Shown: positions 1-64,000 of the stretch, piece after piece
Numbering within the stretch: position 1 is the first letter of the stretch
Layout: the number at the start of each line of letters is the position of its first letter
From: a virus
Length of the DNA: 64,000 nt
Reading direction: 5' to 3' (one strand)
IMG/VR virus record: IMGVR_UViG_3300013947_000004
Program-made: the position numbers and the translations under genes
The notes under the pieces: generated by a model
Told to the model about the DNA's origin: nothing
The model's database searches: none
The model's input: only the letters and a program-made list of their open reading frames with translations

Positions 1-624
1 TCCCGCCAATAAATCCCATCGGTTTGCCTCGCTATCGTAAAAATATTCCTCTGGGATATGTTTGTCGTGGAATAATTTTAATCTTTTTAATTCTGCCCAG
101 AAACCACTTTGGAATTTAATAACAGCTGCCCCTTCTTCCTTACGAACAGTTTTTTGTTTCCAATCTAAATTATCTAAGGTGTTTTCTAAATCTTCGTACC
201 CAGATGTTATTTCTGCGGCTTTGTTATTTCCATCCCCTAACCACATCCCTAAATCATAGGGGGAAATAATGTGCCCCTTCTGAGGGAATTGTAACGCTCC
301 TCCTAAAGGTATTCTAAAAGCTTTCTCCTGATACCCTCCCTGAGGATTCCCTAAATTCTGTTTGCCATACATTGTTAAGGTGTCTATTATATTCCAACGA
401 CGTTTACGTTTATCCCAAACATCCCAGAGATGCCCTGCATCACAAACAATTTTTTCTCCGTCGTCGAACTCTACTTCAAAGCATGGGTGGTTATTGAATA
501 TTTTAGAAGTGCTACCAACAAGAACAGGGTCTCCATTTTCATCATATACGTAATCCCCAGCGTTGAGCTTTCCCATTTGTTTATACCCATTGGGTGTCGG
601 AATTAAAGTATATATAGAAAGAGC
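1..624 (-). mobile_element. Intein (partial) inserted in the TerL P-loop. Class-3-like, with a LAGLIDADG homing endonuclease domain.
   Basis: Starts with Ala right after GK (codon 622-624). Block B reads CDAGHLW (His then Trp two residues later). LAGLIDADG motifs DLGMWLGDGNN and RWDLLAG. The N-terminus is alignable to the helicase intein. Confidence 0.7.
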
Positions 625-813
625 TTTTCCTGATTCCCGGAAGCCTTCTACTGCATAGTGATTTTTACCATGTAAAAGGATATTTCCCCATTCCTCTTGG
701 AATGTAGGGGTCTTTACTTCATCCTCAACGGGGAGAAAAACTCTTCTGAATAACATCAAATCATCTTTGGCTGATGCAAATAACTGCGCCATTTGTTTTT
801 GTTTGTCATTCAT
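1..813 (-). CDS. terL: Terminase large subunit, N-terminal part: 63-aa N-extein ending in the Walker-A GK, followed by an intein. The ORF runs off the window start.
   Basis: My own minus-strand translation from the ATG at 813 (RBS AAAGGGGGA): MNDKQKQMAQLF...AVEGFRESGK|ALSIYTLIPTPNGY... It is absent from the ORF track because there is no stop inside the window. Confidence 0.8.
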   Translation of the reverse strand, partial: MNDKQKQMAQLFASAKDDLMLFRRVFLPVEDEVKTPTFQEEWGNILLHGKNHYAVEGFRESGKALSIYTLIPTPNGYKQMGKLNAGDYVYDENGDPVLVGSTSKIFNNHPCFEVEFDDGEKIVCDAGHLWDVWDKRKRRWNIIDTLTMYGKQNLGNPQGGYQEKAFRIPLGGALQFPQKGHIISPYDLGMWLGDGNNKAAEITSGYEDLENTLDNLDWKQKTVRKEEGAAVIKFQSGFWAELKRLKLFHDKHIPEEYFYDSEANRWDLLAG

Positions 814-838
814 TATATATCCCCCTTTCCGCCGTGAT

Positions 839-857
839 TTGATTCCTTGGGAATCAA
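839..857. promoter_or_regulatory. Perfect palindrome TTGATTCC-TTG-GGAATCAA just upstream of the terL start; putative operator.
   Basis: 8-bp arms read directly from the sequence, 26 bp upstream of the terL ATG. Confidence 0.4.
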
Positions 858-879
858 GACTTTGCCTTGATTAGCCATG

Positions 880-900
880 TTAAACAGTAAAACTGTTTAA
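880..900. promoter_or_regulatory. Perfect palindrome TTAAACAGT-AAA-ACTGTTTAA; putative operator with ACAGT half-sites.
   Basis: 9-bp arms. The same ACAGT/ACTGT half-site recurs at 951-962, 1030-1037, 1052-1059 and 27159-27171. Confidence 0.45.
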
Positions 901-941
901 ATGTAGTTCACCTGTATTGAGAGTATTCTCCATTTTTAAAT

Positions 942-1062
942 ATTCCCGTATGACAAACTGTCTATTTTAACTTGTTTTTAAGGATTTATTCTACCATTTT
1001 GTATATTTCTATCATAGATTCCCGTGTTTAGACAGTAATTCCCGTATATTTAAACAGTTTTA
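942..1062. promoter_or_regulatory. Three ATTCCCGT(A/G)T boxes (942, 1018, 1038), each followed by a (G/A)ACAGT box, in the divergent terL / early-island control region.
   Basis: Direct repeats read in the sequence. The region is AT-rich and ORF-free. Confidence 0.4.
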
Positions 1063-1143
1063 CCAAGGAATTTTTAAAATATTTTTTGGAATCCCTTTTT
1101 TTTTATTTATAGTACCCCTTAAAAAGAAGCCCCACCCCTCTTT

Positions 1144-1258
1144 AAATGGCTCTAAATTGTTAAAAATGGCTCTCTCAAGCACGTTTTTTAGGTATAACTA
1201 CTGTCTTAGGTATAATTACCCTAAGAGAATATATAAGGCTAAAAATAGCCTTTGAGGG
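1144..1258 (+). promoter_or_regulatory. Promoter-plus-leader cassette, copy A (-10 TATAAT at 1211-1216).
   Basis: Shares the ordered blocks TTGTTAAAA, a T-run, GGTATAAC, N12, TAGGTATAAT, CCTAAGAG and TAAAAATAGC with the copies at 24021-24142(-), 32693-32812(+) and 41764-41874(+). Confidence 0.6.
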
Positions 1259-2105
1259 CGTTATTTTTAATTAAAATGGTAAAAAAATTAACATACGTGA
1301 GTGTACTAACTTCCCTAATTATCGCCGTGCCGTGCCAGTACCCGCAAATACGAAGCCCCACCCCCACAAAGGGGCGAATGATGGGGGGGGTAGGCAAGAA
1401 TGGCTTAACCATGCGGTTTATGGGCTGTTTATTTATGTATAGTGGCTACAAATGGCTTAGTTATGCGGTTGATGCAGTTTTTATGTGGTTTGATATACTG
1501 TAACCATCCCAAGCGGGACGGAAACGAAACGCAAAGGACGCCCACCGAGCTGGGTTGTAGGAATACAAGGTCGGCTCGACGCAATAGTAAAAAGAAAAAA
1601 AATAAAGCCCCAGCCGTGAGGCAAACGGGTTGTTCTTTGAGAACAGAATATGGTATCTTCCACCGGAAACGGTGGGAGTTGGCGACATAAAAAAGTTGCC
1701 GTGGTACCCGATGAAAACGGCTTAACCAAGCCGTTGGAGGGCTAAGCGTCAGATAGCCATGGTAGGCGGCGTGAGATTCGCGGTGTTGTTGCCTGAACTG
1801 GCTATTTAGTAGCCGGGAATGATAACGATTCTAATGGCATATTAAGTTGCATGCCTAGTGAGGGATTATCAATAATCAGAGGTACGTATGTATACTAGTC
1901 GTATCGAGGCTAAGGACCGGGAACGGTGCTTCTGGTTATGGTCGATGTGTCTAGGGTATGGGAGTAGCGGATAGATACTTCTTATACTCTATATACTGTA
2001 ACCAAAGGAACGGAATGTAAGTTTTTTCGCCCCGCTCGGAGTTGTGAAAAGACTTACATTTTAGACAAATAGATTGTCGTGCCGGGGGACGTTAAACACC
2101 GGCCC
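1224..2105 (+). ncRNA. Candidate large structured ncRNA (about 0.85 kb). Could be ROOL/GOLLD-class or unclassified.
   Basis: No credible ORF. G+C jumps from 13/60 at 1261-1320 to 35/60 at 1501-1560. Many stable hairpins, including a GAAA tetraloop at 1660-1675. Lies downstream of cassette A and upstream of the first RBS-bearing gene. Confidence 0.5.
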
Positions 2106-2270
2106 ATGCTCAATTAAGAGCAATTAAATGTATCCCGAGAAATCGGAGAATGGAGAGGGAAAAATGAAATATTACATTTTGGAAAGTTGGGACGGGGTTC
2201 TATTTTTTGGAGGTGGTATAGAGAAAGAGGAATGTTAATCACCGAAAACAAAGAAAGAGGGAATAAAAAC

Positions 2271-2387
2271 ATGACAACAACAAAAGAAATTAAAAACGAA
2301 GATTTGGTGCGGCTTTGGAATACATACTGTGATGTAGAGCACCGTCCCAAGGAACTTTTTGGTTTCAAAACCCGTTATGATTCTTGA
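2271..2387 (+). CDS. Small protein with the LWNxYC motif (paralogue family 1 of 3).
   Basis: Start refined to the ATG at 2271 (RBS AAAGAGGGA). MTTTKEIKNEDLVRLWNTYCDVE... resembles the N-termini of 3703..4062 and 7054..7338. Confidence 0.5.
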   Translation: MTTTKEIKNEDLVRLWNTYCDVEHRPKELFGFKTRYDS

Positions 2388-2395
2388 TTTCCCGG

Positions 2396-2431
2396 TAGAG
2401 AAATCCGCAATGGATTGTCTCTATTTTCTTT
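2396..2431 (+). terminator. Intrinsic terminator or attenuator.
   Basis: TAGAGAAATCC-GCAAT-GGATTGTCTCTA hairpin followed by TTTTCTTT. Confidence 0.5.
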
Positions 2432-2462
2432 GGAACGGGTACTGGGAAAGGAAGTGTTAATC

Positions 2463-2591
2463 ATGACAGAATTAAAAAATTTAACCCCCCACGAAATTAA
2501 TATTTTCGTGGACGGAGAACATTATATGGACATCCCTGTTTCTAGGATAATTGCAAGATGTTCCCAGGGTTTTTCTTGTAAGGGGGTGTAG
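2463..2591 (+). CDS. Small hypothetical protein (42 aa), below the ORF-track cutoff.
   Basis: ATG at 2463 with an upstream GGGAAAGGAAG. Encodes MTELKNLTPHEINIFVDGEHYMDIPVSRIIARCSQGFSCKGV. Fills the gap before 2595. Confidence 0.4.
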   Translation: MTELKNLTPHEINIFVDGEHYMDIPVSRIIARCSQGFSCKGV

Positions 2592-2594
2592 AAA

Positions 2595-3248
2595 ATGAAG
2601 TACGAAGAATATATTGTTGACGGCGTTACCTATTGCCGTATCAATAAAACAGAGGCAAGAAAGATATACAATCAAGGAAGAAATGTATATCTTTGCCCTG
2701 TTCATATGAGATTAGATAGCCCATGGTCGGGAATACCTTACATAAATAATAAAAAGGATATGAGAGCAACTTTTAATGACCGTATATGCCAATACGAGAT
2801 TTACAACTGCGACAGCGAACGCGGACAATACCTTAAGTACTTTAGGGAGGAAATAATTATGAGAAAAGAACAAGTTGTAAAAAAATTGAATGAATTGTGG
2901 CTTAAAGTCTGCAACAAGCCGGGGTGGCGTCGTGGCGTATGCAAATACGCCTACATCATTCTACGGCATGTAGATGACGATGTGGAATTACACCAGCTGG
3001 GGCTTTCAAAAGTCCTTTTAAATGGGGCGGAAAACTGGAAAGAATATTCTTACGGGGGTTGCGCCCTTATTTATGACGGTGATATAGCGGAAGCATTATG
3101 CACCCAAAAAATGCTAGAAAAAAATAAGCACGGAGAGAAAGCCCCTAACGGACGTGACAATTGGTTAGATGTCCAGTCCCGTGCCCTGTTCCACGCCTTT
3201 CAAAAGATATACGGAATTGTGGCTTCCGAAGCAGATGGGAAGTTATAA
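2595..3248 (+). CDS. Hypothetical two-domain protein. An in-frame internal SD plus ATG at 2859 could give a nested 129-aa product.
   Basis: ORF-track ORF. GGGAGG lies 8 nt upstream of the in-frame ATG at 2859-2861. Confidence 0.6.
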   Translation: MKYEEYIVDGVTYCRINKTEARKIYNQGRNVYLCPVHMRLDSPWSGIPYINNKKDMRATFNDRICQYEIYNCDSERGQYLKYFREEIIMRKEQVVKKLNELWLKVCNKPGWRRGVCKYAYIILRHVDDDVELHQLGLSKVLLNGAENWKEYSYGGCALIYDGDIAEALCTQKMLEKNKHGEKAPNGRDNWLDVQSRALFHAFQKIYGIVASEADGKL

Positions 3249-3343
3249 CCCCTACTTTAATATATTTACCAAAGTTCAGAACAAAACGTTCTGAGCTTGA
3301 ATAAGGGTATTAAACTCTTAAATAAAAAAATGGAGGGTTTATT

Positions 3344-3684
3344 ATGAAAAAATTTTACTACGCTCGGTACTCCAGATTTGGAGTTAAAACGATATGGGGT
3401 GACACGGGAAATCCTACAGGGGTTTCCTAGCGTTCACCTCCAAAGCTTCACGTGATAATTGGGGAGATGACCACGAATGGGATTACTACCCGAATTGGTC
3501 AGCTTGCACGGAAACTAGGGAGAATGTTGAACAAGCTCTAGGAAAATTTATCATCGTAAATGATAAAAGATGTGCAGATGGTGCATTGTCTGTATATAAA
3601 TATAAAGGGGACTACGGAAATTTAAAAAAAATCAAAAATTGTTTGTACTGCTCGGTAAAGAAAGCCCGAGCATGGATGATATAA
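3344..3684 (+). pseudogene. Frameshifted ORF (-1 shift at the GGGG run 3419-3422).
   Basis: ATG at 3344 with RBS GGAGGG. Frame 0 stops at 3428-3430. The -1 frame stays open from 3421 to the stop at 3682-3684 (GFLAFTSKASRDNWGDDHEWDYYPNW...). Confidence 0.45.
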
Positions 3685-3702
3685 AAAAGGGAGGAATTAA
3701 TT

Positions 3703-4062
3703 ATGACAATTAGAGAACAGCTCTCAGAAAGTTTAGAAAATTTGGATTTCCATAATCTCGTTACATTATGGAACCAATGCTGTATTGATTGTAACTACAC
3801 GGACGATTATATCCATGAGAATAATGAGTACGAGATAGAAAACAGCTTCTCTAGTCCGTGGGAAGCATTGAGAAGTTCTTATTCTTACTCTACGGACGAC
3901 GACTATTTTTCCTTTGATGGATACGGAAGATTAAATTCCTTTAGTGGAATGTGTTCTTATTGCCCAATTCAGATAGGCGATTTAGCAGACTGGTTAGAAA
4001 GTCATCCCGAATACTGGGATGAATTGGATGTAGAAGAAATGGAGGGAAACGATAATGAATAA
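3703..4062 (+). CDS. Acidic protein with the LWNQCC motif (paralogue family 2 of 3).
   Basis: ORF track. NLVTLWNQCCIDCNY motif and a D/E-rich C-terminus. Confidence 0.6.
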   Translation: MTIREQLSESLENLDFHNLVTLWNQCCIDCNYTDDYIHENNEYEIENSFSSPWEALRSSYSYSTDDDYFSFDGYGRLNSFSGMCSYCPIQIGDLADWLESHPEYWDELDVEEMEGNDNE

Positions 4063-4543
4063 AAAACAAATAGAAAAAATAGAAAACTTAGTACGGGAAA
4101 TTATTGCTACAAATTTTCCTTGGTGGTACGTCCCTAGGGACGTAGAATATAAAACTTGTAATGCAATTCATTATTCCGGGGCTACGAAATTATGGAGAGA
4201 CAACTATAGAGCAGTTATATCTTTGTCAGATAAATTTTCGCAAGAGGATGGGAATACACTAGTGCATGAATTAGTCCATGCATTCCTCCCTTTTAAGGAA
4301 ATGCATGGAGAAAAGTTTCAATCCGTATGTAGGTTTATAGAAGGGCATACGGGATATAAGCCCAATATTCCGGTGGAACCTGTTCCGCCCAAGTATATAA
4401 TCCGGTATTACAACAGAAATACCGGGGCTTACATAGGTTACAAAGCCCTTTACAGAAAAGTAAAAATAGTAAAATTTTTACTATCTGTGGATTGTTTATG
4501 GAGAGACTCCGAATATATCGTGAAGCTGGAGGTGAGAAAATGA
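4055..4543 (+). CDS. SprT-like zinc metallopeptidase domain protein.
   Basis: HExxH motif in the context NTLVHELVHAFLPF. Confidence 0.55.
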   Translation: MNKKQIEKIENLVREIIATNFPWWYVPRDVEYKTCNAIHYSGATKLWRDNYRAVISLSDKFSQEDGNTLVHELVHAFLPFKEMHGEKFQSVCRFIEGHTGYKPNIPVEPVPPKYIIRYYNRNTGAYIGYKALYRKVKIVKFLLSVDCLWRDSEYIVKLEVRK

Positions 4544-4716
4544 GTAAGTACCGCAAAGATAAAAACGGGAAGCACTGGCAATCATTTGCCAGTCTTACCC
4601 CTTGGAATAAGGGTGTTTACATTCTTGAAAGTGTTGTAGACACCCTTAAAATTGCTTTGTACTTTGTTGTAGGATGGTTCTTGTTTAGTTGTCTAATTTG
4701 CATATTAGGGGGGTAA
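4540..4716 (+). CDS. Small membrane protein.
   Basis: ATGA start/stop overlap with the upstream gene. C-terminal hydrophobic segment ALYFVVGWFLFSCLICILGG. Confidence 0.5.
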   Translation: MSKYRKDKNGKHWQSFASLTPWNKGVYILESVVDTLKIALYFVVGWFLFSCLICILGG

Positions 4717-4719
4717 AAT

Positions 4720-5931
4720 ATGAGAATACTGCATATTGAAAAGGACTACGCTATAGTCCAAGGGAAAAGTAAAAAAACAGGAGGCATTATTCCCGTCGCT
4801 ATCCCTACGTCGGAATTAGCCTACCCAGTTACTTACAAGGGAAATGAATATAAGAAAGAAGAAATTTCCTTTTGTTCCGATTGCGGAGATTTTATCCCAG
4901 CCGGGAATAAAGTTGTAATACAGGGCATGGTACTTTGCTCTGGCTGTTCTTGGAACTACATTCCTTGCACTAAATGCGGTGAAATCCACAACAAGAAGGT
5001 CGATATGGAATTTGTGGACGGAAGTTATATCTGCCACAAATGTATAGAGAAAGACGACTCTATACAGCTTTGCGATAGTTGCGGAGAATTTACCCATGTA
5101 GACAATCTTTCCAAAGTTGACGGTCGTTATATATGCCATGAATGCCTACATGTCATATACAGAGAATGTATAAAAGAGTATCACCTCTCCAGGAGTGTCC
5201 AATACTACTCCACACCTTATAAATCGGATACTCGGAGAAAAACAACCAAACTGTATTTAGGAATGGAGTTGGAAATGCCTTTCATCGGAGAGGATAATGG
5301 GGAACTGGCTTACAGTATCTTGAAAAATCCATACCTAAAAATAGAAAAGGATACCTCTATCAAGGATGGATTTGAGGTGATATCCGATGCCATGACCTTA
5401 GAAGTTTGGCAAAAAGAAGGGTTCAAAAGTATTGGTAACGCCGTATCCCTTGCCAAGAAAGAAGGGTTTAAAGAACACTTTAGTAGTGGAATTCATGTAC
5501 ATTTCCACAACGAGCCGTTTACACCAGAACAGCTAAAAAATATAGGGGCTTTCGTAATGCTCCATTATATCGACTGTATCAGATTTGGAAGGCGCGACCC
5601 ACTCCATTTAGATTTTTGTGAGTCTATAGATGATACAGGGAGTATAATGGAAGATTGTAGAGGGCATAGAATGGCGGTTAATTTCGAACATCCTCTACAT
5701 ACAGAACTACGATTCTTTGCCACGTCGACAGATTTAAATCATATACAGGCAATCTTGGAGTTTGTGTATTGCCTATGCATGACAGCTCTAAGAGTAAACA
5801 AACTATTCGAATGGGAAGACTTATACCAAACAGCGAAAAGTAGCGGAATATGCCCCCATTTTATAAAAGAATATGAAAACAACTTTAATTGCAAAGAAAT
5901 AGAGGGATACGATTATACACAAGTTATGTAG
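4720..5931 (+). CDS. Putative amidoligase (Amidoligase_2 / glutamine-synthetase-like) with an N-terminal array of CxxC zinc ribbons.
   Basis: Six CxxC pairs in the first ~150 aa. Then LGMELEM, KDTSIKDGFEVIS, GIHVHF and ELRFF, matching the family motifs as I remember them. Confidence 0.55.
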   Translation: MRILHIEKDYAIVQGKSKKTGGIIPVAIPTSELAYPVTYKGNEYKKEEISFCSDCGDFIPAGNKVVIQGMVLCSGCSWNYIPCTKCGEIHNKKVDMEFVDGSYICHKCIEKDDSIQLCDSCGEFTHVDNLSKVDGRYICHECLHVIYRECIKEYHLSRSVQYYSTPYKSDTRRKTTKLYLGMELEMPFIGEDNGELAYSILKNPYLKIEKDTSIKDGFEVISDAMTLEVWQKEGFKSIGNAVSLAKKEGFKEHFSSGIHVHFHNEPFTPEQLKNIGAFVMLHYIDCIRFGRRDPLHLDFCESIDDTGSIMEDCRGHRMAVNFEHPLHTELRFFATSTDLNHIQAILEFVYCLCMTALRVNKLFEWEDLYQTAKSSGICPHFIKEYENNFNCKEIEGYDYTQVM

Positions 5932-5943
5932 GGAGATGTTTAA

Positions 5944-6168
5944 ATGAAAATAAATGTAGAACAAACAGTTATATATTTGATTACAACGAGAGCATATGGG
6001 CATGGAGGGACACGTAAATCAATGCCCTGCCCTTCCCTACTCCCTTATCTGGAACACCCCGAACGGGTCGAGTGTGGTTCTAGATTTTGTGAGGAATGTA
6101 TTGAGAAATATTTACTTAAGGCGGAGAAAGAATTTATAGGTAAATACGGGGAGGAATTTAAGATATGA
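5944..6168 (+). CDS. Hypothetical small Cys-containing protein.
   Basis: ORF track; packed within the operon. Confidence 0.45.
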   Translation: MKINVEQTVIYLITTRAYGHGGTRKSMPCPSLLPYLEHPERVECGSRFCEECIEKYLLKAEKEFIGKYGEEFKI

Positions 6169-6584
6169 GAGACGGGAAACAACTAAATAAAATAGCAAAG
6201 GAAATGATAAAGAAATTAAAGAATCACGGAATTACAATTCAGTATTACCATTCCATAACCTCTAACAGTATCTATTTAAAACTAGACTACGGGATGGCTC
6301 ATTCTGTCCGCATTAGTGACCATCGAGGGAATACTAAACTAAGATACAGGTATAATGTATCTCTAAATTTCCAGTCTACAAAAGTCGAGAGAATACCTAA
6401 CAAGTTTGGGTTTAGATATTACGTATCTCCAACCAATGTGAACGAGCTAATAAAAATAATAGTTAAAGAAAGAGAGTCTAGAATACATTTTTTGACAAAG
6501 CAGAAATATGAAAAAGGAATGCAAATCAATTTTGCCCAAAATGAAGGGAGGGCTGGGTTTTGGAGTAAGTACAAATATGTTTGA
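6165..6584 (+). CDS. Hypothetical protein.
   Basis: ORF track; 4-nt overlap with the upstream gene. Confidence 0.55.
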   Translation: MRDGKQLNKIAKEMIKKLKNHGITIQYYHSITSNSIYLKLDYGMAHSVRISDHRGNTKLRYRYNVSLNFQSTKVERIPNKFGFRYYVSPTNVNELIKIIVKERESRIHFLTKQKYEKGMQINFAQNEGRAGFWSKYKYV

Positions 6585-6640
6585 CATATGTAGTTTGATG
6601 CAGTATTATTAAATCATCAAAAGATAAGGGAGGAATTTAT

Positions 6641-7036
6641 ATGGCATTTGTAAGCTTAGAAAAAGACTACTGGGATAAGATTGCACTATCCAATGGGATG
6701 TCTGACGACCATCTTACAGAAGAAATGAAGGATGAGTCGAAATCTCTCGCCGCAACTTGCGGTATTGCAGGACTTGTCGCCTTATACAGTGATGATAAGG
6801 ACGTACAGTACTGCGGGAAACAGTTAAAACAAACTGCCTCCGATTTGGTGGATAATATCATGTTTCCTGATATGATTAACCGCTATTGCGAGTTAGTCGA
6901 CCGTATCGGGGGAATTATTGATGACTTAGAACAGTTTGACGAAAAAGCTCTTGCAAACTATGTCAAAGAAGAATTGGAATCAGCAAAAACAATCTATGAT
7001 GATTGGAATTTATTTGGTAAATTTGCTACAATGTAA
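6641..7036 (+). CDS. Hypothetical acidic protein.
   Basis: ORF track; RBS AAGGGAGGA upstream. Confidence 0.55.
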   Translation: MAFVSLEKDYWDKIALSNGMSDDHLTEEMKDESKSLAATCGIAGLVALYSDDKDVQYCGKQLKQTASDLVDNIMFPDMINRYCELVDRIGGIIDDLEQFDEKALANYVKEELESAKTIYDDWNLFGKFATM

Positions 7037-7053
7037 TTTAGGAGGAATTAATT

Positions 7054-7338
7054 ATGGGAAAACAAGAATTAGAAAAAGTTGTCAGAAAAATTGTGCATTA
7101 TTGGGATACTGACACTACTATCAGATATTGGAATCAATATTGCGATGAAATGGGATATGAAGATTCTCGAATCGTACCCGTCGGAGATTCTTTAGACGAG
7201 TATTGTAAGGAAGCTTATCCTGACGTAACTGGATATGATGTGTATGATTTAGGTTGCGACGATGGAGAAATTATAGATTGGCTCGTTAATGAAATTTATT
7301 ACGGATATAAAAAATTGGAGGATTTGGATAGATTTTAA
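7054..7338 (+). CDS. Acidic protein with the YWNQYC motif (paralogue family 3 of 3).
   Basis: ORF track; TIRYWNQYCDEMGY; RBS TAGGAGGA. Confidence 0.6.
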   Translation: MGKQELEKVVRKIVHYWDTDTTIRYWNQYCDEMGYEDSRIVPVGDSLDEYCKEAYPDVTGYDVYDLGCDDGEIIDWLVNEIYYGYKKLEDLDRF

Positions 7339-7356
7339 AGAAGGAGGTACTTCCCA

Positions 7357-8625
7357 ATGGCTAGAGAATACAAGCCTTACATTTTACCAACTGAATTGCA
7401 GTTAAAAGATTACCAAAAAGATGGAGTTAAATTCTTACAATCCCATTGGGAAGCTATCTTAGCGGATGAGATGGGGCTGGGAAAGACAGTCACTATGTTA
7501 ATGTCTATTAAGGATTGGATAGACAAACAGAATATGGAGGAGCAGTGCAAACAAAAACGCTGTTTAATCATTACCCCAGCTTCCCTACAATGGACGTGGG
7601 TTAGAGAAATTCAAAGATGGTTTGGGGAGGAAAATTTCTATGACCTTTTCCCTCGTTGTGGTGATAGCTGTATCCAGCTTGATACTTATGAAAATTTAGA
7701 TAAATGGATTCTCCACGAAAAAGGGAGAAGGGCACTTGTCGATATTTGGAATATCGACATGGTGCTATTTGATGAAGCCCATTACCTAAAAAATCCTAGC
7801 TCTAAGCGTCATTTTTACGCTAAAGAAGTTTCTAAGAGGTGTACCTATATTTATCTACTTACCGGAACCCCCATGTCCTCTGGGCCTAAAGATTTAGCCG
7901 CATTATTAGATGTTATGTGGCAGTTAGATACTTTTGGGGGATACAAAACATTTTACCGGAAGTATTGTGACCCCTCTTGGAATGGTTTTGGATATGATTA
8001 TTCTGGCGCATCCAATCAAGAAGAACTACATGAAAAATTAAAGCCTTACCTGTTAAGAAGAACAAAACAGAGCGTTGGGCTTAAGTTGCCACCTAAGACA
8101 GTCAAGAATATTTGTGTTGGGAGTATGGAACAGGAATATGCCTCCACGTTCGAAGAAATGGAAGATTATAGCCGCATGGTGAATAAAGAGAAATTCCCGT
8201 TGGCTGTAAATTTTATAGATAATTTACTAACCAACGGGAAACGACCTGTTATATTCGTTCATCACAAATCATTATTGAAAAAGTTTGTTAACAAGTATAA
8301 GGATAAGTGTGTAGCTATCTACGGGGGGCAGAGTAAAGACGAAAGACAGAAATCAGTAGACAGATTCCAAGCGGGAGAAATCCCTATTATTATATGCTCC
8401 CTTATGGCATCAGCTGTAGGACTTACTCTTACAAGTAGTGATACTGCTGTATTCCTTGAATATCTTTGGTCGCCAGATATTTCAAAACAGGCAGAAGATA
8501 GAATACACCGACTTTCACAAACAAAGCCTTGTACTATTTATAACCTGTATATGAATTACTCAATCGAGCAACAAAAATTGCTAACAATTTATGCTAAACA
8601 ATTAAGAACGGAGGGAATTTTATGA
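7357..8625 (+). CDS. SNF2/RAD54-family helicase.
   Basis: Motifs LKDYQKDGV, ADEMGLGKT, FDEAHYLKN, LLTGTP, and a C-terminal helicase motif QAEDRIHRLSQ. Confidence 0.85.
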   Translation: MAREYKPYILPTELQLKDYQKDGVKFLQSHWEAILADEMGLGKTVTMLMSIKDWIDKQNMEEQCKQKRCLIITPASLQWTWVREIQRWFGEENFYDLFPRCGDSCIQLDTYENLDKWILHEKGRRALVDIWNIDMVLFDEAHYLKNPSSKRHFYAKEVSKRCTYIYLLTGTPMSSGPKDLAALLDVMWQLDTFGGYKTFYRKYCDPSWNGFGYDYSGASNQEELHEKLKPYLLRRTKQSVGLKLPPKTVKNICVGSMEQEYASTFEEMEDYSRMVNKEKFPLAVNFIDNLLTNGKRPVIFVHHKSLLKKFVNKYKDKCVAIYGGQSKDERQKSVDRFQAGEIPIIICSLMASAVGLTLTSSDTAVFLEYLWSPDISKQAEDRIHRLSQTKPCTIYNLYMNYSIEQQKLLTIYAKQLRTEGIL

Positions 8626-8840
8626 GTATGACCGCAGTATATATTATTTATTTTATTACAGCTCTTATCTACCTATTTCCTTTATGGTATGCTTTTAGAT
8701 TTGCTAAACGTAAATTCAAAGAAAAGAAATATGTAAAATCTGTATTATCTGTATTAGGTGGAATTATAGTTACAGCAATTTTAAAAGGTATCTTAAACGC
8801 AATAGTTAAAGCTTTTATTATGTCACAGGGAATCCATTAA
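8622..8840 (+). CDS. Small membrane protein.
   Basis: Two hydrophobic segments; 4-nt overlap with the SNF2 gene. Confidence 0.5.
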   Translation: MSMTAVYIIYFITALIYLFPLWYAFRFAKRKFKEKKYVKSVLSVLGGIIVTAILKGILNAIVKAFIMSQGIH

Positions 8841-8856
8841 GAAATAGGAGAGTCTC

Positions 8857-9135
8857 ATGAAGAAATTAATTATCTTAATATACTTATTATTCACCCCTGT
8901 TTTACTTGTCTCCGTTGCCAATCCAGTTACCATTTATGCAAGCCAAGAAAGCTACGACGCAGGTTATCAAAGAGGTTATTTTTGTGGTAAAAATAATAGA
9001 ATGATACCAGATAATTTATACGAAATGGATAGTGATTACCAACTAGGGTTCGATAAAGGATTAAGCGATGGGAAAGATGAATTAGCCTACGAGATAAATA
9101 ACCATCAGAGCAATTCTGTAGTGGTTTGGGGTTAA
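8857..9135 (+). CDS. Secreted or membrane-anchored small protein.
   Basis: N-terminal signal-like LIILIYLLFTPVLLVSVA; last gene of the plus-strand island. Confidence 0.5.
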   Translation: MKKLIILIYLLFTPVLLVSVANPVTIYASQESYDAGYQRGYFCGKNNRMIPDNLYEMDSDYQLGFDKGLSDGKDELAYEINNHQSNSVVVWG

Positions 9136-9176
9136 AAAAAAATAGCCGGGGATTATTCCCCGGCTTCTTTATTTGT
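9134..9176. terminator. Bidirectional intrinsic terminator between convergent operons.
   Basis: A-run, then AGCCGGGGA-TTAT-TCCCCGGCT, then a T-rich tail. Confidence 0.7.
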
Positions 9177-9611
9177 TTCCTCTTTTTCAAATCGGGATAA
9201 TGCATCACGACTGAACCGAGATTCGATAGACACATATTTTGCCGTCTGTGTTTGATTTTTGTTAATCGGATTTAATCCAGCCCTATCAAGCATATCTTTT
9301 GTAGCTTGGAATCGGACTGATTCTGATTCGGCGTTTCTTGCCAAGTCTAGCATGTTCTCTTTCATTTCCTGTGCTTCGTTCAAGAAGCTTTTCATCATTG
9401 CTTTCTGTCTATCTTCTATCGCCGTCTGGATTACTTTAAACTCCCCAACTTTACTCGACGGGGCGTATCCTGCCACTTCCAGAGCTTTGGATTTAGAGCC
9501 GTGTTTCATATATTCTGTAACAAATTTATTCTGTTGCTCGGTAAGATTGCGTTTCTTCTTTTTTCTTCCGGGCTTTTTAAAAAAATCATGCTGTACACCT
9601 TTATTACCCAA
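9153..9611 (-). CDS. terS: Terminase small subunit.
   Basis: LTEQQNKFVTEYMKHGSKSKALEVAGYA is the typical Terminase_2 HTH N-terminus. Preceded by a sigma-like activator gene. Confidence 0.7.
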   Translation of the reverse strand: MGNKGVQHDFFKKPGRKKKKRNLTEQQNKFVTEYMKHGSKSKALEVAGYAPSSKVGEFKVIQTAIEDRQKAMMKSFLNEAQEMKENMLDLARNAESESVRFQATKDMLDRAGLNPINKNQTQTAKYVSIESRFSRDALSRFEKEETNKEAGE

Positions 9612-9632
9612 AGTATCACCTCCTAGGAATTT

Positions 9633-9664
9633 AGCCCCCGTTTGGGGGCTATTTTTTTTTGTTT
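9633..9664 (+). terminator. Plus-strand intrinsic terminator lying inside the minus-strand operon.
   Basis: AGCCCCC-GTTT-GGGGGCT followed by A plus T9. The T-run is only on the plus strand. Confidence 0.55.
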
Positions 9665-9849
9665 AAATTAGACAAATACGTTGCTGGCATTACTCCAAAC
9701 CGATAGGGATGTAAAGGGCATCTTCGTATTGGGCAAATATCAACACATTTACTTGTCCCGTCACCACATTGGATACAAAATTTTCGAATTGCTTTTAGTG
9801 CTGATTGTGTTTTTGGCATATCGAAAGGAGTTGTTGGCTTCTTTTTCAT
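9649..9849 (-). CDS. Small Cys-rich (zinc-ribbon-like) protein.
   Basis: CIQCGDGTSKCVDICPIRRCPLHPYRFG. Confidence 0.5.
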   Translation of the reverse strand: MKKKPTTPFDMPKTQSALKAIRKFCIQCGDGTSKCVDICPIRRCPLHPYRFGVMPATYLSNLNKKK

Positions 9850-9851
9850 TT

Positions 9852-10301
9852 TTATCTCCTTTCTAAATACTCTTTCAGATTTCCGAACTGAGCGTAGTAC
9901 AAAGGGAGGGCTTGTCCAATTTTTTTATTAATTGTTTTCAGCTTCCCAAAGATAGAGCCTATACAAACGCCTCTTTCTTCTGCAATTTGCCTTTTAGGTT
10001 TCCCATAAATCACCGACTGACAAAATATATCCCAATCGTTTGCTCCTAGGATTAATTGCAACCAAGTGAGGAAATGGAATATTTTTTCTTTTTCCTCCCA
10101 GCTGATAATTATATCCTCTGGTGATTTACTCAATTTTACGTACCCATATTTACAGTCTGTAACTTTCTTTTTCTTTTTGTACTCGACTATATCTTTTGTT
10201 AATTCCTCTTTGCGGGTTATTCTTTCGATATTATCGCAAACGGATTCATCGTCAATCTCTCCATTTTCATATCTCCAGATTAATTCATCTAAGTAGTTCA
10301 T
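9852..10301 (-). CDS. Sigma-70 region-4-like / RinA-ArpU-type late transcription activator.
   Basis: Start refined to the ATGA overlap at 10301. C-terminal HTH KPKRQIAEERGVCIGSIFGKLKTINKKI. Sits immediately upstream of terS. Confidence 0.5.
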   Translation of the reverse strand: MNYLDELIWRYENGEIDDESVCDNIERITRKEELTKDIVEYKKKKKVTDCKYGYVKLSKSPEDIIISWEEKEKIFHFLTWLQLILGANDWDIFCQSVIYGKPKRQIAEERGVCIGSIFGKLKTINKKIGQALPLYYAQFGNLKEYLERR

Positions 10302-10558
10302 AACAGGTGGTGCCTCCTGTCTATCTCTAACCCACGGGGGCAAAAACGTCCATAGAATTTGTATTGGTACAACTCCCCGCAAGGGAGCTTTTTCGTCCCG
10401 TATCTACTTGGTTTCGCTTCTTCCGTTCCTTTGTAGCGTACCTCATTAGACAAACCTTCTAAATATTCCAACACTTTTTCTTTGCTATCGGATAAAATTC
10501 CAAACTTCCAAAAAGCTCCAAATTGTTTTACGTAAAAAACAAACATTTCCATAAACAT
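10298..10558 (-). CDS. Hypothetical protein.
   Basis: ORF track; operon packing. Confidence 0.45.
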   Translation of the reverse strand: MFMEMFVFYVKQFGAFWKFGILSDSKEKVLEYLEGLSNEVRYKGTEEAKPSRYGTKKLPCGELYQYKFYGRFCPRGLEIDRRHHLL

Positions 10559-10572
10559 ATACCTTCTTTCAT

Positions 10573-10884
10573 CTACTCAACCTCCATTTCTAAATACCTA
10601 ACTCCAAATTCTATTGCTGAGTTATAATCATTGAAAACAATGTCCACATGGTTATAGCTTCCATCTCCTATCCTATCTCCTACTACATACCTCTGCCCGT
10701 CTATATACACTACGGTTCCTAGAGGAAGGAAGTCACAAGCAACATAACCTTCTTGTACCCACATCCCGTTTGCCATTACCCCTCCACTCTCGTATGGAGT
10801 GTATGCCGTACACATTACGGTCATAGCGTTTGCAGGTAAGACAAAGGAGATTAGTAGGAGGAGGATTGCCAATAACTTCGGCAT
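10573..10884 (-). CDS. Secreted 3D-domain (MltA/RlpA-like) cell-wall protein.
   Basis: Signal peptide, then CTAYTPYESGG ... VVGDRIGDGSYNHVDIVF. Confidence 0.6.
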   Translation of the reverse strand: MPKLLAILLLLISFVLPANAMTVMCTAYTPYESGGVMANGMWVQEGYVACDFLPLGTVVYIDGQRYVVGDRIGDGSYNHVDIVFNDYNSAIEFGVRYLEMEVE

Positions 10885-10916
10885 CCAACCCCTCCAATCT
10901 ACTTCTTAAACAAAAT

Positions 10917-13134
10917 TTACGGTTTCTGATAAAATCTTAATCCAGCTTCTTTTTGACGGTCTTTCGAGTACGAACTGATTCGTTTTAAATATCCAATAAC
11001 CCGTGTTGCATAATCAACATTTTTAGACCCACACTTTGTACAATGGTCTTCCGTGTTGACATTAATGTACCCACAATCGTTACAAACAGTCATTAAGCAG
11101 TTAAATGTCCAATAATTACAACCCAATTTACCAGTGATACACATTAAACTGTAAGCCTGTTCCTTAGTAAGCAACTGAGCAATATTTAAATGACAAGCCG
11201 ACCCGCCATCTAAGTATTTAACCGTATTTTCACCATGCAATGCAACTTTATCAAGCAACGTCAAATCTTGATTTTCTACAGGATAGAAATATGAGTTGTA
11301 ACAGTCTCTTGGTACATCTAATCCATCATGTTTATCCCATTGTGCATTTTTAACTCCTAATCCCTCAGCCATTCTGTTACTTTTATGACCTATGAAACTT
11401 ACCCTACCAACTCTAACTCTTTATTTCTTCTCGCCTCAAGAGCTTCCTCTGCCGTTTTCGCATTTTCCTCAGCCTCACCACAAAAACAACATTTCTTCAT
11501 ATATTCCTCCCCCCGGAGGATAAGTTTCATAGGCGGCCACGGTTCTTCCTAAAGTGTCTTTACACTTGACCATGGCTCCAGAGTTTCATTTTGTTATATC
11601 TCTGGTTCAGACTATCGCATAACCTCACTAGGAGGCCCCCCTTTATTTAGTCGTTCACGCTACCATTACGCTTGCGCCTTGTTATCCACTTCTGGAACTT
11701 CAAGTCAATTAAAAGGAGTTTTTTATGATGGGTTATGTATTATCCCACCAAGTCCCCACTCATTTTAGGGACAAATTCTGTATTAAACATGCACCCATAC
11801 GTTTCTGATGCTTTTTTATTGCAACCATGGATTACTTTTAAACACTTCGCTACTTCTCCCTGATATTTTTTTATATCGTCCTGAGGGTTGTATCCTTTAT
11901 ATTCCATTGCTTCCAACATACCATTGATACCGATAGTGCAGAATTGATGGTCGAAATTTACAAACCCTGCTGTATATGCAGGAAGCATACCTTGGGAAAT
12001 ATACCATTTAATAACTTCCCTGTGGGCGTATAAATACTTCTGAACTCTCCGAACAAGCTCTTCGAAATCTTCCCCATGAGTTTCATAGTTTTGTACATAT
12101 CTGTTCATATTGATTGTAATAACTCGGCATGAGCCTGTACTTACTCCGCCTGCCCCTAATGTATAGGAAAATGTATTATCCGCTAATTCGTTACGTAATC
12201 GGCAACACGACGCAAGGCTATCTGCACTACTTGATTCATACAAGAAGAAAGACAAACCTTTAGCCATATCTTCTGCACGCTTGTAAGCAAAATCTTTATC
12301 GGCAGGAGTTTTATTCTCATCAAGAAGCATAGCCGCCGTTAACACTGGGTATGTAAGAAGTTCTTTTTCTCTTTCTTTTCGGAACCAGTCCATAAAGAAA
12401 TCTTGCAAATTACTCAAGGATTCCCAATCTGGTTCTGACCCGTCTGGGAAACGGAAACCTCTAAAAACGGAAGCGAAATAGTATTTATCGAATACAGAAA
12501 TATTCCAAAACACACTTTGATTTCCCCGTGCCGCCGCTGGTTGGTTCAAAGCGTACACAACACCTTGCAACTCTTGGGCAATTTTCTTTGAATGCCGTTT
12601 CAAATAATAATTACCGTATTGCTTACGGGCGAAATAGTCGAAATACATTAAGAACTCTACGGTGGCTGTCGCTCCTGCCCAGTTCGTAGCAAGCTGATAT
12701 ACCAAGTTAACAAACGAGCCACAAAAGCTCTGCAAGTTCTTTGGAGCTTTGGAAGTACCTCCCAAACATTTCGTTCCTTCGAGTAGAAAGGGATACATCG
12801 TCACACTCGCACAATATGGGAGAAACGCCGCCAAGGTTTCATCATGTACGTAAATAAGGTGTTCCTCAATATCTTTCAAATATCTATTAGCTAGTTTTTC
12901 GCCGAATAGTTCTTTAATCTCATCGTAGATAATCTTACGGCTAACTTGAATGTTTTCAAACTTCCACATTTCTTCTCTTAATGTTCCCATATTCTTTTCA
13001 GAAACATTAGAATTGGAGTCTACAAGGGAAGCCGTGGCGTTATTTTGTTCTCCTACATAATACTTAATGTAATCTACTTTCTTCCCAATTTGTTCTGGTG
13101 TAAGCCAGTTGAAGTACTCTTTTTTGTTACTCAT
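10917..13134 (-). CDS. nrdD: Anaerobic ribonucleoside-triphosphate reductase; join(11767..13134, 10917..11369) after intron removal.
   Basis: Exon 1 ends ...FNTEFVP and exon 2 starts AEGLGVKNAQWDK. C-terminal Zn ribbon CNDCG..CTKCG and glycyl-radical motif RVIGYL. Confidence 0.85.
11370..11766 (-). mobile_element. Group I intron in nrdD (397 nt, no homing-endonuclease ORF).
   Basis: P1: exon GTCCCU pairs with GGGGAC (11757-11752), with U.G at the splice site. Last nucleotide is G (11370). Core-like GAACGACUAAAU (11656-11645) and GCGAUAGUC (11618-11610). Exons join in frame. Confidence 0.8.
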
Positions 13135-13406
13135 AATGTCAATGTCACGCCCTTTTCTACAAATTTCTTTAAACTTTCGGGGGGGATAATACCCTCTATT
13201 CTATCAAGCTCTTCCCCATTTTTCTCGAATACAATTACTGTCGGATAAATGGTTAAGTTATATTCTTTTTCTTGTTCTGGATAATTTACCTTGAGATTAT
13301 TAAATCTTGCCTTCCCTTTGTATTCTTCTGCAATCTCTTTAAAGGTGTTTTCTATATGTTTACAATGGAAACAACCATCTATGTAGAACTTAGTTATAGT
13401 GTTCAT
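13131..13406 (-). CDS. Thioredoxin/glutaredoxin-like (NrdH-like) protein.
   Basis: CFHC redox motif near the N-terminus; 91 aa; lies between nrdD and nrdG. Confidence 0.6.
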   Translation of the reverse strand: MNTITKFYIDGCFHCKHIENTFKEIAEEYKGKARFNNLKVNYPEQEKEYNLTIYPTVIVFEKNGEELDRIEGIIPPESLKKFVEKGVTLTL

Positions 13407-13965
13407 TTTTCTTTCCTTTCTGGAAATACTTTTCCGTCATATCCCGAAACGTAAATCTTTCCACGCAAATAAGTTCCCCATCCCCAATTGAGAGATAATT
13501 CTTCTTTTCGTAAAACTTTTGGTTTGTGTTCGGGTCATCTAGTCCTCCTCTCCCATAAAGATATCTCCCCGTTTTTATCCATTTGAGCATACAATCACAC
13601 CCTTTATTGAAAATGGGATAGATATCCTCTAAAAAGGAGCCTGTGCCATCGTAAAGCCCGACGTCGTACCCCTTGTCATAAAATGTCTTAACCAAACGCC
13701 GTAATGCGATAATACTAACCCCACTATTTTGGAGTCCACCGAGGAACACTATTGCATTAGCCCCTTTTTCCATTTGTTCTTCTGCATAATCTATAATGTC
13801 GCTTTCTTTCATATTTGGCATAGTATAAGTTTCTTCGCTATCCCATAACTCTGTACTGTGGCATCCTATACATCCACATTGACAATTACCAAATTCAAAA
13901 AATACAGAAATACGATTTGGAATTTCTGTTAAAGTAACACCTTTATGAACTACCGGCAAAAACAT
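13390..13965 (-). CDS. nrdG: Anaerobic RNR activating radical-SAM protein.
   Basis: Cys cluster FGNCQCGCIGCHS; adjacent to nrdD. Confidence 0.7.
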   Translation of the reverse strand: MFLPVVHKGVTLTEIPNRISVFFEFGNCQCGCIGCHSTELWDSEETYTMPNMKESDIIDYAEEQMEKGANAIVFLGGLQNSGVSIIALRRLVKTFYDKGYDVGLYDGTGSFLEDIYPIFNKGCDCMLKWIKTGRYLYGRGGLDDPNTNQKFYEKKNYLSIGDGELICVERFTFRDMTEKYFQKGKKNEHYN

Positions 13966-14058
13966 ATCTTTTCACTCCTTATCACCAAGGGAAGCTTAGT
14001 AAAAGTCCAATCGCACTAAATAGAATTATAATTACACTTTCAGTGTACTCTTTCATAA

Positions 14059-14388
14059 TCATTCCTCCCGTGGGTCAATTACTCCTACTACTCTATATTC
14101 TTCCAACCAATCACGATAACGTTCCGCTTTATCTAAATCCTCTTTTGCGGAACCTTTCTTCCCCGCCCTCATACAATATTTAATAATATTTCCCATAAGG
14201 AAACCTTCGAACTGCTCTTTTGTAAACAATTTTTGCATTACTTCGATAGGCTCTACAATACACTGTGAGTAATGCTCGTCATACCATTCCCGCTTGGGAC
14301 AATCCTGACCTAAATCATCTCTATTTGTTACTTCCGTAGAAACCTCTACAAAACCTTTGTTTACCTTTCCAGAGTTACTCTTTGACAT
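14059..14388 (-). CDS. DUF3310-family protein.
   Basis: GNIIKYCMRAGKKGSAKEDLDKAERY matches the family signature as I remember it. Confidence 0.55.
   Translation of the reverse strand: MSKSNSGKVNKGFVEVSTEVTNRDDLGQDCPKREWYDEHYSQCIVEPIEVMQKLFTKEQFEGFLMGNIIKYCMRAGKKGSAKEDLDKAERYRDWLEEYRVVGVIDPREE
14155..14196. repeat. 42-bp direct repeat, copy 1 (inside the DUF3310 gene).
   Basis: TTTCTTCCC(C/A)GCCCTCATACAATATTTAATAATATTTCCCAT; one mismatch to the copy at 14408-14449. Confidence 0.85.
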
Positions 14389-14407
14389 GACTCTTGCCCT
14401 CCTCCTG

Positions 14408-14449
14408 TTTCTTCCCAGCCCTCATACAATATTTAATAATATTTCCCAT
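14408..14449. repeat. 42-bp direct repeat, copy 2 (gene-fragment relic upstream of the DUF3310 gene).
   Basis: Same sequence. In another frame it would encode MGNIIKYCMRAGKK. Confidence 0.85.
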
Positions 14450-14903
14450 CGAGAGATTTTCCTAGTACTTCGCATATATACGAACTGTCGTTATGATTAA
14501 TGTCTATATAATCTGCTAGTGTATACTCATAATATAAGTCGTAAACCTTATTTATTAAAGGATATACGTCTTTATGCACGGACACAATAGCTCCAATTAT
14601 AGCTCTTCTAATACGTCTTTTCAGTTTCTTGAGAGCGACCTTCACCCCTATATTCGCATTAAATGTGTCGTTCGGGTGGCATTTTGCAGTAGCCACAAAA
14701 AGAGTTTCGTTACGACGTAAGAAATAAGGATGGAGAATAAGATTTCTTAAAAAACGTTTAACTCCCAACTGGTCACAAATGCTATTAAAAATACGTTCGC
14801 TTGAGTAATCCGAGACTTTTAAAGTGACAGTTCTGTTTTCTTCGTTCACATACGCTCTAATTCCATTCGCATATAGTTTGTCATCGAGTTTCTTATCTAT
14901 CAT
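14433..14903 (-). CDS. Hypothetical protein.
   Basis: ORF track; operon packing. Confidence 0.55.
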   Translation of the reverse strand: MIDKKLDDKLYANGIRAYVNEENRTVTLKVSDYSSERIFNSICDQLGVKRFLRNLILHPYFLRRNETLFVATAKCHPNDTFNANIGVKVALKKLKRRIRRAIIGAIVSVHKDVYPLINKVYDLYYEYTLADYIDINHNDSSYICEVLGKSLDGKYY

Positions 14904-14905
14904 TT

Positions 14906-15595
14906 TTAGGCTCCTTCCTTATTTCCAAGTTCCCCCGTAATCCACCCACTATTTGGTAAATATTCTATCCAGTCACAAAATTCCTGCCAATCTGGTAATC
15001 GGTGGGTACGGCGTTGGTTGTAAATTGTTTTTAACTGCATATAGTTAGTAGTCATACGAGCTGATAACAACAGTCCAGTCGGCATACTATACACCATTTT
15101 TAACCAGTTATCTCTCGTCTTGTCATTCTGGTATTCTTTCATTTTTTGTCTAAACACCTTGATTGATTCTCTATCTGTGTATTCAATAAAACAAATATCA
15201 GAGTTGGTTTCTGCTAACTTTAAAGAAGACATAGAAGATACAAAGTTTAAAAATCCATATCTTTCAGCTTCTGTCCAGCATTTTAGTGATAAAGTCAAAT
15301 CAAAAGAAACTAGGACACCTTTCAAGAAGCAGTCATGCCCACTGCCTGCCGGGGCTTGAGATAACTTCCATGCCCGATTAATATCTTTTAATTTAACCTT
15401 AGCGTCTTTTAAGCTGTCATCCATAGGCGTGTACAATTTTAGCATTGGGTATCCAGACGCTATAACAGAATTGCTCATCTCATTTACCCAATCATTAGTG
15501 ACTACTCGGTATGTCATTTCTCTATATGTATCTCTAAGACCAGTGTTTTTAACTTCAATCCCATTCATTTTCATTTTCCTCCTCTTCCAATTCAT
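14906..15595 (-). CDS. Divergent ThyX-like (flavin-dependent thymidylate synthase-like) protein.
   Basis: GSGHDCFLKGVLVSFDLTLSLKCW..AERY and C-terminal YNQRRTHRLPDWQEF resemble the ThyX core, but no canonical RHR...S motif is present. Confidence 0.35.
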   Translation of the reverse strand: MNWKRRKMKMNGIEVKNTGLRDTYREMTYRVVTNDWVNEMSNSVIASGYPMLKLYTPMDDSLKDAKVKLKDINRAWKLSQAPAGSGHDCFLKGVLVSFDLTLSLKCWTEAERYGFLNFVSSMSSLKLAETNSDICFIEYTDRESIKVFRQKMKEYQNDKTRDNWLKMVYSMPTGLLLSARMTTNYMQLKTIYNQRRTHRLPDWQEFCDWIEYLPNSGWITGELGNKEGA

Positions 15596-15749
15596 TTACT
15601 AACCACGGAATAGGTACTCCTTCTTTATCTTCCCTCACATCACAATATTTCCTTATTGCACAAGATTGACAAGATTCTTGAGAATCTTGAGAATAGCAAT
15701 ATTGAGCGATTGTTTTTATTGCCTTCAAAGCTTCTTTGTCTGTAATCAT
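15555..15749 (-). CDS. Small Cys-rich protein (TDKEA..QYC family, 1 of 3).
   Basis: MITDKEALKAIKTIAQYCYSQDSQESCQSCAIRKYCD. Confidence 0.55.
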   Translation of the reverse strand: MITDKEALKAIKTIAQYCYSQDSQESCQSCAIRKYCDVREDKEGVPIPWLVNELEEEENENEWD

Positions 15750-15821
15750 TAGTCATTCTCCAATTCTTCATTCTAAATTTTTTTTAATTCGTGTATTTAC
15801 GGCATATAACATCTATTTGTT

Positions 15822-16028
15822 TTATCTATCATCGTTTTTCTCCTTAAAACCTTGAAAATCTTTTAAAAATCCTTGCCCAATGTCATAGTAAACCTTATCT
15901 ACTATCTGTCCACAAAAAGTCCCTAATGTGCATTCACTGCATCTCATATTGCTCCCTTTTATATTTCCTTCACGACAATATTGGATGATTGTATCTACGG
16001 CGTTCTTAGCTTCTTTATCTGTAATCAT
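15822..16028 (-). CDS. Small Cys-rich protein (TDKEA..QYC family, 2 of 3).
   Basis: Start refined to the ATG at 16028 (RBS GAAGGGG). MITDKEAKNAVDTIIQYC...CSECTLGTFC. Confidence 0.5.
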   Translation of the reverse strand: MITDKEAKNAVDTIIQYCREGNIKGSNMRCSECTLGTFCGQIVDKVYYDIGQGFLKDFQGFKEKNDDR

Positions 16029-16141
16029 ATTTAGCCCCTTCATTTTTGAACATCTACAAAACCTTTTTAGTTGCATTGTTCATCCTTTCTCAAAAACTCT
16101 GTTACCCTTCTAATTACAAAATCCGCACACGGTTATCATTT

Positions 16142-16690
16142 TTAATTCTCCTGTTCTTCAAGTTCTTTTAGTGAATCAGCTATCTGGAAAAATGGCACCT
16201 TGCTATCTTGGCATTTATCGCATATTTTTCTCATTTCACACGAACAGCAATTAACTTGACAACAATACTGTGAGATGGTTTTTAATGCTTTCAATAATTT
16301 CTTGTTATACATTTTTTTTTGATTGTCTATAATAACTTTACTGTGTCGAATAAATTCCACGTCATCTGAATCTACCCACCAGAAGTTATAATTCTTATTT
16401 TTGGAATACTGGGCATAGAAAAGTCCCGGTAAGTTATTCTTGTTACTCTCTATATCCCAGCCATAATTCTTTTCAATTCTAAGCAGAAGAGTAATTCCAT
16501 CACCATTAGCAAACATTAACACAATCTGCCCAAACATACCTTCAACCCTATCGGAATATATATCTCGCTTAATTTTTACTACGTCCCCAAGAGCAGGATT
16601 ATACTCTTTCTTTTTGAGTTTTGAATCTTCCATGTACATATTCCTCCCGAATTCATTAGTCATCTTCTGAGTAAGGATTCCAATCTTCAA
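16142..16690 (-). CDS. Hypothetical protein whose C-terminus carries the same Cys-rich domain (3 of 3).
   Basis: C-terminal LKALKTISQYCCQVNCCSCEMRKICDKC. Confidence 0.55.
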   Translation of the reverse strand: MKIGILTQKMTNEFGRNMYMEDSKLKKKEYNPALGDVVKIKRDIYSDRVEGMFGQIVLMFANGDGITLLLRIEKNYGWDIESNKNNLPGLFYAQYSKNKNYNFWWVDSDDVEFIRHSKVIIDNQKKMYNKKLLKALKTISQYCCQVNCCSCEMRKICDKCQDSKVPFFQIADSLKELEEQEN

Positions 16691-17177
16691 TAAGCTTCTT
16701 TAACTCCCCAAGATGATATCGCAAAACCACAATTTGGTTCTGTAAAGCTGTTCTCGTGCAATTTCTCGGACATTCCGAAAAGTTATAAACTAATCCATTC
16801 GCAATATTATTTGAAAGATTTTTGGCTTCCAATTCAACAAGTTCTCTTTGTTGTTCTATTTGTCTGGCTTCTACCATACTATTAGCACCTCTCTTGGCAT
16901 TTTTGTTTTCCTTTTCTAACATACATTCTGGCACCCATCTTACATACTCCCCACAATGAGTACATGCCACACTTTTAGGAACATAGAGATATGTGCCTTT
17001 GCGCAAAACCCAAGCTCTGTGGATACTCGCTGTACTATTTTTCCTTCCAAAGGAGCATAAATAAGGAAGCATATCGCTATCTTTGCTTACGAGAATAATC
17101 CGACCTACATGTTTTTTATATTTTTCATCTGTGAAGGTGACTGTATCTCCAACTTTGAATTTATATTTGGATTTCAT
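16656..17177 (-). CDS. Hypothetical protein.
   Basis: ORF track. N-terminal FKVGDTVTF...GRIILV resembles the N-terminus of 16142..16690. Confidence 0.5.
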   Translation of the reverse strand: MKSKYKFKVGDTVTFTDEKYKKHVGRIILVSKDSDMLPYLCSFGRKNSTASIHRAWVLRKGTYLYVPKSVACTHCGEYVRWVPECMLEKENKNAKRGANSMVEARQIEQQRELVELEAKNLSNNIANGLVYNFSECPRNCTRTALQNQIVVLRYHLGELKKLIEDWNPYSEDD

Positions 17178-17179
17178 AC

Positions 17180-17677
17180 CTATACCCCCGTACTTCCAAA
17201 ACCACCTTCACCACGCTCAGTTTCTGGAAGTTTATCGACCTCTGAAAATGTTACTTTAATTTTGGGAATTAAAAACCCTTGAGCGATTCTATCTCCCTCC
17301 GCAATCGTTCGGGAACCAATCGCATCAGGTTTGTTCTCATACATCGCCATAATCTCACCACGGTAATCACTGTCAATTAATCCGACGCTATTAGATAACC
17401 GTAATGGTGTTTTAGAACCAATAGAGCTCCTCGGGATAATTAACATCATATATTCAGGAGGAATAGCGACTTTTACACCTAATGGAATTTTAGCCACTCC
17501 CCGTGGGGGAACCGTCATAGAAACATTAGAATAAAAATCAAAGGCTCCACTACCATCCGTTGCGTAGGTGGGGATTTTAGAACTCGGAGTTGTTTTCACA
17601 TACTGAATTACGACCGCTGTATCTTTCTTTGTTTCTGTCGTTTTTTTAGTTGTAGCACTTGTACTTTTTCTTGGCAT
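17180..17677 (-). CDS. dut: dUTP diphosphatase.
   Basis: Motifs GSGAFDF, IPRSSIG, GLIDSDYRGEI, GDRIAQ, RGEGGFGSTG. Confidence 0.9.
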   Translation of the reverse strand: MPRKSTSATTKKTTETKKDTAVVIQYVKTTPSSKIPTYATDGSGAFDFYSNVSMTVPPRGVAKIPLGVKVAIPPEYMMLIIPRSSIGSKTPLRLSNSVGLIDSDYRGEIMAMYENKPDAIGSRTIAEGDRIAQGFLIPKIKVTFSEVDKLPETERGEGGFGSTGV

Positions 17678-17751
17678 CTTTTTCTATCTCCTTTTTGCAT
17701 AACATATAAAGAAATAAATCAACCAATGAGAATTTAGGCTTCTCGTTTGGG

Positions 17752-18201
17752 TCAATCTTGTTTTTCCTCACCAAGGTCTTCTTTAACTCCATTTCCATCT
17801 CCTACTATAAATACATACACATAATACGATTCAATTTGACTACGTTTGATTATCAGTACTGGGAATGTAAGGTCTTGGAAATGTTCACGAACTTTCTTGG
17901 CAACTTCTTTGTTTTTGACGGTAGTAACTACAAAAACGTCACCACCATCGGTTTGCTGAAAATCACCGTCTATCATCATTTCTGAAATTACGTTAATATG
18001 AGCTTCCGACACCTTGGAAATGGAATCTCTGTACAATTCCCTAGCTTCATCTTTTGTAATGTTGGTAAAATCAATATCCTTCTTCTTCAACTTCCGATAC
18101 ACAATGCTAATAAAGTAATTAATATAAGGAGCGATTAAATAACCAGTTACGCAACCGAGGAACATATCAATAAACACTAACACATAATTGCTATTGAGCA
18201 T
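17752..18201 (-). CDS. Membrane-anchored hypothetical protein.
   Basis: N-terminal hydrophobic segments. Confidence 0.5.
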   Translation of the reverse strand: MLNSNYVLVFIDMFLGCVTGYLIAPYINYFISIVYRKLKKKDIDFTNITKDEARELYRDSISKVSEAHINVISEMMIDGDFQQTDGGDVFVVTTVKNKEVAKKVREHFQDLTFPVLIIKRSQIESYYVYVFIVGDGNGVKEDLGEEKQD

Positions 18202-18202
18202 C

Positions 18203-18634
18203 CTAGCACCTCCCGACCATTTTATTGTCCCCCACCGGGGGGCGTTCTTTCTTGTAACACTGTTCTACAATTAACTTCGAATCAAAATAGACCCGGCTTA
18301 GGAACCTAGCATTAGCTTCTATATACTTTTGCTGAGTAACTCTTTCTGCCAGCTTTTTGTATGCTCCCGTAACATCAGGGTCACACATTGCTTTTCTAGC
18401 ACCTTCAGTTACCTTGGGAGATAGTTCCAAGCTTTTCTTCGCTTCCAATGCTTTCGCATCACGCTCGGTCAAAGCCGTTAACTTTAAGGCGTCCGCAGAC
18501 ATTTGCTCGTAAGAAGCTAAGAGAGAGGAGGAGTCTCTCATCAAAGAGAAAGCCTCCAACACATCACTATCATTCAGCTCTTCATACCGATACTTTATGT
18601 CGTCGAAGTTCTGTAGAATTTCTTCGTAGTTCAT
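18203..18634 (-). CDS. Hypothetical protein.
   Basis: ORF track; operon packing. Confidence 0.5.
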   Translation of the reverse strand: MNYEEILQNFDDIKYRYEELNDSDVLEAFSLMRDSSSLLASYEQMSADALKLTALTERDAKALEAKKSLELSPKVTEGARKAMCDPDVTGAYKKLAERVTQQKYIEANARFLSRVYFDSKLIVEQCYKKERPPVGDNKMVGRC

Positions 18635-18876
18635 TCTATATCCCCGCCATCGAGAACGTTGTTGTGAAATTTACGCCCCACACGGAAAAGAAACATCAGT
18701 GCTTCGTATTCTTCTTCGAATGTTTTTACTGTAATAGGACTCCGACGACCTTCTCCAGACGCTTTTACTTTATAGAGGGTCTTGCCGTCGATGTCATCTT
18801 GTTTTATATAGAGAGAACTTACTTTAATAATTACCTTCCCATTTTCACTTCTTGCGTACATTTTAAATCCCTCCAA
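18631..18876 (-). CDS. Hypothetical protein.
   Basis: ORF track; 4-nt overlaps on both sides. Confidence 0.5.
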   Translation of the reverse strand: MEGFKMYARSENGKVIIKVSSLYIKQDDIDGKTLYKVKASGEGRRSPITVKTFEEEYEALMFLFRVGRKFHNNVLDGGDIE

Positions 18877-19513
18877 ATAGTTTGTACGTATCCTCTTTTA
18901 AGAAAAACAATGGTTCGTGATACGGTCTTGTCACAACCACAATATCGCTGTCGTCTTGGTCGAAATATTTGTGCAATAACTTAAATTTATTATCTGGCAA
19001 CGATTCTGGTTCAACCTCTAGGAGCCCATTTAAGAGATATTCAAATACTTCTTTTCGGAGACCGTAACAAAATCCTTCTATATGTACAACTCCCGTATCT
19101 AAGAGTTTGTACCAAGAGTCGGAGTGGATATTTCGCTTGCATTCAACAATAAGCTCTTTATCCTTGTACTGGATTCTAATATCCCCAGACACATGGTCTT
19201 TTAGTTGGGGAATTAAATGCCCAGTTTTTAATGCTCCGGATAACGGAGTCCGAGAAGCATTTAACCCCATATCTTTCAACATAGTTTCAACTTCTCGTTC
19301 TGCCCGTCTTCCGTTGCGCCGATTAGATTTCCCACGTTTATGGGCATCACTAATCTTTTTGACTTTCCGTTCTTTTTTCTTTTTTTCTTTGTTTTCCAAC
19401 TGTCGTGGAGATTTGATTGATAAGTCTACCGGGCTATACTCTTCGTAATCCTTGCACCAGTCGCAATCGTATCTGTTAAGACAGTTGTAAAACACAACGC
19501 ATTTAGTTATCAT
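18863..19513 (-). CDS. PD-(D/E)XK nuclease, possibly a Holliday-junction resolvase.
   Basis: GDIRIQYKDKELIVECK (D...ExK); basic linker; N-terminal 4-Cys cluster. Confidence 0.45.
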   Translation of the reverse strand: MITKCVVFYNCLNRYDCDWCKDYEEYSPVDLSIKSPRQLENKEKKKKERKVKKISDAHKRGKSNRRNGRRAEREVETMLKDMGLNASRTPLSGALKTGHLIPQLKDHVSGDIRIQYKDKELIVECKRNIHSDSWYKLLDTGVVHIEGFCYGLRKEVFEYLLNGLLEVEPESLPDNKFKLLHKYFDQDDSDIVVVTRPYHEPLFFLKEDTYKLFGGI

Positions 19514-19925
19514 CTTTTACTTTTTCAGTGTATAAATCTAATAAAGTGTCTAACTTTTTGTATAAAGATGCAATATCAACTTCTTCATCTTTGTCTGTTT
19601 TCGGGAGTTTTACTTGAGATTCCTTCTCTTTTTCTTTTTCAAAAAACGTACTCGGACTTTTTGAAACTTCTTTAAGGAAATCCTCAAATTTAGCTTCGTC
19701 AAAATCCTCGTCAGGGGATTCTTTACCGATAAGTTCAGAAGTATACAATAAAGCCATGGCTAGTGTATCAGGGTCTACATCAATAACTTGGCTCAAACCC
19801 AACAGTAGGCACGTTACATTCATATCTTTATTAGATTCCGTCGAGGAAACCATAACAGCGACGTTATCTTCATCCTTAGTTAATTTAATAGTAATCTTCA
19901 TATCTTTTGTTTGTTTTTCTTCCAT
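19503..19925 (-). CDS. Acidic hypothetical protein.
   Basis: ORF track; D/E-rich. Confidence 0.5.
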   Translation of the reverse strand: MEEKQTKDMKITIKLTKDEDNVAVMVSSTESNKDMNVTCLLLGLSQVIDVDPDTLAMALLYTSELIGKESPDEDFDEAKFEDFLKEVSKSPSTFFEKEKEKESQVKLPKTDKDEEVDIASLYKKLDTLLDLYTEKVKDDN

Positions 19926-19927
19926 TG

Positions 19928-20818
19928 TTATTTTTCTCCTTTTGTATACGCATCACAATAAATATTAACTGGGCAAAAATCTTTGCACTTTCTTCCATGC
20001 CATGACTCTCTGCATTTGCACGGAGGTGGCATTTTACCAGTTTCTACAGCCTTTATCAAATCCATGGATTTCTTTTTCATATATAGCTCCATCCAATGGT
20101 CTGATATTTTACCAACAGGAACTAAATAAGCATTTTCTGTAACTCCTCTGCTCCCCGCCATATATGTATTTCCATCTCTCACGATGACTTCACATACCAT
20201 ATTGGCAACAGGTTTTCCAAGGACTTTTTTCAACTTCATCCTATAATCGTTCATCTGAACCGCCAAATCGAACATATGCTTGGCGTTACCACGGGTAATT
20301 GTTGTTTTGTATCTTGGTTTACCGTTTTTATACCAACCTACCTGTACCCTTTTTGTCCCCATCCCCATGGTTTTTGCCGCTACATAACTTCCATAGGTCT
20401 TGTAGTCGAATAATGTCCCACCGTTTTCGGGAGAATAGAAGTCGAAAGCTCCAGTGCTTATCCCATCATCCAGTCTTTGTTCTCCTAAGTCGTCTTCACT
20501 CATACCATCTTCTAAGTTCGCATGAGTCTGAGTCCCTAAGAGGGCAAACATCATTGACCTTGGGTCAACAGCATAATCTTTTGTAATTGTTAGAAAGGCT
20601 TCCCTAGTTCCTCTTAGACATTGGGTGGTACTTGGTTTGCCTGTCCACTCTCTTTGTTTGGAGAGTTTACGGAGTGTTGGAGTGGACAGGCAACGTCCGC
20701 ATGGAACGTAATAGTCCCCAGTTACCGGGTTTATCTTACCCACTAACCTGCATTTTTTTAAACATTCCTCGATAGGGATTTCTCCACCGTCAGGGCATTT
20801 CCATCTAGTATAAGGCAT
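19928..20818 (-). CDS. RecB/Cas4-type PD-(D/E)XK exonuclease with a Cys cluster.
   Basis: FDFY...LFDYKT...VQMNDY nuclease motifs; N-terminal Cys residues plus C-terminal CKC...C...C. Confidence 0.6.
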   Translation of the reverse strand: MPYTRWKCPDGGEIPIEECLKKCRLVGKINPVTGDYYVPCGRCLSTPTLRKLSKQREWTGKPSTTQCLRGTREAFLTITKDYAVDPRSMMFALLGTQTHANLEDGMSEDDLGEQRLDDGISTGAFDFYSPENGGTLFDYKTYGSYVAAKTMGMGTKRVQVGWYKNGKPRYKTTITRGNAKHMFDLAVQMNDYRMKLKKVLGKPVANMVCEVIVRDGNTYMAGSRGVTENAYLVPVGKISDHWMELYMKKKSMDLIKAVETGKMPPPCKCRESWHGRKCKDFCPVNIYCDAYTKGEK

Positions 20819-20871
20819 ATCTTGACTTTCCTTTCCTACATCAAACCTACATTAAACTAATATTTTAGTTT

Positions 20872-20955
20872 AAAAAAAAGTCTCAATATGGGAAGTCCGG
20901 CTCTTCCCATATCCCTTTCATGCTTTTATTATAGCACTTTTATGATGTTTGTCAA
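20872..20955 (-). promoter_or_regulatory. Near-consensus sigma-A-type promoter followed immediately by a hairpin plus T8: leader attenuator or ~50-nt sRNA.
   Basis: Minus strand: TTGACA (20955-20950), 16 nt, TATAAT (20933-20928). 10-bp stem ATATGGGAAG/CTTCCCATAT (20912-20886), then TGAGAC and T8. Three AAAGTGC boxes overlap the promoter. Confidence 0.55.
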
Positions 20956-20984
20956 GCACTTTAATGCACTTTTATTTAATTTTT

Positions 20985-23900
20985 CTACATATAATTTTCT
21001 TCTAACCTTGACGTATCTTTATTGTACGTAAATTCAGCAATATTAGGGCCATACATCCCATCACGTGCCTTATCTATCTTAATCCGGGTCACATTCTCTA
21101 ACTGTTGCTTTTCTTCTAAAGATAAGTTAGGGTCTTTCCCCGGACGCCAAAGCAACATGATAATATCAGCTGATGCTTCCAAATCTCCGGTTAGTTTGAG
21201 TTGGGTCATATTTGGTTCCCCATATGGGTTCCCCCCACGGTTTAACTGAGATAACATAACAAAAATAATATTATTTTCTTTTGCTATTGCTTTCATTTTA
21301 GTAGCTGATGCAGATGCACCTTCAAAATCAGAAGTCCCTTTTAAATAGCCAAAATAATCGACAAAAACCATGTCAACGGGGGCACCCATTAAGTTTTTAG
21401 CATTAACTAACCGAATCCGTTTTTCAATATCATTTATAGTATAATTGTTGTTGTCAAAAATAAGCAGGTGATTTTGTAACTTTGATATAATGTTTTGAAC
21501 TTGAGTATCACTGCTTCTAATATACCCTTCTACTTCTGCCATTGAACATCCGATAAGTTTCGCTACACATCGTTCTATAAGTTTTCCTTTTGGCATTTCT
21601 AGTGAGAAAAATACAACCCTCATTTTATCTTGACAAATAGCACGAAGCATAGCTTCGATAGCGAAATCCGTATTATGAGTTACGATGTAATTATTGCATA
21701 GATATGTATGTTTTGGACTGTCAACAGTAATACACTGCATTTCTTTCTTTTCTTTTAGTTTTTCTATAGAAACAATAGCCATTTTACTCCTATCTACCCT
21801 ACGGGAAATATTCCGACGTTTATTCCATCTTTCAATATGCTTTTTACTAGAGAACCAAACGTCTGAAATTTTTTGTATTACCAAAGTGTATTCGGGGATA
21901 CTCGATTTACCTTTCCTTACATGATAATGCATTTCACATCTTACACCTAAAGAATTTAAAAGCGTGTTCAGCCCATCTATTAATCTTTTTGATTTGCTAG
22001 AGAATTGGGTAAAACCCCTGTCGTTAACACATCCGTCCGTGTCGATAAGGCCACGAACTAATTCTATGCGATTTTCTATAGAGTCGAACAAATATTCATC
22101 AGGAATAAATTTTTCGCAACTCTTTGCCCCGTGAAATGTTTCTCTGAGGTAATTAACAAAAGGATTATTTTTCCCTCCGCAAAAACACATTTGATTGGGT
22201 TGTCCTTTATGAAGGTGCCAATGGCCGAAACTAGCCGTTAAATAGGAAAGCTTCTCTTGAATGTCCACCTCTGGGTTGGTAAATGTGATTTGCCTTTGAG
22301 ATAATCCACCATCTCCCAACATAAGCCCTATGACATAAGGGGAAATAATGTGTTCTCTCTTTTTGTAATTAACTTCTGAGCAAACGGGTATATACAAATT
22401 CCACCCCTGTTGCCCTGCCGTTCCTCTTTTTAATTTATACTCAGACATAATATCCTTCAAGGGTTTAACAAGCCAAGATTTACCTTTCATTATGCGATTT
22501 TGAGTACTGAATTTCCATAAATGGTCTTCGCAACAATCAACATAACTACCATCCTTAAATGTTACTCGGTACACATCTTTTTCCCCTTGGGGAAACACAT
22601 GAGTAACTTTCGTTTCTTTTCCATCTTCATCAAAGACTATATCCCCAACTTTTATGTCCCCCATTTTAACAAACCCAAAGGGCGTTGCAATCAAAGAGTC
22701 TAAAGTTAGAGCTTTACCTACACCACTATAAGCTCCGATAACAACAACCTGCTTCTTTTCAACTCTACGGATGCAATTATCTATTTGTTCAAAATGGGTT
22801 TTAAAACCCCCGGTAGTGTATATCTGACGCAAGTCATTCAAACATTCGCCAATGTCTGACGCTTCTTTTAAAATATCGTCGGAATCCTGCCCAATAGTGT
22901 TAAAGTATTTCTTCAAATCTTCTGTATCTTTGTGCCATCTTTCAGCCAAGAATTTAATAATATCAAGCCGAATCATTTCAGAACGGACGGTTGGAAGGTA
23001 ATTTTCTGCTTTTTGATATTCTTCTTCTATGGTAGAACACCCCGCTAAGAGCAATCTCATGACGTACTTGTCGATATGCTCCGTTGGGAGAGTCTTAGGA
23101 TTAACCCCGGCAAGGAGGAGGTCATTCATGTCTTTAAATTCTTCTGGGACAATCCCTACCCGAACTTGCCTTCCACTATCAATAGAACGGAAGTAATCAC
23201 GGACTCTAGGTAAACGTTTTTTGCCCGGTTCGTCATTATCCGGGAATATAACAATAGACGTTTCCCTCCGTAAGTATCTACTCAAAGCCTTTATTTGGTC
23301 ACGATGTATTTCATTTGAGCAATAAGCAACCGTTGGGAGTCCCATTTGATAACCACTGATAGCGTCCATGTACCCTTCAACCACGTACACACTATCTTTG
23401 ATTAAACGTCTCGCCTTATCAAGCCCATACAGGAAAGAGGATTTGTCAAAGAGAATGTTGTTCCGGCTGTTAATGTATTTCGGCTTTCCGTCAAATCTAC
23501 GTACAGCAATCCCAACAGTTCTTCCGTTTGGGTCAATAAGAGGAATTGTGACCTTCCCTTCATACCCTCCGAGTTCGAACGTTTTGATTGTTTCGGCTGT
23601 AAAACCACGTTTTTCTGTAAGATATGAACGGACATCTTCTACCCCAGCTACCCCTTTCTGCTTTTTACTGTCCATTTTCGCTTCTAAAGCTTTTTCATTC
23701 TGGTAGGTAGCATCATCTACCAAGCTAATGTTAAGCATGTTAGCAAGCTTCTCAATAGCCATATTGTACGTAATGTGGTCATAGTCTGCCACAAAATTAA
23801 TGACATCGCCACTGGAATTGCACGAAAAACAATAGTACATTCCTTTGTTATCAACGAGCATCGACGTAGGATTACTTGAACCATGGATGGGGCAAGCACA

Positions 23901-24014
23901 TCTCCACCCATTACCACTTCTTGTTAATTCGATGTTCGCATATTCTTGAATAAATTGGGGAAAATCTATCTTCTGTCTGATAATATCTTTAATGTCCATT
24001 TCTAATTCCTCCAA
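20985..24014 (-). CDS. Primase / DnaB-like helicase fusion, interrupted by an intein.
   Basis: CHC2 zinc finger CPIHG..CFSC; TOPRIM motifs VVEGYMDA and FPDNDEPG. Walker A GVGK|T is split. Walker B MVFVDYFGYL. Confidence 0.85.
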   Translation of the reverse strand: MEELEMDIKDIIRQKIDFPQFIQEYANIELTRSGNGWRCACPIHGSSNPTSMLVDNKGMYYCFSCNSSGDVINFVADYDHITYNMAIEKLANMLNISLVDDATYQNEKALEAKMDSKKQKGVAGVEDVRSYLTEKRGFTAETIKTFELGGYEGKVTIPLIDPNGRTVGIAVRRFDGKPKYINSRNNILFDKSSFLYGLDKARRLIKDSVYVVEGYMDAISGYQMGLPTVAYCSNEIHRDQIKALSRYLRRETSIVIFPDNDEPGKKRLPRVRDYFRSIDSGRQVRVGIVPEEFKDMNDLLLAGVNPKTLPTEHIDKYVMRLLLAGCSTIEEEYQKAENYLPTVRSEMIRLDIIKFLAERWHKDTEDLKKYFNTIGQDSDDILKEASDIGECLNDLRQIYTTGGFKTHFEQIDNCIRRVEKKQVVVIGAYSGVGKALTLDSLIATPFGFVKMGDIKVGDIVFDEDGKETKVTHVFPQGEKDVYRVTFKDGSYVDCCEDHLWKFSTQNRIMKGKSWLVKPLKDIMSEYKLKRGTAGQQGWNLYIPVCSEVNYKKREHIISPYVIGLMLGDGGLSQRQITFTNPEVDIQEKLSYLTASFGHWHLHKGQPNQMCFCGGKNNPFVNYLRETFHGAKSCEKFIPDEYLFDSIENRIELVRGLIDTDGCVNDRGFTQFSSKSKRLIDGLNTLLNSLGVRCEMHYHVRKGKSSIPEYTLVIQKISDVWFSSKKHIERWNKRRNISRRVDRSKMAIVSIEKLKEKKEMQCITVDSPKHTYLCNNYIVTHNTDFAIEAMLRAICQDKMRVVFFSLEMPKGKLIERCVAKLIGCSMAEVEGYIRSSDTQVQNIISKLQNHLLIFDNNNYTINDIEKRIRLVNAKNLMGAPVDMVFVDYFGYLKGTSDFEGASASATKMKAIAKENNIIFVMLSQLNRGGNPYGEPNMTQLKLTGDLEASADIIMLLWRPGKDPNLSLEEKQQLENVTRIKIDKARDGMYGPNIAEFTYNKDTSRLEENYM
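21672..22712 (-). mobile_element. Class-3 intein (347 aa) with a LAGLIDADG endonuclease in the helicase P-loop.
   Basis: Ala435 to Asn781. Ala1 follows GVGK. Trp in block B (CEDHLW), Cys in block F (EMQCITV), Thr-His-Asn end (IVTHN|T). LAGLIDADG motifs YVIGLMLGDGG and LVRGLIDTDG. Confidence 0.8.
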
Positions 24015-24020
24015 AAATTG

Positions 24021-24142
24021 CTCTCAGAGCCGTTTTAAGGCTCTTTAATCTCTCGCAGGTCAAATTATACCTAGAATTGATGTTACCCCCAAAAAACATG
24101 CTCTGGAGGGCTGATTTTAACAAAAAACAGCATTTTGTGATT
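24021..24142 (-). promoter_or_regulatory. Promoter-plus-leader cassette, copy D (-10 at 24069-24064), driving the primase-helicase gene.
   Basis: Same ordered blocks as copies A, B and C. The 28 nt at its 5' end are identical to copy B. The ATG lies 50 nt downstream of the -10. Confidence 0.65.
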
Positions 24143-24357
24143 TATCCGCTGGGCGGTTTCTTCACTTTTCGTGGGAAAGGAATTAATTTTCCTTTGAGGT
24201 TCATCATTTTAGTAATTTCATCAACCATCTTTTCTTCTATGCCATTTAAAATTTCCAATTCCCATTCATTCGCTCCAGCTCTCTTTTTGTCAAGGCGGGA
24301 CTTTGCGTTAATGTACAATCCTAAGAGTGCTTGGTGGACTTTATAATCTGTGTTCAT
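24142..24357 (-). CDS. Hypothetical protein.
   Basis: ORF track. Confidence 0.45.
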   Translation of the reverse strand: MNTDYKVHQALLGLYINAKSRLDKKRAGANEWELEILNGIEEKMVDEITKMMNLKGKLIPFPRKVKKPPSG

Positions 24358-24370
24358 AATCTCGACCTCC

Positions 24371-24664
24371 TTATAACTCTAATAGCATGTCAACCGAATA
24401 CGGGATTTTGTTGCTTAACGGTTTCCTGACTTTATTCTTGTAGGAATCAATGTTCCTCCATACTGAGTTCCTATGGAACAATTCACTAAGAGGAGAACCA
24501 TATGGGAGAGGATGCTCTTTCATGTAATTTAACAACTCCGCCTGTTCTTCTTGTGGATGTTCCCCTATTTGTCTGGAGACCCTATCATAGTTTTGTTGAG
24601 ACCAGTGTCTCTGTCCCATCGTTTGGTCAAGAAACAGCTTAACCAAGGAATCCTGTATGTTCAT
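24371..24664 (-). CDS. Hypothetical protein.
   Basis: ORF track. Confidence 0.5.
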   Translation of the reverse strand: MNIQDSLVKLFLDQTMGQRHWSQQNYDRVSRQIGEHPQEEQAELLNYMKEHPLPYGSPLSELFHRNSVWRNIDSYKNKVRKPLSNKIPYSVDMLLEL

Positions 24665-24680
24665 TTAAAACTTCCTTTCT

Positions 24681-25260
24681 TAATTAATTAATATCTACGC
24701 AGTACGTCATTCCTGCGTAGATACATCTTACTTAAATGCAAGCCGTGATAAATGCATTTGTTGGATTAAAACCTAACCAAGGAAAACATTAATTAAATAA
24801 TATCCATTGCCGAGGTAACTCGGCTTGGGATAACCCGAATGAACCGAAGGTGAATGAGGGTAGGGATTTTAAAAACTTAGCCAAGAAAAAAATTAAGTAA
24901 TTAATATCCCCCGCTCAAAGCTGGGGGATACTATTCTTTTAATTAATAAGGTACGTAGTACCTAATCCTAATTTCTTCCTTGGTTAATTAATTAAGTAAT
25001 ATCCCAAGCCAAGGTAACTTGGTAAGGGATATACCTTACGAATGAGCGAAGCGAATGAGTAAGGTTAGGATTAAATAAATAACTAAAAAAATAATTAATT
25101 AAATAATATCCATCACCGGGTTTAACCCGGTTTGGGATATACCGACCGAATGAACGAAGTGAATGAGGAAGGTTTTTCTTTACATTCTCTTTTCCCAATT
25201 CTCTTAAAAGATTCTTTTATAGGTTTCTTTTTTAAAGATTCTCTTTTAGTGCGTAATCCT
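24681..25260. repeat. Structured repeat array: putative replication origin or a tandem small-RNA array.
   Basis: Three ~80-nt units (24789-24865, 24985-25069, 25093-25172) with a covarying hairpin plus GAATGA sub-repeats. Three shorter hairpin units (24681-24730, 24892-24935, 24941-24965). Four ATTCT(C)TT iterons at 25183-25245. Confidence 0.6.
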
Positions 25261-25395
25261 TAATACCATTTGAAGCAGGTCGTTTTATACCAATTTTTAA
25301 AAATTAGTATATCTTTGCAAAAATTAATTCATATCAAAAGGTGGTTAAAGTTACGTTTTCTGTTATGTCTAGTGCGTAACTTTTTACACCACTTT

Positions 25396-25878
25396 TTAGT
25401 CAAGTACAGCGGCCGGAGAATCCGGTTCCTCTTGATAATAATCGTATCCCAGAGTGCAATATTTATTCGGAGGAAGAGTCCATTTTTTGTCTTGGTTTAT
25501 ATAGTACTGATAACTAACATTATTCCCGGTGTATATCTTCATCTTGCAAATAGCATTTGCGGCTATTAAATCGTCCAGAGCTTTCTTGATGGTCTTCTCC
25601 GCCATTCCTACCATCTTGGCTATATTCCCATTTCCATACAAACATACAGGCGTATCACCAAACCTATTTAGTGTTAAGAAATAAAAAACAACTTTTGCAG
25701 ACGTTGAAAGTCCAGAGTTGGTAACACGTCGCAACGAAGTTATACTTGGTTTGTATTTTACAAATGGGGCTTTCGTTGATATTAACCACTCGAATTTTTC
25801 CCCGTTATTGTATAACACCCATTTATCTAGCCATTTACTGTAATTGTATTTTTCGATTTTCATATGCATCTTCTCCAT
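25396..25878 (-). CDS. Putative replication initiator / replisome organiser (winged-helix).
   Basis: HTH-like NIAKMVGMAEKTIKKALDDLI. Located immediately upstream of the repeat array. Confidence 0.4.
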   Translation of the reverse strand: MEKMHMKIEKYNYSKWLDKWVLYNNGEKFEWLISTKAPFVKYKPSITSLRRVTNSGLSTSAKVVFYFLTLNRFGDTPVCLYGNGNIAKMVGMAEKTIKKALDDLIAANAICKMKIYTGNNVSYQYYINQDKKWTLPPNKYCTLGYDYYQEEPDSPAAVLD

Positions 25879-26120
25879 TTCTTATGCCCAACAAAAAACT
25901 TACTTTCTATAAGACTATTTTCCTCTAGTATTTTCAAAGCTCTAACAATAGTTCTTTCTGAGATAAAGTCAACTTCTTTGTGTATGTCATGTGCGGATAT
26001 TTGAATGAAGGGGTGACCTTCGAAAGACACCCCTCTATCTTCAATACCCTGTTTAATTGCAGCATAGACAATAGCACAATTAAGACCGACTCTTTTTGCT
26101 ATATTGATGTCTATCTCCAT
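25860..26120 (-). CDS. Small winged-helix DNA-binding protein.
   Basis: ISERTIVRALKILEENSLIE. Confidence 0.4.
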   Translation of the reverse strand: MEIDINIAKRVGLNCAIVYAAIKQGIEDRGVSFEGHPFIQISAHDIHKEVDFISERTIVRALKILEENSLIESKFFVGHKKWRRCI

Positions 26121-26129
26121 AATCTTCTC

Positions 26130-26870
26130 CTATGCTGGTTCGTCGTACATGTTCATTTGCTGGTCGGCAATCACTTTCGATGCGGCTTGTTTTATATCTT
26201 CCGAGAAATTAGAACGGTCAGCTACCCAGCTTAAATATCCCATATCCGTAACGGAACTTACTGGTTTCCCAGCATATTTACCTTTCGGGAAGATTACTTC
26301 TCCATTACTTGCCTGCGTAGCTGGTGTATCTTCTGAGCCATGATGTTGCTGTACTGGGGACTGAGATTCCTGTGTAACCCCTTCTGGCAATGCCCAAGAT
26401 GGAAGATTTGGTTTTTTGAAATTCCCCCACTGGTCAAGTTCGACCCAAATAGCTGGCAAGCTGTATAGATAACGACCAATTCCGAAAGCGGAACCTACAC
26501 GACGGAACGCTCCAGAGATACCTCCCTTGAACGGTTCAAAGTCTGTACAGTTTGCCCCGTCTGTTTTTTGTACTGTATACCCTTCGGGAAGATTAATTGT
26601 AAGAGTTGCCAAAAAACCTTTTACAGAAGTTACTTCTACTTCCCCTTTGTAGTTGGTACGCTTTTTATCACCAAAATCTACAGGGGTGTATTCTACAGAC
26701 CATTTATCTGCCCCCACAACTTCGTCTAATCGTTCCTGTACAGCACGGGCGGAGATGTATGCTAAAACTTCCCCCTTGCTTTTGTCTTTTGTTTTGCGCC
26801 CCACACGCCATTCCACATCTTCTGGCTTAAACGGAGCTTTCAATGCGTCGAACAATTCTTTGTTTGTCAT
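26130..26870 (-). CDS. Rad52/Sak-type single-strand annealing protein.
   Basis: AYISARAVQERLDEVVGADKW ... GGISGAFRRVGSAFGIGRYLY. Confidence 0.7.
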   Translation of the reverse strand: MTNKELFDALKAPFKPEDVEWRVGRKTKDKSKGEVLAYISARAVQERLDEVVGADKWSVEYTPVDFGDKKRTNYKGEVEVTSVKGFLATLTINLPEGYTVQKTDGANCTDFEPFKGGISGAFRRVGSAFGIGRYLYSLPAIWVELDQWGNFKKPNLPSWALPEGVTQESQSPVQQHHGSEDTPATQASNGEVIFPKGKYAGKPVSSVTDMGYLSWVADRSNFSEDIKQAASKVIADQQMNMYDEPA

Positions 26871-26882
26871 AAAATTTCCTCC

Positions 26883-27044
26883 TTATTCTTTGCTAACTTG
26901 TAGTAGCTTTTCCACATCTTCTATGCGGAATCGTAAAATTCTCGGAGAGATTCGATAACAAGTTAGACTACCGTTTTCTACCAGCCGTCTTACTTGCTGT
27001 GTACTTATTTTTAAGTACTTTGCTACATCCTTAGTGTCTAACAT
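26883..27044 (-). CDS. Excisionase/MerR-like HTH protein (53 aa), below the ORF-track cutoff.
   Basis: My own translation: MLDTKDVAKYLKISTQQVRRLVENGSLTCYRISPRILRFRIEDVEKLL. Divergent from the integrase gene. Confidence 0.6.
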   Translation of the reverse strand: MLDTKDVAKYLKISTQQVRRLVENGSLTCYRISPRILRFRIEDVEKLLQVSKE

Positions 27045-27158
27045 CGTCCATACTCCTCTCTGGTTTTTAAAGTACTCTATGTTGTTTGATGTACTTTATA
27101 TTAATATAATATTACTTATATGTGGTTTTGTCAAGCATCAAACTAAAAATATGTTCTC

Positions 27159-27171
27159 TGACAAACTGTCA
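27159..27171. promoter_or_regulatory. Palindromic operator TGACA-AAC-TGTCA in the int/xis divergent region.
   Basis: 12 of 13 nt identical to 951-962 in the terL / early control region. Confidence 0.5.
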
Positions 27172-27214
27172 TATACCAATTATGTAGTTTGTATGATATA
27201 ATTAGGTAAAGGAG

Positions 27215-28327
27215 TTGGAGGACATGGGAAAACGGGGAAATGGAGAGGGAACCTTATACCAAAGGAAGGATGGTAGTTGGTGTTCGCAGGCTACAATAAA
27301 CAGACGCAGGATTACCGCTTACGGGAAGACAAAAACCGAAGCTAGGGCTAAATTACGCAAGAAAATAGAAGGTTTCATGGTTGGTGGTTCAATAAATAAG
27401 GCAAAAATAACAATCTCTAAAGGGATTCAAATATTTACAAAGGAACACAAAGAAACAAATGAAAGAACCTCTACTTCATACAGAGAGCGTCTAGATATAG
27501 TAAACAAATATTTGGGAGAGGAATTGCTAAATAACTTAGATACAGACATGGCGGAAAAGTTGGTGTCCGATATGATAGAGTTTGGGTATTCTAGGAATAC
27601 AATTAAGTTGGTTCTAACCCAAGTCAAGAAATTGTTTTACTTTGCAAAGAAAACTGGATACATTGAGAAGAATAGATATCTTGGAAAGATACGGATAAAT
27701 AAAAAGACACCGAAATTCATTCTTCCAAAACTTGAAGATGTTGTCCAAGTTATCCAAGAAATAAAATCGGTGCCACTGAAATATTTGGCTATGTTCGGTA
27801 TTTATACTGGTCTTCGTAGAGGAGAATTATGTGGTTTGCAATGGAAAGACATTTCAGAAGATGGTGTTATAACCGTGATGAGAGAATATGTCGGGTATAA
27901 GAGAAGTAATTGTGAATTAGCACCGCCTAAAAATGGGATTGTTGGTCAAAAAGTTCAATCCCCAGAAGAAGGAATTGAACTATTAAAAGAATTACAAGAA
28001 TATTATAAAGAGAAAAGAATAGAAAGCGAATTTGTATTCTGCAAAAAAGATGGCAGACCTCTTTTACCAAAAACAGTGTCCACCGAACTTGGCAGGAGGA
28101 TAAAAAAAATAGCCCCTCACGGGGCTGTCCATATTTTAAGACATTTAAATGCTACTTTCTTAGCGTCACGGAATATTCCAATTAGAACAATTTCTATGCA
28201 GTTAAGACATAGCAATGTTTCTATTACAGACAAATATATAAATGAATTGATTGGTGAAAACAGGGATGATATAAAAAATCTTTCATTGGGTTGCAGTAAG
28301 GTTGCAGTAACTAAGAAAGAACCCTAG
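27215..28327 (+). CDS. int: Tyrosine integrase.
   Basis: GLRRGELCGLQW and HILRHLNATFL...LRHSNVSITDKY (R..HxxR..Y). Extended -10 TGATATAAT at 27194-27202. An alternative ATG lies at 27224. Confidence 0.85.
   Translation: MEDMGKRGNGEGTLYQRKDGSWCSQATINRRRITAYGKTKTEARAKLRKKIEGFMVGGSINKAKITISKGIQIFTKEHKETNERTSTSYRERLDIVNKYLGEELLNNLDTDMAEKLVSDMIEFGYSRNTIKLVLTQVKKLFYFAKKTGYIEKNRYLGKIRINKKTPKFILPKLEDVVQVIQEIKSVPLKYLAMFGIYTGLRRGELCGLQWKDISEDGVITVMREYVGYKRSNCELAPPKNGIVGQKVQSPEEGIELLKELQEYYKEKRIESEFVFCKKDGRPLLPKTVSTELGRRIKKIAPHGAVHILRHLNATFLASRNIPIRTISMQLRHSNVSITDKYINELIGENRDDIKNLSLGCSKVAVTKKEP
28289..28310 (+). repeat. Tandem GGTTGCAGTAA x2 at the 3' end of int.
   Basis: Exact 11-bp tandem repeat. 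Confidence 0.8.
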
Positions 28328-28485
28328 CATTCATCAGCTATTACGGGCATAATGACATATCAAGACTGATAGGGATACATTCCCTCACAAGAATCTAGGA
28401 ATTAAGCCGTTTACCGGGTTTACACCGAATTTTCTTTAGCTTATTATACAACATAAACAACATGAAATACTAAGAATGATAGCTC

Positions 28486-28508
28486 GGTTGCAGTAGTTAT
28501 TGCAGTAG
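28486..28508 (+). repeat. Second pair of TTGCAGTAG boxes just upstream of the XRE promoter.
   Basis: GGTTGCAGTAG followed by TTATTGCAGTAG, in the same orientation as 28289-28310. Confidence 0.75.
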
Positions 28509-28511
28509 AGT

Positions 28512-28540
28512 TTGATTTATAAGAAATGCTATGATATTAT
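28512..28540 (+). promoter_or_regulatory. Sigma-A-type promoter of the XRE gene.
   Basis: TTGATT, 17 nt, TATTAT. Confidence 0.55.
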
Positions 28541-28561
28541 GTGTATAAGAGGTGATTCAAA

Positions 28562-28897
28562 ATGATTGACTCGGTGGGAAGGAGAATAGCGGAGTTAAGG
28601 GTTAAAAAAGGGATGACACAAAGGGATTTAGCAAACGCCACTGGGATTGGGCAGGCTCTTATTTCTAGATATGAAGCTGGGCATTACAAATCTTTGAGGC
28701 TAAGTACGGCTGTAAAATTAGCAAAGGCATTAGGAACAACCCCAGATTATTTACGCAGTCCTGACAGCAATCTGCCATATCCTTCCGAAGTATTAAATTG
28801 GTTAGCAGACGAAAAGAATTACTCAAAGGTTATGGAAATATACTATGAGGATATGACAAGAAGAATGAAAGAAAGAAATAAAAAAGAAGCCCCCTAA
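28562..28897 (+). CDS. XRE-family HTH regulator (candidate repressor).
   Basis: RIAELRVKKGMTQRDLANATGIGQALISRYEAG. Confidence 0.8.
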   Translation: MIDSVGRRIAELRVKKGMTQRDLANATGIGQALISRYEAGHYKSLRLSTAVKLAKALGTTPDYLRSPDSNLPYPSEVLNWLADEKNYSKVMEIYYEDMTRRMKERNKKEAP

Positions 28898-28912
28898 TCG
28901 GGGGCTTTTGTT
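28887..28912. terminator. Bidirectional terminator between the XRE and dnaE genes.
   Basis: AAGCCCCC-TAATC-GGGGGCTT flanked by A- and T-runs. Confidence 0.65.
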
Positions 28913-31900
28913 ATGCTTGCTTTGCTTCCATAAACTCAAATATTCTGTTGTTTTTTACTTTCATAATATAAACTTTGTGTTTTTCAAATTGTTTGTATTT
29001 GTCGTTGAAAATGACCAAGTCTTTTACATAATCGTTATCTCTAACTTTCACAAAAGCCATTGGTTTGCCAGTTTTGGTCTTTCTTGCTTTTACGTCTAGA
29101 ACTTCGTACCCAAAAATAGTTACATTATTCACTAAAGACATGTTGTAATTTTGAAAAATATTCCCAAAACTGACACCTAAAACCTTCGACTCTTCCTCTT
29201 GCTCGTTATACGAACCTTGTGTATATTTAAACAAACCTTTAGATTTTCTTTTATCTTTCGCCCATTCAATGAATTGTAACATTTCTTCACGATTTCCTTT
29301 AAAAACTCCAGCTTTTACTAAGTTTGACAAACAAGTTTTATTTACAGATATAAACCGTTCTATAAATTGCTTAAATTCAGTTGGGGCATCTTTAGGGAAC
29401 TCATTTTTCCCCACGCCTGCGATACAATTTAAACCAAGGGTGATTGTTGGGCCATCTTCGTCATAGTCCGAGAAACAATTCTTATGCTTGAGCGTCGGGG
29501 GGAGAATTTTAATTCCATCCTTCTTGGCTTCCATTACATATCCTGCTAGCTTCCCCTTGTCCTTACAGTTGGAGTCTATAACAGACGCCCAAAATGCGGC
29601 AGGGTAATGACATTTGAGGTACGCTGTAACCCAAGCTGTCATCCCATATGCGGCAGAGTGGGAATTACTAACAATAATCCCGTTATTCACAAGGACTGTA
29701 TGGTATGGATGTTCCATTTCTATATCATAAACGCTTTCCATTCCTATAAGTTTTATAGATACAATTTTATCTTCTTCTAGTTCGTATCCATTCCCGCCTT
29801 GTCTTGTTCTTCCCATTTTATAATGCTCCTTTTTATGACAGGAAGTACATAACCATTCTAAATTTTCTGGAGAATTATCTTTTCTATCCCCGTTTTTGTG
29901 GTGCATTTCAAATCTAGTTTCTCCATCGTAGGATTTACCGCATACAGCACAAGGGTACTGATTGTAAATTGCAACCTTTTTAGCTTCTTCGAATAAGTAC
30001 CAATTACTGTCCATTTTTTCTTGGAATCCCTTTTGTCCTTTTTTGGGAATATTATCTGAGATACATTCTCTGTTTGTGAGTCGGTAATCATGGCTAACCT
30101 TCACTCTATCCCCTTTTATATAGACGAGTTCTCCTACCTTTAAATCCTTTAACATTTTCTTACCTTTTCTTGTTGGGAATTTATGATTGGCCGTGCATTT
30201 TACATATTTCCCAGACTCTGTTCTTACTTCGTACACGTAGTTCTTCCCAGAATAAAAAATGTCAACAATTTTATTTCGTTTGATTTTCCCATCTATAATA
30301 GATAACCCATATCCGTAACCATATCTATTGTACTTTTCCCACAAACTGAGGTGCTTATTTTCTTTTGCCCACTTTTTATCTGTTTTTGTTTTATACATTT
30401 CTTCGAGAGTTAAGGGTTTCCTTTCATTTATATTCCTATACAGGGTTGTTTCTCCAGACAAGCAATGGTTAAATCCATAGGAGGCAAATGTGACTATGTT
30501 ATCCGTGAGGTCTTTCATTTGTTTTTCTGTATACCCTCTCTGGACACCTCTTTTAATCATATCTGCTATGACTGGTTGCATTTCATCTTTAACCTTTCTC
30601 CCTATGATACGTCGTAGATTGTCAGCTTCTCCGAGTGAGTATCCGCATATCTTTTGTGCAATCTGCATGATTTGTTCTTGGTACACGATAACCCCTTCTG
30701 TATCTTTTAAGATTGGTTCAAGGTCTGGAATATCGTATATAGTCGGCTCTTGATGATTTCTGCGACGGAGGAACGTTTCTGCCATTCCACTATCGAGAGG
30801 CCCCGGTCTGCCCAAGGCTACCACTGAGGACAAGTCCTCTACGTTCTTTATCCCCATCCTCAGAACTATTCCTGTCATAACATTTGATTCAATCTGGAAG
30901 CAACCTGCAGTGTTCCCCCGACGCAACATTTCTGCTGTATCTTTGTCATCAATGGGAATATTGGCTATATTTAAAGAATCAATTCCAGCTCTATGTTTTG
31001 TTTTTTCTATAATGTCAAGAGTTTCTAGCCCAAGTATATCAAGTTTTAATAAACCTTGAGCTTCTAGCTGATGAAAGTCATGGCACACAACCATATTATC
31101 TTTCTGTTTTTCAATAGCTGTCCAATTAGTAACATCTTCTGGGCATACAAGAACAGCCGATGCGTGGCAACCATAGGAGATTATGTGGCCTTTAAATTTG
31201 AGGGCAAGCTCTTTCCATTCTTTTTCCTCTTTGGTTTTGGCACCCATATCCTCTACATTAACTATGTTTTTGGATTTGGCTATACGGATTTTGGGTTCAA
31301 TTCCCAAAGCCTCTCCAGCTCTCTGTATTGCTGATTTATCTTGGATATAGTTAATAGTACGGGCTTGGTATACTTCCCCATATTTGCTCTTGATATATTC
31401 TATTAATTCTTGTCTTCTTGGTGTAGATACATCGGAATCGATGTCAGCTGGAGTTACACGTTCTGGATTAGCAAAACGTTCAAATACGAGATTGTATTTG
31501 ATTGGGTCGAGTTGCGTAATCCCCATTAGATAGGCTGTTAAACTCCCAACAACAGACCCCCTACCTAACCCCATAGGAATGCCGGATTCTCGGCAATGTT
31601 TTAACATGTCGTCAATAATGCAAAAATAGTTGAGGTAGTTTAGTTTATTTAATACGTCAAATTCATGCCGTACTTGCTTTATGTATTGGTTACTATTGGG
31701 AAGTTTAGAAATTCCCAGTCTCTTAAATCCCTCGTTACACCTCTTCTTTACGTAAGTTGCAGGGTCATCACAAAATACGGGGTAGTGTTGTCCCCCGAAC
31801 TCAATTTCCACATTACATTTATCAACAATTTCTTGCACATTTTCAAGAGCTTTAGTAATGTCCATGCTATTGCTTTTAAACCATTTCACAATATCTTCTT

Positions 31901-32558
31901 CACTTTGGAGATAATAGTCATCAGATACATAGTACTGAGAATCATCACCTAAACCTAGCCACATCTTATGTACTGGAATATCTTCCTTGTTCACATAGTG
32001 ACTGTCAAGAGTAACAATCGTCTTCCCTAAATTTTCCCATTTTTTATTGTACTCTAATTGCTCTGGAAAATTATGGGGCTGAATTTCTACATATAAATCA
32101 TCACCAAAAATAGATAATAGGCGGGAATACATTTCATCTGCGTTTTCTGCACTAAGTGGCCCAGCTACACACGCTGTTGTACATACCAAACCTTCGTGGT
32201 ACTGTTCCAGAGCTTCAAAACTAATTCTCGGCTTACGGTAGAAATGTTCATGGGCGTATGTGTCCAACTTCATCATATTTCTGTAGCCTTTAATATCTTT
32301 GGCTAAGATTACGAGATGGTACGTGTCACACCCATTTACCGTGATTTCAGAAGCTAAATAAAATTCACACCCCAAGATAGGTTTTACTCCTTGTTTTTTG
32401 CACTCTTGGTAAAAATCTATTATCCCTGTGCATGTCCCATGGTCGGTTATTGCTAAAGCCGGGTATCCAAGGTCTTTAGCTCTACCAACTAGGTCGGGAA
32501 TTGTACAAAATGCATCATGGAGGCTATAGTCCGTATGCTGATGTAAGTTAGAAAACAT
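28911..32558 (-). CDS. dnaE: DNA polymerase III alpha subunit (PHP plus polymerase core), interrupted by an intein.
   Basis: N-terminal PHP motif HQHTDYSLHDA. The YGFNH|SHSAAY motif is split by the insert. Confidence 0.85.
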   Translation of the reverse strand: MFSNLHQHTDYSLHDAFCTIPDLVGRAKDLGYPALAITDHGTCTGIIDFYQECKKQGVKPILGCEFYLASEITVNGCDTYHLVILAKDIKGYRNMMKLDTYAHEHFYRKPRISFEALEQYHEGLVCTTACVAGPLSAENADEMYSRLLSIFGDDLYVEIQPHNFPEQLEYNKKWENLGKTIVTLDSHYVNKEDIPVHKMWLGLGDDSQYYVSDDYYLQSEEDIVKWFKSNSMDITKALENVQEIVDKCNVEIEFGGQHYPVFCDDPATYVKKRCNEGFKRLGISKLPNSNQYIKQVRHEFDVLNKLNYLNYFCIIDDMLKHCRESGIPMGLGRGSVVGSLTAYLMGITQLDPIKYNLVFERFANPERVTPADIDSDVSTPRRQELIEYIKSKYGEVYQARTINYIQDKSAIQRAGEALGIEPKIRIAKSKNIVNVEDMGAKTKEEKEWKELALKFKGHIISYGCHASAVLVCPEDVTNWTAIEKQKDNMVVCHDFHQLEAQGLLKLDILGLETLDIIEKTKHRAGIDSLNIANIPIDDKDTAEMLRRGNTAGCFQIESNVMTGIVLRMGIKNVEDLSSVVALGRPGPLDSGMAETFLRRRNHQEPTIYDIPDLEPILKDTEGVIVYQEQIMQIAQKICGYSLGEADNLRRIIGRKVKDEMQPVIADMIKRGVQRGYTEKQMKDLTDNIVTFASYGFNHCLSGETTLYRNINERKPLTLEEMYKTKTDKKWAKENKHLSLWEKYNRYGYGYGLSIIDGKIKRNKIVDIFYSGKNYVYEVRTESGKYVKCTANHKFPTRKGKKMLKDLKVGELVYIKGDRVKVSHDYRLTNRECISDNIPKKGQKGFQEKMDSNWYLFEEAKKVAIYNQYPCAVCGKSYDGETRFEMHHKNGDRKDNSPENLEWLCTSCHKKEHYKMGRTRQGGNGYELEEDKIVSIKLIGMESVYDIEMEHPYHTVLVNNGIIVSNSHSAAYGMTAWVTAYLKCHYPAAFWASVIDSNCKDKGKLAGYVMEAKKDGIKILPPTLKHKNCFSDYDEDGPTITLGLNCIAGVGKNEFPKDAPTEFKQFIERFISVNKTCLSNLVKAGVFKGNREEMLQFIEWAKDKRKSKGLFKYTQGSYNEQEEESKVLGVSFGNIFQNYNMSLVNNVTIFGYEVLDVKARKTKTGKPMAFVKVRDNDYVKDLVIFNDKYKQFEKHKVYIMKVKNNRIFEFMEAKQA
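29664..30464 (-). mobile_element. Class-1 intein (267 aa) with an HNH endonuclease in DnaE.
   Basis: Cys699 (CLSGETT) to Asn965 (IIVSN|S). Block B CTANH. HNH motif HHKNGDRKDNSPENLEWLCTSCHKKEH. No penultimate His. Confidence 0.8.
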
Positions 32559-32601
32559 AAAATCATTCCTTTCCTTTCTTTTTAAAAGTATATCTAACTA
32601 C

Positions 32602-32630
32602 ATTATACATACTTAAAACCACATAGTCAA
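32602..32630 (-). promoter_or_regulatory. Consensus sigma-A-type promoter of dnaE.
   Basis: Minus strand: TTGACT (32630-32625), 17 nt, TATAAT (32607-32602). Confidence 0.65.
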
Positions 32631-32661
32631 TTGGGGACATTGGGGATTTGAGTATGTAAAC

Positions 32662-32689
32662 AAAAAAAAAGCCACCCGTAATGGGTGGC
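32662..32689 (-). terminator. Terminator of the late operon.
   Basis: Minus strand: GCCACCC-ATTAC-GGGTGGC followed by T9. Confidence 0.75.
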
Positions 32690-32692
32690 TGT

Positions 32693-32812
32693 AATCACAA
32701 AATGCTGTTTTTTGTTAAAAATGGCTATTGGGAGGGCTGTTTTTGGGTATAACTATACTTCCACGTATAATTTAACCTAGAGGATACGATAGGGGTAAAA
32801 AATGGGCTTGAG
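32693..32812 (+). promoter_or_regulatory. Promoter-plus-leader cassette, copy B (-10 at 32766-32771), pointing antisense into the 3' end of the late operon.
   Basis: Block-for-block alignment with copies A, C and D. There is no plus-strand gene downstream. Confidence 0.5.
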
Positions 32813-32818
32813 AACATG

Positions 32819-33247
32819 TTATTTCGACATTGCAATAGCAGTTACGACTCCTGTTACTATCCAAGCCAATTTATTTTGTCTTTCTTTAATTGCTATCTTG
32901 TGAGTTAGGGAGTTTATTTGCTCTGTCAATGTCTGCAAATTCTCTTTCGATGTTTCCAATGAGTTGTTTGCATTCTGTAATGAGCTGTCCGCTCTCTCGA
33001 TTTGATTCCTCAAGATTTCCAATTGTTTCTTGTCCGTCTGAGAGTTCTCCTCTAGCATTTCCAATTTCGTCTTGAGCAGATTGAACTGATTTCTCAGTTG
33101 ATTGTACTGTTCGTATGACATCTCTACTTTCTGACTTGGCTGTTCTGTTACTGTCGTAGAGGATGCTTGCGAAAAGAATCCCGGAGATAGCAAAAAGAAC
33201 GAGAACAATATAAAGAAAAACCTTTTTTGAAATATAATTGTCCACAT
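32819..33247 (-). CDS. Membrane coiled-coil protein, last gene of the lysis cassette. A second fully nested ORF lies at 32886..33245.
   Basis: ATG with RBS GGAGGGG. N-terminal hydrophobic segment, heptad-rich middle, C-terminal TM LAWIVTGVVTAIAM. Confidence 0.5.
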   Translation of the reverse strand: MWTIIFQKRFFFILFSFFLLSPGFFSQASSTTVTEQPSQKVEMSYEQYNQLRNQFNLLKTKLEMLEENSQTDKKQLEILRNQIERADSSLQNANNSLETSKENLQTLTEQINSLTHKIAIKERQNKLAWIVTGVVTAIAMSK

Positions 33248-33257
33248 GGAACCCCTC

Positions 33258-33887
33258 CTATAATTTAGCTAATGCTTCGTGGCATTCACTATCAAAACGG
33301 TTATTTAAACTTTCTCTGAGTGACGAGCTATTCCACTCTGGAGTTTTGCATACATTATAGATAGCTACAATAAAATCATAGTCATACTGAGGGTCATCAA
33401 TATAAGACATATTTGGGTAGCCGCTATAATCATTATTGGCTTTGTTGTACATCGTATGACAAGCTTCTGTAAACATATTGAGGATTTCTCCCGGCCCATA
33501 CTGAACGGAACGGCTCCACACAACATCCTTCATAACCTCTGCGTGGTTTTCGATATGAAAATAGTTATCTGCTAATATTCTAATGGCGGGGTCATAGTAT
33601 GCGTGTTTAATATATTCGTATTGTGCTTCCCTAAATTCTTCTGTGTGGAACTCTGCAATATCTTTCCACTTCTGGTCAAATTCATCAGAGCATAATTCAC
33701 AACCTGCAAGTTCGTCAGCAAACCAATACCCTTGGGACTGGCACCATTGTACAAAAGCCTGTAAACTGCCAGCGTTTGAAGATAATTGGTATTCCCCATA
33801 CGATTTACCACCGGGGTCGCCCCAACCAGACGAGATACAGCCTACATCCCCATTAGATTCGTACTTAGATGATAATTCTCCTAACAT
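33258..33887 (-). CDS. Putative endolysin (lysozyme/transglycosylase-like).
   Basis: LSSKYESNGDVGCISSGWGDPGGKSYGEYQL, a Glu-Ser-x-Gly type motif. Immediately downstream of a holin-like gene. Confidence 0.45.
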   Translation of the reverse strand: MLGELSSKYESNGDVGCISSGWGDPGGKSYGEYQLSSNAGSLQAFVQWCQSQGYWFADELAGCELCSDEFDQKWKDIAEFHTEEFREAQYEYIKHAYYDPAIRILADNYFHIENHAEVMKDVVWSRSVQYGPGEILNMFTEACHTMYNKANNDYSGYPNMSYIDDPQYDYDFIVAIYNVCKTPEWNSSSLRESLNNRFDSECHEALAKL

Positions 33888-34204
33888 TTATCTTCCTCCT
33901 TTTTCTTCTGTTGCGGACAATATGTAACTACTGGTGGTGGAGTTGGAAATTGCCCTCTAGGGCTGTTTTTCGTGGAATCAACCAACCACTTCATTAAGCC
34001 TACCAACCCCATCCCGCAAGCACTAATCCCTTGCCAACAGGAGTCTATCTGGAAGTGGGTTCCATAGAGTCCATTACTCCAATAACCAAAAGTCCAAGAA
34101 AATAATACAACCATAGCCGCAACGATACCAAATGTCATACAGATGTGACCAATGTTCTTTTTTACTGTTCTAAAAAACTTCTGTGTCCTAGTTATTTCTA
34201 TCAA
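33881..34204 (-). CDS. Holin-like protein.
   Basis: Two TM segments (ICMTFGIVAAMVVLFSWTFGYW and GISACGMGLVGLMKWLV) and a charged C-terminus. Confidence 0.5.
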   Translation of the reverse strand: MIEITRTQKFFRTVKKNIGHICMTFGIVAAMVVLFSWTFGYWSNGLYGTHFQIDSCWQGISACGMGLVGLMKWLVDSTKNSPRGQFPTPPPVVTYCPQQKKKEEDKC

Positions 34205-34553
34205 CTCTTTCCTGTAAAGAATCTATGCGGGTCTCAATAGAATCAAATCTTGCGTCAAAACGAGCTTCGTCAATTTTCATCTGCTGTTGCCCCGCTCTTA
34301 AATCTTCCACCAATTTTGATAATGCTGTGATGCTATTGACTAGTTGGTCATATTTAGAGGAGAGAATCTTCGTCCTTTCGTTCTGATGTTCTTCTCTCTC
34401 TTTTTCTTTTTCTTCTTTTACCTTTTCCAGTTTTTCCTTCCATTCACGCTCCTGGTCACGGTGGTCGAAATAAGGTTTTAAAATGTACTGCCTAAAACCC
34501 CCTAGGGCTGTGCAGAGAAGGATTAGTCCTTCTACAACCAAAGTAAATTCCAT
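34188..34553 (-). CDS. Membrane-anchored coiled-coil protein.
   Basis: N-terminal TM, then a K/E-rich helix. Confidence 0.5.
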   Translation of the reverse strand: MEFTLVVEGLILLCTALGGFRQYILKPYFDHRDQEREWKEKLEKVKEEKEKEREEHQNERTKILSSKYDQLVNSITALSKLVEDLRAGQQQMKIDEARFDARFDSIETRIDSLQERVDRNN

Positions 34554-34560
34554 AATTCCC

Positions 34561-34592
34561 CCCTTGAAAGGAAAGCCCCCATAAGGGGGCTT
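34561..34592 (-). terminator. Weak terminator or attenuator after the giant gene.
   Basis: Minus strand: AAGCCCCC-TTAT-GGGGGCTT followed by TCCTTTC. Confidence 0.4.
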
Positions 34593-34595
34593 ATA

Positions 34596-37500
34596 CTACT
34601 CACTAAATGCTTTAGCTGATTTAGCCAAACTCTGAAGTTCTTTATTGTTCTTCGGGATAGATTTCATCTTCATGTCTATGGAAGTCGTATCTTTTGTTTT
34701 TAGAACTTTCACAATTTGGGAATCTGTCATACCATAAATTTTAAGAGCATCGTAATTTTCCCCATTCGGGTTTTTTATATACTCTTGTTTAGCTTTAGCG
34801 ACTTCTGCTGTATACTTTTTCTTCATAACCCCTAAAACTTTATTGGCGTCAGCGGCGTTATTTTCGCTAACAGGTTTAAATCCTAAGAGCTTCATGAATC
34901 TGTCCGTTGCCGAATAATGGGAAACTGTATCCCCGTAGCTATTTTTGTAGTCCCCAGAAATGGCACTTTGGATTTGCCCTGCACGAGGAGCTATCTGTTT
35001 GAGGACTCCAGTGAATGCGGCAGGAACACTTTCCGCTCCCATAATAGCTTGACCAACACCTTTTGCTGTACTGTACGTCGGGCCTAAACTTGGAGTAAGG
35101 GCATCACCCATCCCGATACGAGAGGATAAGTTAACTCCCGCTAATGTGGGAGCTCCATACAGAGCTACGTTTACGAGTGCTTTCTTAGAAGCACTTCCCC
35201 CTGCCCAGTCAATCATAGCTTTTCGCATCATAAGCCCCGGGCTTGTCCCAGTAACAGAGTCGATGACATCATCAAATAAATCAGCCGCTGGTGCCCCTGT
35301 CGCCCCTGTAAGAATCAACATTGGAACGAGGAATTTCACATTCTCTTTCAATGTATTATTTCTCATAAAGTTGATTGTAAACAGAGGATATTTCTGGAAC
35401 TGTAAGAGTAGTTTACCAGTCTGCCCCGCCATAGCAAACGCCTGAGGGGAATTAACAGGGCTATAGTCAAAGTTCGTTTCTGTTACAGTTTTCTTCGCAT
35501 AATCCATTGCGTACTTTTCTTTTACATCTTCCATACTAATCTTTCCGTTAGATTTCTTTACAATGGATTTATAGAGAGCATCTTTTTTATCTTTTGGTAA
35601 CGCATCGAAGTTATCTTTGCCTTTTATATATGCTCCAATAGCCGTGGCTTTACGAGCAAAAATATCACCTTTGTTGAAGAAATACATGGACTTTTCTGCA
35701 ACATCTTCGAGGGAATGCCCACCGAGTACTTTCCGTTTCTTTTCAAATGCTCCCGGTGTATGTCCAATATCTTCAGCCTCTATTGCAATGCTTCTATCAT
35801 TAATCCCGACGTGCTTAAATAACTTGTCATACGTATCTTTCTTTCCTTGGAGCTTAATCCCTTGAAGCAGGTACTTTTCGCCAATTTTAGCGTTGGCATT
35901 CAAGAGCTGTGCCGCCTGCACAATCATAGCAGATGGGTTTGCCATACCTAGTTTTGTGTAGTTCTGTGTACGAATAACTTTTCTTGTAAGGTCAAAATAC
36001 GGGGTGTCTGTGTGATGGCGTCTAGCAAATCTCCCAATAGCCCCCGTCCTATTTTCTATCTTTCCAATAAAGTCTGTCATGACACTGTTAACAAGATTAT
36101 CAAAAGCAGAGACGGAACGAGGAGCTTCTATCGTCTTAATATATGTTTTCAAGAATTTCTGTTCGTTTGTAGCAGGAGGGTCGTTTACATCTCTTCCGTA
36201 CATTTCTTTGTAAGCCGCTGTTGCTTCCGCCTTAAACTTAGCTTTAGCTACATAGTTAGCCATTGTGCCAAGGTATCTCCATGTAGAGTCTTCGACATTT
36301 TTACTAAACCCATTCATCGTTTCGGGGTTATCTAACCGACCTTGGAAGTAGGGGTTAAACTTTGCTTTCATATTGGCATTGTTAATTAACATAGATAATT
36401 CATCTTTACTAATTGTTTCAGAGGTTCTTCTGCGTAGTTTATCTATAAGCTTGGTATTTTTCATTTGAGCTTTTACCATCTCTACAACTCGGTTATGAAT
36501 CGCATTCTTGGTATTTGAGTTCCATTTCTTCATAATCGTATTTGCTCTATCCATAACATCTTTGACGGGGATAACATCTTTATCTTTGAAGATTTTAGAC
36601 AACATAGCTCGCTTTAACTGATTGTTATATTCTCCTTCTGCAACATCATCGCTGTCTTTTAAATAACCTTCTTCTCTCAATTCTTCTATTTGCTTTGGGG
36701 TGAGCCGCTCTGAGCTATTAAGTTTTGTAGATAATGCGACTGTGTCCATGGGAGTCATTTTGAAAGATTTAGCTTTTATTTCTCCATCCTCTGCCCCCTT
36801 ATTAATATTCTGAACGTATTCTTCTGCGTCCAAAGCGTTGTAGAAAGAATTTGTTCTTACCCAGCTACCGTCGGAATCTTTTTCCATAACGACGTAGGGC
36901 AAGTGGACGTGTGGGAAATATCCATTACGTTTCTTAGGTAGTTTCGTAGCCGCACCTGCGTCTATTGCCGCACGGACAGAATCGTTATAAATATCGTCAA
37001 AGAATTTTTCATTCTTCGCAAATGCATTAATTACACTCTTGATATTTTCTGGTTTGTACGAGGAATCCCCGTATCTCCCGTCAATCTGGTTTAACATTCC
37101 AGTAACAGCCCGTGCATAATTTCGTTTAGCGAAACTGTTAGCGGACTCTTCGCTCCTGAATGCGGAACTCCCTTTGGAGAGGGCATATACAGTAAAGCCA
37201 CGGTTTCTTTCGGAGCCAGCATCTTCCAAAGAATCTCGGAGGGAGCCGACCATTTTATATTCCCCAGATTTTTTAAGCTCTGCTACTTTTTTAGCGGCTT
37301 CCACACTTGACTTGTAATGTTCTATGTACCCGTTATGGTCTAAGGCTAAGTATACATTGCCAATCTTCTGTACCTGCATAGGAGAACGACCCATTTTATC
37401 TGCGTGCAGAATAAGTCTATCTAATGCCGCTATCTGGGATTTGTTCAATCCTTTACGGATGTCAAGGTATTTCTGCGTATATTCTAATGTCTTGTCCCGA

Positions 37501-40500
37501 CTCTTCCTATACGCTTCATCAGCTAATTCATAGATGTGTCTTGCCTTCTTCGGTAGGTATTTTTCAAAAATTTCTTGCGGATTTTTTAAGAATCTGCCGA
37601 TAGTCCCCAACTTGTTATCAGACTTAATTTTACTGCCAATAATGGAATCTAAAGCTCCACGGATAATGGCACTTTTTGTGGCGTCATTAGCATCTTTCAC
37701 TCCGTGTTTCCGTACTTGTTTTCCGACGATTTCTTGTTTTTCCTTCTTTAACTGAGCTTTACCAACCTGTTGCATTGGGGAGCTTTCTCTTTCATATACT
37801 TCTCCAGATTTGATTTTACTAAATACTTCCTGCACCGATGGTGTGCGTTCGGAAATAATGCCAAGTTTGGATGCCATATCTTTAATCTTATTCCAAATGC
37901 TCTTGAATATGCCAGATTTCGGAATTTCAGATTTGCCTAACGCCCAATCACGGTATGCGTCAGCTTGCACTTCTTCATTAGTCCCAAAAGCTTTTTCGAG
38001 AGCTTTTATTTCGGAATCTTTCAACCCCATCATTTTGGCCACATGGAACGCTTCGTGGAAAGCCGTTCCTTTCCCTGTACCATTAGCCAACTGAACATAG
38101 ATATTATCCCCCTTGTTTTGAGTGTATCCGAGGACTGTTACATTCTCCGACCCTTTAATTCCATGTTCTTCTTTTGCTCTTTGTAACTGCTCCCCAGTAA
38201 GGAATACCTTGTTAACAATATCAAAGGTTATCTTTCTACCGTTAGGCATTGTAAATTCTACAGAAGTGTTTGTCACGTTGGTTATTTTGGCGTTGGGGAT
38301 TATATCTCGGATTTCTTTTTTTGTATTTTCCATGTGAGATTGTGGCACATCCCCAAGTTGGGATTTGCCAAAAATTCCATCAAGGACTTCTTTTTCTTCT
38401 TTGGAGATTTTCTTCCCTCTTTGTCTTATATTCTTTCTTGCTTCTAATGCCTTTTCATCATCCGCTTTTTTTATTTCTTCTGATTTTTCAGACTCTTTTC
38501 TTTGTATGTCGTAAGCAAGTTTTTCTTTCCCTGTCAGGGATTCTCTAAATCCGTCAGGCTCCTTCCCCCCAGTAGCGAGGGCGTTTTTGATAGTGACGGT
38601 TTTCCCATCTTTGCCAATTTCTATAGAAGTCTTCGAGCTGGATGTAATCTTATGTTCCTTTTCGAGGTAGTCCAACACATCATCTTTTTCCGCTTTGCTT
38701 AAAGGGACGTCTTTCCCGTGCCAATCTTTTACTTTCCCAGAGGGGATGGTTACTTTTGCGTCGAAACTGCCTTCCCCGTCTTTGAATTTAGAATTGGAAA
38801 TAGTAACAGGATTCGATTTCTTCGATTCCAATCCCTCTACTTTAATTCCCATGCTTTCTAACTTAGCTAATTCTTCTTTGGAGTATGTCTCCAACTGTCT
38901 CTTTTGTAAGGCAATCTTCCCAGATTTTTTAGCCTTTTTAATTTCGTTTTCTGCGTCATAGTATTCTTTTACACTGTTAGGGATAACGTCAGGATTATTC
39001 AGTCCTTTATCATTTACTTTTTGTCCTTTGAATTTATCGTAAAGAGGTTGGAACTCTTTCTTAATTTTAGCAACTTCATCCGGATATAAGAGAGAGTCTA
39101 TAACAGCGTTACGGTTTCTGTTAGTGGGAACTTTGTCTCCATGGATAGCTTCATGCACTCTCTGAATAAACCCTTTCACCTTTTTAGTCCCGCTCATAGC
39201 CATACGTGCATTTTTTCTATCTTTAACCGATGTCTTGGGGGTAGGTGTAATCTGTTCACTAACTTTCGGTGTATTCTGAGGTAGTTGTTCTACTTTCTGA
39301 GCTTTGGGAGTTTTTTGAACTTTCCCACCATCTTTAACAGTATTGATTGCATCAATAACCCGTTTACGGTCTTTAAGAGAAAGTTTCTTTAATTCTGCGC
39401 TAACTGAAGCTCTATTTTCAGGAGTGCTAGGGTAACTACTGGAATCCTTTCCATTTTCTTTCAGGTCTTTAATCATAGCATTAGCTGATTTTTTAGACTC
39501 TTTCATTACCTTAGCTCTTGCATTTTTTAACTGCTGTTTTTGGTTAACGGAAATGGGTAAGGAAACAATTTCTTTGTTATTTTCGTCCATGTATTGAGAC
39601 TGGACACCGTTCTTCTCTAAATCTTCTTTAATGGATGCTACCTTGTTGAATACCTGTTTCCGTTGCATTTTTTTGCTTTGTTTTGTAGCTCTATTTGTTT
39701 CAGCCGTGATAACGTTCTGAATTTTTTCATGAGAAGCATCTACCCCAAGTTCGGATAATTTCTGTTGTGCCGTTTCGGATAATTTACCGTCTGGGGCGTA
39801 GTAAATAGAATTAGTGCCATTTTCCCGCAAATCTTTTTTGATTTCGTTTTTAACGTCCTTTACTTTAGCTTCTTGGTTAGTTCTTGCTTCTCTAGCCCTT
39901 TTTTCTTTTTCTCTTACTTGTTCCCCATATTGGTTAATAAGAGCTACATCAGGGGACGGAGATGTTGCATTGGAAACGTATATTTCGGGGGGAGTATTCC
40001 CCAAAGCTTTATCACGAGCAATTAAATCGTTTGCACTGGCTCGGTTAGCTTCGTCTACTGCCCGTTTATTGATAATATCAATAACTCCTTTTGCATCTGC
40101 TGGAGTTTGGATTTCTGGGAAGTCTGGGGATTTAATTAAACCTTCAATAGCCTGTTTACGTTCTTGTCCTTTTAATTCGTGTGGGGATTCAGACACTGGG
40201 TTTACAGAAAGGCTACGGAAATTTCCGTCAGCATCGGTTGTACCTGCTAACTGCAAAGCCATATTAGCCAAAGTTTGATTCTTTTCGAACGTGGGGTCAA
40301 CATTTCCATTTTCGTCTGTAAAGAGAGTTCTTTCGTAAGTGTCACGAGGAGATACTGTGCTTAATGTATTTGTTAATTCGTTTACCCTTGCGTCAGTAGG
40401 CAAATCAGCTTCACTTGTAATTTCATCATTTACAGTTATTGGACTATTTGTGACAAGGTTGTTGTAGAGAGTAGTCGCATCTTCGTTGCTTAAACCCGCT

Positions 40501-41717
40501 AAAGAATCCCCTTCTGCATTTTCTCGGAGTTCTTCTCTTGCTATATTTATTTCTGGGTTTTGGATTTCCCCGATACTGCTTTGTTCTTTGCTATCCTCAA
40601 TAGATTCGCTAATACGCCCACGTCGATGACCAACCGAACCAAGAAATGCAAGAGGCCCGAACCCAATAGCGGCTTGTGCCATTTGGTCTTTAGAAGAATC
40701 CTGCATATCGAATGGATTGTATTCTATCGGCGTATCGTTGATAGAATAGTTTTCCAACTCATTCTGCAATCCTTCCGTGTAAGATTCGGCGGCAATACCC
40801 GGAATACCACGGGTAGCAAACCGTTTAAGTAATCCCGTATCTGACCAGTCGGCAACCTTTTCACCTGCATTAGCAATGGCATTTACAAGTCCCGAACCTT
40901 CTTTTTCTGCAATCCGTTCACCAGAAGACAATAATCTGCCGGGGGCTTTCATAACCCCTTTAACCATACCCATTTCGATACCGTTTTGGATTGTACCTAA
41001 GAGCATGTTTACGCCGAAGTCGGTCATTGCGCTATCCATTGCAGAATCTCTATCCATCCCTTGAGAGATAGCATCTTGGTATGTCTGTCCAGTTTCCCTA
41101 GTAGCATCAATAAAGCCGCCGATGGCGTTCTTGGCGGCAAATTCTCCAACAACCTTACCGCCATCAGCTAAAGCTCCAAGAAGTTTACTTCCACCCGATA
41201 CAGCTCTGCCTACTTCGCTAGCTTTTTCTGCGAGAGAAGCCGCACGCCCTGCCATGCCTACTGCACGGACGGCACCTCTAGCACTAAGACTTGCAACAGA
41301 ACTCATCCCGCCAGTAATAGCTAATGCGGCTAAATCAGGAGCTACATTACCAACAGTCATACCTATTGTGCTTGTTAAACCTTGCGGGTCGGTAACATAT
41401 TCCCAAGGATTGCTCTTTATATCTTCCCAAGAATATTCTTTTGTGGGTGCTCTGCCATATTCTAAACTCCGCCCAAGGTTAGAGAGTCCCTCCCCGATAC
41501 CAATATCGGGAGTGCCTAATTTATCGCCAAGGACATCTAAGCCAGCACCAAAAGTGTCTAAAGTTCCGCCGAGTCCGTATATTGCTGAATTTAAATAACT
41601 GTCAAGGAATCCCCCATCCCCGTAATGGGGGGTAGGGGCTAAGTCTGGATTAAGGGCGTCATTTCCGAACGCTGAACTTACAGCATAACTATATGGGTAT
41701 GCACCTAAAAGTGCCAA
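34596..41717 (-). CDS. Giant (2373 aa) virion-associated multidomain protein with a zincin HExxH motif; polyvalent or ejection-protein-like.
   Basis: TTG start. G/A-rich N-terminus and long K/E-rich linkers. TAFHEAFHVAK (HEAFH encoded at 38043-38057). Hydrophobic G/A-rich C-terminal segments. Follows the hydrolase-carrying internal proteins. Confidence 0.5.
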   Translation of the reverse strand: MALLGAYPYSYAVSSAFGNDALNPDLAPTPHYGDGGFLDSYLNSAIYGLGGTLDTFGAGLDVLGDKLGTPDIGIGEGLSNLGRSLEYGRAPTKEYSWEDIKSNPWEYVTDPQGLTSTIGMTVGNVAPDLAALAITGGMSSVASLSARGAVRAVGMAGRAASLAEKASEVGRAVSGGSKLLGALADGGKVVGEFAAKNAIGGFIDATRETGQTYQDAISQGMDRDSAMDSAMTDFGVNMLLGTIQNGIEMGMVKGVMKAPGRLLSSGERIAEKEGSGLVNAIANAGEKVADWSDTGLLKRFATRGIPGIAAESYTEGLQNELENYSINDTPIEYNPFDMQDSSKDQMAQAAIGFGPLAFLGSVGHRRGRISESIEDSKEQSSIGEIQNPEINIAREELRENAEGDSLAGLSNEDATTLYNNLVTNSPITVNDEITSEADLPTDARVNELTNTLSTVSPRDTYERTLFTDENGNVDPTFEKNQTLANMALQLAGTTDADGNFRSLSVNPVSESPHELKGQERKQAIEGLIKSPDFPEIQTPADAKGVIDIINKRAVDEANRASANDLIARDKALGNTPPEIYVSNATSPSPDVALINQYGEQVREKEKRAREARTNQEAKVKDVKNEIKKDLRENGTNSIYYAPDGKLSETAQQKLSELGVDASHEKIQNVITAETNRATKQSKKMQRKQVFNKVASIKEDLEKNGVQSQYMDENNKEIVSLPISVNQKQQLKNARAKVMKESKKSANAMIKDLKENGKDSSSYPSTPENRASVSAELKKLSLKDRKRVIDAINTVKDGGKVQKTPKAQKVEQLPQNTPKVSEQITPTPKTSVKDRKNARMAMSGTKKVKGFIQRVHEAIHGDKVPTNRNRNAVIDSLLYPDEVAKIKKEFQPLYDKFKGQKVNDKGLNNPDVIPNSVKEYYDAENEIKKAKKSGKIALQKRQLETYSKEELAKLESMGIKVEGLESKKSNPVTISNSKFKDGEGSFDAKVTIPSGKVKDWHGKDVPLSKAEKDDVLDYLEKEHKITSSSKTSIEIGKDGKTVTIKNALATGGKEPDGFRESLTGKEKLAYDIQRKESEKSEEIKKADDEKALEARKNIRQRGKKISKEEKEVLDGIFGKSQLGDVPQSHMENTKKEIRDIIPNAKITNVTNTSVEFTMPNGRKITFDIVNKVFLTGEQLQRAKEEHGIKGSENVTVLGYTQNKGDNIYVQLANGTGKGTAFHEAFHVAKMMGLKDSEIKALEKAFGTNEEVQADAYRDWALGKSEIPKSGIFKSIWNKIKDMASKLGIISERTPSVQEVFSKIKSGEVYERESSPMQQVGKAQLKKEKQEIVGKQVRKHGVKDANDATKSAIIRGALDSIIGSKIKSDNKLGTIGRFLKNPQEIFEKYLPKKARHIYELADEAYRKSRDKTLEYTQKYLDIRKGLNKSQIAALDRLILHADKMGRSPMQVQKIGNVYLALDHNGYIEHYKSSVEAAKKVAELKKSGEYKMVGSLRDSLEDAGSERNRGFTVYALSKGSSAFRSEESANSFAKRNYARAVTGMLNQIDGRYGDSSYKPENIKSVINAFAKNEKFFDDIYNDSVRAAIDAGAATKLPKKRNGYFPHVHLPYVVMEKDSDGSWVRTNSFYNALDAEEYVQNINKGAEDGEIKAKSFKMTPMDTVALSTKLNSSERLTPKQIEELREEGYLKDSDDVAEGEYNNQLKRAMLSKIFKDKDVIPVKDVMDRANTIMKKWNSNTKNAIHNRVVEMVKAQMKNTKLIDKLRRRTSETISKDELSMLINNANMKAKFNPYFQGRLDNPETMNGFSKNVEDSTWRYLGTMANYVAKAKFKAEATAAYKEMYGRDVNDPPATNEQKFLKTYIKTIEAPRSVSAFDNLVNSVMTDFIGKIENRTGAIGRFARRHHTDTPYFDLTRKVIRTQNYTKLGMANPSAMIVQAAQLLNANAKIGEKYLLQGIKLQGKKDTYDKLFKHVGINDRSIAIEAEDIGHTPGAFEKKRKVLGGHSLEDVAEKSMYFFNKGDIFARKATAIGAYIKGKDNFDALPKDKKDALYKSIVKKSNGKISMEDVKEKYAMDYAKKTVTETNFDYSPVNSPQAFAMAGQTGKLLLQFQKYPLFTINFMRNNTLKENVKFLVPMLILTGATGAPAADLFDDVIDSVTGTSPGLMMRKAMIDWAGGSASKKALVNVALYGAPTLAGVNLSSRIGMGDALTPSLGPTYSTAKGVGQAIMGAESVPAAFTGVLKQIAPRAGQIQSAISGDYKNSYGDTVSHYSATDRFMKLLGFKPVSENNAADANKVLGVMKKKYTAEVAKAKQEYIKNPNGENYDALKIYGMTDSQIVKVLKTKDTTSIDMKMKSIPKNNKELQSLAKSAKAFSE

Positions 41718-41763
41718 ATTAAACCACCGCCTTGTCTAAATAAAAACATTAGAATGTCACGTC

Positions 41764-41874
41764 ATAGAATGCTTAAAATTGTCAAAATCACCCTTCTGGA
41801 GGGCATTTTTTAGGGGTAACTATCTCTCTAGGTATAATTGCCCTAAAGAAAAAGTTACTCTTTAAAAATAGCTT
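41764..41874 (+). promoter_or_regulatory. Promoter-plus-leader cassette, copy C (-10 at 41833-41838), antisense inside the late operon.
   Basis: Block-for-block alignment with copies A, B and D. Lies in the 157-bp gap between two minus-strand genes. Confidence 0.5.
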
Positions 41875-43245
41875 CTACAGCCCGTAATCGCTCCAATTAA
41901 TACCGTTGTTTACGTCGTCGTAGTTGTCACCATAAGCCGCTTGCATAAGAGCCTGTAATGCCTCTTTATTCTTAGCGGTTGGGTCACCGTTAGCTATAGC
42001 TGTAGCATTTTTTTGGAGGAGAGAGGTTGCATCACTCATATCTGCATAGTAATCATCTGGGTCATAGGACTGTCCAAAGGTAGAGTTGAGTATCTGTACA
42101 GCTTTCCCGTAAGCCGCTGATGTGACTGGGTTATCTTCTCCCGGATGGTTCTTTTCCCAATTATCGTGAAGCTCAATAATAGTTTTCGCATTACTAAACG
42201 TTGCTCCTTTGGCACCACCAGAGCTCCCAGAGCCTCCGGAACTCCCACCACCTCTTGATAATGCGGCGGCAAGTTTTTGTTGTGATAACTGGAACTGTTT
42301 ATCAGCCAAATCCTTCTTGAGGTCAAATTCTTTTTGTTTCCATTCATCCGCTTTCTTCTGTTTTTCGACTTCGAAGTTGTAATTCCGTTCTGCATTATTA
42401 AGGGCAATTTGTTTCCCAAGCAAGTCAGAGGAACTGATAAACTGGTCGGAGTCATCTGGAACCCCAATCCCAAACATCTTGCCGAGAGCGGAATAGGCAC
42501 GGCGATTATCTACGCTCCCAGATTGGTTGATAAGATTAGCCAACTGGATAGCTTGGTTCAATCTCTGCTGTTTAGTTTCTGCATCTACACGAGCTTTGAG
42601 GTCTGCGTCACGTAGAGCCATTAATTTGTCGGAGTGTGGTTTAAGATATTGGTATACGTCTACGCCATGGGACAAAGCGTCTAGGCTGTAATCTTCATGA
42701 GTAAGGAAGTCATTCAAACGTTGGTTTTCATAACTTGGAGTACTCTGACCGAGGATACTTTGGATGGATTGCTGGTCGAATCGTTCATTAGGATTGCTTA
42801 CTCTAAGGTATGCTTTTAAGTTTAAAAACGGATTACCCTGAGAATCCTTCGCTTGGAAGTTAAATCCTCCGTTCTGTCCTCCACCTGTCTTGATAATTGC
42901 CGTAGGTTGTAAATTTCCCATTGATTCTGCGTCACTCCCTCTCACGATTTGGTTTTGGGAACTCGAATTTCCCCAATAACCGCCTGACCCATCTGCTAAT
43001 GTAGCGTGGTCATTGTTTCCATATATATATACGTCGTTAGGACTAGCCGCACCTTTAGCATACGGGATAATAGGTATTCCCGCATTACGGGCGTCTGAAA
43101 CTAATCCTTCAACTGAAAATTGTCCGTTATTATATTCATTAGCCAAGAAGGGGGAGTTACCAGCCCCCATCAAACCAACAGCTTCAACGCAACCGTTAGT
43201 TCCATTTCTCATTGTCTGTCCTAAAAATTGGTCTGCGTAACTCAT
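41875..43245 (-). CDS. Virion protein with an N-terminal CHAP/NlpC-P60-like cysteine peptidase domain.
   Basis: NGCVEAVG (Cys) ... NNDHATL (His). C-terminal ~300 aa are paralogous to 43242..44213. Confidence 0.5.
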   Translation of the reverse strand: MSYADQFLGQTMRNGTNGCVEAVGLMGAGNSPFLANEYNNGQFSVEGLVSDARNAGIPIIPYAKGAASPNDVYIYGNNDHATLADGSGGYWGNSSSQNQIVRGSDAESMGNLQPTAIIKTGGGQNGGFNFQAKDSQGNPFLNLKAYLRVSNPNERFDQQSIQSILGQSTPSYENQRLNDFLTHEDYSLDALSHGVDVYQYLKPHSDKLMALRDADLKARVDAETKQQRLNQAIQLANLINQSGSVDNRRAYSALGKMFGIGVPDDSDQFISSSDLLGKQIALNNAERNYNFEVEKQKKADEWKQKEFDLKKDLADKQFQLSQQKLAAALSRGGGSSGGSGSSGGAKGATFSNAKTIIELHDNWEKNHPGEDNPVTSAAYGKAVQILNSTFGQSYDPDDYYADMSDATSLLQKNATAIANGDPTAKNKEALQALMQAAYGDNYDDVNNGINWSDYGL

Positions 43246-44213
43246 TTCCCACCTCCATACATTGATAAGAATTTATTAGTCTGGTCTATCTTCTGTTGTA
43301 ATAAACCAAGGTTTTGATTTTCCTGCTGTTCGGCACTATTTAATTTCTGCTGTGCTAAATTCCATTTTCTTTCATTTTGCCAATCCTTCATTTTGGCGTC
43401 AAACAACTGATTACCAGTTACGTATTGGTCAGTATTACTCGGTACATTAATACCTATCTGCTTCATAATAGACGCATATGCATTTTTATTATATATATTG
43501 TTACTGTTATTAATAAGGTTGACTGCCGCCATTCCCTTTTGTAAATTATTTTGCAGTATATTGCTTGCATTGTCACGGGCTATATTTTCCATTCTATACT
43601 GCATTAATTTTTCTGCGTGTGGTCGAACATATTGAGCCACATCATATGGGAGAGAACCCAATGATTTCGTATAGTCTTCATTGGTAAGCCTGTCATTTTC
43701 AATAGCTTGTCTGAGGTTTGGGTCTTGCTTGGATAAAATATCGGCAATACCTTGATAATCAAATTTCTCGTTTGGGTTATTTATCCTAAGATTGGCAATT
43801 AAATTAACAAAAGGGATGTTATTAACGTCTTTAGCTTGGAAGTTAAAAGAAGTCTGTCCTCCCTGCCCCATTTTATCCATAACCTGCTGTACATAACTGG
43901 ATACTGTGGGATAATTCCCTTCATCAGAGTTAACCGTATAATCGGGGCTACCAGAGTACCACATAGACGCTACAGCCCGTGGGTCATGATACTTTTCCCA
44001 ATATTCATTAATAAGGCCCAGAGCCATAGCGTCTTGGTTCTCTGGGCTTTTATCGTTCGGGTCTAAACCATAGCGGGAAGCTGTATCTTCCCATGTACTT
44101 GGCATGAACCCATATGCACCAAAAGCTCCGGAATCGGAGTTTAGGGCGTTATAATTGCCACTAGATTCCTGATTCCGGATAGCATTTGCCAAGAGTTGAA
44201 CTTGGTTATCCAT
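43242..44213 (-). CDS. Virion protein with an N-terminal SLT lytic transglycosylase domain.
   Basis: AIRNQESSGNYNALN ... GAYGFMPSTW. C-terminus paralogous to 41875..43245. Confidence 0.65.
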   Translation of the reverse strand: MDNQVQLLANAIRNQESSGNYNALNSDSGAFGAYGFMPSTWEDTASRYGLDPNDKSPENQDAMALGLINEYWEKYHDPRAVASMWYSGSPDYTVNSDEGNYPTVSSYVQQVMDKMGQGGQTSFNFQAKDVNNIPFVNLIANLRINNPNEKFDYQGIADILSKQDPNLRQAIENDRLTNEDYTKSLGSLPYDVAQYVRPHAEKLMQYRMENIARDNASNILQNNLQKGMAAVNLINNSNNIYNKNAYASIMKQIGINVPSNTDQYVTGNQLFDAKMKDWQNERKWNLAQQKLNSAEQQENQNLGLLQQKIDQTNKFLSMYGGGK

Positions 44214-44217
44214 TCAA

Positions 44218-44973
44218 TCACCCCTTTACGTAAGGCTGTAAATCATTGGGGTTATAGTAATTTGTATTTAGGGGGGATGCCTGCGGGAGGGTAAATGTAG
44301 GCAGTGTCGGAGTTTGCATTTGAGAAAACATATTTGGATTTAACGCTCCTGCCTGCTGAGTGGTATTCGGGGCGTTTTTAATGTAATCTGTCCATTCGGT
44401 ATACTTATTGTCCCCCTTGCCATTGAAAGTCTTCCCTTTATTGGAATTTTCAAAGTTTCGGTAATAGCCTGCCGTATCTAATCCCATTTTATATGTATCT
44501 GTCCCCCAATTGCTAGATTGGAAATCCACATTTGGGTTAATAGTCTGGGCAGAAGCCATAGCCGCATTCCTAGTAGGTTGTAAATAAGAGGCTTCGCCGC
44601 TATGGATTCTATTTAAGGTATTTGTAACACCCATAGAATCAGAAGAGTCAAATTTATCATCGTATTTTTTAGCGGCGGCAATCATAGCATCCCAATTCCC
44701 TTGAGATTGCTCTTTATTATACTTATCAGCCAATCCTTTAAGGTCGTTGTATGCGTCATTTTTTGTTTTGTCGTAAAGGTTATAAGAAGACTGGAATCCT
44801 TGATTTGTCTTATCCTGCATAGAAGCCTTCTCACGAGAGTCTTGGTATTGACCCTGTTTTTTAGCCTCTCTCATATTCAAATTTTTGTACTGTTTCCCCA
44901 ATCCCCAACCTAGCATTTTACCCAAGTTATACCAAGGGTCTGTGGATGTATTGTTTGTGTTTACATAAAACAT
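44218..44973 (-). CDS. N/Q/Y-rich virion protein.
   Basis: ORF track; low-complexity composition. Confidence 0.5.
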   Translation of the reverse strand: MFYVNTNNTSTDPWYNLGKMLGWGLGKQYKNLNMREAKKQGQYQDSREKASMQDKTNQGFQSSYNLYDKTKNDAYNDLKGLADKYNKEQSQGNWDAMIAAAKKYDDKFDSSDSMGVTNTLNRIHSGEASYLQPTRNAAMASAQTINPNVDFQSSNWGTDTYKMGLDTAGYYRNFENSNKGKTFNGKGDNKYTEWTDYIKNAPNTTQQAGALNPNMFSQMQTPTLPTFTLPQASPLNTNYYNPNDLQPYVKG

Positions 44974-44983
44974 GCTTTACCCC

Positions 44984-45679
44984 CTACTTCCTGTTTGCAA
45001 AATAACCTGCGGCTCCACTAGTTACACCACCGAGCAAGTTCCCAAGGAAACTACCTCCAGAAGAAGTTACGTAACCTCTATTATTGTTGTTGTTGCCAAT
45101 AGCTGTGAGGGCATCAGTATTTGATTTTTGCGTACCAGTAGCCGCATTGAAATAGTCTGTAGCCTGTTGTCTACTTTGGCTCGCCGCCTGCCCAAGAACA
45201 GAGAACCCTCGGTTGAGCCAGCTTTCACGTGTGTTCAAGAGATTATTATATGTATTAACGTCATTGGTATAATCTTTGCTCATTTGGCTACTTAAATTCT
45301 TTTGCCAATCGTTAGTAGCGGTATTCATTCGGGAGCTACTAATTACACCATTCTTCGCTAAGCTTTGCAGTCCAGACCCCATCGTGTTTTCATACAGCCG
45401 GTTGTAGTAATTCTGTTTAGCATCCTGCCACTGTTGTGGCAAATTTCCGTCCAATAATGTGGTCTGTCTATCAAGAATGTCTTGAATATTGTCTTTGTAC
45501 GTTCCGTATTCTTTATTCCAGTCGGGGTCGAAAGTTTTATTAAGATTGGACATTCCTTTATTAATAAGAGCATCAATCCCCGGCTGAATAGACTGCATAT
45601 ACTGAACTTGCTGAGCGTATAGCTGTTTTTCTTCTGGGGAAAGCTCCCTTTCGTGATACTCTGTTTTACTTTTTCCCAT
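44984..45679 (-). CDS. N/Q-rich virion protein with a G-rich C-terminus.
   Basis: ORF track. Confidence 0.5.
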   Translation of the reverse strand: MGKSKTEYHERELSPEEKQLYAQQVQYMQSIQPGIDALINKGMSNLNKTFDPDWNKEYGTYKDNIQDILDRQTTLLDGNLPQQWQDAKQNYYNRLYENTMGSGLQSLAKNGVISSSRMNTATNDWQKNLSSQMSKDYTNDVNTYNNLLNTRESWLNRGFSVLGQAASQSRQQATDYFNAATGTQKSNTDALTAIGNNNNNRGYVTSSGGSFLGNLLGGVTSGAAGYFANRK

Positions 45680-46036
45680 CTATACCTCCATTCTAAAAAC
45701 ATATTCCGTGGGAGAGTCGTTGTACACATTTGTTTTTATTAACGTAGCCCCACTTAATCTAGCATAAGCTTTTGGATTCCTCGTGGTTGTTGTTAGCAAG
45801 TAATGCAACCCTACCTTTTTAGCTATCATCTTTATAGCTTTAATAAGCTTTTTAAAATTTCCCGTTGTGGGGCCTATTACAATCGTGTCGTATAACATTC
45901 CATAAGTTGCTATAGAACCATCAGAGAGAAGTATAGCCCATGGATATACATATATATCCCAATCATCGAAAAACTTACTTCCAAGTTTCTTTTCGTATTT
46001 GTCGATGTGGTCTATCACATCTTTTGTATTAGCCAT
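45680..46036 (-). CDS. Hypothetical protein (possibly GNAT-like).
   Basis: ORF track. GPTTGNFKKLIKAIKMIAKKVG is only weakly motif-A-like. Confidence 0.4.
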   Translation of the reverse strand: MANTKDVIDHIDKYEKKLGSKFFDDWDIYVYPWAILLSDGSIATYGMLYDTIVIGPTTGNFKKLIKAIKMIAKKVGLHYLLTTTTRNPKAYARLSGATLIKTNVYNDSPTEYVFRMEV

Positions 46037-47474
46037 ATGGACTTCCTCCCGAATCGGTATTTGTATAGTCGAATGTTCCCTGTCCCCATTTACTACTGCT
46101 CCATCCTTTGCCGCTACTAGACCCAGAGGATGTCGTGCTTGTCATTGTTACATATTGAAGGACAACAACCGCAAGCCAAAAGTGCCATGTAATAATATCA
46201 TCTGTTTCAAATGTGAACGTCATATTATCAGCACGGATTTGAGTTTTAAATTCTTCTTTTTGTTTGTCCATTGTCCAATCCCAAGTCCACGTAACATCAT
46301 TTACTCTAAGGTGGGCGGTGCCGGGCTGTTTACTTTCAATCATTAAATGGGAACGGTACAAGGTCATTAAGTTTTGATTCCAAAGAATAGCAGATATAAT
46401 CTTTTGGTGGATTTTATTTTCTTTTCCGTTTACAACGTCAGTATGGTTTTCTTCTGACAAAGAAAACAATTCCTTACCACATCCAACGAGAGTTTTCTCT
46501 ATCCCCTCTGCTATTGTCTGAATTGGGCTTGGAAAAATCCATTTAGTAAATGCTTTTAGTTGGTAGTGATAAACATACAGGTTGTTTCCGTTGTTCGGGT
46601 TGATGAATAACTGATGTGTTCTTTGGCTTTTAAATAACCACGGGTCGCTCGTATCAGATTTCATTTCTGGGTTCATAGCTTCCCCGATTTCATCATTAGT
46701 AAAGTTCCCATATGTTTCCGTTGTAGCAAGAGAACGTAACCCTTGACGAGAAAAGTACACTACATCATTCCCAAGGTTTGTAATGGCGTCACGAGAAATA
46801 AAATCACTATCCGTACCAATTAAGCTAACATTCCAGTCCTCTGGTTCATTGGCCACTTTATAGATGCGTCCGTTAGATTTGAAGATAATCAATTCGGAAG
46901 CCAAAGGATAAATCCCAGTAACAGAAGCTACATCCCCAACATCCAAGTCCTTCATAGCGGATGCATCATTGCTGTTTTCTGTCCAGTTGAACGGGTCAGC
47001 AATGCCAGAGTATTTAATATTATTCGTACTGGCGTCAGTTACAAGCATTCTGGAGAACCGTTCCATTACCGTATCACATACTGGGTATTTATCATCTGTG
47101 TTAATACTTGTTCCTGAATAGTCGTAGGATTGTAAGGTTCCCCCAGAAGCGATTAAAAGCTTAGTTCCGTTTGCATTTGTATATCTTGCTAAATACGGTC
47201 TATGGGTTGTATCACCGTTTATCGTCCCTATAAATACTGGGGTTTTACCGTACTCGTAAGTGTACACATTTTTATTTTTGAGAAAAACTATATAGTTATT
47301 AAGCCCATAGTCGTACCATATATAAAGAATATCAGCTGGGAATGTATATAATGGCTTACCAAGCCCCCGTCTTGTTTTGAGCCTATTCCCTTCTGCGTCA
47401 AATTCCATATTCTCGATGGACTGAGCCATGTTCTTCTTCTCGTATAGGCTCCAAGGGTCTATAGCCACATTCAT
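46029..47474 (-). CDS. Tail or nozzle structural protein.
   Basis: ORF track. The frame stays open 66 nt upstream of the ATG as far as a GGGGGTGA RBS. Confidence 0.5.
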   Translation of the reverse strand: MNVAIDPWSLYEKKNMAQSIENMEFDAEGNRLKTRRGLGKPLYTFPADILYIWYDYGLNNYIVFLKNKNVYTYEYGKTPVFIGTINGDTTHRPYLARYTNANGTKLLIASGGTLQSYDYSGTSINTDDKYPVCDTVMERFSRMLVTDASTNNIKYSGIADPFNWTENSNDASAMKDLDVGDVASVTGIYPLASELIIFKSNGRIYKVANEPEDWNVSLIGTDSDFISRDAITNLGNDVVYFSRQGLRSLATTETYGNFTNDEIGEAMNPEMKSDTSDPWLFKSQRTHQLFINPNNGNNLYVYHYQLKAFTKWIFPSPIQTIAEGIEKTLVGCGKELFSLSEENHTDVVNGKENKIHQKIISAILWNQNLMTLYRSHLMIESKQPGTAHLRVNDVTWTWDWTMDKQKEEFKTQIRADNMTFTFETDDIITWHFWLAVVVLQYVTMTSTTSSGSSSGKGWSSSKWGQGTFDYTNTDSGGSPYG

Positions 47475-47549
47475 GCCGCCTACAAGGGATGTTATATCGA
47501 AATTCCCTATTCGTTTTGATTTACCTACCTGTTTGGCTATTTATCTCAC

Positions 47550-47592
47550 CCCCTCTTTATAAAAGAGCCCCTGCCGTTTGGCAGGGGTATCA
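47550..47592 (-). terminator. Intra-operon terminator.
   Basis: Minus strand: CCCCTGCC-AAAC-GGCAGGGG followed by CTCTTTTAT. Confidence 0.55.
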
Positions 47593-47653
47593 TTTTTCCA
47601 TTAATATGCAGGAAATTAAGAAAATTTGGCAATAAACAAAGCCAATATGTCTG

Positions 47654-48673
47654 TTAGGTAGAAGAAGTCCCTATTTCTTTTATAAAGGCATATGGGTCTT
47701 CGTATTTGGAGCCTTCAAGAGCTATAAAATTAGTAACAAAATTTGGCCAACCCTCACCTCCCTTATACGCAGATAAGAGAGATGAGGGGACGTACAAGTT
47801 TTTTATTTCAACCGATTCGTAAAAGTTTATTGATTCATCAGTAAGAGGGACTATAGATTCCGTGTTTCTAAGAATAAGAGTTTCCAAATTAACTCCTCTT
47901 AGATGAAATTCTTTGAACCCTTTTATAAACCCAAAGTCTGCGTATTTTAACTTTCGAAAGGCCACAGCCCTATAATAGCCAAAAGCAAAATTATTTACCT
48001 CGAAATTCGGGAGAGATATATACTCAAGGAATTCATTCCCTGCATTATCACTGGGTGGAGTTATCCCCCCATAAATATTTGTACTTACGGGGTCAAAATA
48101 CACTTGAATATTCGGTGAGAAATATATACGCGAAGGGGGGGAAGTCTGTGTTGATTTAGACCCAGCAATAAAGATTTTCCCGGAGGCAGACATTAGGTCG
48201 GTTTTCTCCCCACTATACGTCTTTAGAGGATAGAGGTATGCACTGTAGGTTGAAATCTCAGCGTACATCCTCGCAAACCCATTGTCATCAATTACACTGG
48301 TCGGAGATGCCGCTGTACCTGTTACAATATATAAATTAGTATCTTTATTAAAACTACGTAAAATAACACCTGGGTCGTAGCCAGTATTTGGCGTATACGT
48401 AGAATTATCAGTAAGACCAACGCTGATAGTACCGTCCGAGTTGTTTATAGCCTTCCCTTGTAAGGAAGAAGTAATTTCTCCATTAGTTGGGTCAATTACT
48501 TTTAAGGTATATTTATCTCCCGTTGTAACTACTATCTTATCTCCTTCTATATCTTTAATAGCCTGTGCCATTTCGGATGGACTGTATTGCGTGGTTGTTT
48601 TATTCTTTTCCCTAATCGCATCCCCTATAGCCGTAAGAGATGCCTTAGAAACTAATCCTTTATTAGCGGACAT
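47654..48673 (-). CDS. BspA-type leucine-rich-repeat protein (candidate receptor-binding protein).
   Basis: C-terminal LYVPSSLLSAYKGGEGWPNFVTNFIALEG and preceding LRR-like repeats. Confidence 0.45.
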   Translation of the reverse strand: MSANKGLVSKASLTAIGDAIREKNKTTTQYSPSEMAQAIKDIEGDKIVVTTGDKYTLKVIDPTNGEITSSLQGKAINNSDGTISVGLTDNSTYTPNTGYDPGVILRSFNKDTNLYIVTGTAASPTSVIDDNGFARMYAEISTYSAYLYPLKTYSGEKTDLMSASGKIFIAGSKSTQTSPPSRIYFSPNIQVYFDPVSTNIYGGITPPSDNAGNEFLEYISLPNFEVNNFAFGYYRAVAFRKLKYADFGFIKGFKEFHLRGVNLETLILRNTESIVPLTDESINFYESVEIKNLYVPSSLLSAYKGGEGWPNFVTNFIALEGSKYEDPYAFIKEIGTSST

Positions 48674-48684
48674 GTAAACCCTCC

Positions 48685-51231
48685 TTAAAATTTAGTACTG
48701 TCGTAATCAGCAATGGCGGCAATGGCATTTGCCACGTACTCTTTTGTCGCATACGAGGTTAAATCAGGAACTGTATCCGTAAACTTAGCATTAGCAGGAA
48801 CGGTAGCATTAAGTTCATATGTCGTACCTACTGGTTTGCCGTCAGCGAAGTATATGGGGTGTGTTGCAGAGCCAGCATTTACTGTTAATTTTCCTGCCGC
48901 TACGGCGTTCTGCGTTTTGCCAAGGTACAGATTAGCCGCATTTTTAGATGTAAGGTAACCAGACAAGTCTTGATGGGAAGTTATTGGGGTAATAGTATTT
49001 TCCCCAATGGTAATTGTACCATCTTCTATTTTGGCGTCAGTAATACCATAACCCTTTAAAGTTGTTGCAGAGTTAGCTTTCCCATCTAGAGCTGTTTTAA
49101 TTCCCCCAGAGGTGACTGGATTGTTACTATCAGCAGTAGGAGCCGTGTCAAAGGTTAGTTTATCCTGTTTTGCGTTTATCTGATTTTGGAAAGATTGGTG
49201 TATAGTAGAAGCGTCTGATTTCTTGTAATACGTCTCTGTGATAACATTACCATCACCATCTTGGTCAGCCTGTGTAGCGTGGGAAGTGTCACCAATCGTA
49301 GCCGTAGATTTAGTACCGTCTTTATGAATAAAGGTGATTGTACCTCCAGAGTACGTCGTATCAACTACTGCTTTTGCTACATCTGCATTTGTTGGGTAGT
49401 TAGACAAGTCTACAAATCCAGACAGATTATCCCAATCTGTACCGTTCCAGATAACATTGTCCCCAGCTTTAATTTGGTGTTCTGTGTCCGCATTTACGAT
49501 ATTCCATACGTCGCCTACATTCCGCCCAGAGTCTGGGAGTTCGGAATAATTATCTACAGAACCAGCATACTTAGCAAAGCCCGTCACTTTTGTTAAAGCA
49601 GATTCTACCTCTTTCTGGATTTTTTGTGCTTCAGCTAATGCCTGTTTAGCATTTGTTTCACTAGTTGCCGCATGTTCTTCGGAAGTAGCGGCATTGGTGG
49701 CAGACGTACTTGCAGAAGTAGCAGAGGTAGCCGCAGAGTTCATACTAGCTTTTGCATTAATTTCTGATTTAGATGCGTTACTTGCAGAAGTTTCAGAAGC
49801 CGTCTTGCTTTCAAGAGCGGAATCTTTATACTGCAAAGCATTGGCTTCAGAGTTGCCCGCATTGGTTTCTGAAGTCTTTGCCTTAGTGGCAGATTCGGAA
49901 GCTTCACTTGCGGAAGTCGCCGCCGACGTGGCAGATGCACTTGCATTTGTTTCAGATTCTTTTGCCTTGTTGGCAGACGCTGTTGCCGCTACGTTAGAAC
50001 TATTAGCTTCTGTTGCCTTCTGCTTAGCGATATTTGCCTGTTCTGTAGCCGTTGTAGCAGATGAGCTTGCGGAAGTAGCACTCTGAGCAGACTCTCCCGC
50101 TTTTGTTTTAGCTAATAATGCCCATGTACGGGAAGACTGAGTCTTACCCGTAGAACTTTCTGTATCCTCCGCGCCATCGGGTGATACAATGGACACTGCC
50201 CAATTCTTAGAAGATACAGCGTTAGCAGATGCTTCACTTGCCTTTGTGAGTACCGTTGTTTCGCTAGCTTTTGCATTAGTTTCGGATGTTTTAGCTTTGG
50301 TGGCACTCTCAGCGGAATTAGTTTCGCTTACTTTAGAGGCATCTTCGCTAGCCTTGGCATTTGTTTCAGACGTTTTAGCCGCCTTAGCGGATGCCCCTGC
50401 ATTGTCTTGATACCCTTTAGCTGTAGTAGATGCTGTGGTAGCTGTTTCCGAACTCTGTAATGCGCTGGAAGCACTGTTAGACGCATTTGTTTCAGATAAT
50501 TTAGCGGCGGTGGCAGATTCTTCCGCTTTGGTCGCACTTGCCGCAGAATTGGTCTCAGATGTTTTCGCCGCTGTAGCTGATTTTTCTGCGTTAGTCGCAC
50601 TGGTTGTAAAACTTTCTTCCAAAGCTTTTGTATTAGCTTCACTCGTAGCCGCTTTGGTCGCCGATTCTGCCGCCGCTGTAGCGGAACTGTCAGCATTAGT
50701 TTCAGATGTTTTAGCGTTCGTGGCGGACGTTTCACTTGCTTTCGCATTTTCCGCAGATGCTGTTTCACTTGCTTTTGCGTTAGTTTCGGAGAGCTTAGAT
50801 GCATCTTCTGACTTCTTCGCATTAGTAGCGTAGGTAGAAGCATTAGATTCTGATGTACTTGCCTTCTTGGCAGATTCGGCACTGGCTGTAGCACTGGTAG
50901 CAGAATTAGCTTCGGAAGTTGCCGCTTTATCAGCAGAAATTTTCGCATCATCGGCAGATTTGGATGATTTCGTTGCCGACTCCGCACTTTCAGTGGCGGA
51001 TGTTTTACTTGCGTCAGCTGATTTCTGTGAAGCGTCAGCGGATTCTTTGGCAGTCAGGGCGTACTTAGAAGCGTCAACGAACGCTGTAAGACCAGTATCC
51101 TTTACTGTACCATCTTCGTACGTGACAATTAAATGGCCATCTTCACGCAATACAGTATCTACAATACCCGCACCTCGTAAACCTTTATCTCCTTTTAACC
51201 CTAAATTTACTTCAATTAGTTCTATTGCCAT
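48685..51231 (-). CDS. Tail fibre with a long Ser/Ala/Thr/Glu/Lys heptad-repeat shaft.
   Basis: GLKGDKGLRGAG, then ~450 aa of AKTSETN/AKASETS-type repeats, then a globular C-terminus. Confidence 0.65.
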   Translation of the reverse strand: MAIELIEVNLGLKGDKGLRGAGIVDTVLREDGHLIVTYEDGTVKDTGLTAFVDASKYALTAKESADASQKSADASKTSATESAESATKSSKSADDAKISADKAATSEANSATSATASAESAKKASTSESNASTYATNAKKSEDASKLSETNAKASETASAENAKASETSATNAKTSETNADSSATAAAESATKAATSEANTKALEESFTTSATNAEKSATAAKTSETNSAASATKAEESATAAKLSETNASNSASSALQSSETATTASTTAKGYQDNAGASAKAAKTSETNAKASEDASKVSETNSAESATKAKTSETNAKASETTVLTKASEASANAVSSKNWAVSIVSPDGAEDTESSTGKTQSSRTWALLAKTKAGESAQSATSASSSATTATEQANIAKQKATEANSSNVAATASANKAKESETNASASATSAATSASEASESATKAKTSETNAGNSEANALQYKDSALESKTASETSASNASKSEINAKASMNSAATSATSASTSATNAATSEEHAATSETNAKQALAEAQKIQKEVESALTKVTGFAKYAGSVDNYSELPDSGRNVGDVWNIVNADTEHQIKAGDNVIWNGTDWDNLSGFVDLSNYPTNADVAKAVVDTTYSGGTITFIHKDGTKSTATIGDTSHATQADQDGDGNVITETYYKKSDASTIHQSFQNQINAKQDKLTFDTAPTADSNNPVTSGGIKTALDGKANSATTLKGYGITDAKIEDGTITIGENTITPITSHQDLSGYLTSKNAANLYLGKTQNAVAAGKLTVNAGSATHPIYFADGKPVGTTYELNATVPANAKFTDTVPDLTSYATKEYVANAIAAIADYDSTKF

Positions 51232-51240
51232 TTACTCACC

Positions 51241-51633
51241 TCAATCAAAAGAAACTCCGGGGCTTACATAACAAGTGCCATTCATGATACGGATGGTATC
51301 TCCTTCTGGCTCTGTTGCGTATACGTCCCAAACAAATTTAGACGTCGCATCATACGTCTGACCGTCTGTTTCTATTTTCCCAGTAATAGAGTCGTCGAAA
51401 AATACTTCCATCAAACCATTTTCTGCGTCTACGATATGCGCATCAGCTTCTGCTAATGTTTCATCGCTATCCGCAGTTTCTCTAATCTTACATTTAAATA
51501 CATAGCCAGTTATATCAATAGGTGTGTGATTTTCTTTAGTCCCAGTGCATAGACGTAACTGTAGCCGATAATCAGCACCTTGGTTAACTAAGATATCCTT
51601 AGTCGCCGCGGTTTGTTTTATTTTAGTCGCCAT
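51241..51633 (-). CDS. Virion structural protein.
   Basis: Start refined to the ATG at 51633 (RBS GGAGG). Confidence 0.5.
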   Translation of the reverse strand: MATKIKQTAATKDILVNQGADYRLQLRLCTGTKENHTPIDITGYVFKCKIRETADSDETLAEADAHIVDAENGLMEVFFDDSITGKIETDGQTYDATSKFVWDVYATEPEGDTIRIMNGTCYVSPGVSFD

Positions 51634-51646
51634 ACTACCTCCTAAC

Positions 51647-52333
51647 TTAAAGTCCATCTAAATTTACAACAAGTACATATATTTCTCGATTACAACTAGA
51701 CGGAGGAGAGGTTACTAAGCTTTTGTCCTGGATTCTATAGAAACCAAAAGAGTTCGACGTTGGGAACCCTATAGAAAATATACTATCAGTTTCCGTCACC
51801 CAAGCGTTTTCATTCCCTGCATTAAAGACTGTGCTAACTGGAATTATTCCTATTTTGTGGCTGTACGCTCTTATCCCATAGTTTATAGATGATGCATGGC
51901 CTTTTATAACATCTATAATCCTTAGATATTTAAGGTTACTATTAAATATTTGTGTTCCATCCGCACCTGTGACTTCTAATCCCCCTGTTTCAGAGGTCTT
52001 CTGGAAGTTAAAAAGATAAAAATAAGTGTCTGAACTACCTCTGGGAGTGTTTTGTGCGTAATAATCCCACCCGCTTGGTCCAGACATATAGGAATTTTTA
52101 TAAAAAAGAAAACTTGTTGAGTTCCCTGCCAAACACACAATGTCTCCATTAATCACTGGAGGGTGGCAGAAATAACATAATTCCCCGTGGTCGGTTTCAT
52201 AAACATATGACTGTATACATTGGTTAGTTTGTATAACATTACGTAAACTAACATTTTTAAAACTATCATTAACCAAAATAGACCTACTGTTTTTTATTTC
52301 TATATAATTACTCATTTTATCACCATGTACCAT
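51647..52333 (-). CDS. Hypothetical structural protein.
   Basis: ORF track. Confidence 0.5.
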   Translation of the reverse strand: MVHGDKMSNYIEIKNSRSILVNDSFKNVSLRNVIQTNQCIQSYVYETDHGELCYFCHPPVINGDIVCLAGNSTSFLFYKNSYMSGPSGWDYYAQNTPRGSSDTYFYLFNFQKTSETGGLEVTGADGTQIFNSNLKYLRIIDVIKGHASSINYGIRAYSHKIGIIPVSTVFNAGNENAWVTETDSIFSIGFPTSNSFGFYRIQDKSLVTSPPSSCNREIYVLVVNLDGL

Positions 52334-52739
52334 AATAAACTGTGCCTGTTACTTTATCCCAACTCCCGATGTCCTGAGAAGCTGTGGAATAAGACATTAG
52401 CCAATTAATGGTTCTCCCTGAAATTTCAATACTGCAAGACGGACAAACGTAATACTGGATAATACTCCAGCTATACCAAATAGGGTCCACAATAACAATC
52501 GCAAATAGCTCTCCTGTATCATCTTGAGGAATAGCTACTGTCTGTGACCCTGACTTTCCATTTATTCGAAAGCTCCCATATAGTCTACACAAACTGTCTG
52601 TGTAATCTAGTTGCAAATTCCCGTTTTTATCCCAAATTTGAACTCCGCTAGGCATTTTAGATTTTTCACCCTTCTTTTTCTCTCTATAGTATAAAAAAAA
52701 AGCAATTAACATGATAGAAATTAAGATTAGACCCCACAT
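52320..52739 (-). CDS. Membrane-anchored hypothetical protein.
   Basis: N-terminal TM LILISIMLIAFFLYY. Confidence 0.45.
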   Translation of the reverse strand: MWGLILISIMLIAFFLYYREKKKGEKSKMPSGVQIWDKNGNLQLDYTDSLCRLYGSFRINGKSGSQTVAIPQDDTGELFAIVIVDPIWYSWSIIQYYVCPSCSIEISGRTINWLMSYSTASQDIGSWDKVTGTVYYGTW

Positions 52740-54734
52740 TTACCATACCCCCATCCTTACACGCAAAGTATTGTTCCAATCATACACGACAATTAAATTG
52801 TCGTGTATTTCTACCCTAGCCCCAGAAGTTTTAGTTCTAAGAGTTCCTATTGTAGAAGATACAGCATCCAAAGAATTTACATTAATCTTTTCGGAGGTTA
52901 TAGCCCCGTTTTTAATAGAACTAGCTTCAATAGATTCTGCTTTTATTTTTTCGGAGGTTATAGCCTCAGATTTTATTTCGTCAGCCCCAACTGCATTTGC
53001 CGCTATCTTTCCAGCCGTTACTGCTCCACCAGTAATTTTATCGGCGGTAACAGCTCCTGTAGCCAAACTAGCAGAAGTAACAGCCCCAGCTTTAATTTTC
53101 TCTGCAGTGACGGCATTGGCATCCAATTTGTCTGTTGTAACTGCGTTAGTTGCTATCTTACCCGCTGTTACAGCATTAGCGGCTAACTTGTCGGTTTCTA
53201 TTGCCCCATCTGCTATTTTGGTTCCTACAACCTGCTTATCTCCTATATAACTAGAGACAATAACTCCTTTGTCGAAAACTGTATCCCCAGTAATATGAAC
53301 TTTATTCCCGTCAATTCGGACACCTTCTTTGGATATATTAATCTGATTAATAATATCGTCAGATTTAACTCGGAGGGCTATATCCTTTTGGTTTTGTAGA
53401 ATGGCAGAGTAGTTGGACTCCACTTTTTTGTTCGTATTGTCCACGCTAGTTACTACTGAAGTTATACTGTCACTATTTTGTTTTATTTGAGAAATGAAGG
53501 TTTGATTTTGTTTATCTTGAGAGGCTTTGTTTGACGCTACAGTAGAAGTGATATTTTCATCTGTCTTCTTTAATTCGGAAATACTTCCATTAATCGTATT
53601 AATTTTCCCAACGCTATCTTGAGCATCCTTTACAGCAGATTTAATTATAGTATCCACTTTTTCTAGAGTAATAGACTCATTTTTTAACCAAGTAGGGTCA
53701 ATCTCGGTATATACCTCAATAGAGGTTTCTTGTGTGTAAGTGCCTTCTCCAAAAATATCATAATAACAAGCTTTGACAACAAAATTTCCCATTGAGCAGT
53801 AATACGTCCAAGAGTCATCTTGTGTGTAATGTTTTTCCCCATTGATTGAGATAACAATACCGATACAATCTTCTGGGATTTTACTGTAAGTGAAAAGAAT
53901 CCCCCTAAATGTTTTTTCTGCCTTAAAGGTTTGGGGAGACGCAGGTACTGGCTTAGACCATTGTGTGTCTATTGGTATAGAATATTTACTTCCATACCCT
54001 TTATTGTAAAGATAAGCAGTACCTTCACGGGTAGGAGGGAGAACAGTTGACCGAGTATCTTGAGTTACTTCAAGTAAACCTACTTTATTACCAACATCTT
54101 GATTTGTACGAAGTTCTGAATAAGAATAATCTAAGTTGTCTGGCTGTTTCCATTTCCACAAAGCCCCGTCTCGGTTAAAGTATACTTCAAATTCAAGGGG
54201 CGGGTCAGGAACATTGTTTAACGAACTTACCACATAAGTAAGGACTGGGGCATTGTCTTTCTTAGAAAGGCTTCCCATATTGTTCTTTCCCACAAAGGTT
54301 ATTTGATATACATACCCAGCATTAATCCCATCTACCGTATACGTGTTTGTCTTAGTAGTTCGGATAGTACGAGAAACATCTACAGAAGACCAATTAATGG
54401 CAGTAGATATATCCCCCTTATGTTCTTTAATATATATCTCTGCCGACTCGTAATTTTTTATATCAGAAGAATCCCAAGTGAGAACAAGGGAGATAGCTGT
54501 CCCCACACGGACTTCCTTGATTTTGCAATTCTTTAACTGCTCATCTATGGTTTCTGGCGTATCCGTTACATAGTTTGAGAGTTTACTAATCTCTTCAAAT
54601 TTGCTATTGAGTTCTGTGGTTAAATCACCCAGCAATTCCTTCAATAAGAAGATAAAGTTCTGCCCGTTCCCATTCATGGCATTAGGGAGCTTTTTCCAAG
54701 CTGTTTCTAATTTTTCTGATATAGAGTTTGCCAT
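52740..54734 (-). CDS. Tail fibre / host-specificity protein.
   Basis: Run of ~11-residue repeats (ANAVTAGKIAT, NAVTTDKLDA, ...). C-terminus TLRTKTSGARVEIHDN...LRVRMGVW. Confidence 0.6.
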   Translation of the reverse strand: MANSISEKLETAWKKLPNAMNGNGQNFIFLLKELLGDLTTELNSKFEEISKLSNYVTDTPETIDEQLKNCKIKEVRVGTAISLVLTWDSSDIKNYESAEIYIKEHKGDISTAINWSSVDVSRTIRTTKTNTYTVDGINAGYVYQITFVGKNNMGSLSKKDNAPVLTYVVSSLNNVPDPPLEFEVYFNRDGALWKWKQPDNLDYSYSELRTNQDVGNKVGLLEVTQDTRSTVLPPTREGTAYLYNKGYGSKYSIPIDTQWSKPVPASPQTFKAEKTFRGILFTYSKIPEDCIGIVISINGEKHYTQDDSWTYYCSMGNFVVKACYYDIFGEGTYTQETSIEVYTEIDPTWLKNESITLEKVDTIIKSAVKDAQDSVGKINTINGSISELKKTDENITSTVASNKASQDKQNQTFISQIKQNSDSITSVVTSVDNTNKKVESNYSAILQNQKDIALRVKSDDIINQINISKEGVRIDGNKVHITGDTVFDKGVIVSSYIGDKQVVGTKIADGAIETDKLAANAVTAGKIATNAVTTDKLDANAVTAEKIKAGAVTSASLATGAVTADKITGGAVTAGKIAANAVGADEIKSEAITSEKIKAESIEASSIKNGAITSEKINVNSLDAVSSTIGTLRTKTSGARVEIHDNLIVVYDWNNTLRVRMGVW

Positions 54735-54735
54735 T

Positions 54736-55209
54736 CTACCCTCCTATCATACCAGCAATAGACTGGGCAAAGTCTGATTCTGTCTGCATGTCAAAACCAT
54801 GGTTACTCATTGCAAGAACAATCATAATCTGTACCGCCAAATCAAGAAGACCCCAGTTCTGCAAAGGAATTTCGCTTCCCTCATTTTCTATAAGTGGAGG
54901 TTTTTTATAATAACGTACTGTCTGTGGTAGAGTACCATAGCATTCAATTTTGCCTTCTCTAGGGATAATGGGAGCCATATTAGACACTTTATACCAATCG
55001 TCGGGCATAGCAGTGCTCTTTTCTGTCAAAGTTAAATCTCCAATTACCTCGAAGTACTTTTTATTGATAAGAACGTGCCAGATGAAGTTTACAGCGTCAT
55101 TCAAATAAGCAATTAACTCGTTAGTATTGTACCCTGTTTCTAAACTATCACTAAGCCTGTCCTGTACTGCCCCTTGATTTAGAAGTTCCTTGACCTTCAT
55201 TATCTGCAC
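54736..55209 (-). CDS. Head-tail adaptor-like protein (paralogue 3).
   Basis: Shares NELIAYLNDAV...MPDDW with its two upstream neighbours. Confidence 0.45.
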   Translation of the reverse strand: MQIMKVKELLNQGAVQDRLSDSLETGYNTNELIAYLNDAVNFIWHVLINKKYFEVIGDLTLTEKSTAMPDDWYKVSNMAPIIPREGKIECYGTLPQTVRYYKKPPLIENEGSEIPLQNWGLLDLAVQIMIVLAMSNHGFDMQTESDFAQSIAGMIGG

Positions 55210-55630
55210 CCCCTTTTACCTGTTGTACGCAGAGTTTCATTAATCTCTGTTGCTGGTTTAATGTTCTAAAAGGAATTATCTGAGTAAGGGTAGTAAAATG
55301 GGGTTTTGATGCAAAGTACTTGAGAGTAGGAGTATCACCATCCCAGCTTGGCCCCATCATTGTTACGTTCGTTTGGTTGTCGGCATCTGTTACATAATTC
55401 AAAGGGTACTGCCCCTGCCAAGAAATGAAATCGTCTGGCAATTTAAAGGTGCCGTCTTCGTTTACTTTTAATTCTTTTAAAATCTCTGGCGATAATTGGT
55501 CAGCCAACTCTATACATAGCTCATCCATTGCATTATTAAGACAATACAAAAGCTCAGCGTCGCTAAATGTGAGCTTGTTCATATCATTAAGCCGCTGTCG
55601 TACAAGGACGAGAATATCGTTCACGGTCAT
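55151..55630 (-). CDS. Head-tail adaptor-like protein (paralogue 2).
   Basis: SDAELLYCLNNAM...KLPDDF. Confidence 0.45.
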   Translation of the reverse strand: MTVNDILVLVRQRLNDMNKLTFSDAELLYCLNNAMDELCIELADQLSPEILKELKVNEDGTFKLPDDFISWQGQYPLNYVTDADNQTNVTMMGPSWDGDTPTLKYFASKPHFTTLTQIIPFRTLNQQQRLMKLCVQQVKGGADNEGQGTSKSRGSTGQA

Positions 55631-55642
55631 TTATTTTCCCTC

Positions 55643-56176
55643 CTACACATAAAATTGCATGGGACGTTCAATAACAGGATAATTGGCTGAATTGCTAAGG
55701 GAATTTACCTCATCTGAGATGAGAGAAGAAAGACTGCTTTTCCCAAATGTTCCGTCCAATAAACCTGTTGCAAAGTTAATAAATAATTCAAGGAAGATAC
55801 TAGGCAAATCTATTTCATCTTCCATCGTTTCTACTTCTGGGACTACATAGAAATAATCCATGGTTCCCGATTCGTCTATATAAATAGTATCTTTTACAAT
55901 CCGATACTCACCGTCATAGCTCTGTAGTTCGCCATCTTTGGTTACAAAAATGCTTTTCATCTTGGCAAAATCTTCTGGTAAAGTCGCCTTGCCATTCCGA
56001 GTTTTTATTTTCTGTTCCTTGACAATCCAGTTGCTATCACGGTTAATTAAAATCATATTAAGTACCCGTAATACCGTATTAATAGCTTCTATAAGTTCTG
56101 GGTCGCTATGTTTGCGGGCATACATTTCTTCTAAGTTGAATAGTATAGCTCTTGCTACGTCGCTGACTTCTATCAT
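55643..56176 (-). CDS. Head-tail adaptor-like protein (paralogue 1).
   Basis: SDPELIEAINTVL...TLPEDF. Confidence 0.45.
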   Translation of the reverse strand: MIEVSDVARAILFNLEEMYARKHSDPELIEAINTVLRVLNMILINRDSNWIVKEQKIKTRNGKATLPEDFAKMKSIFVTKDGELQSYDGEYRIVKDTIYIDESGTMDYFYVVPEVETMEDEIDLPSIFLELFINFATGLLDGTFGKSSLSSLISDEVNSLSNSANYPVIERPMQFYV

Positions 56177-56496
56177 TAGTTCACCCCGCTACGGGAACCC
56201 GGATTGCATGTCCGGTACTCTGGGTGTTTCCAAAGCCATCTATCTAATACATTTTTAGCTTCTATATCATCCACGCCACGCAACTGCATATAGCGTTTAA
56301 GTTCAATGTCAGTATAGAATAAAGGTTTGGGGATAGAAGCAATTCGTTTACCTTTCTTCCCATCAATCCAACCTTCTTTACCAGACATTCTTGATTCGTA
56401 ACATTCACGAAGAACAGCCCCCTCATCCCAACTATGTTTTATTCTGAAGGCGTGGGTCTTTTTATCAATTTCCACGTCACTGTGAATCAATGCCAT
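56176..56496 (-). CDS. Hypothetical protein.
   Basis: ORF track. Confidence 0.5.
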   Translation of the reverse strand: MALIHSDVEIDKKTHAFRIKHSWDEGAVLRECYESRMSGKEGWIDGKKGKRIASIPKPLFYTDIELKRYMQLRGVDDIEAKNVLDRWLWKHPEYRTCNPGSRSGVN

Positions 56497-56533
56497 TTAA
56501 TCACCCCTTACGCAAAACCTACAGTTTGTTTTT

Positions 56534-56565
56534 ATACAAAAATAAGGGGCTTCCGAAGAAGCCCC
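56534..56565 (-). terminator. Terminator or attenuator after the capsid gene.
   Basis: Minus strand: GGGGCTTC-TTCG-GAAGCCCC followed by TTATTTTTG. Confidence 0.75.
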
Positions 56566-56571
56566 ACTAAA

Positions 56572-58543
56572 CTATTTAGAAATGCCTTTGATACGTGCAG
56601 AAGCAATCGGGGCTGTACATTCCAATGTAACAGAACCAGTAATTACTTTCTGACGATAAGTACCAGTACGAGGCGGATTTTCCGTGTGGAACGGAATAAG
56701 GTAGCCTAATTTCCAATACTGGAACTCAATCAAATCGACAACATCGTCAGTATACATACGATGTGCGTTTACGTCAACTCTGCCAAAATCGGTTTCTATC
56801 CATTACCTTTGGCTATACCCCATATTACTATGGGAACTGACTATCCCTTAACCTAGGCAACATTCGGAGCTTTTAACATTTCCTCTAAGGGCATAGCTCT
56901 TTTATGTTTTCTTACGGACGCTATTTCCACAATCAACTCTTTGGGGTACTTATTCCTAACAATTCTCCCCTTACTATCTCTTGTAAATAAGTTTTCTTCT
57001 CTTTCTTTTATAAAGTTGAGAACAACTTCTGCATTATGCTGTTTTACAGAATTGAGATAAGGGTAAACCATAGGAATAACACCTTTTACTCTCGCAAATC
57101 TATCTATTCTGATATTACATCTTTTTAGATGCTCTGGGTGGTTTTTATCTATTACCCAACTTGCTTTATATCCAACCCCAATATCATCAAGGACTTGCAT
57201 TACTTTGTTTATTACTCCTTCGTCTGTATTTGTAATACTAACAAAAGGAACAATTACAAGGTTTCCTGTCTTACGAGTTGTTACTTGGAAGGATATGCTC
57301 CCTTCCCCATCCATAATTCCACCTAACCAAGCCAAATCTATCGGGTCTGGTTTGTGGAAGTCTAGGTTGTCTGCATTATAATATTTATAATCTATTGATA
57401 CGTTTTTTGCTTTCAAATATTATACAACTCCTTCGTTATTTAGAAATATCCAAACATAGAAGTAATGTTAGTCGATAGCGAGCTGTTGGCTCACGCCACA
57501 TACCCGACGGGATTACCCTTAGCATTACCTGTAGGGCTTCCCCGTTTGAGCAGACTTAATTTATCCGTCTATCACTAGGCGGCGACGCAATAGAACCAGT
57601 TTACGTCAATGACTTCGACAAGGTCTTTACTTTCCATCGGACGAGTTTTCTGTACACCCTGCGTCCATCCGGAGATTTTACGTTTGTTCTTCCCGGAGCA
57701 AACAACGGTATCAATACTGCCACCACGTTTCCAAACTGTCTGCATTGCATCATTCAGAAGGTCAAATGTGAGTTCACCTTTTGTAGATGCTGTTGCGGCA
57801 TCAATCAAGTTCTGGTTAGTCAAAACCATTTTAGAAGCGGCAACTGCGGCAGACGGTTTAATAGCAGTTTCAGAAGTATTAGACATCATAGTCTCCTGCG
57901 GTGTGCTATGTACGGTAAAAGAGTTTGCGTCAATTACATGAACATAATATGTGGTATTTGCTTTATAATTGGAATCCAATACACCACCAGATGCCGCCGC
58001 AAAGATAACAGGGTCACCGTCAAATAATTCATGACCAGTTACGGTTACTTTACCATCTGTGTCAATGCTAACTACTGGTTTTGTAGCTTCCAAGAAGTAC
58101 GCAATACCGCCAAAACGTGCAGGCTGTGTATCTTCAGCCTTAGCTACTTTGTTGTTTACGATAGCGTATTCCAAGTCACGGGCAGTTTCTTTGCCGCACT
58201 TAACAAACTGGTAGGACAGTTCATCTCGTACACCATATTTCTTAACTGCCTGTGTGGTATCGGTCGTACTATAACCGTTGAGGAACTGTTGACAGTAGTT
58301 AGCAGAGCGTGTACGGGGACGTGCTTTCTGTACATCGAAATCAACAGCTTCAAGTGTAGCGTTGTCACGTGCAGGACGAAGGTTATCGTTCAACCATTCG
58401 TGTTTAGTGGATGTTACGGAAGTATTTCCGAATCGTTTAGAGTAGAACGTTTCGTCCGGGTCAAGAGCAGTGATGAAGTCACTAACATCTTCGATTTTCC
58501 CTACAATAGTCCCGGATTTCACGGTTTTATCAATAATTGCCAA
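56572..58543 (-). CDS. Major capsid protein (SU10/DUF5309-like); join(57603..58543, 56572..56800) gives 389 aa.
   Basis: N-terminal FITALDPDETF...TKHEWLNDNL. The spliced junction reads ...LVEVIDV|IETDFGRVDVNAHRMY. The unspliced frame ends in the odd tail NWFYCVAA. Confidence 0.75.
56801..57602 (-). mobile_element. Group I intron (802 nt) in the capsid gene.
   Basis: P1: exon GACGU pairs with GCGUC (57588-57584), with U.G. P10: UUCUAU (57595-57590) pairs with exon-2 AUAGAA. Last nucleotide is G (56801). Core-like UCGACUAACA (57475-57466) and GGGAUAGUC (56847-56839). Confidence 0.75.
56853..57416 (-). CDS. LAGLIDADG homing endonuclease (single clear motif) encoded within the intron.
   Basis: DLAWLGGIMDGEGSISF. 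TTG start with an AAGGAG RBS. Confidence 0.7.
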   Translation of the reverse strand: MKAKNVSIDYKYYNADNLDFHKPDPIDLAWLGGIMDGEGSISFQVTTRKTGNLVIVPFVSITNTDEGVINKVMQVLDDIGVGYKASWVIDKNHPEHLKRCNIRIDRFARVKGVIPMVYPYLNSVKQHNAEVVLNFIKEREENLFTRDSKGRIVRNKYPKELIVEIASVRKHKRAMPLEEMLKAPNVA

Positions 58544-58558
58544 ATATATTCCTCCTCA

Positions 58559-59626
58559 TTAACCAAGCCCTAATTTTGTAGCAACTTGTGCCTGTTGGGC
58601 AAGGGTCATTTTACCTAATTTTGTATAATCTAAATTTTTCTGTGTTGGTTTTTGTGGTTCTTTCGTTGCTCCTGTATTTTCAACAAAAGGCGGTTTTACA
58701 TTCGGTACTGGTTTTGCAGGACTTGCCATCGGCTGATTCTGTTGAACTGCACGTTCACTAGCCGGGATATATCCTCTATTCCGATAATATTCATCACGTA
58801 CCGCCGCCATGTATGCATCAATTACACGAGCATCGTTTTCACGGAGGGCTTTCTGAATCTTAACCGCCGCTCCATAAGGAAGCTGATTTAACCGCTGTGC
58901 GGCGTAAGTATCAATTTCCTTGATATTTGGGTCTTGGGCATATTTGCTATATACCTGCTGAAGTTCCTGCTGTTTTGCGTTCCGTTCATACATCTGGGCT
59001 TTGATAGTGGAAATTTCATCCGCTAAAGCCGCCTGATGAACTGGGTTGTATTCGTCGAAATCTTCTCCCAAATTGCGTTGTACCTGATTAATTGCATAAT
59101 CAGATAAGGTCTTGTAGTATGCTTTCGGGTCTACTTGAGGCTGTACTGGTTTCTGTTGCTGTGCAGGTTGTCCCTGTTGGGGATTCTGTTGTTGATTATA
59201 CTTCTGTTCCAAAGCTCTGCGTTCATTAGCGAGAGCTTGAGTTTTTTTCGTATAATCAGCTTGCATCATATAACCACGCTGAAGTTCTTCAAGTGTGACC
59301 TGTCTGTCCACACCATCAACCTTGACAGTAAATGTCTGAGGTTTCGGAGGTTCCGGAGGTTGTTCCGCTGGCTGTTCTGGCTCATCAGAATCCTGTTCCC
59401 CGCCATCTGCATCGTCAAACATTTTTGGGTCGAATTTTACATCTCCCGTGTCTGGGTCGATTGACCAATCGTAATTACCGTCGTTCTGCTGATTAGAGCT
59501 ATCGGCGGTATCCACTGAGGGGTTCTGAGTACCAGATTGTCCCTGTGTGTCTATATTTCCATCAGAAGGCTGTTCACCGTCTGCGAAAAGCTGAATATTC
59601 ATTTTTAATTCTTTTGTTTCTTCCAT
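58559..59626 (-). CDS. Scaffolding protein.
   Basis: Located between portal and capsid. N-terminal MNIQLFA motif; acidic and Q-rich helical sequence. Confidence 0.55.
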   Translation of the reverse strand: MEETKELKMNIQLFADGEQPSDGNIDTQGQSGTQNPSVDTADSSNQQNDGNYDWSIDPDTGDVKFDPKMFDDADGGEQDSDEPEQPAEQPPEPPKPQTFTVKVDGVDRQVTLEELQRGYMMQADYTKKTQALANERRALEQKYNQQQNPQQGQPAQQQKPVQPQVDPKAYYKTLSDYAINQVQRNLGEDFDEYNPVHQAALADEISTIKAQMYERNAKQQELQQVYSKYAQDPNIKEIDTYAAQRLNQLPYGAAVKIQKALRENDARVIDAYMAAVRDEYYRNRGYIPASERAVQQNQPMASPAKPVPNVKPPFVENTGATKEPQKPTQKNLDYTKLGKMTLAQQAQVATKLGLG

Positions 59627-59685
59627 TTGTTTCTCCTTTCACTCCCGTTAATCGGGTTGGTGAGTAAATTATAGGATTTCTTTAT

Positions 59686-60606
59686 TTAGTCCCCCCATAA
59701 CCAAGCAAAGAGTTTTGGAGGCGTACCATCCCCTACAGGACTCGGATATGTTCCTGTACGGTAGTAATAATCTTTGGAGTACTGGTCATCCAAAGCCGCT
59801 GATTCTTCTGGGGTAGCCTCCCGAATAGTTGGGGTGTCGTCACTATAATCAGAAGAATAACTGTCTCCCGATGAGTAATCGCCGTAATCACTATAGCCAG
59901 AATCGTAATATCCACTATCCCCGTCGGAGTAATCACCACCGGAATAATAGCTATTGTCATAACCACCGCCGGAGCTAGCCTGCTGTGCCGCAAGTGCCGC
60001 CTGTCGACGGGCTTCTGCTTCCATACGTGCTTTTTCTGCCAAATATGCAGTCCAATCACGGGATGCTTGGTTCGGTTGGATAGCCCCAGCATTAACTAAA
60101 GCATTATATGCCTGGTAATTAAACCGCCGTTTCATATACTGGTTAATCATGTCATCCGACCAGTCTGGATGTAACTGTTTCAGTTTATCCACATTCCATT
60201 CCTGTGCCTGTACAACGTCAGAGGGGTTCATCAAAGTGGAACCATCCCCTAAATTAGCTGTCTGAGCTTGGAAGGCAGGGGAGTCCATTTTAGTATTGTT
60301 GGGAACATACTGCGGCAAACTTGGCTGTAAACTATTCAATTTATCAAGCAATTCTTGCCGACGTACGTTAAATCCATTAAATCCAGCCGCTTTATCCATC
60401 GCCTGTGCTTGGGCTAATTTCTGATTAACGGCGGCACCTACTGGACTATTCAAAATATTCTGTTTCTGTCCCTGCCCCGTAGCTATCTGCTGTGGAGTAG
60501 TAGACATCGGTGGAGCATTAACAGCCGCTAGATACTGTGAGTAATTAGCTTGTGGCTGATTAATCTGTTGGTCTTCTTTGTAAGAAATTCTGTTCTGTTT
60601 TGCCAT
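59686..60606 (-). CDS. Low-complexity Q/N-rich head protein with a Y/S/D/G-rich tail.
   Basis: SSGGGYDNSYYSGGDYSDGDSGYYDSGYSDYGDYSSGDSYSSDYSDD. Confidence 0.5.
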   Translation of the reverse strand: MAKQNRISYKEDQQINQPQANYSQYLAAVNAPPMSTTPQQIATGQGQKQNILNSPVGAAVNQKLAQAQAMDKAAGFNGFNVRRQELLDKLNSLQPSLPQYVPNNTKMDSPAFQAQTANLGDGSTLMNPSDVVQAQEWNVDKLKQLHPDWSDDMINQYMKRRFNYQAYNALVNAGAIQPNQASRDWTAYLAEKARMEAEARRQAALAAQQASSGGGYDNSYYSGGDYSDGDSGYYDSGYSDYGDYSSGDSYSSDYSDDTPTIREATPEESAALDDQYSKDYYYRTGTYPSPVGDGTPPKLFAWLWGD

Positions 60607-60625
60607 TAAATTTTATGATTCCCCC

Positions 60626-60922
60626 TTATAAAGTATAACTATTAGCTGGTTCTTTATTATCGGAAAGAGCTTCAAATTCATTTTTTGCAATTTCAGCATT
60701 TGTTACTTTGGCTTCAAGCCAGCTTTTAAAATCCTCCAATGCCACCAGCTTGTTGCGAAGGCCCATTACCTCGCGGTCTTGGCACGTTTTGAGGTGTTCG
60801 ATTGTCAGTTCTTGATAATCCTCCAACCATTTGGCTGTTAGGGTCTTGACTAGCTCCGCTTTGTCCCCCAATTCCATTGCCGAGCATAGAGCCTGTCTGT
60901 ACTCCAATTCCGTTTTGTCCAT
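60626..60922 (-). CDS. Coiled-coil protein whose gene starts inside the portal ORF.
   Basis: Strong RBS GGGGAGGAGG 8 nt before the ATG at 60922. Confidence 0.5.
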   Translation of the reverse strand: MDKTELEYRQALCSAMELGDKAELVKTLTAKWLEDYQELTIEHLKTCQDREVMGLRNKLVALEDFKSWLEAKVTNAEIAKNEFEALSDNKEPANSYTL

Positions 60923-62882
60923 TATTTGAACCTCCTCCCCACATAGTTCTTGTTGCTGTAGAGCTATTGAACAGAGCTTGTAACTCAGGCGGCAACTGCA
61001 TCATAATTTCTGGAGGGAGAACCCCAGTTTGCATGTATAACTGTGCCGCTTGCGGCGGTAACGAAGCCAAAACCTGCATTTTTAGTTGTTCTTCCATAAC
61101 CATCCTCTGCTGAACAAGAGCAGGGTCTGTAATATAATCCGCATAATTCTTAAAGCCAGCGGCTTCAATCCATTTCTTAAAGAGATTGTATACATTGTCA
61201 GGCGTTACAATTGGGATACCTGCCGCCCGCACTTGCATCAAAGCTGTAAGCATGGACTGTAGCATCATCTGAGTGGACTCTTTGGAGGCGATACTGATTC
61301 CAGCATTGACAACCAAATCGAAATTCCCCTGTAAATCATCTGGGCTGATGGCTAATTCTTGGTTGGTCAAGCGGATAACCGTTTCTTGGTCTATGAATTT
61401 TTGGTTTAACCCAATCATAAAACGGAACAGTTCATACACGCCAGTTTCAGCAAACATTCTCGCAATCAACTCAAGTCTTTGGGTAGACGCACCCATTATC
61501 TGAGAAATACCTGTAGCCGTTTTATTGAGCGTGTTCGCATCTAGACCTTGGTTATACCGAGTAATACCGGTCCGGTTTTCTTTTTGTGCTTCTATGTATT
61601 CAAGGAATTGATATGTATATGGGCTTAACTGGTTTACAGGCATTGACATAGCAACGTCCTGCATAGCGTGGTTGGCTTTTTTCCGAATAACAGCTCTGCC
61701 TTTGACATAATCGTCGATATTGATAGCATCTTCTGCCAAAATCATCTTTGGGTCATTGGTAAGGGCGATATTCTGTACAATCTGCCGAGTTAATGCAACT
61801 TTTAAATCCTGTAATTCCCCAATTAACTCTGCATAAGAGCGTTTTACCCAAATTCTATGCGGGTCTTTTGTAGGGCTGATAGAGAAAAACGGATGTCTGC
61901 CCATATAATTGGGTTCCACCCGTAAAATAGTGTCATCAACAATGGTTACTATCATATCTTCAAGCACACCATCGTTATCCCAGTCTATTTTTGTATAACA
62001 TTCGTATAAGGTAACTTCCGCCCGCGCATCATCGGCTTCTTGACTCATTCCTTGGTAGTTATCACCAATAACCTGTTCGACGATATCATCATCTAAGATG
62101 CCAGTCATCGGCTTTGGCGTGATTTGGTCTACGTTTGCGTAAATGCCTTGCTGTTCCTTCTCCCGCAAATATGACATTGTCACCTTTTTCTTATGGGCTA
62201 CAAAGTTTGCTTCATCAAGAGTCTTCGCATCGGAAGAATAAAGCAATTCCGATACTAGAATATTCTCAATAACGGGAGCGTTCTTCACGTAATATGGGCT
62301 TAAATACTGTACCCTCATAATACCAAACTCATCAGGACCTTCGACGCTCTGGATTTTAACATTCTGTTGCTGTAATTCTTGGAAAGCTCTCATGTTCATA
62401 GACTGTTCCAAGAGCTGGCAATCTTCTTTTCTGTCCCAGTAGCATTTAATAATGCCCATCCCAGTTATCAGGGCATCTTTCATCCAGTTATATAAGATAG
62501 GGAAGAAACGATTCTGCCGTTGTAACTGATAAACGAGCAATTCCTGCATGATTTCGGCATTTTTATCGTCTTCTTCTGATGCCCCCTGTACGGTAACAAC
62601 TTCGTCACCGCCAGTAAAGACTTTAATCAGAGAAGGTAACGCCCATTCAATCGTATCTGTAACGTCTGTAGATACCAAAGACGAAACCTTGGACAGGCGA
62701 GGAAATTTGCGGGCGTAGTAATCCTTGTCGGCGTAGTAAATTTCGTAACGTTCTTTTACTGTTGGAAGGATTACAGAATCTTGGTAATTTTCAGCATCAG
62801 AAATATCTCTCTGAATAGCAGTTACTAAGCTTTTGTCAATATCATCTATTGACGGATTTTCTTTATTCTGAAGAAAACTCAC
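60726..62882 (-). CDS. Portal protein.
   Basis: 718 aa. Assigned from its position between terL and the scaffold/capsid genes. G/N/Q-rich C-terminal tail. Confidence 0.6.
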   Translation of the reverse strand: MSFLQNKENPSIDDIDKSLVTAIQRDISDAENYQDSVILPTVKERYEIYYADKDYYARKFPRLSKVSSLVSTDVTDTIEWALPSLIKVFTGGDEVVTVQGASEEDDKNAEIMQELLVYQLQRQNRFFPILYNWMKDALITGMGIIKCYWDRKEDCQLLEQSMNMRAFQELQQQNVKIQSVEGPDEFGIMRVQYLSPYYVKNAPVIENILVSELLYSSDAKTLDEANFVAHKKKVTMSYLREKEQQGIYANVDQITPKPMTGILDDDIVEQVIGDNYQGMSQEADDARAEVTLYECYTKIDWDNDGVLEDMIVTIVDDTILRVEPNYMGRHPFFSISPTKDPHRIWVKRSYAELIGELQDLKVALTRQIVQNIALTNDPKMILAEDAINIDDYVKGRAVIRKKANHAMQDVAMSMPVNQLSPYTYQFLEYIEAQKENRTGITRYNQGLDANTLNKTATGISQIMGASTQRLELIARMFAETGVYELFRFMIGLNQKFIDQETVIRLTNQELAISPDDLQGNFDLVVNAGISIASKESTQMMLQSMLTALMQVRAAGIPIVTPDNVYNLFKKWIEAAGFKNYADYITDPALVQQRMVMEEQLKMQVLASLPPQAAQLYMQTGVLPPEIMMQLPPELQALFNSSTATRTMWGGGSNNGQNGIGVQTGSMLGNGIGGQSGASQDPNSQMVGGLSRTDNRTPQNVPRPRGNGPSQQAGGIGGF

Positions 62883-62893
62883 TAAATCCCCCC

Positions 62894-63172
62894 TTACACC
62901 TGTCTATTTACAATCGTCGGTGGCTTAAACGCAGAACCAAATATCTCCCCATTATCTAAAAGCACCAAAGAGCGTTTCCCCCGACCACGTGTAGCGTCAT
63001 GGTATTTGCCCTCATCTCTAGCTTTTAAATATAAAGTATGGGTGTATTTACCAATATATGGAAGGATGGAAGTTACACGGTTTACATTAACCATAAAACC
63101 AAAACCTATACCTAAAAAGGGGCCGTTTTCATTATTTAAGCCTATCCTTGTTTCTAAAGCTCCTTTTGACAT
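62894..63172 (-). CDS. RemA/DUF370-family DNA-binding protein homologue.
   Basis: Start refined to the ATG at 63172 (RBS AGAGGAGGAG). IGFGFMVNVNRVTSI...ARDEGKYHDATRGRGKRSLVLLDNGEIFGSAFKPPTIVNR aligns with B. subtilis RemA as I remember it. Confidence 0.6.
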   Translation of the reverse strand: MSKGALETRIGLNNENGPFLGIGFGFMVNVNRVTSILPYIGKYTHTLYLKARDEGKYHDATRGRGKRSLVLLDNGEIFGSAFKPPTIVNRQV

Positions 63173-63435
63173 AACTCCTCCTCTATTACAAATAAATACC
63201 TCCCCGCCACGAGGAGGCCCCCTTTTGCAAATGAAAACAAGGAAAACCTTATTTAGCATAGGAAAAGCAGGGTATATTTTAAGAAGTCCCCGTAGAGATA
63301 CTTCCTTGGCTGTTAAAATTTCAGGCTTATGCAGTCACGTCTGACCAAACCAACCTTAAAAAGTATGCCCGTCCGTTTAGGATAGAGCTACTTTCGAGGG
63401 TCTACCCTCCCAGCATAATTTAATGGTTTCTTTCT

Positions 63436-63509
63436 TGGCGAGGACTGATAGATTCGAACTACCATTAAGGGTTTTGGAGACCCCTGTTCTTCCATTAAAC
63501 TAAATCCCC
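63436..63509 (-). tRNA. trnW: tRNA-Trp (anticodon CCA), with the CCA end encoded.
   Basis: Hand-folded cloverleaf. Acceptor GGGGATT/AGTCCTC. D stem GTTT/GAAC. Anticodon stem GGGGT/ACCCT with loop CTCCAAA. T arm GGTAG-TTCGAAT-CTATC. Confidence 0.8.
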
Positions 63510-63644
63510 AAGATATTCTCTTACCAAACTCTCCTGCCGTAGGATACAAAGTTCAGAGAAAAGCTTTAATCACCTCCTTTCAACTACGGCAAAGTAATAT
63601 TTGCTTTAGTTGTCAAAAGGTATCACCTCTTTCAAAGTGTTTAT

Positions 63645-64000
63645 TTACATACTCCCGGCGAATGGGATATCTTCCCCACCGACTTTTTCATAACTGCTAA
63701 CGGGAGCAAAGTATACTTGGTCTTGGTATGCCAAAGCATCAATTAAATCATCGTGTAAAGATTTAGGGAAAGCAAGAAGTTCTCCTTCTAATTCTCCGAG
63801 AAAGGAAGCTCCCATGGGGAACCATACCGTACCTGCTTTAAATCTTGGCTGGATGGCTTTAATACGTTCTTCCTTCTTTTCTTTTGCTTCCAAATCTTTT
63901 ACCGTGAACCAGACATTCCTCTTAGGCATTTCCTTTTCTACAAAGTGGGATAACGCCGCTTGGTACGCAACCTTTTCCATTCCTACATATACTGGCTTAT
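63645..64000 (-). CDS. terL: Terminase large subunit, C-terminal (nuclease) part. The ORF is open to the window end.
   Basis: ...HDDLIDALAYQDQ. The frame continues upstream of the listed Met (KPVYVG-MEKV). Confidence 0.7.
   Translation of the reverse strand, partial: KPVYVGMEKVAYQAALSHFVEKEMPKRNVWFTVKDLEAKEKKEERIKAIQPRFKAGTVWFPMGASFLGELEGELLAFPKSLHDDLIDALAYQDQVYFAPVSSYEKVGGEDIPFAGSM

Follow-up and report, generated by a model that had tools for sequence, protein, structure and literature searches.

A conserved promoter-like cassette antisense to the lysis module in a family of uncultivated phages

The end of the late operon and its phage

The stretch of DNA analyzed here (64,000 nucleotides; "the window" in the following) is a nearly complete phage genome of about 65 kb. 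A gap at positions 32559-32818 separates two of its minus-strand genes, those of Pol III alpha (with an HNH intein; "Pol" in the following) and of a 142-aa protein, and holds the terminator of the late operon, copy B of a cassette that is present four times in the window (copies A to D) and the promoter of the Pol gene (Table 1). Direct reading confirmed all coordinates that a previous sequence-only reading had given for copy B and its TATAAT, and orientation and gene calls agree that the element lies antisense to the minus-strand genes at 32819-41717. The terminator is a GC-rich stem-loop directly before a U-run on the transcribed (minus) strand. It closes a late array of approximately 33 kb that runs on the minus strand from terL (start at 813) across the ends of the window and through the virion genes, the gene of a 2373-aa protein and the lysis genes to position 32690. 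[quoted passage not shown]

Table 1. Coordinates of copy B, its parts and neighbors, the other cassette copies and the genes discussed in the text (positions in the window)
Feature	Position	Strand	Remarks
Copy B	32693-32814	+	found by nhmmer; begins about 3 nt from late-operon terminator
Upstream box CAYAR-AATGCT-N5-TTGTYA	32693-32717	+	candidate activator/regulator site
Fixed 48-nt spacer	32718-32765	+	T-run 32740-32744; weak -35-like TTGGGT 32743-32748
-10 hexamer TATAAT	32766-32771	+	inside conserved A-N-G-TATAAT-TT
Predicted start and non-coding leader	32778-32818	+	placed from the -10 position; ends at stop codon of last lysis-module gene
Late/lysis operon intrinsic terminator	32661-32690	-	stem 32670-32690 (8 bp, 6 GC, 5-nt loop), then 9 U
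Pol III alpha gene	28911-32558	-	HNH intein
Pol III alpha promoter TTGACT-17-TATAAT	32630-32602	-	near-consensus sigma-70, 11/12 matches; neighbor, outside cassette
Copy A	24142-24020	-	sense; 50 nt upstream of primase-helicase gene
Primase-helicase gene	20985-24014	-	LAGLIDADG intein
Copy C	41762-41881	+	antisense; fills 157-nt gap between 456-aa and 2373-aa genes
Copy D	1143-1259	+	divergent from terL; heads 1-kb ORF-poor stretch and plus-strand cluster 2270-9135
terL	1-813	-	Hint/LAGLIDADG-like intein
Integrase gene	27215-28327	+	lysogeny pair
HTH_3 repressor-like (CI-like) gene	28562-28897	+	lysogeny pair
Lysis module	32819-34553	-	four genes; opposed by predicted transcript
Last lysis-module gene	32819-33247	-	142-aa signal/coiled-coil/TM protein
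Endolysin gene	33258-33887	-	VgrG3-like, lysozyme-type
Holin-like gene	33881-34204	-	small membrane protein
Gene of 121-aa TM/coiled-coil protein	within 32819-34553	-	small membrane protein; lysis module
2373-aa late protein gene	34596-41717	-	no Pfam, PHROG or PDB sequence match

Copy B combines a perfect -10 hexamer with a -35 region, TTGGGT, that matches the sigma-70 consensus TTGACA (sought 16-18 bp upstream; the preference of the host RNA polymerase may differ) at only 3/6 positions, and for this reason a scan for sigma-70 consensus promoters omits it. Unlike the conserved extended motif around the hexamer, copy B in the window has no G at -14, and the hairpin of its leader is decayed. 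If transcription starts 7 nt past the -10, the upstream box would be centered at about -71.5. A PWM scan of the window found this box only within the cassettes, without a convincing copy near the CI-like gene, and we therefore rejected the idea that it is a general operator. Two other candidates were likewise discarded: a promoter formed by the box itself (ATCACA-16-TGT-TAAAAT in copy A) is unconserved in other copies and lineages, and no hidden minus-strand promoter within the cassette is consistent across lineages.

The same phage is carried at >99.8% identity by at least 22 metagenome contigs of 52 to 65 kb length, and samples in which it occurs include ERZ808294, SRR1747038 and ERZ27300215. 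Its virion genes include an SU10-type portal and capsid, and it further encodes NrdD, a dUTPase, Rad52 and an SNF2 helicase. Its own integrase and CI-like gene, together with relatives found as prophages, mark the phage as temperate on genomic grounds. One such relative (L191) is a prophage of Megasphaera elsdenii (GCA_016899685.1) in which host genes adjoin the repressor gene, and two others (L192 and L194) are also integrated, with host genes directly after the repressor gene. Because host genes begin at this place in all three, the attP of the phage would lie between integrase and repressor (about 28328-28561). The hint to the host came from the name of one Pol homologue, and this single Megasphaera prophage suggests a host within the Negativicutes; a search of genome contigs with Pol gave distant matches only. 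No DNA match to isolate phages was found, and the closest known phages are only about 30% identical in Pol and portal. Uncultivated and abundant, these temperate phages of anaerobes form a family that includes the Megasphaera prophage. The three inteins of the window interrupt essential genes (Pol III alpha, primase-helicase and terL; Table 1), and many relatives have intein-less versions of these proteins (Pol of 948-953 aa, primase-helicase of 657 aa and TerL of 471 aa).

Conservation of copy B in related phages

Relatives were fetched from viral, metagenome and assembly collections with Pol, the holin-like protein and other proteins as queries; in the search with TerL, intein matches dominated, apart from P0137. 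The 12 relatives fetched at 64-87% Pol identity make up about six distinct sequence types and all have an equivalent of copy B; they include L192 and L193 (87%), L191 and L011 (79%), L194 (76%), L001, L003, L029 and L002 (73%), L004 (70%) and L195 (64%). The nhmmer E-values of these equivalents range from 1e-17 to 1e-29, with a weaker value of 9e-5 for L195. Each equivalent is flanked by the last late-strand gene and the late terminator, always in antisense orientation. Anchored on the hexamer, ten B-equivalents align ungapped over about 115 nt (no indels except 1 nt in L004) and share one register, composed of terminator stem, 10 nt, ATGCT, 5 nt, TTGTnn, 48 nt and TATRAT. The spacer has 48 nt in all four copies of the window and 9/10 aligned equivalents (49 nt in L004), and the sequence of the spacer itself is poorly conserved. 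The -10 reads TATAAT in eight of the ten and TATGAT in the other two; only position -9 of the hexamer varies (A/G), and T-12, A-11 and T-7 are invariant.

Among four B-equivalents, the extended -10 has the highest identity (0.90), followed by the terminator (0.77) and the upstream box (0.75); the rest has 0.39-0.52, with about 40% in the spacer that flanks the box, and this is the footprint that a working -10 with a phased upstream site would be expected to leave. The promoter-like character ascribed to copy B in the sequence-only reading is borne out by the place, orientation and spacing kept in 12/12 relatives and by the three invariant positions of the hexamer. Such conservation points to selection on copy B and makes a functional promoter much more likely; we regard it as quite probable that B is an active promoter. 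Because it has been kept at that very spot in all 12 relatives, it probably makes antisense RNA. The -35 is unrecognizable in L194 and L001 and reaches 5/6 matches, at 18 bp, only in L002 and L004. Given that the conserved box lies upstream of a weak or absent -35, dependence on an activator is suggested. The lineages with 70-79% Pol identity have a GC-rich hairpin and T-run in the spacer; a strong GC hairpin of this kind just upstream of the promoter is seen in L191, L011, L002, L004 and L194, a 4-bp stem in L001 and a 5-bp stem in copy C of the window, and no stem-loop in copy B of the window, L192 and L193.

The late terminator has been conserved along with the cassette. The nine B-equivalents from relatives with 70-87% Pol identity share its stem, in which two changes are compensatory; in L195 another hairpin takes this place. 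A hairpin with an A-run is present in all ten aligned relatives, and the ATGCT core always lies exactly 10 nt from the terminator stem. This fixed distance, the restriction of the upstream box to the cassettes and the missing -35 would all suit a conserved block that is no promoter at all, with an incidental TATAAT in a protein-binding or RNA-end element that serves the late terminator in termination or mRNA 3'-end stability. We consider such a role very unlikely, since the hexamer varies only at -9 in the pattern of a working -10 and copies A, C and D have no adjoining terminator. Moreover, copies A and D face downstream genes while B and C appear as reverse complement in the late mRNA, so that no single reading at the level of RNA suits all copies.

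Two relatives have insertions between B and Pol, an HNH endonuclease gene in L191 and a Dam methylase gene in L194, and in both cases B has remained next to the terminator and the end of the lysis module. Because B keeps this place when genes separate it from Pol, it does not seem to be tied to the regulation of Pol. The junction between late terminator and Pol is an insertion hot spot, with these two inserts at 9166-10014 in L191 and 9701-9979 in L194 and an unrelated insert of 1.6 kb in L196.

That B follows the lysis end rather than Pol upon insertions also bears on the idea of a transcription-primed R-loop replication origin like oriF and oriG of phage T4, in which the non-coding transcript would prime the leading strand beside the polymerase gene. 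With T4 oriF/oriG, copy B has in common a seemingly factor-dependent promoter with a sigma-70-type -10 and a non-coding transcript, and T4 minimal origins have about 100 bp with promoter and unwinding element (PMC3016281). An origin would further fit the single copy in most relatives (within the partial-genome DNA that was fetched) and the positions of B beside the Pol gene and of A beside the primase-helicase gene. Unlike the T4 origins, however, copy B has no A+T-rich unwinding element (AT content at +1..+50 of 0.62 in the window vs 0.61 genome-wide, and of 0.54-0.76 across lineages vs a locus background of 0.50-0.61), and there is no GC-skew shift at 32.7 kb. A better, separate candidate with iteron-like repeats lies inside the replication module, and we find an origin at B highly improbable. 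This other region (24700-25300) contains three to four units of about 56 nt, each with an AT-rich TAATTAATTAAATAATATCC and a GC hairpin, in a 730-nt gap of the module, and comparable gaps are seen in L001, L193 and L195; it is a candidate iteron-type origin.

The distribution of copy B was also compared to that of the lysogeny genes. L195 keeps B without an integrase or repressor at the syntenic place. Conversely, L196 (57% Pol identity) has the same gene order with integrase and repressor present and no cassette, and its terminator abuts the last lysis gene. Because B occurs without the lysogeny genes in one relative and the lysogeny genes without B in the other, a purely lysogenic role is unlikely, and the lack of the cassette in L196 suggests that the function of B is dispensable or replaceable over longer distances. 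A role in the lysogen would be attractive for a temperate phage with integrase and HTH_3 repressor-like gene on the same strand as B and with three relatives integrated as prophages (L191, L192 and L194): B would then be active in the prophage, where its antisense RNA would silence leaky expression of holin and endolysin as a safety device instead of a lytic timer. Besides the distribution in L195 and L196, this is contradicted by the presence of the same cassette before the primase-helicase gene, which should be off in a lysogen, and we rate such a device as quite unlikely.

The four copies of the cassette and their history

The four copies in the window are recovered with nhmmer E-values of 5e-23 to 6e-27 by a profile built from the copies themselves. 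They have in common the upstream box, the 48-nt spacer, in which a T-run and a weak -35-like TTRGGN are seen (TTGGGG in A, TTAGGG in C and TTAGGT in D), the A-N-G-TATAAT-TT motif and a leader that contains a hairpin and YTGAGRGY before a T-rich stretch. The -10 is TATAAT or TATGAT in copies A, C and D as well as in copy A of L193. The 5' leader hairpin is well formed in A and D, also present in the B-equivalents of L002 and L004, and decayed in B and C. Copy A also has a GGAGG ribosome-binding site and an ATG, and both A (in the window and in L193) and D are placed in sense orientation upstream of genes, as expected of a promoter cassette. Ahead of B and C lie the 3' ends of genes on the opposite strand, and in the 1 kb downstream of D no convincing ORF is seen. 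From the copies before the primase-helicase gene and the plus-strand cluster one might assign the cassette to a pre-late class, a tentative and lineage-specific assignment. In the sequence-only reading, B had been placed in the same class as the promoters of the replication genes, which holds insofar as copy A is of the same kind but overstates the case, given the ordinary consensus promoters of Pol and other replication genes.

Copies A, C and D are patchily distributed. Copy A occurs in the window and the 87% clade (L193) only and is absent in L001 and L195, where the primase-helicase gene lies within about 20 nt of the preceding ORF. Copy C is limited to the lineage of the window; the 87% and 73% relatives lack it, and the respective junction measures 14-30 nt in L192, L193 and L183. 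Copy D is absent at the equivalent place in L197, the single relative checked (about 75% DNA identity). An exact-pattern scan of 2.9 million viral contigs gave one match in each of three related contigs, always the B-equivalent, with a pattern that is blind to D-type copies and missed the B-equivalent of L004. As far as partial contigs can tell for copy numbers in relatives, the fetched stretches of most of them show no copy other than B. With A, C and D missing from most relatives and B kept, copy B appears to be ancestral, and the comparison marks A, C and D as later dispersals in the lineage of the window. The earlier picture of a replication promoter that had been placed head-on to the lysis genes thus reverses the likely history, in which the antisense copy B came first and copy A later. 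Seen in this way, the comparison would document a promoter cassette that spread within a genome and was co-opted from antisense to sense, a small example of the rewiring of a phage circuit.

The first 28 nt of A and B, comprising the upstream box, are identical in the window and differ in L193, which indicates that both copies have been homogenized by gene conversion. Together with copy numbers that differ between close relatives and with copy C, which fills an otherwise 14-30-nt junction, this could mean that the cassette is a self-dispersing regulatory module spread by recombination, for which the PeSL elements would be a precedent (PMC4122927), and that antisense transcription from B and C is a tolerated by-product without a role in lysis. 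We see this as unlikely for the cassette as a whole: it fits copy C well and copy B poorly, because B is fixed in place, orientation and register in 12/12 relatives with a clear footprint, which is more than one would expect of neutral or selfish DNA. Apart from cassettes A, C and D, whose presence varies between close relatives, variable elements of the locus include the HNH and Dam genes inserted beside B in L191 and L194; no ORF bracketed by two cassette copies was seen.

T4-like phages have repeated terminator-promoter cassettes, called PeSL/PmSL, whose set varies from one close relative to the next (PMC4122927, PMC2839356). Similar to them, the cassette described here is a repeated intergenic element (four copies in the window) of variable copy number with a leader, in which Shine-Dalgarno sequence and start codon are found in copy A only; a stem-loop directly before the promoter is seen in part of the lineages. 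However, PeSLs have recognizable -35/-10 pairs, all face a downstream ORF and flank shuffled ORFs, whereas our cassette has a weak -35 and a box at about -71.5, its ancestral copy is antisense and without an ORF, and the stem-loop has been lost in the clade of the window.

It is conceivable that the cassette is a factor-dependent module whose original and, in this phage family, universally kept job is antisense transcription into the last part of the late operon as a brake or clock on lysis, and that in the lineage of the window its copies before the primase-helicase gene and the plus-strand cluster would enable a single box-binding factor to couple the onset of replication with lysis being held back. 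We offer this as a speculation that is much more likely to be wrong than right.

The surroundings of copy D have several features of their own. Between terL and cassette D, positions 815-1140 form a divergent control region, in which three ATTCCCGTRT...AACAGT repeats (about 943-1060) follow a perfect palindrome of 21 bp, TTAAACAGTAAAACTGTTTAA (about 889-909). These repeats and the palindrome look like operators, and the region could be the main switch of the phage. Downstream of the cassette, 1230-2160 (approximately 1 kb) shows no convincing ORF and no Rfam match. Direct repeats are found there, as are patches of high GC content, and the role of this stretch may be that of a non-coding RNA, of a packaging site or another one altogether. 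The direct repeats are AATGGCTTA(acc/gtt)ATGCGGTT at 1399-1425 and 1452-1478 and GAAGCCCCACCCC at 1128-1140 and 1354-1366, and the motif AATGGCTTAACCATGCGG downstream of cassette D recurs at the same place in L197. No relatives of the plus-strand cluster were found in viral contigs with the two of its proteins that were used as queries.

Predicted antisense transcription and the lysis module

The timing of lysis sets the burst size and fitness of phages and is usually explained at the level of proteins by holins and antiholins. In the reading that we prefer for copy B, an activator or other factor would bind the upstream box at its fixed distance and enable a promoter with a weak -35, and the predicted plus-strand transcript would start near 32778 and run head-on into the 3' end of the late operon. 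Convergent RNA polymerases would then collide, and/or the antisense RNA would pair with the distal late mRNA. The strongest effect would be expected on the last genes of the operon, those for lysis, whose expression would be lowered or timed relative to the upstream virion genes, and late transcription passing over B just before the terminator would occlude B in turn. That copy B is a genuine promoter and makes a non-coding antisense transcript that damps or times distal lysis-gene expression has, as a complete explanation, about an even chance of being right in our judgment. If true, a conserved antisense promoter would add a transcriptional layer to the timing of lysis, and copy B offers a defined mutational target of 120 nt.

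Whether the transcript could encode a protein was judged from the ORFs downstream of B. The sequence-only reading had seen no plus-strand ORF with a ribosome-binding site there. A 33-codon ORF does exist at 32803-32904, with AGGGG 6 nt before its start, but no ORF in the direction of the cassette is conserved across the family. ORFs of 30-34 codons in the direction of B are found in the window and the clade with 87% Pol identity only, with GTG instead of ATG as the start in the clade, and a SNP (G32795A) weakens the putative Shine-Dalgarno sequence of the 33-codon ORF in 3/6 near-identical strains. We rejected a small protein encoded downstream of B, which would lack a good Shine-Dalgarno sequence and has no corresponding ORF in L194 and L002.

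Consistent with the previous claim that no plus-strand terminator is nearby, there is no strong plus-strand terminator after B before the hairpin of copy C (41791) and a bidirectional terminator (47567), and the hairpins between B and the copy C hairpin have 3 GC pairs only and occur at chance frequency. Rfam gave no match at gathering thresholds (only sub-threshold terminator-like matches in E-value mode), the first 300 nt of the predicted antisense RNA have no excess of structure compared to shuffles (z = -0.5), and RNAalifold yielded no consensus for the leaders, which align poorly. An untranslated antisense transcript of more than 1.8 kb would be a likely target of Rho. Because Rho may shorten an untranslated RNA, effects of B are perhaps limited to the last one or two genes. 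The suggestion that B fires into the giant gene of the 2373-aa protein, more than 1.8 kb away, finds no support in these data, and such a reach is doubtful.

Promoters that face a lytic transcription unit and act by collision and/or antisense RNA are known from phage lambda with paQ and oop. The same arrangement is found in coliphage 186 with pR and pL (PMC5001618). Copy B shares with these cases the orientation towards a lytic transcription unit and the possible mode of action by polymerase collision and/or antisense RNA. The 186 and lambda cases concern the lysis-lysogeny switch or a late activator gene over tens to hundreds of bases, whereas the target of B would be the distal end of the late operon, and B shows no strict co-occurrence with lysogeny genes.

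Antisense transcription over late genes has also been described for other phages. In LUZ19, one promoter of the phage polymerase (P001) is reversed and its transcripts overlap structural genes, and P001-like motifs are near-identical at matching positions, the antisense one included, in 15 other Phikmvvirus species (PMC10914365). Both P001 and copy B are promoters directed against a one-stranded gene array with antisense transcription over late genes, mapped for P001 and predicted for B, and with conserved position and orientation. P001 is, however, a 20-bp promoter of a single-subunit phage RNA polymerase with a mapped start that belongs to the early region and is directed at the end of the genome, compared to about 120 nt with a sigma-70-type -10, a distal upstream box, a predicted start and a position at the 3' end of the late/lysis operon for copy B. 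The Pseudomonas phage PAK_P3 makes about 20 early antisense RNAs, mostly in the structural region, that were proposed to suppress leaky late expression (PMC4933390). What B would have in common with them is antisense transcription over late genes, but the PAK_P3 RNAs were detected by RNA-seq, lie mostly inside genes and belong to a virulent myovirus, whereas B is one ancestral intergenic promoter, known from prediction only, of a temperate podovirus-like phage. Copy B resembles LUZ19, PAK_P3 and PeSL in part and is homologous to none of them, and the functional kind is already known; what sets B apart is that the antisense copy is the ancestral one and that its architecture is unusually rigid.

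We also asked about the lysis module and the giant gene themselves. A scenario in which the cassette travels as part of a mobile lysis module was rejected, with L012, L060, L013 and others sharing the holin-like gene without the cassette. Likewise, the 2373-aa protein does not qualify as a virion RNA polymerase that reads the cassette, with no DxDxD motif and no match in the databases listed in Table 1. Its homologues in all relatives have 2383-2729 aa, its residue 1221 lies near an HEAFH (HExxH-like) motif, and it may belong to the ejected virion proteins. An antisense ORF inside its gene (35146-35445, plus strand) has 50-55% amino acid identity to antisense ORFs in relatives, probably as a by-product of the conserved sense frame. 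At the other end of the module, two same-strand frames overlap at 32819-33247 (142 aa) and 32886-33245 (119 aa); gene callers picked the 119-aa frame on public contigs, and the 142-aa frame is better conserved (38-48% vs 29-34% identity to relatives). Finally, a perfect 8-bp GC hairpin without a clear U-run, AAGCCCCCTTATGGGGGCTT, lies between the 2373-aa gene and the lysis genes at 34569-34590 and might serve the late operon as an internal processing or attenuation site.
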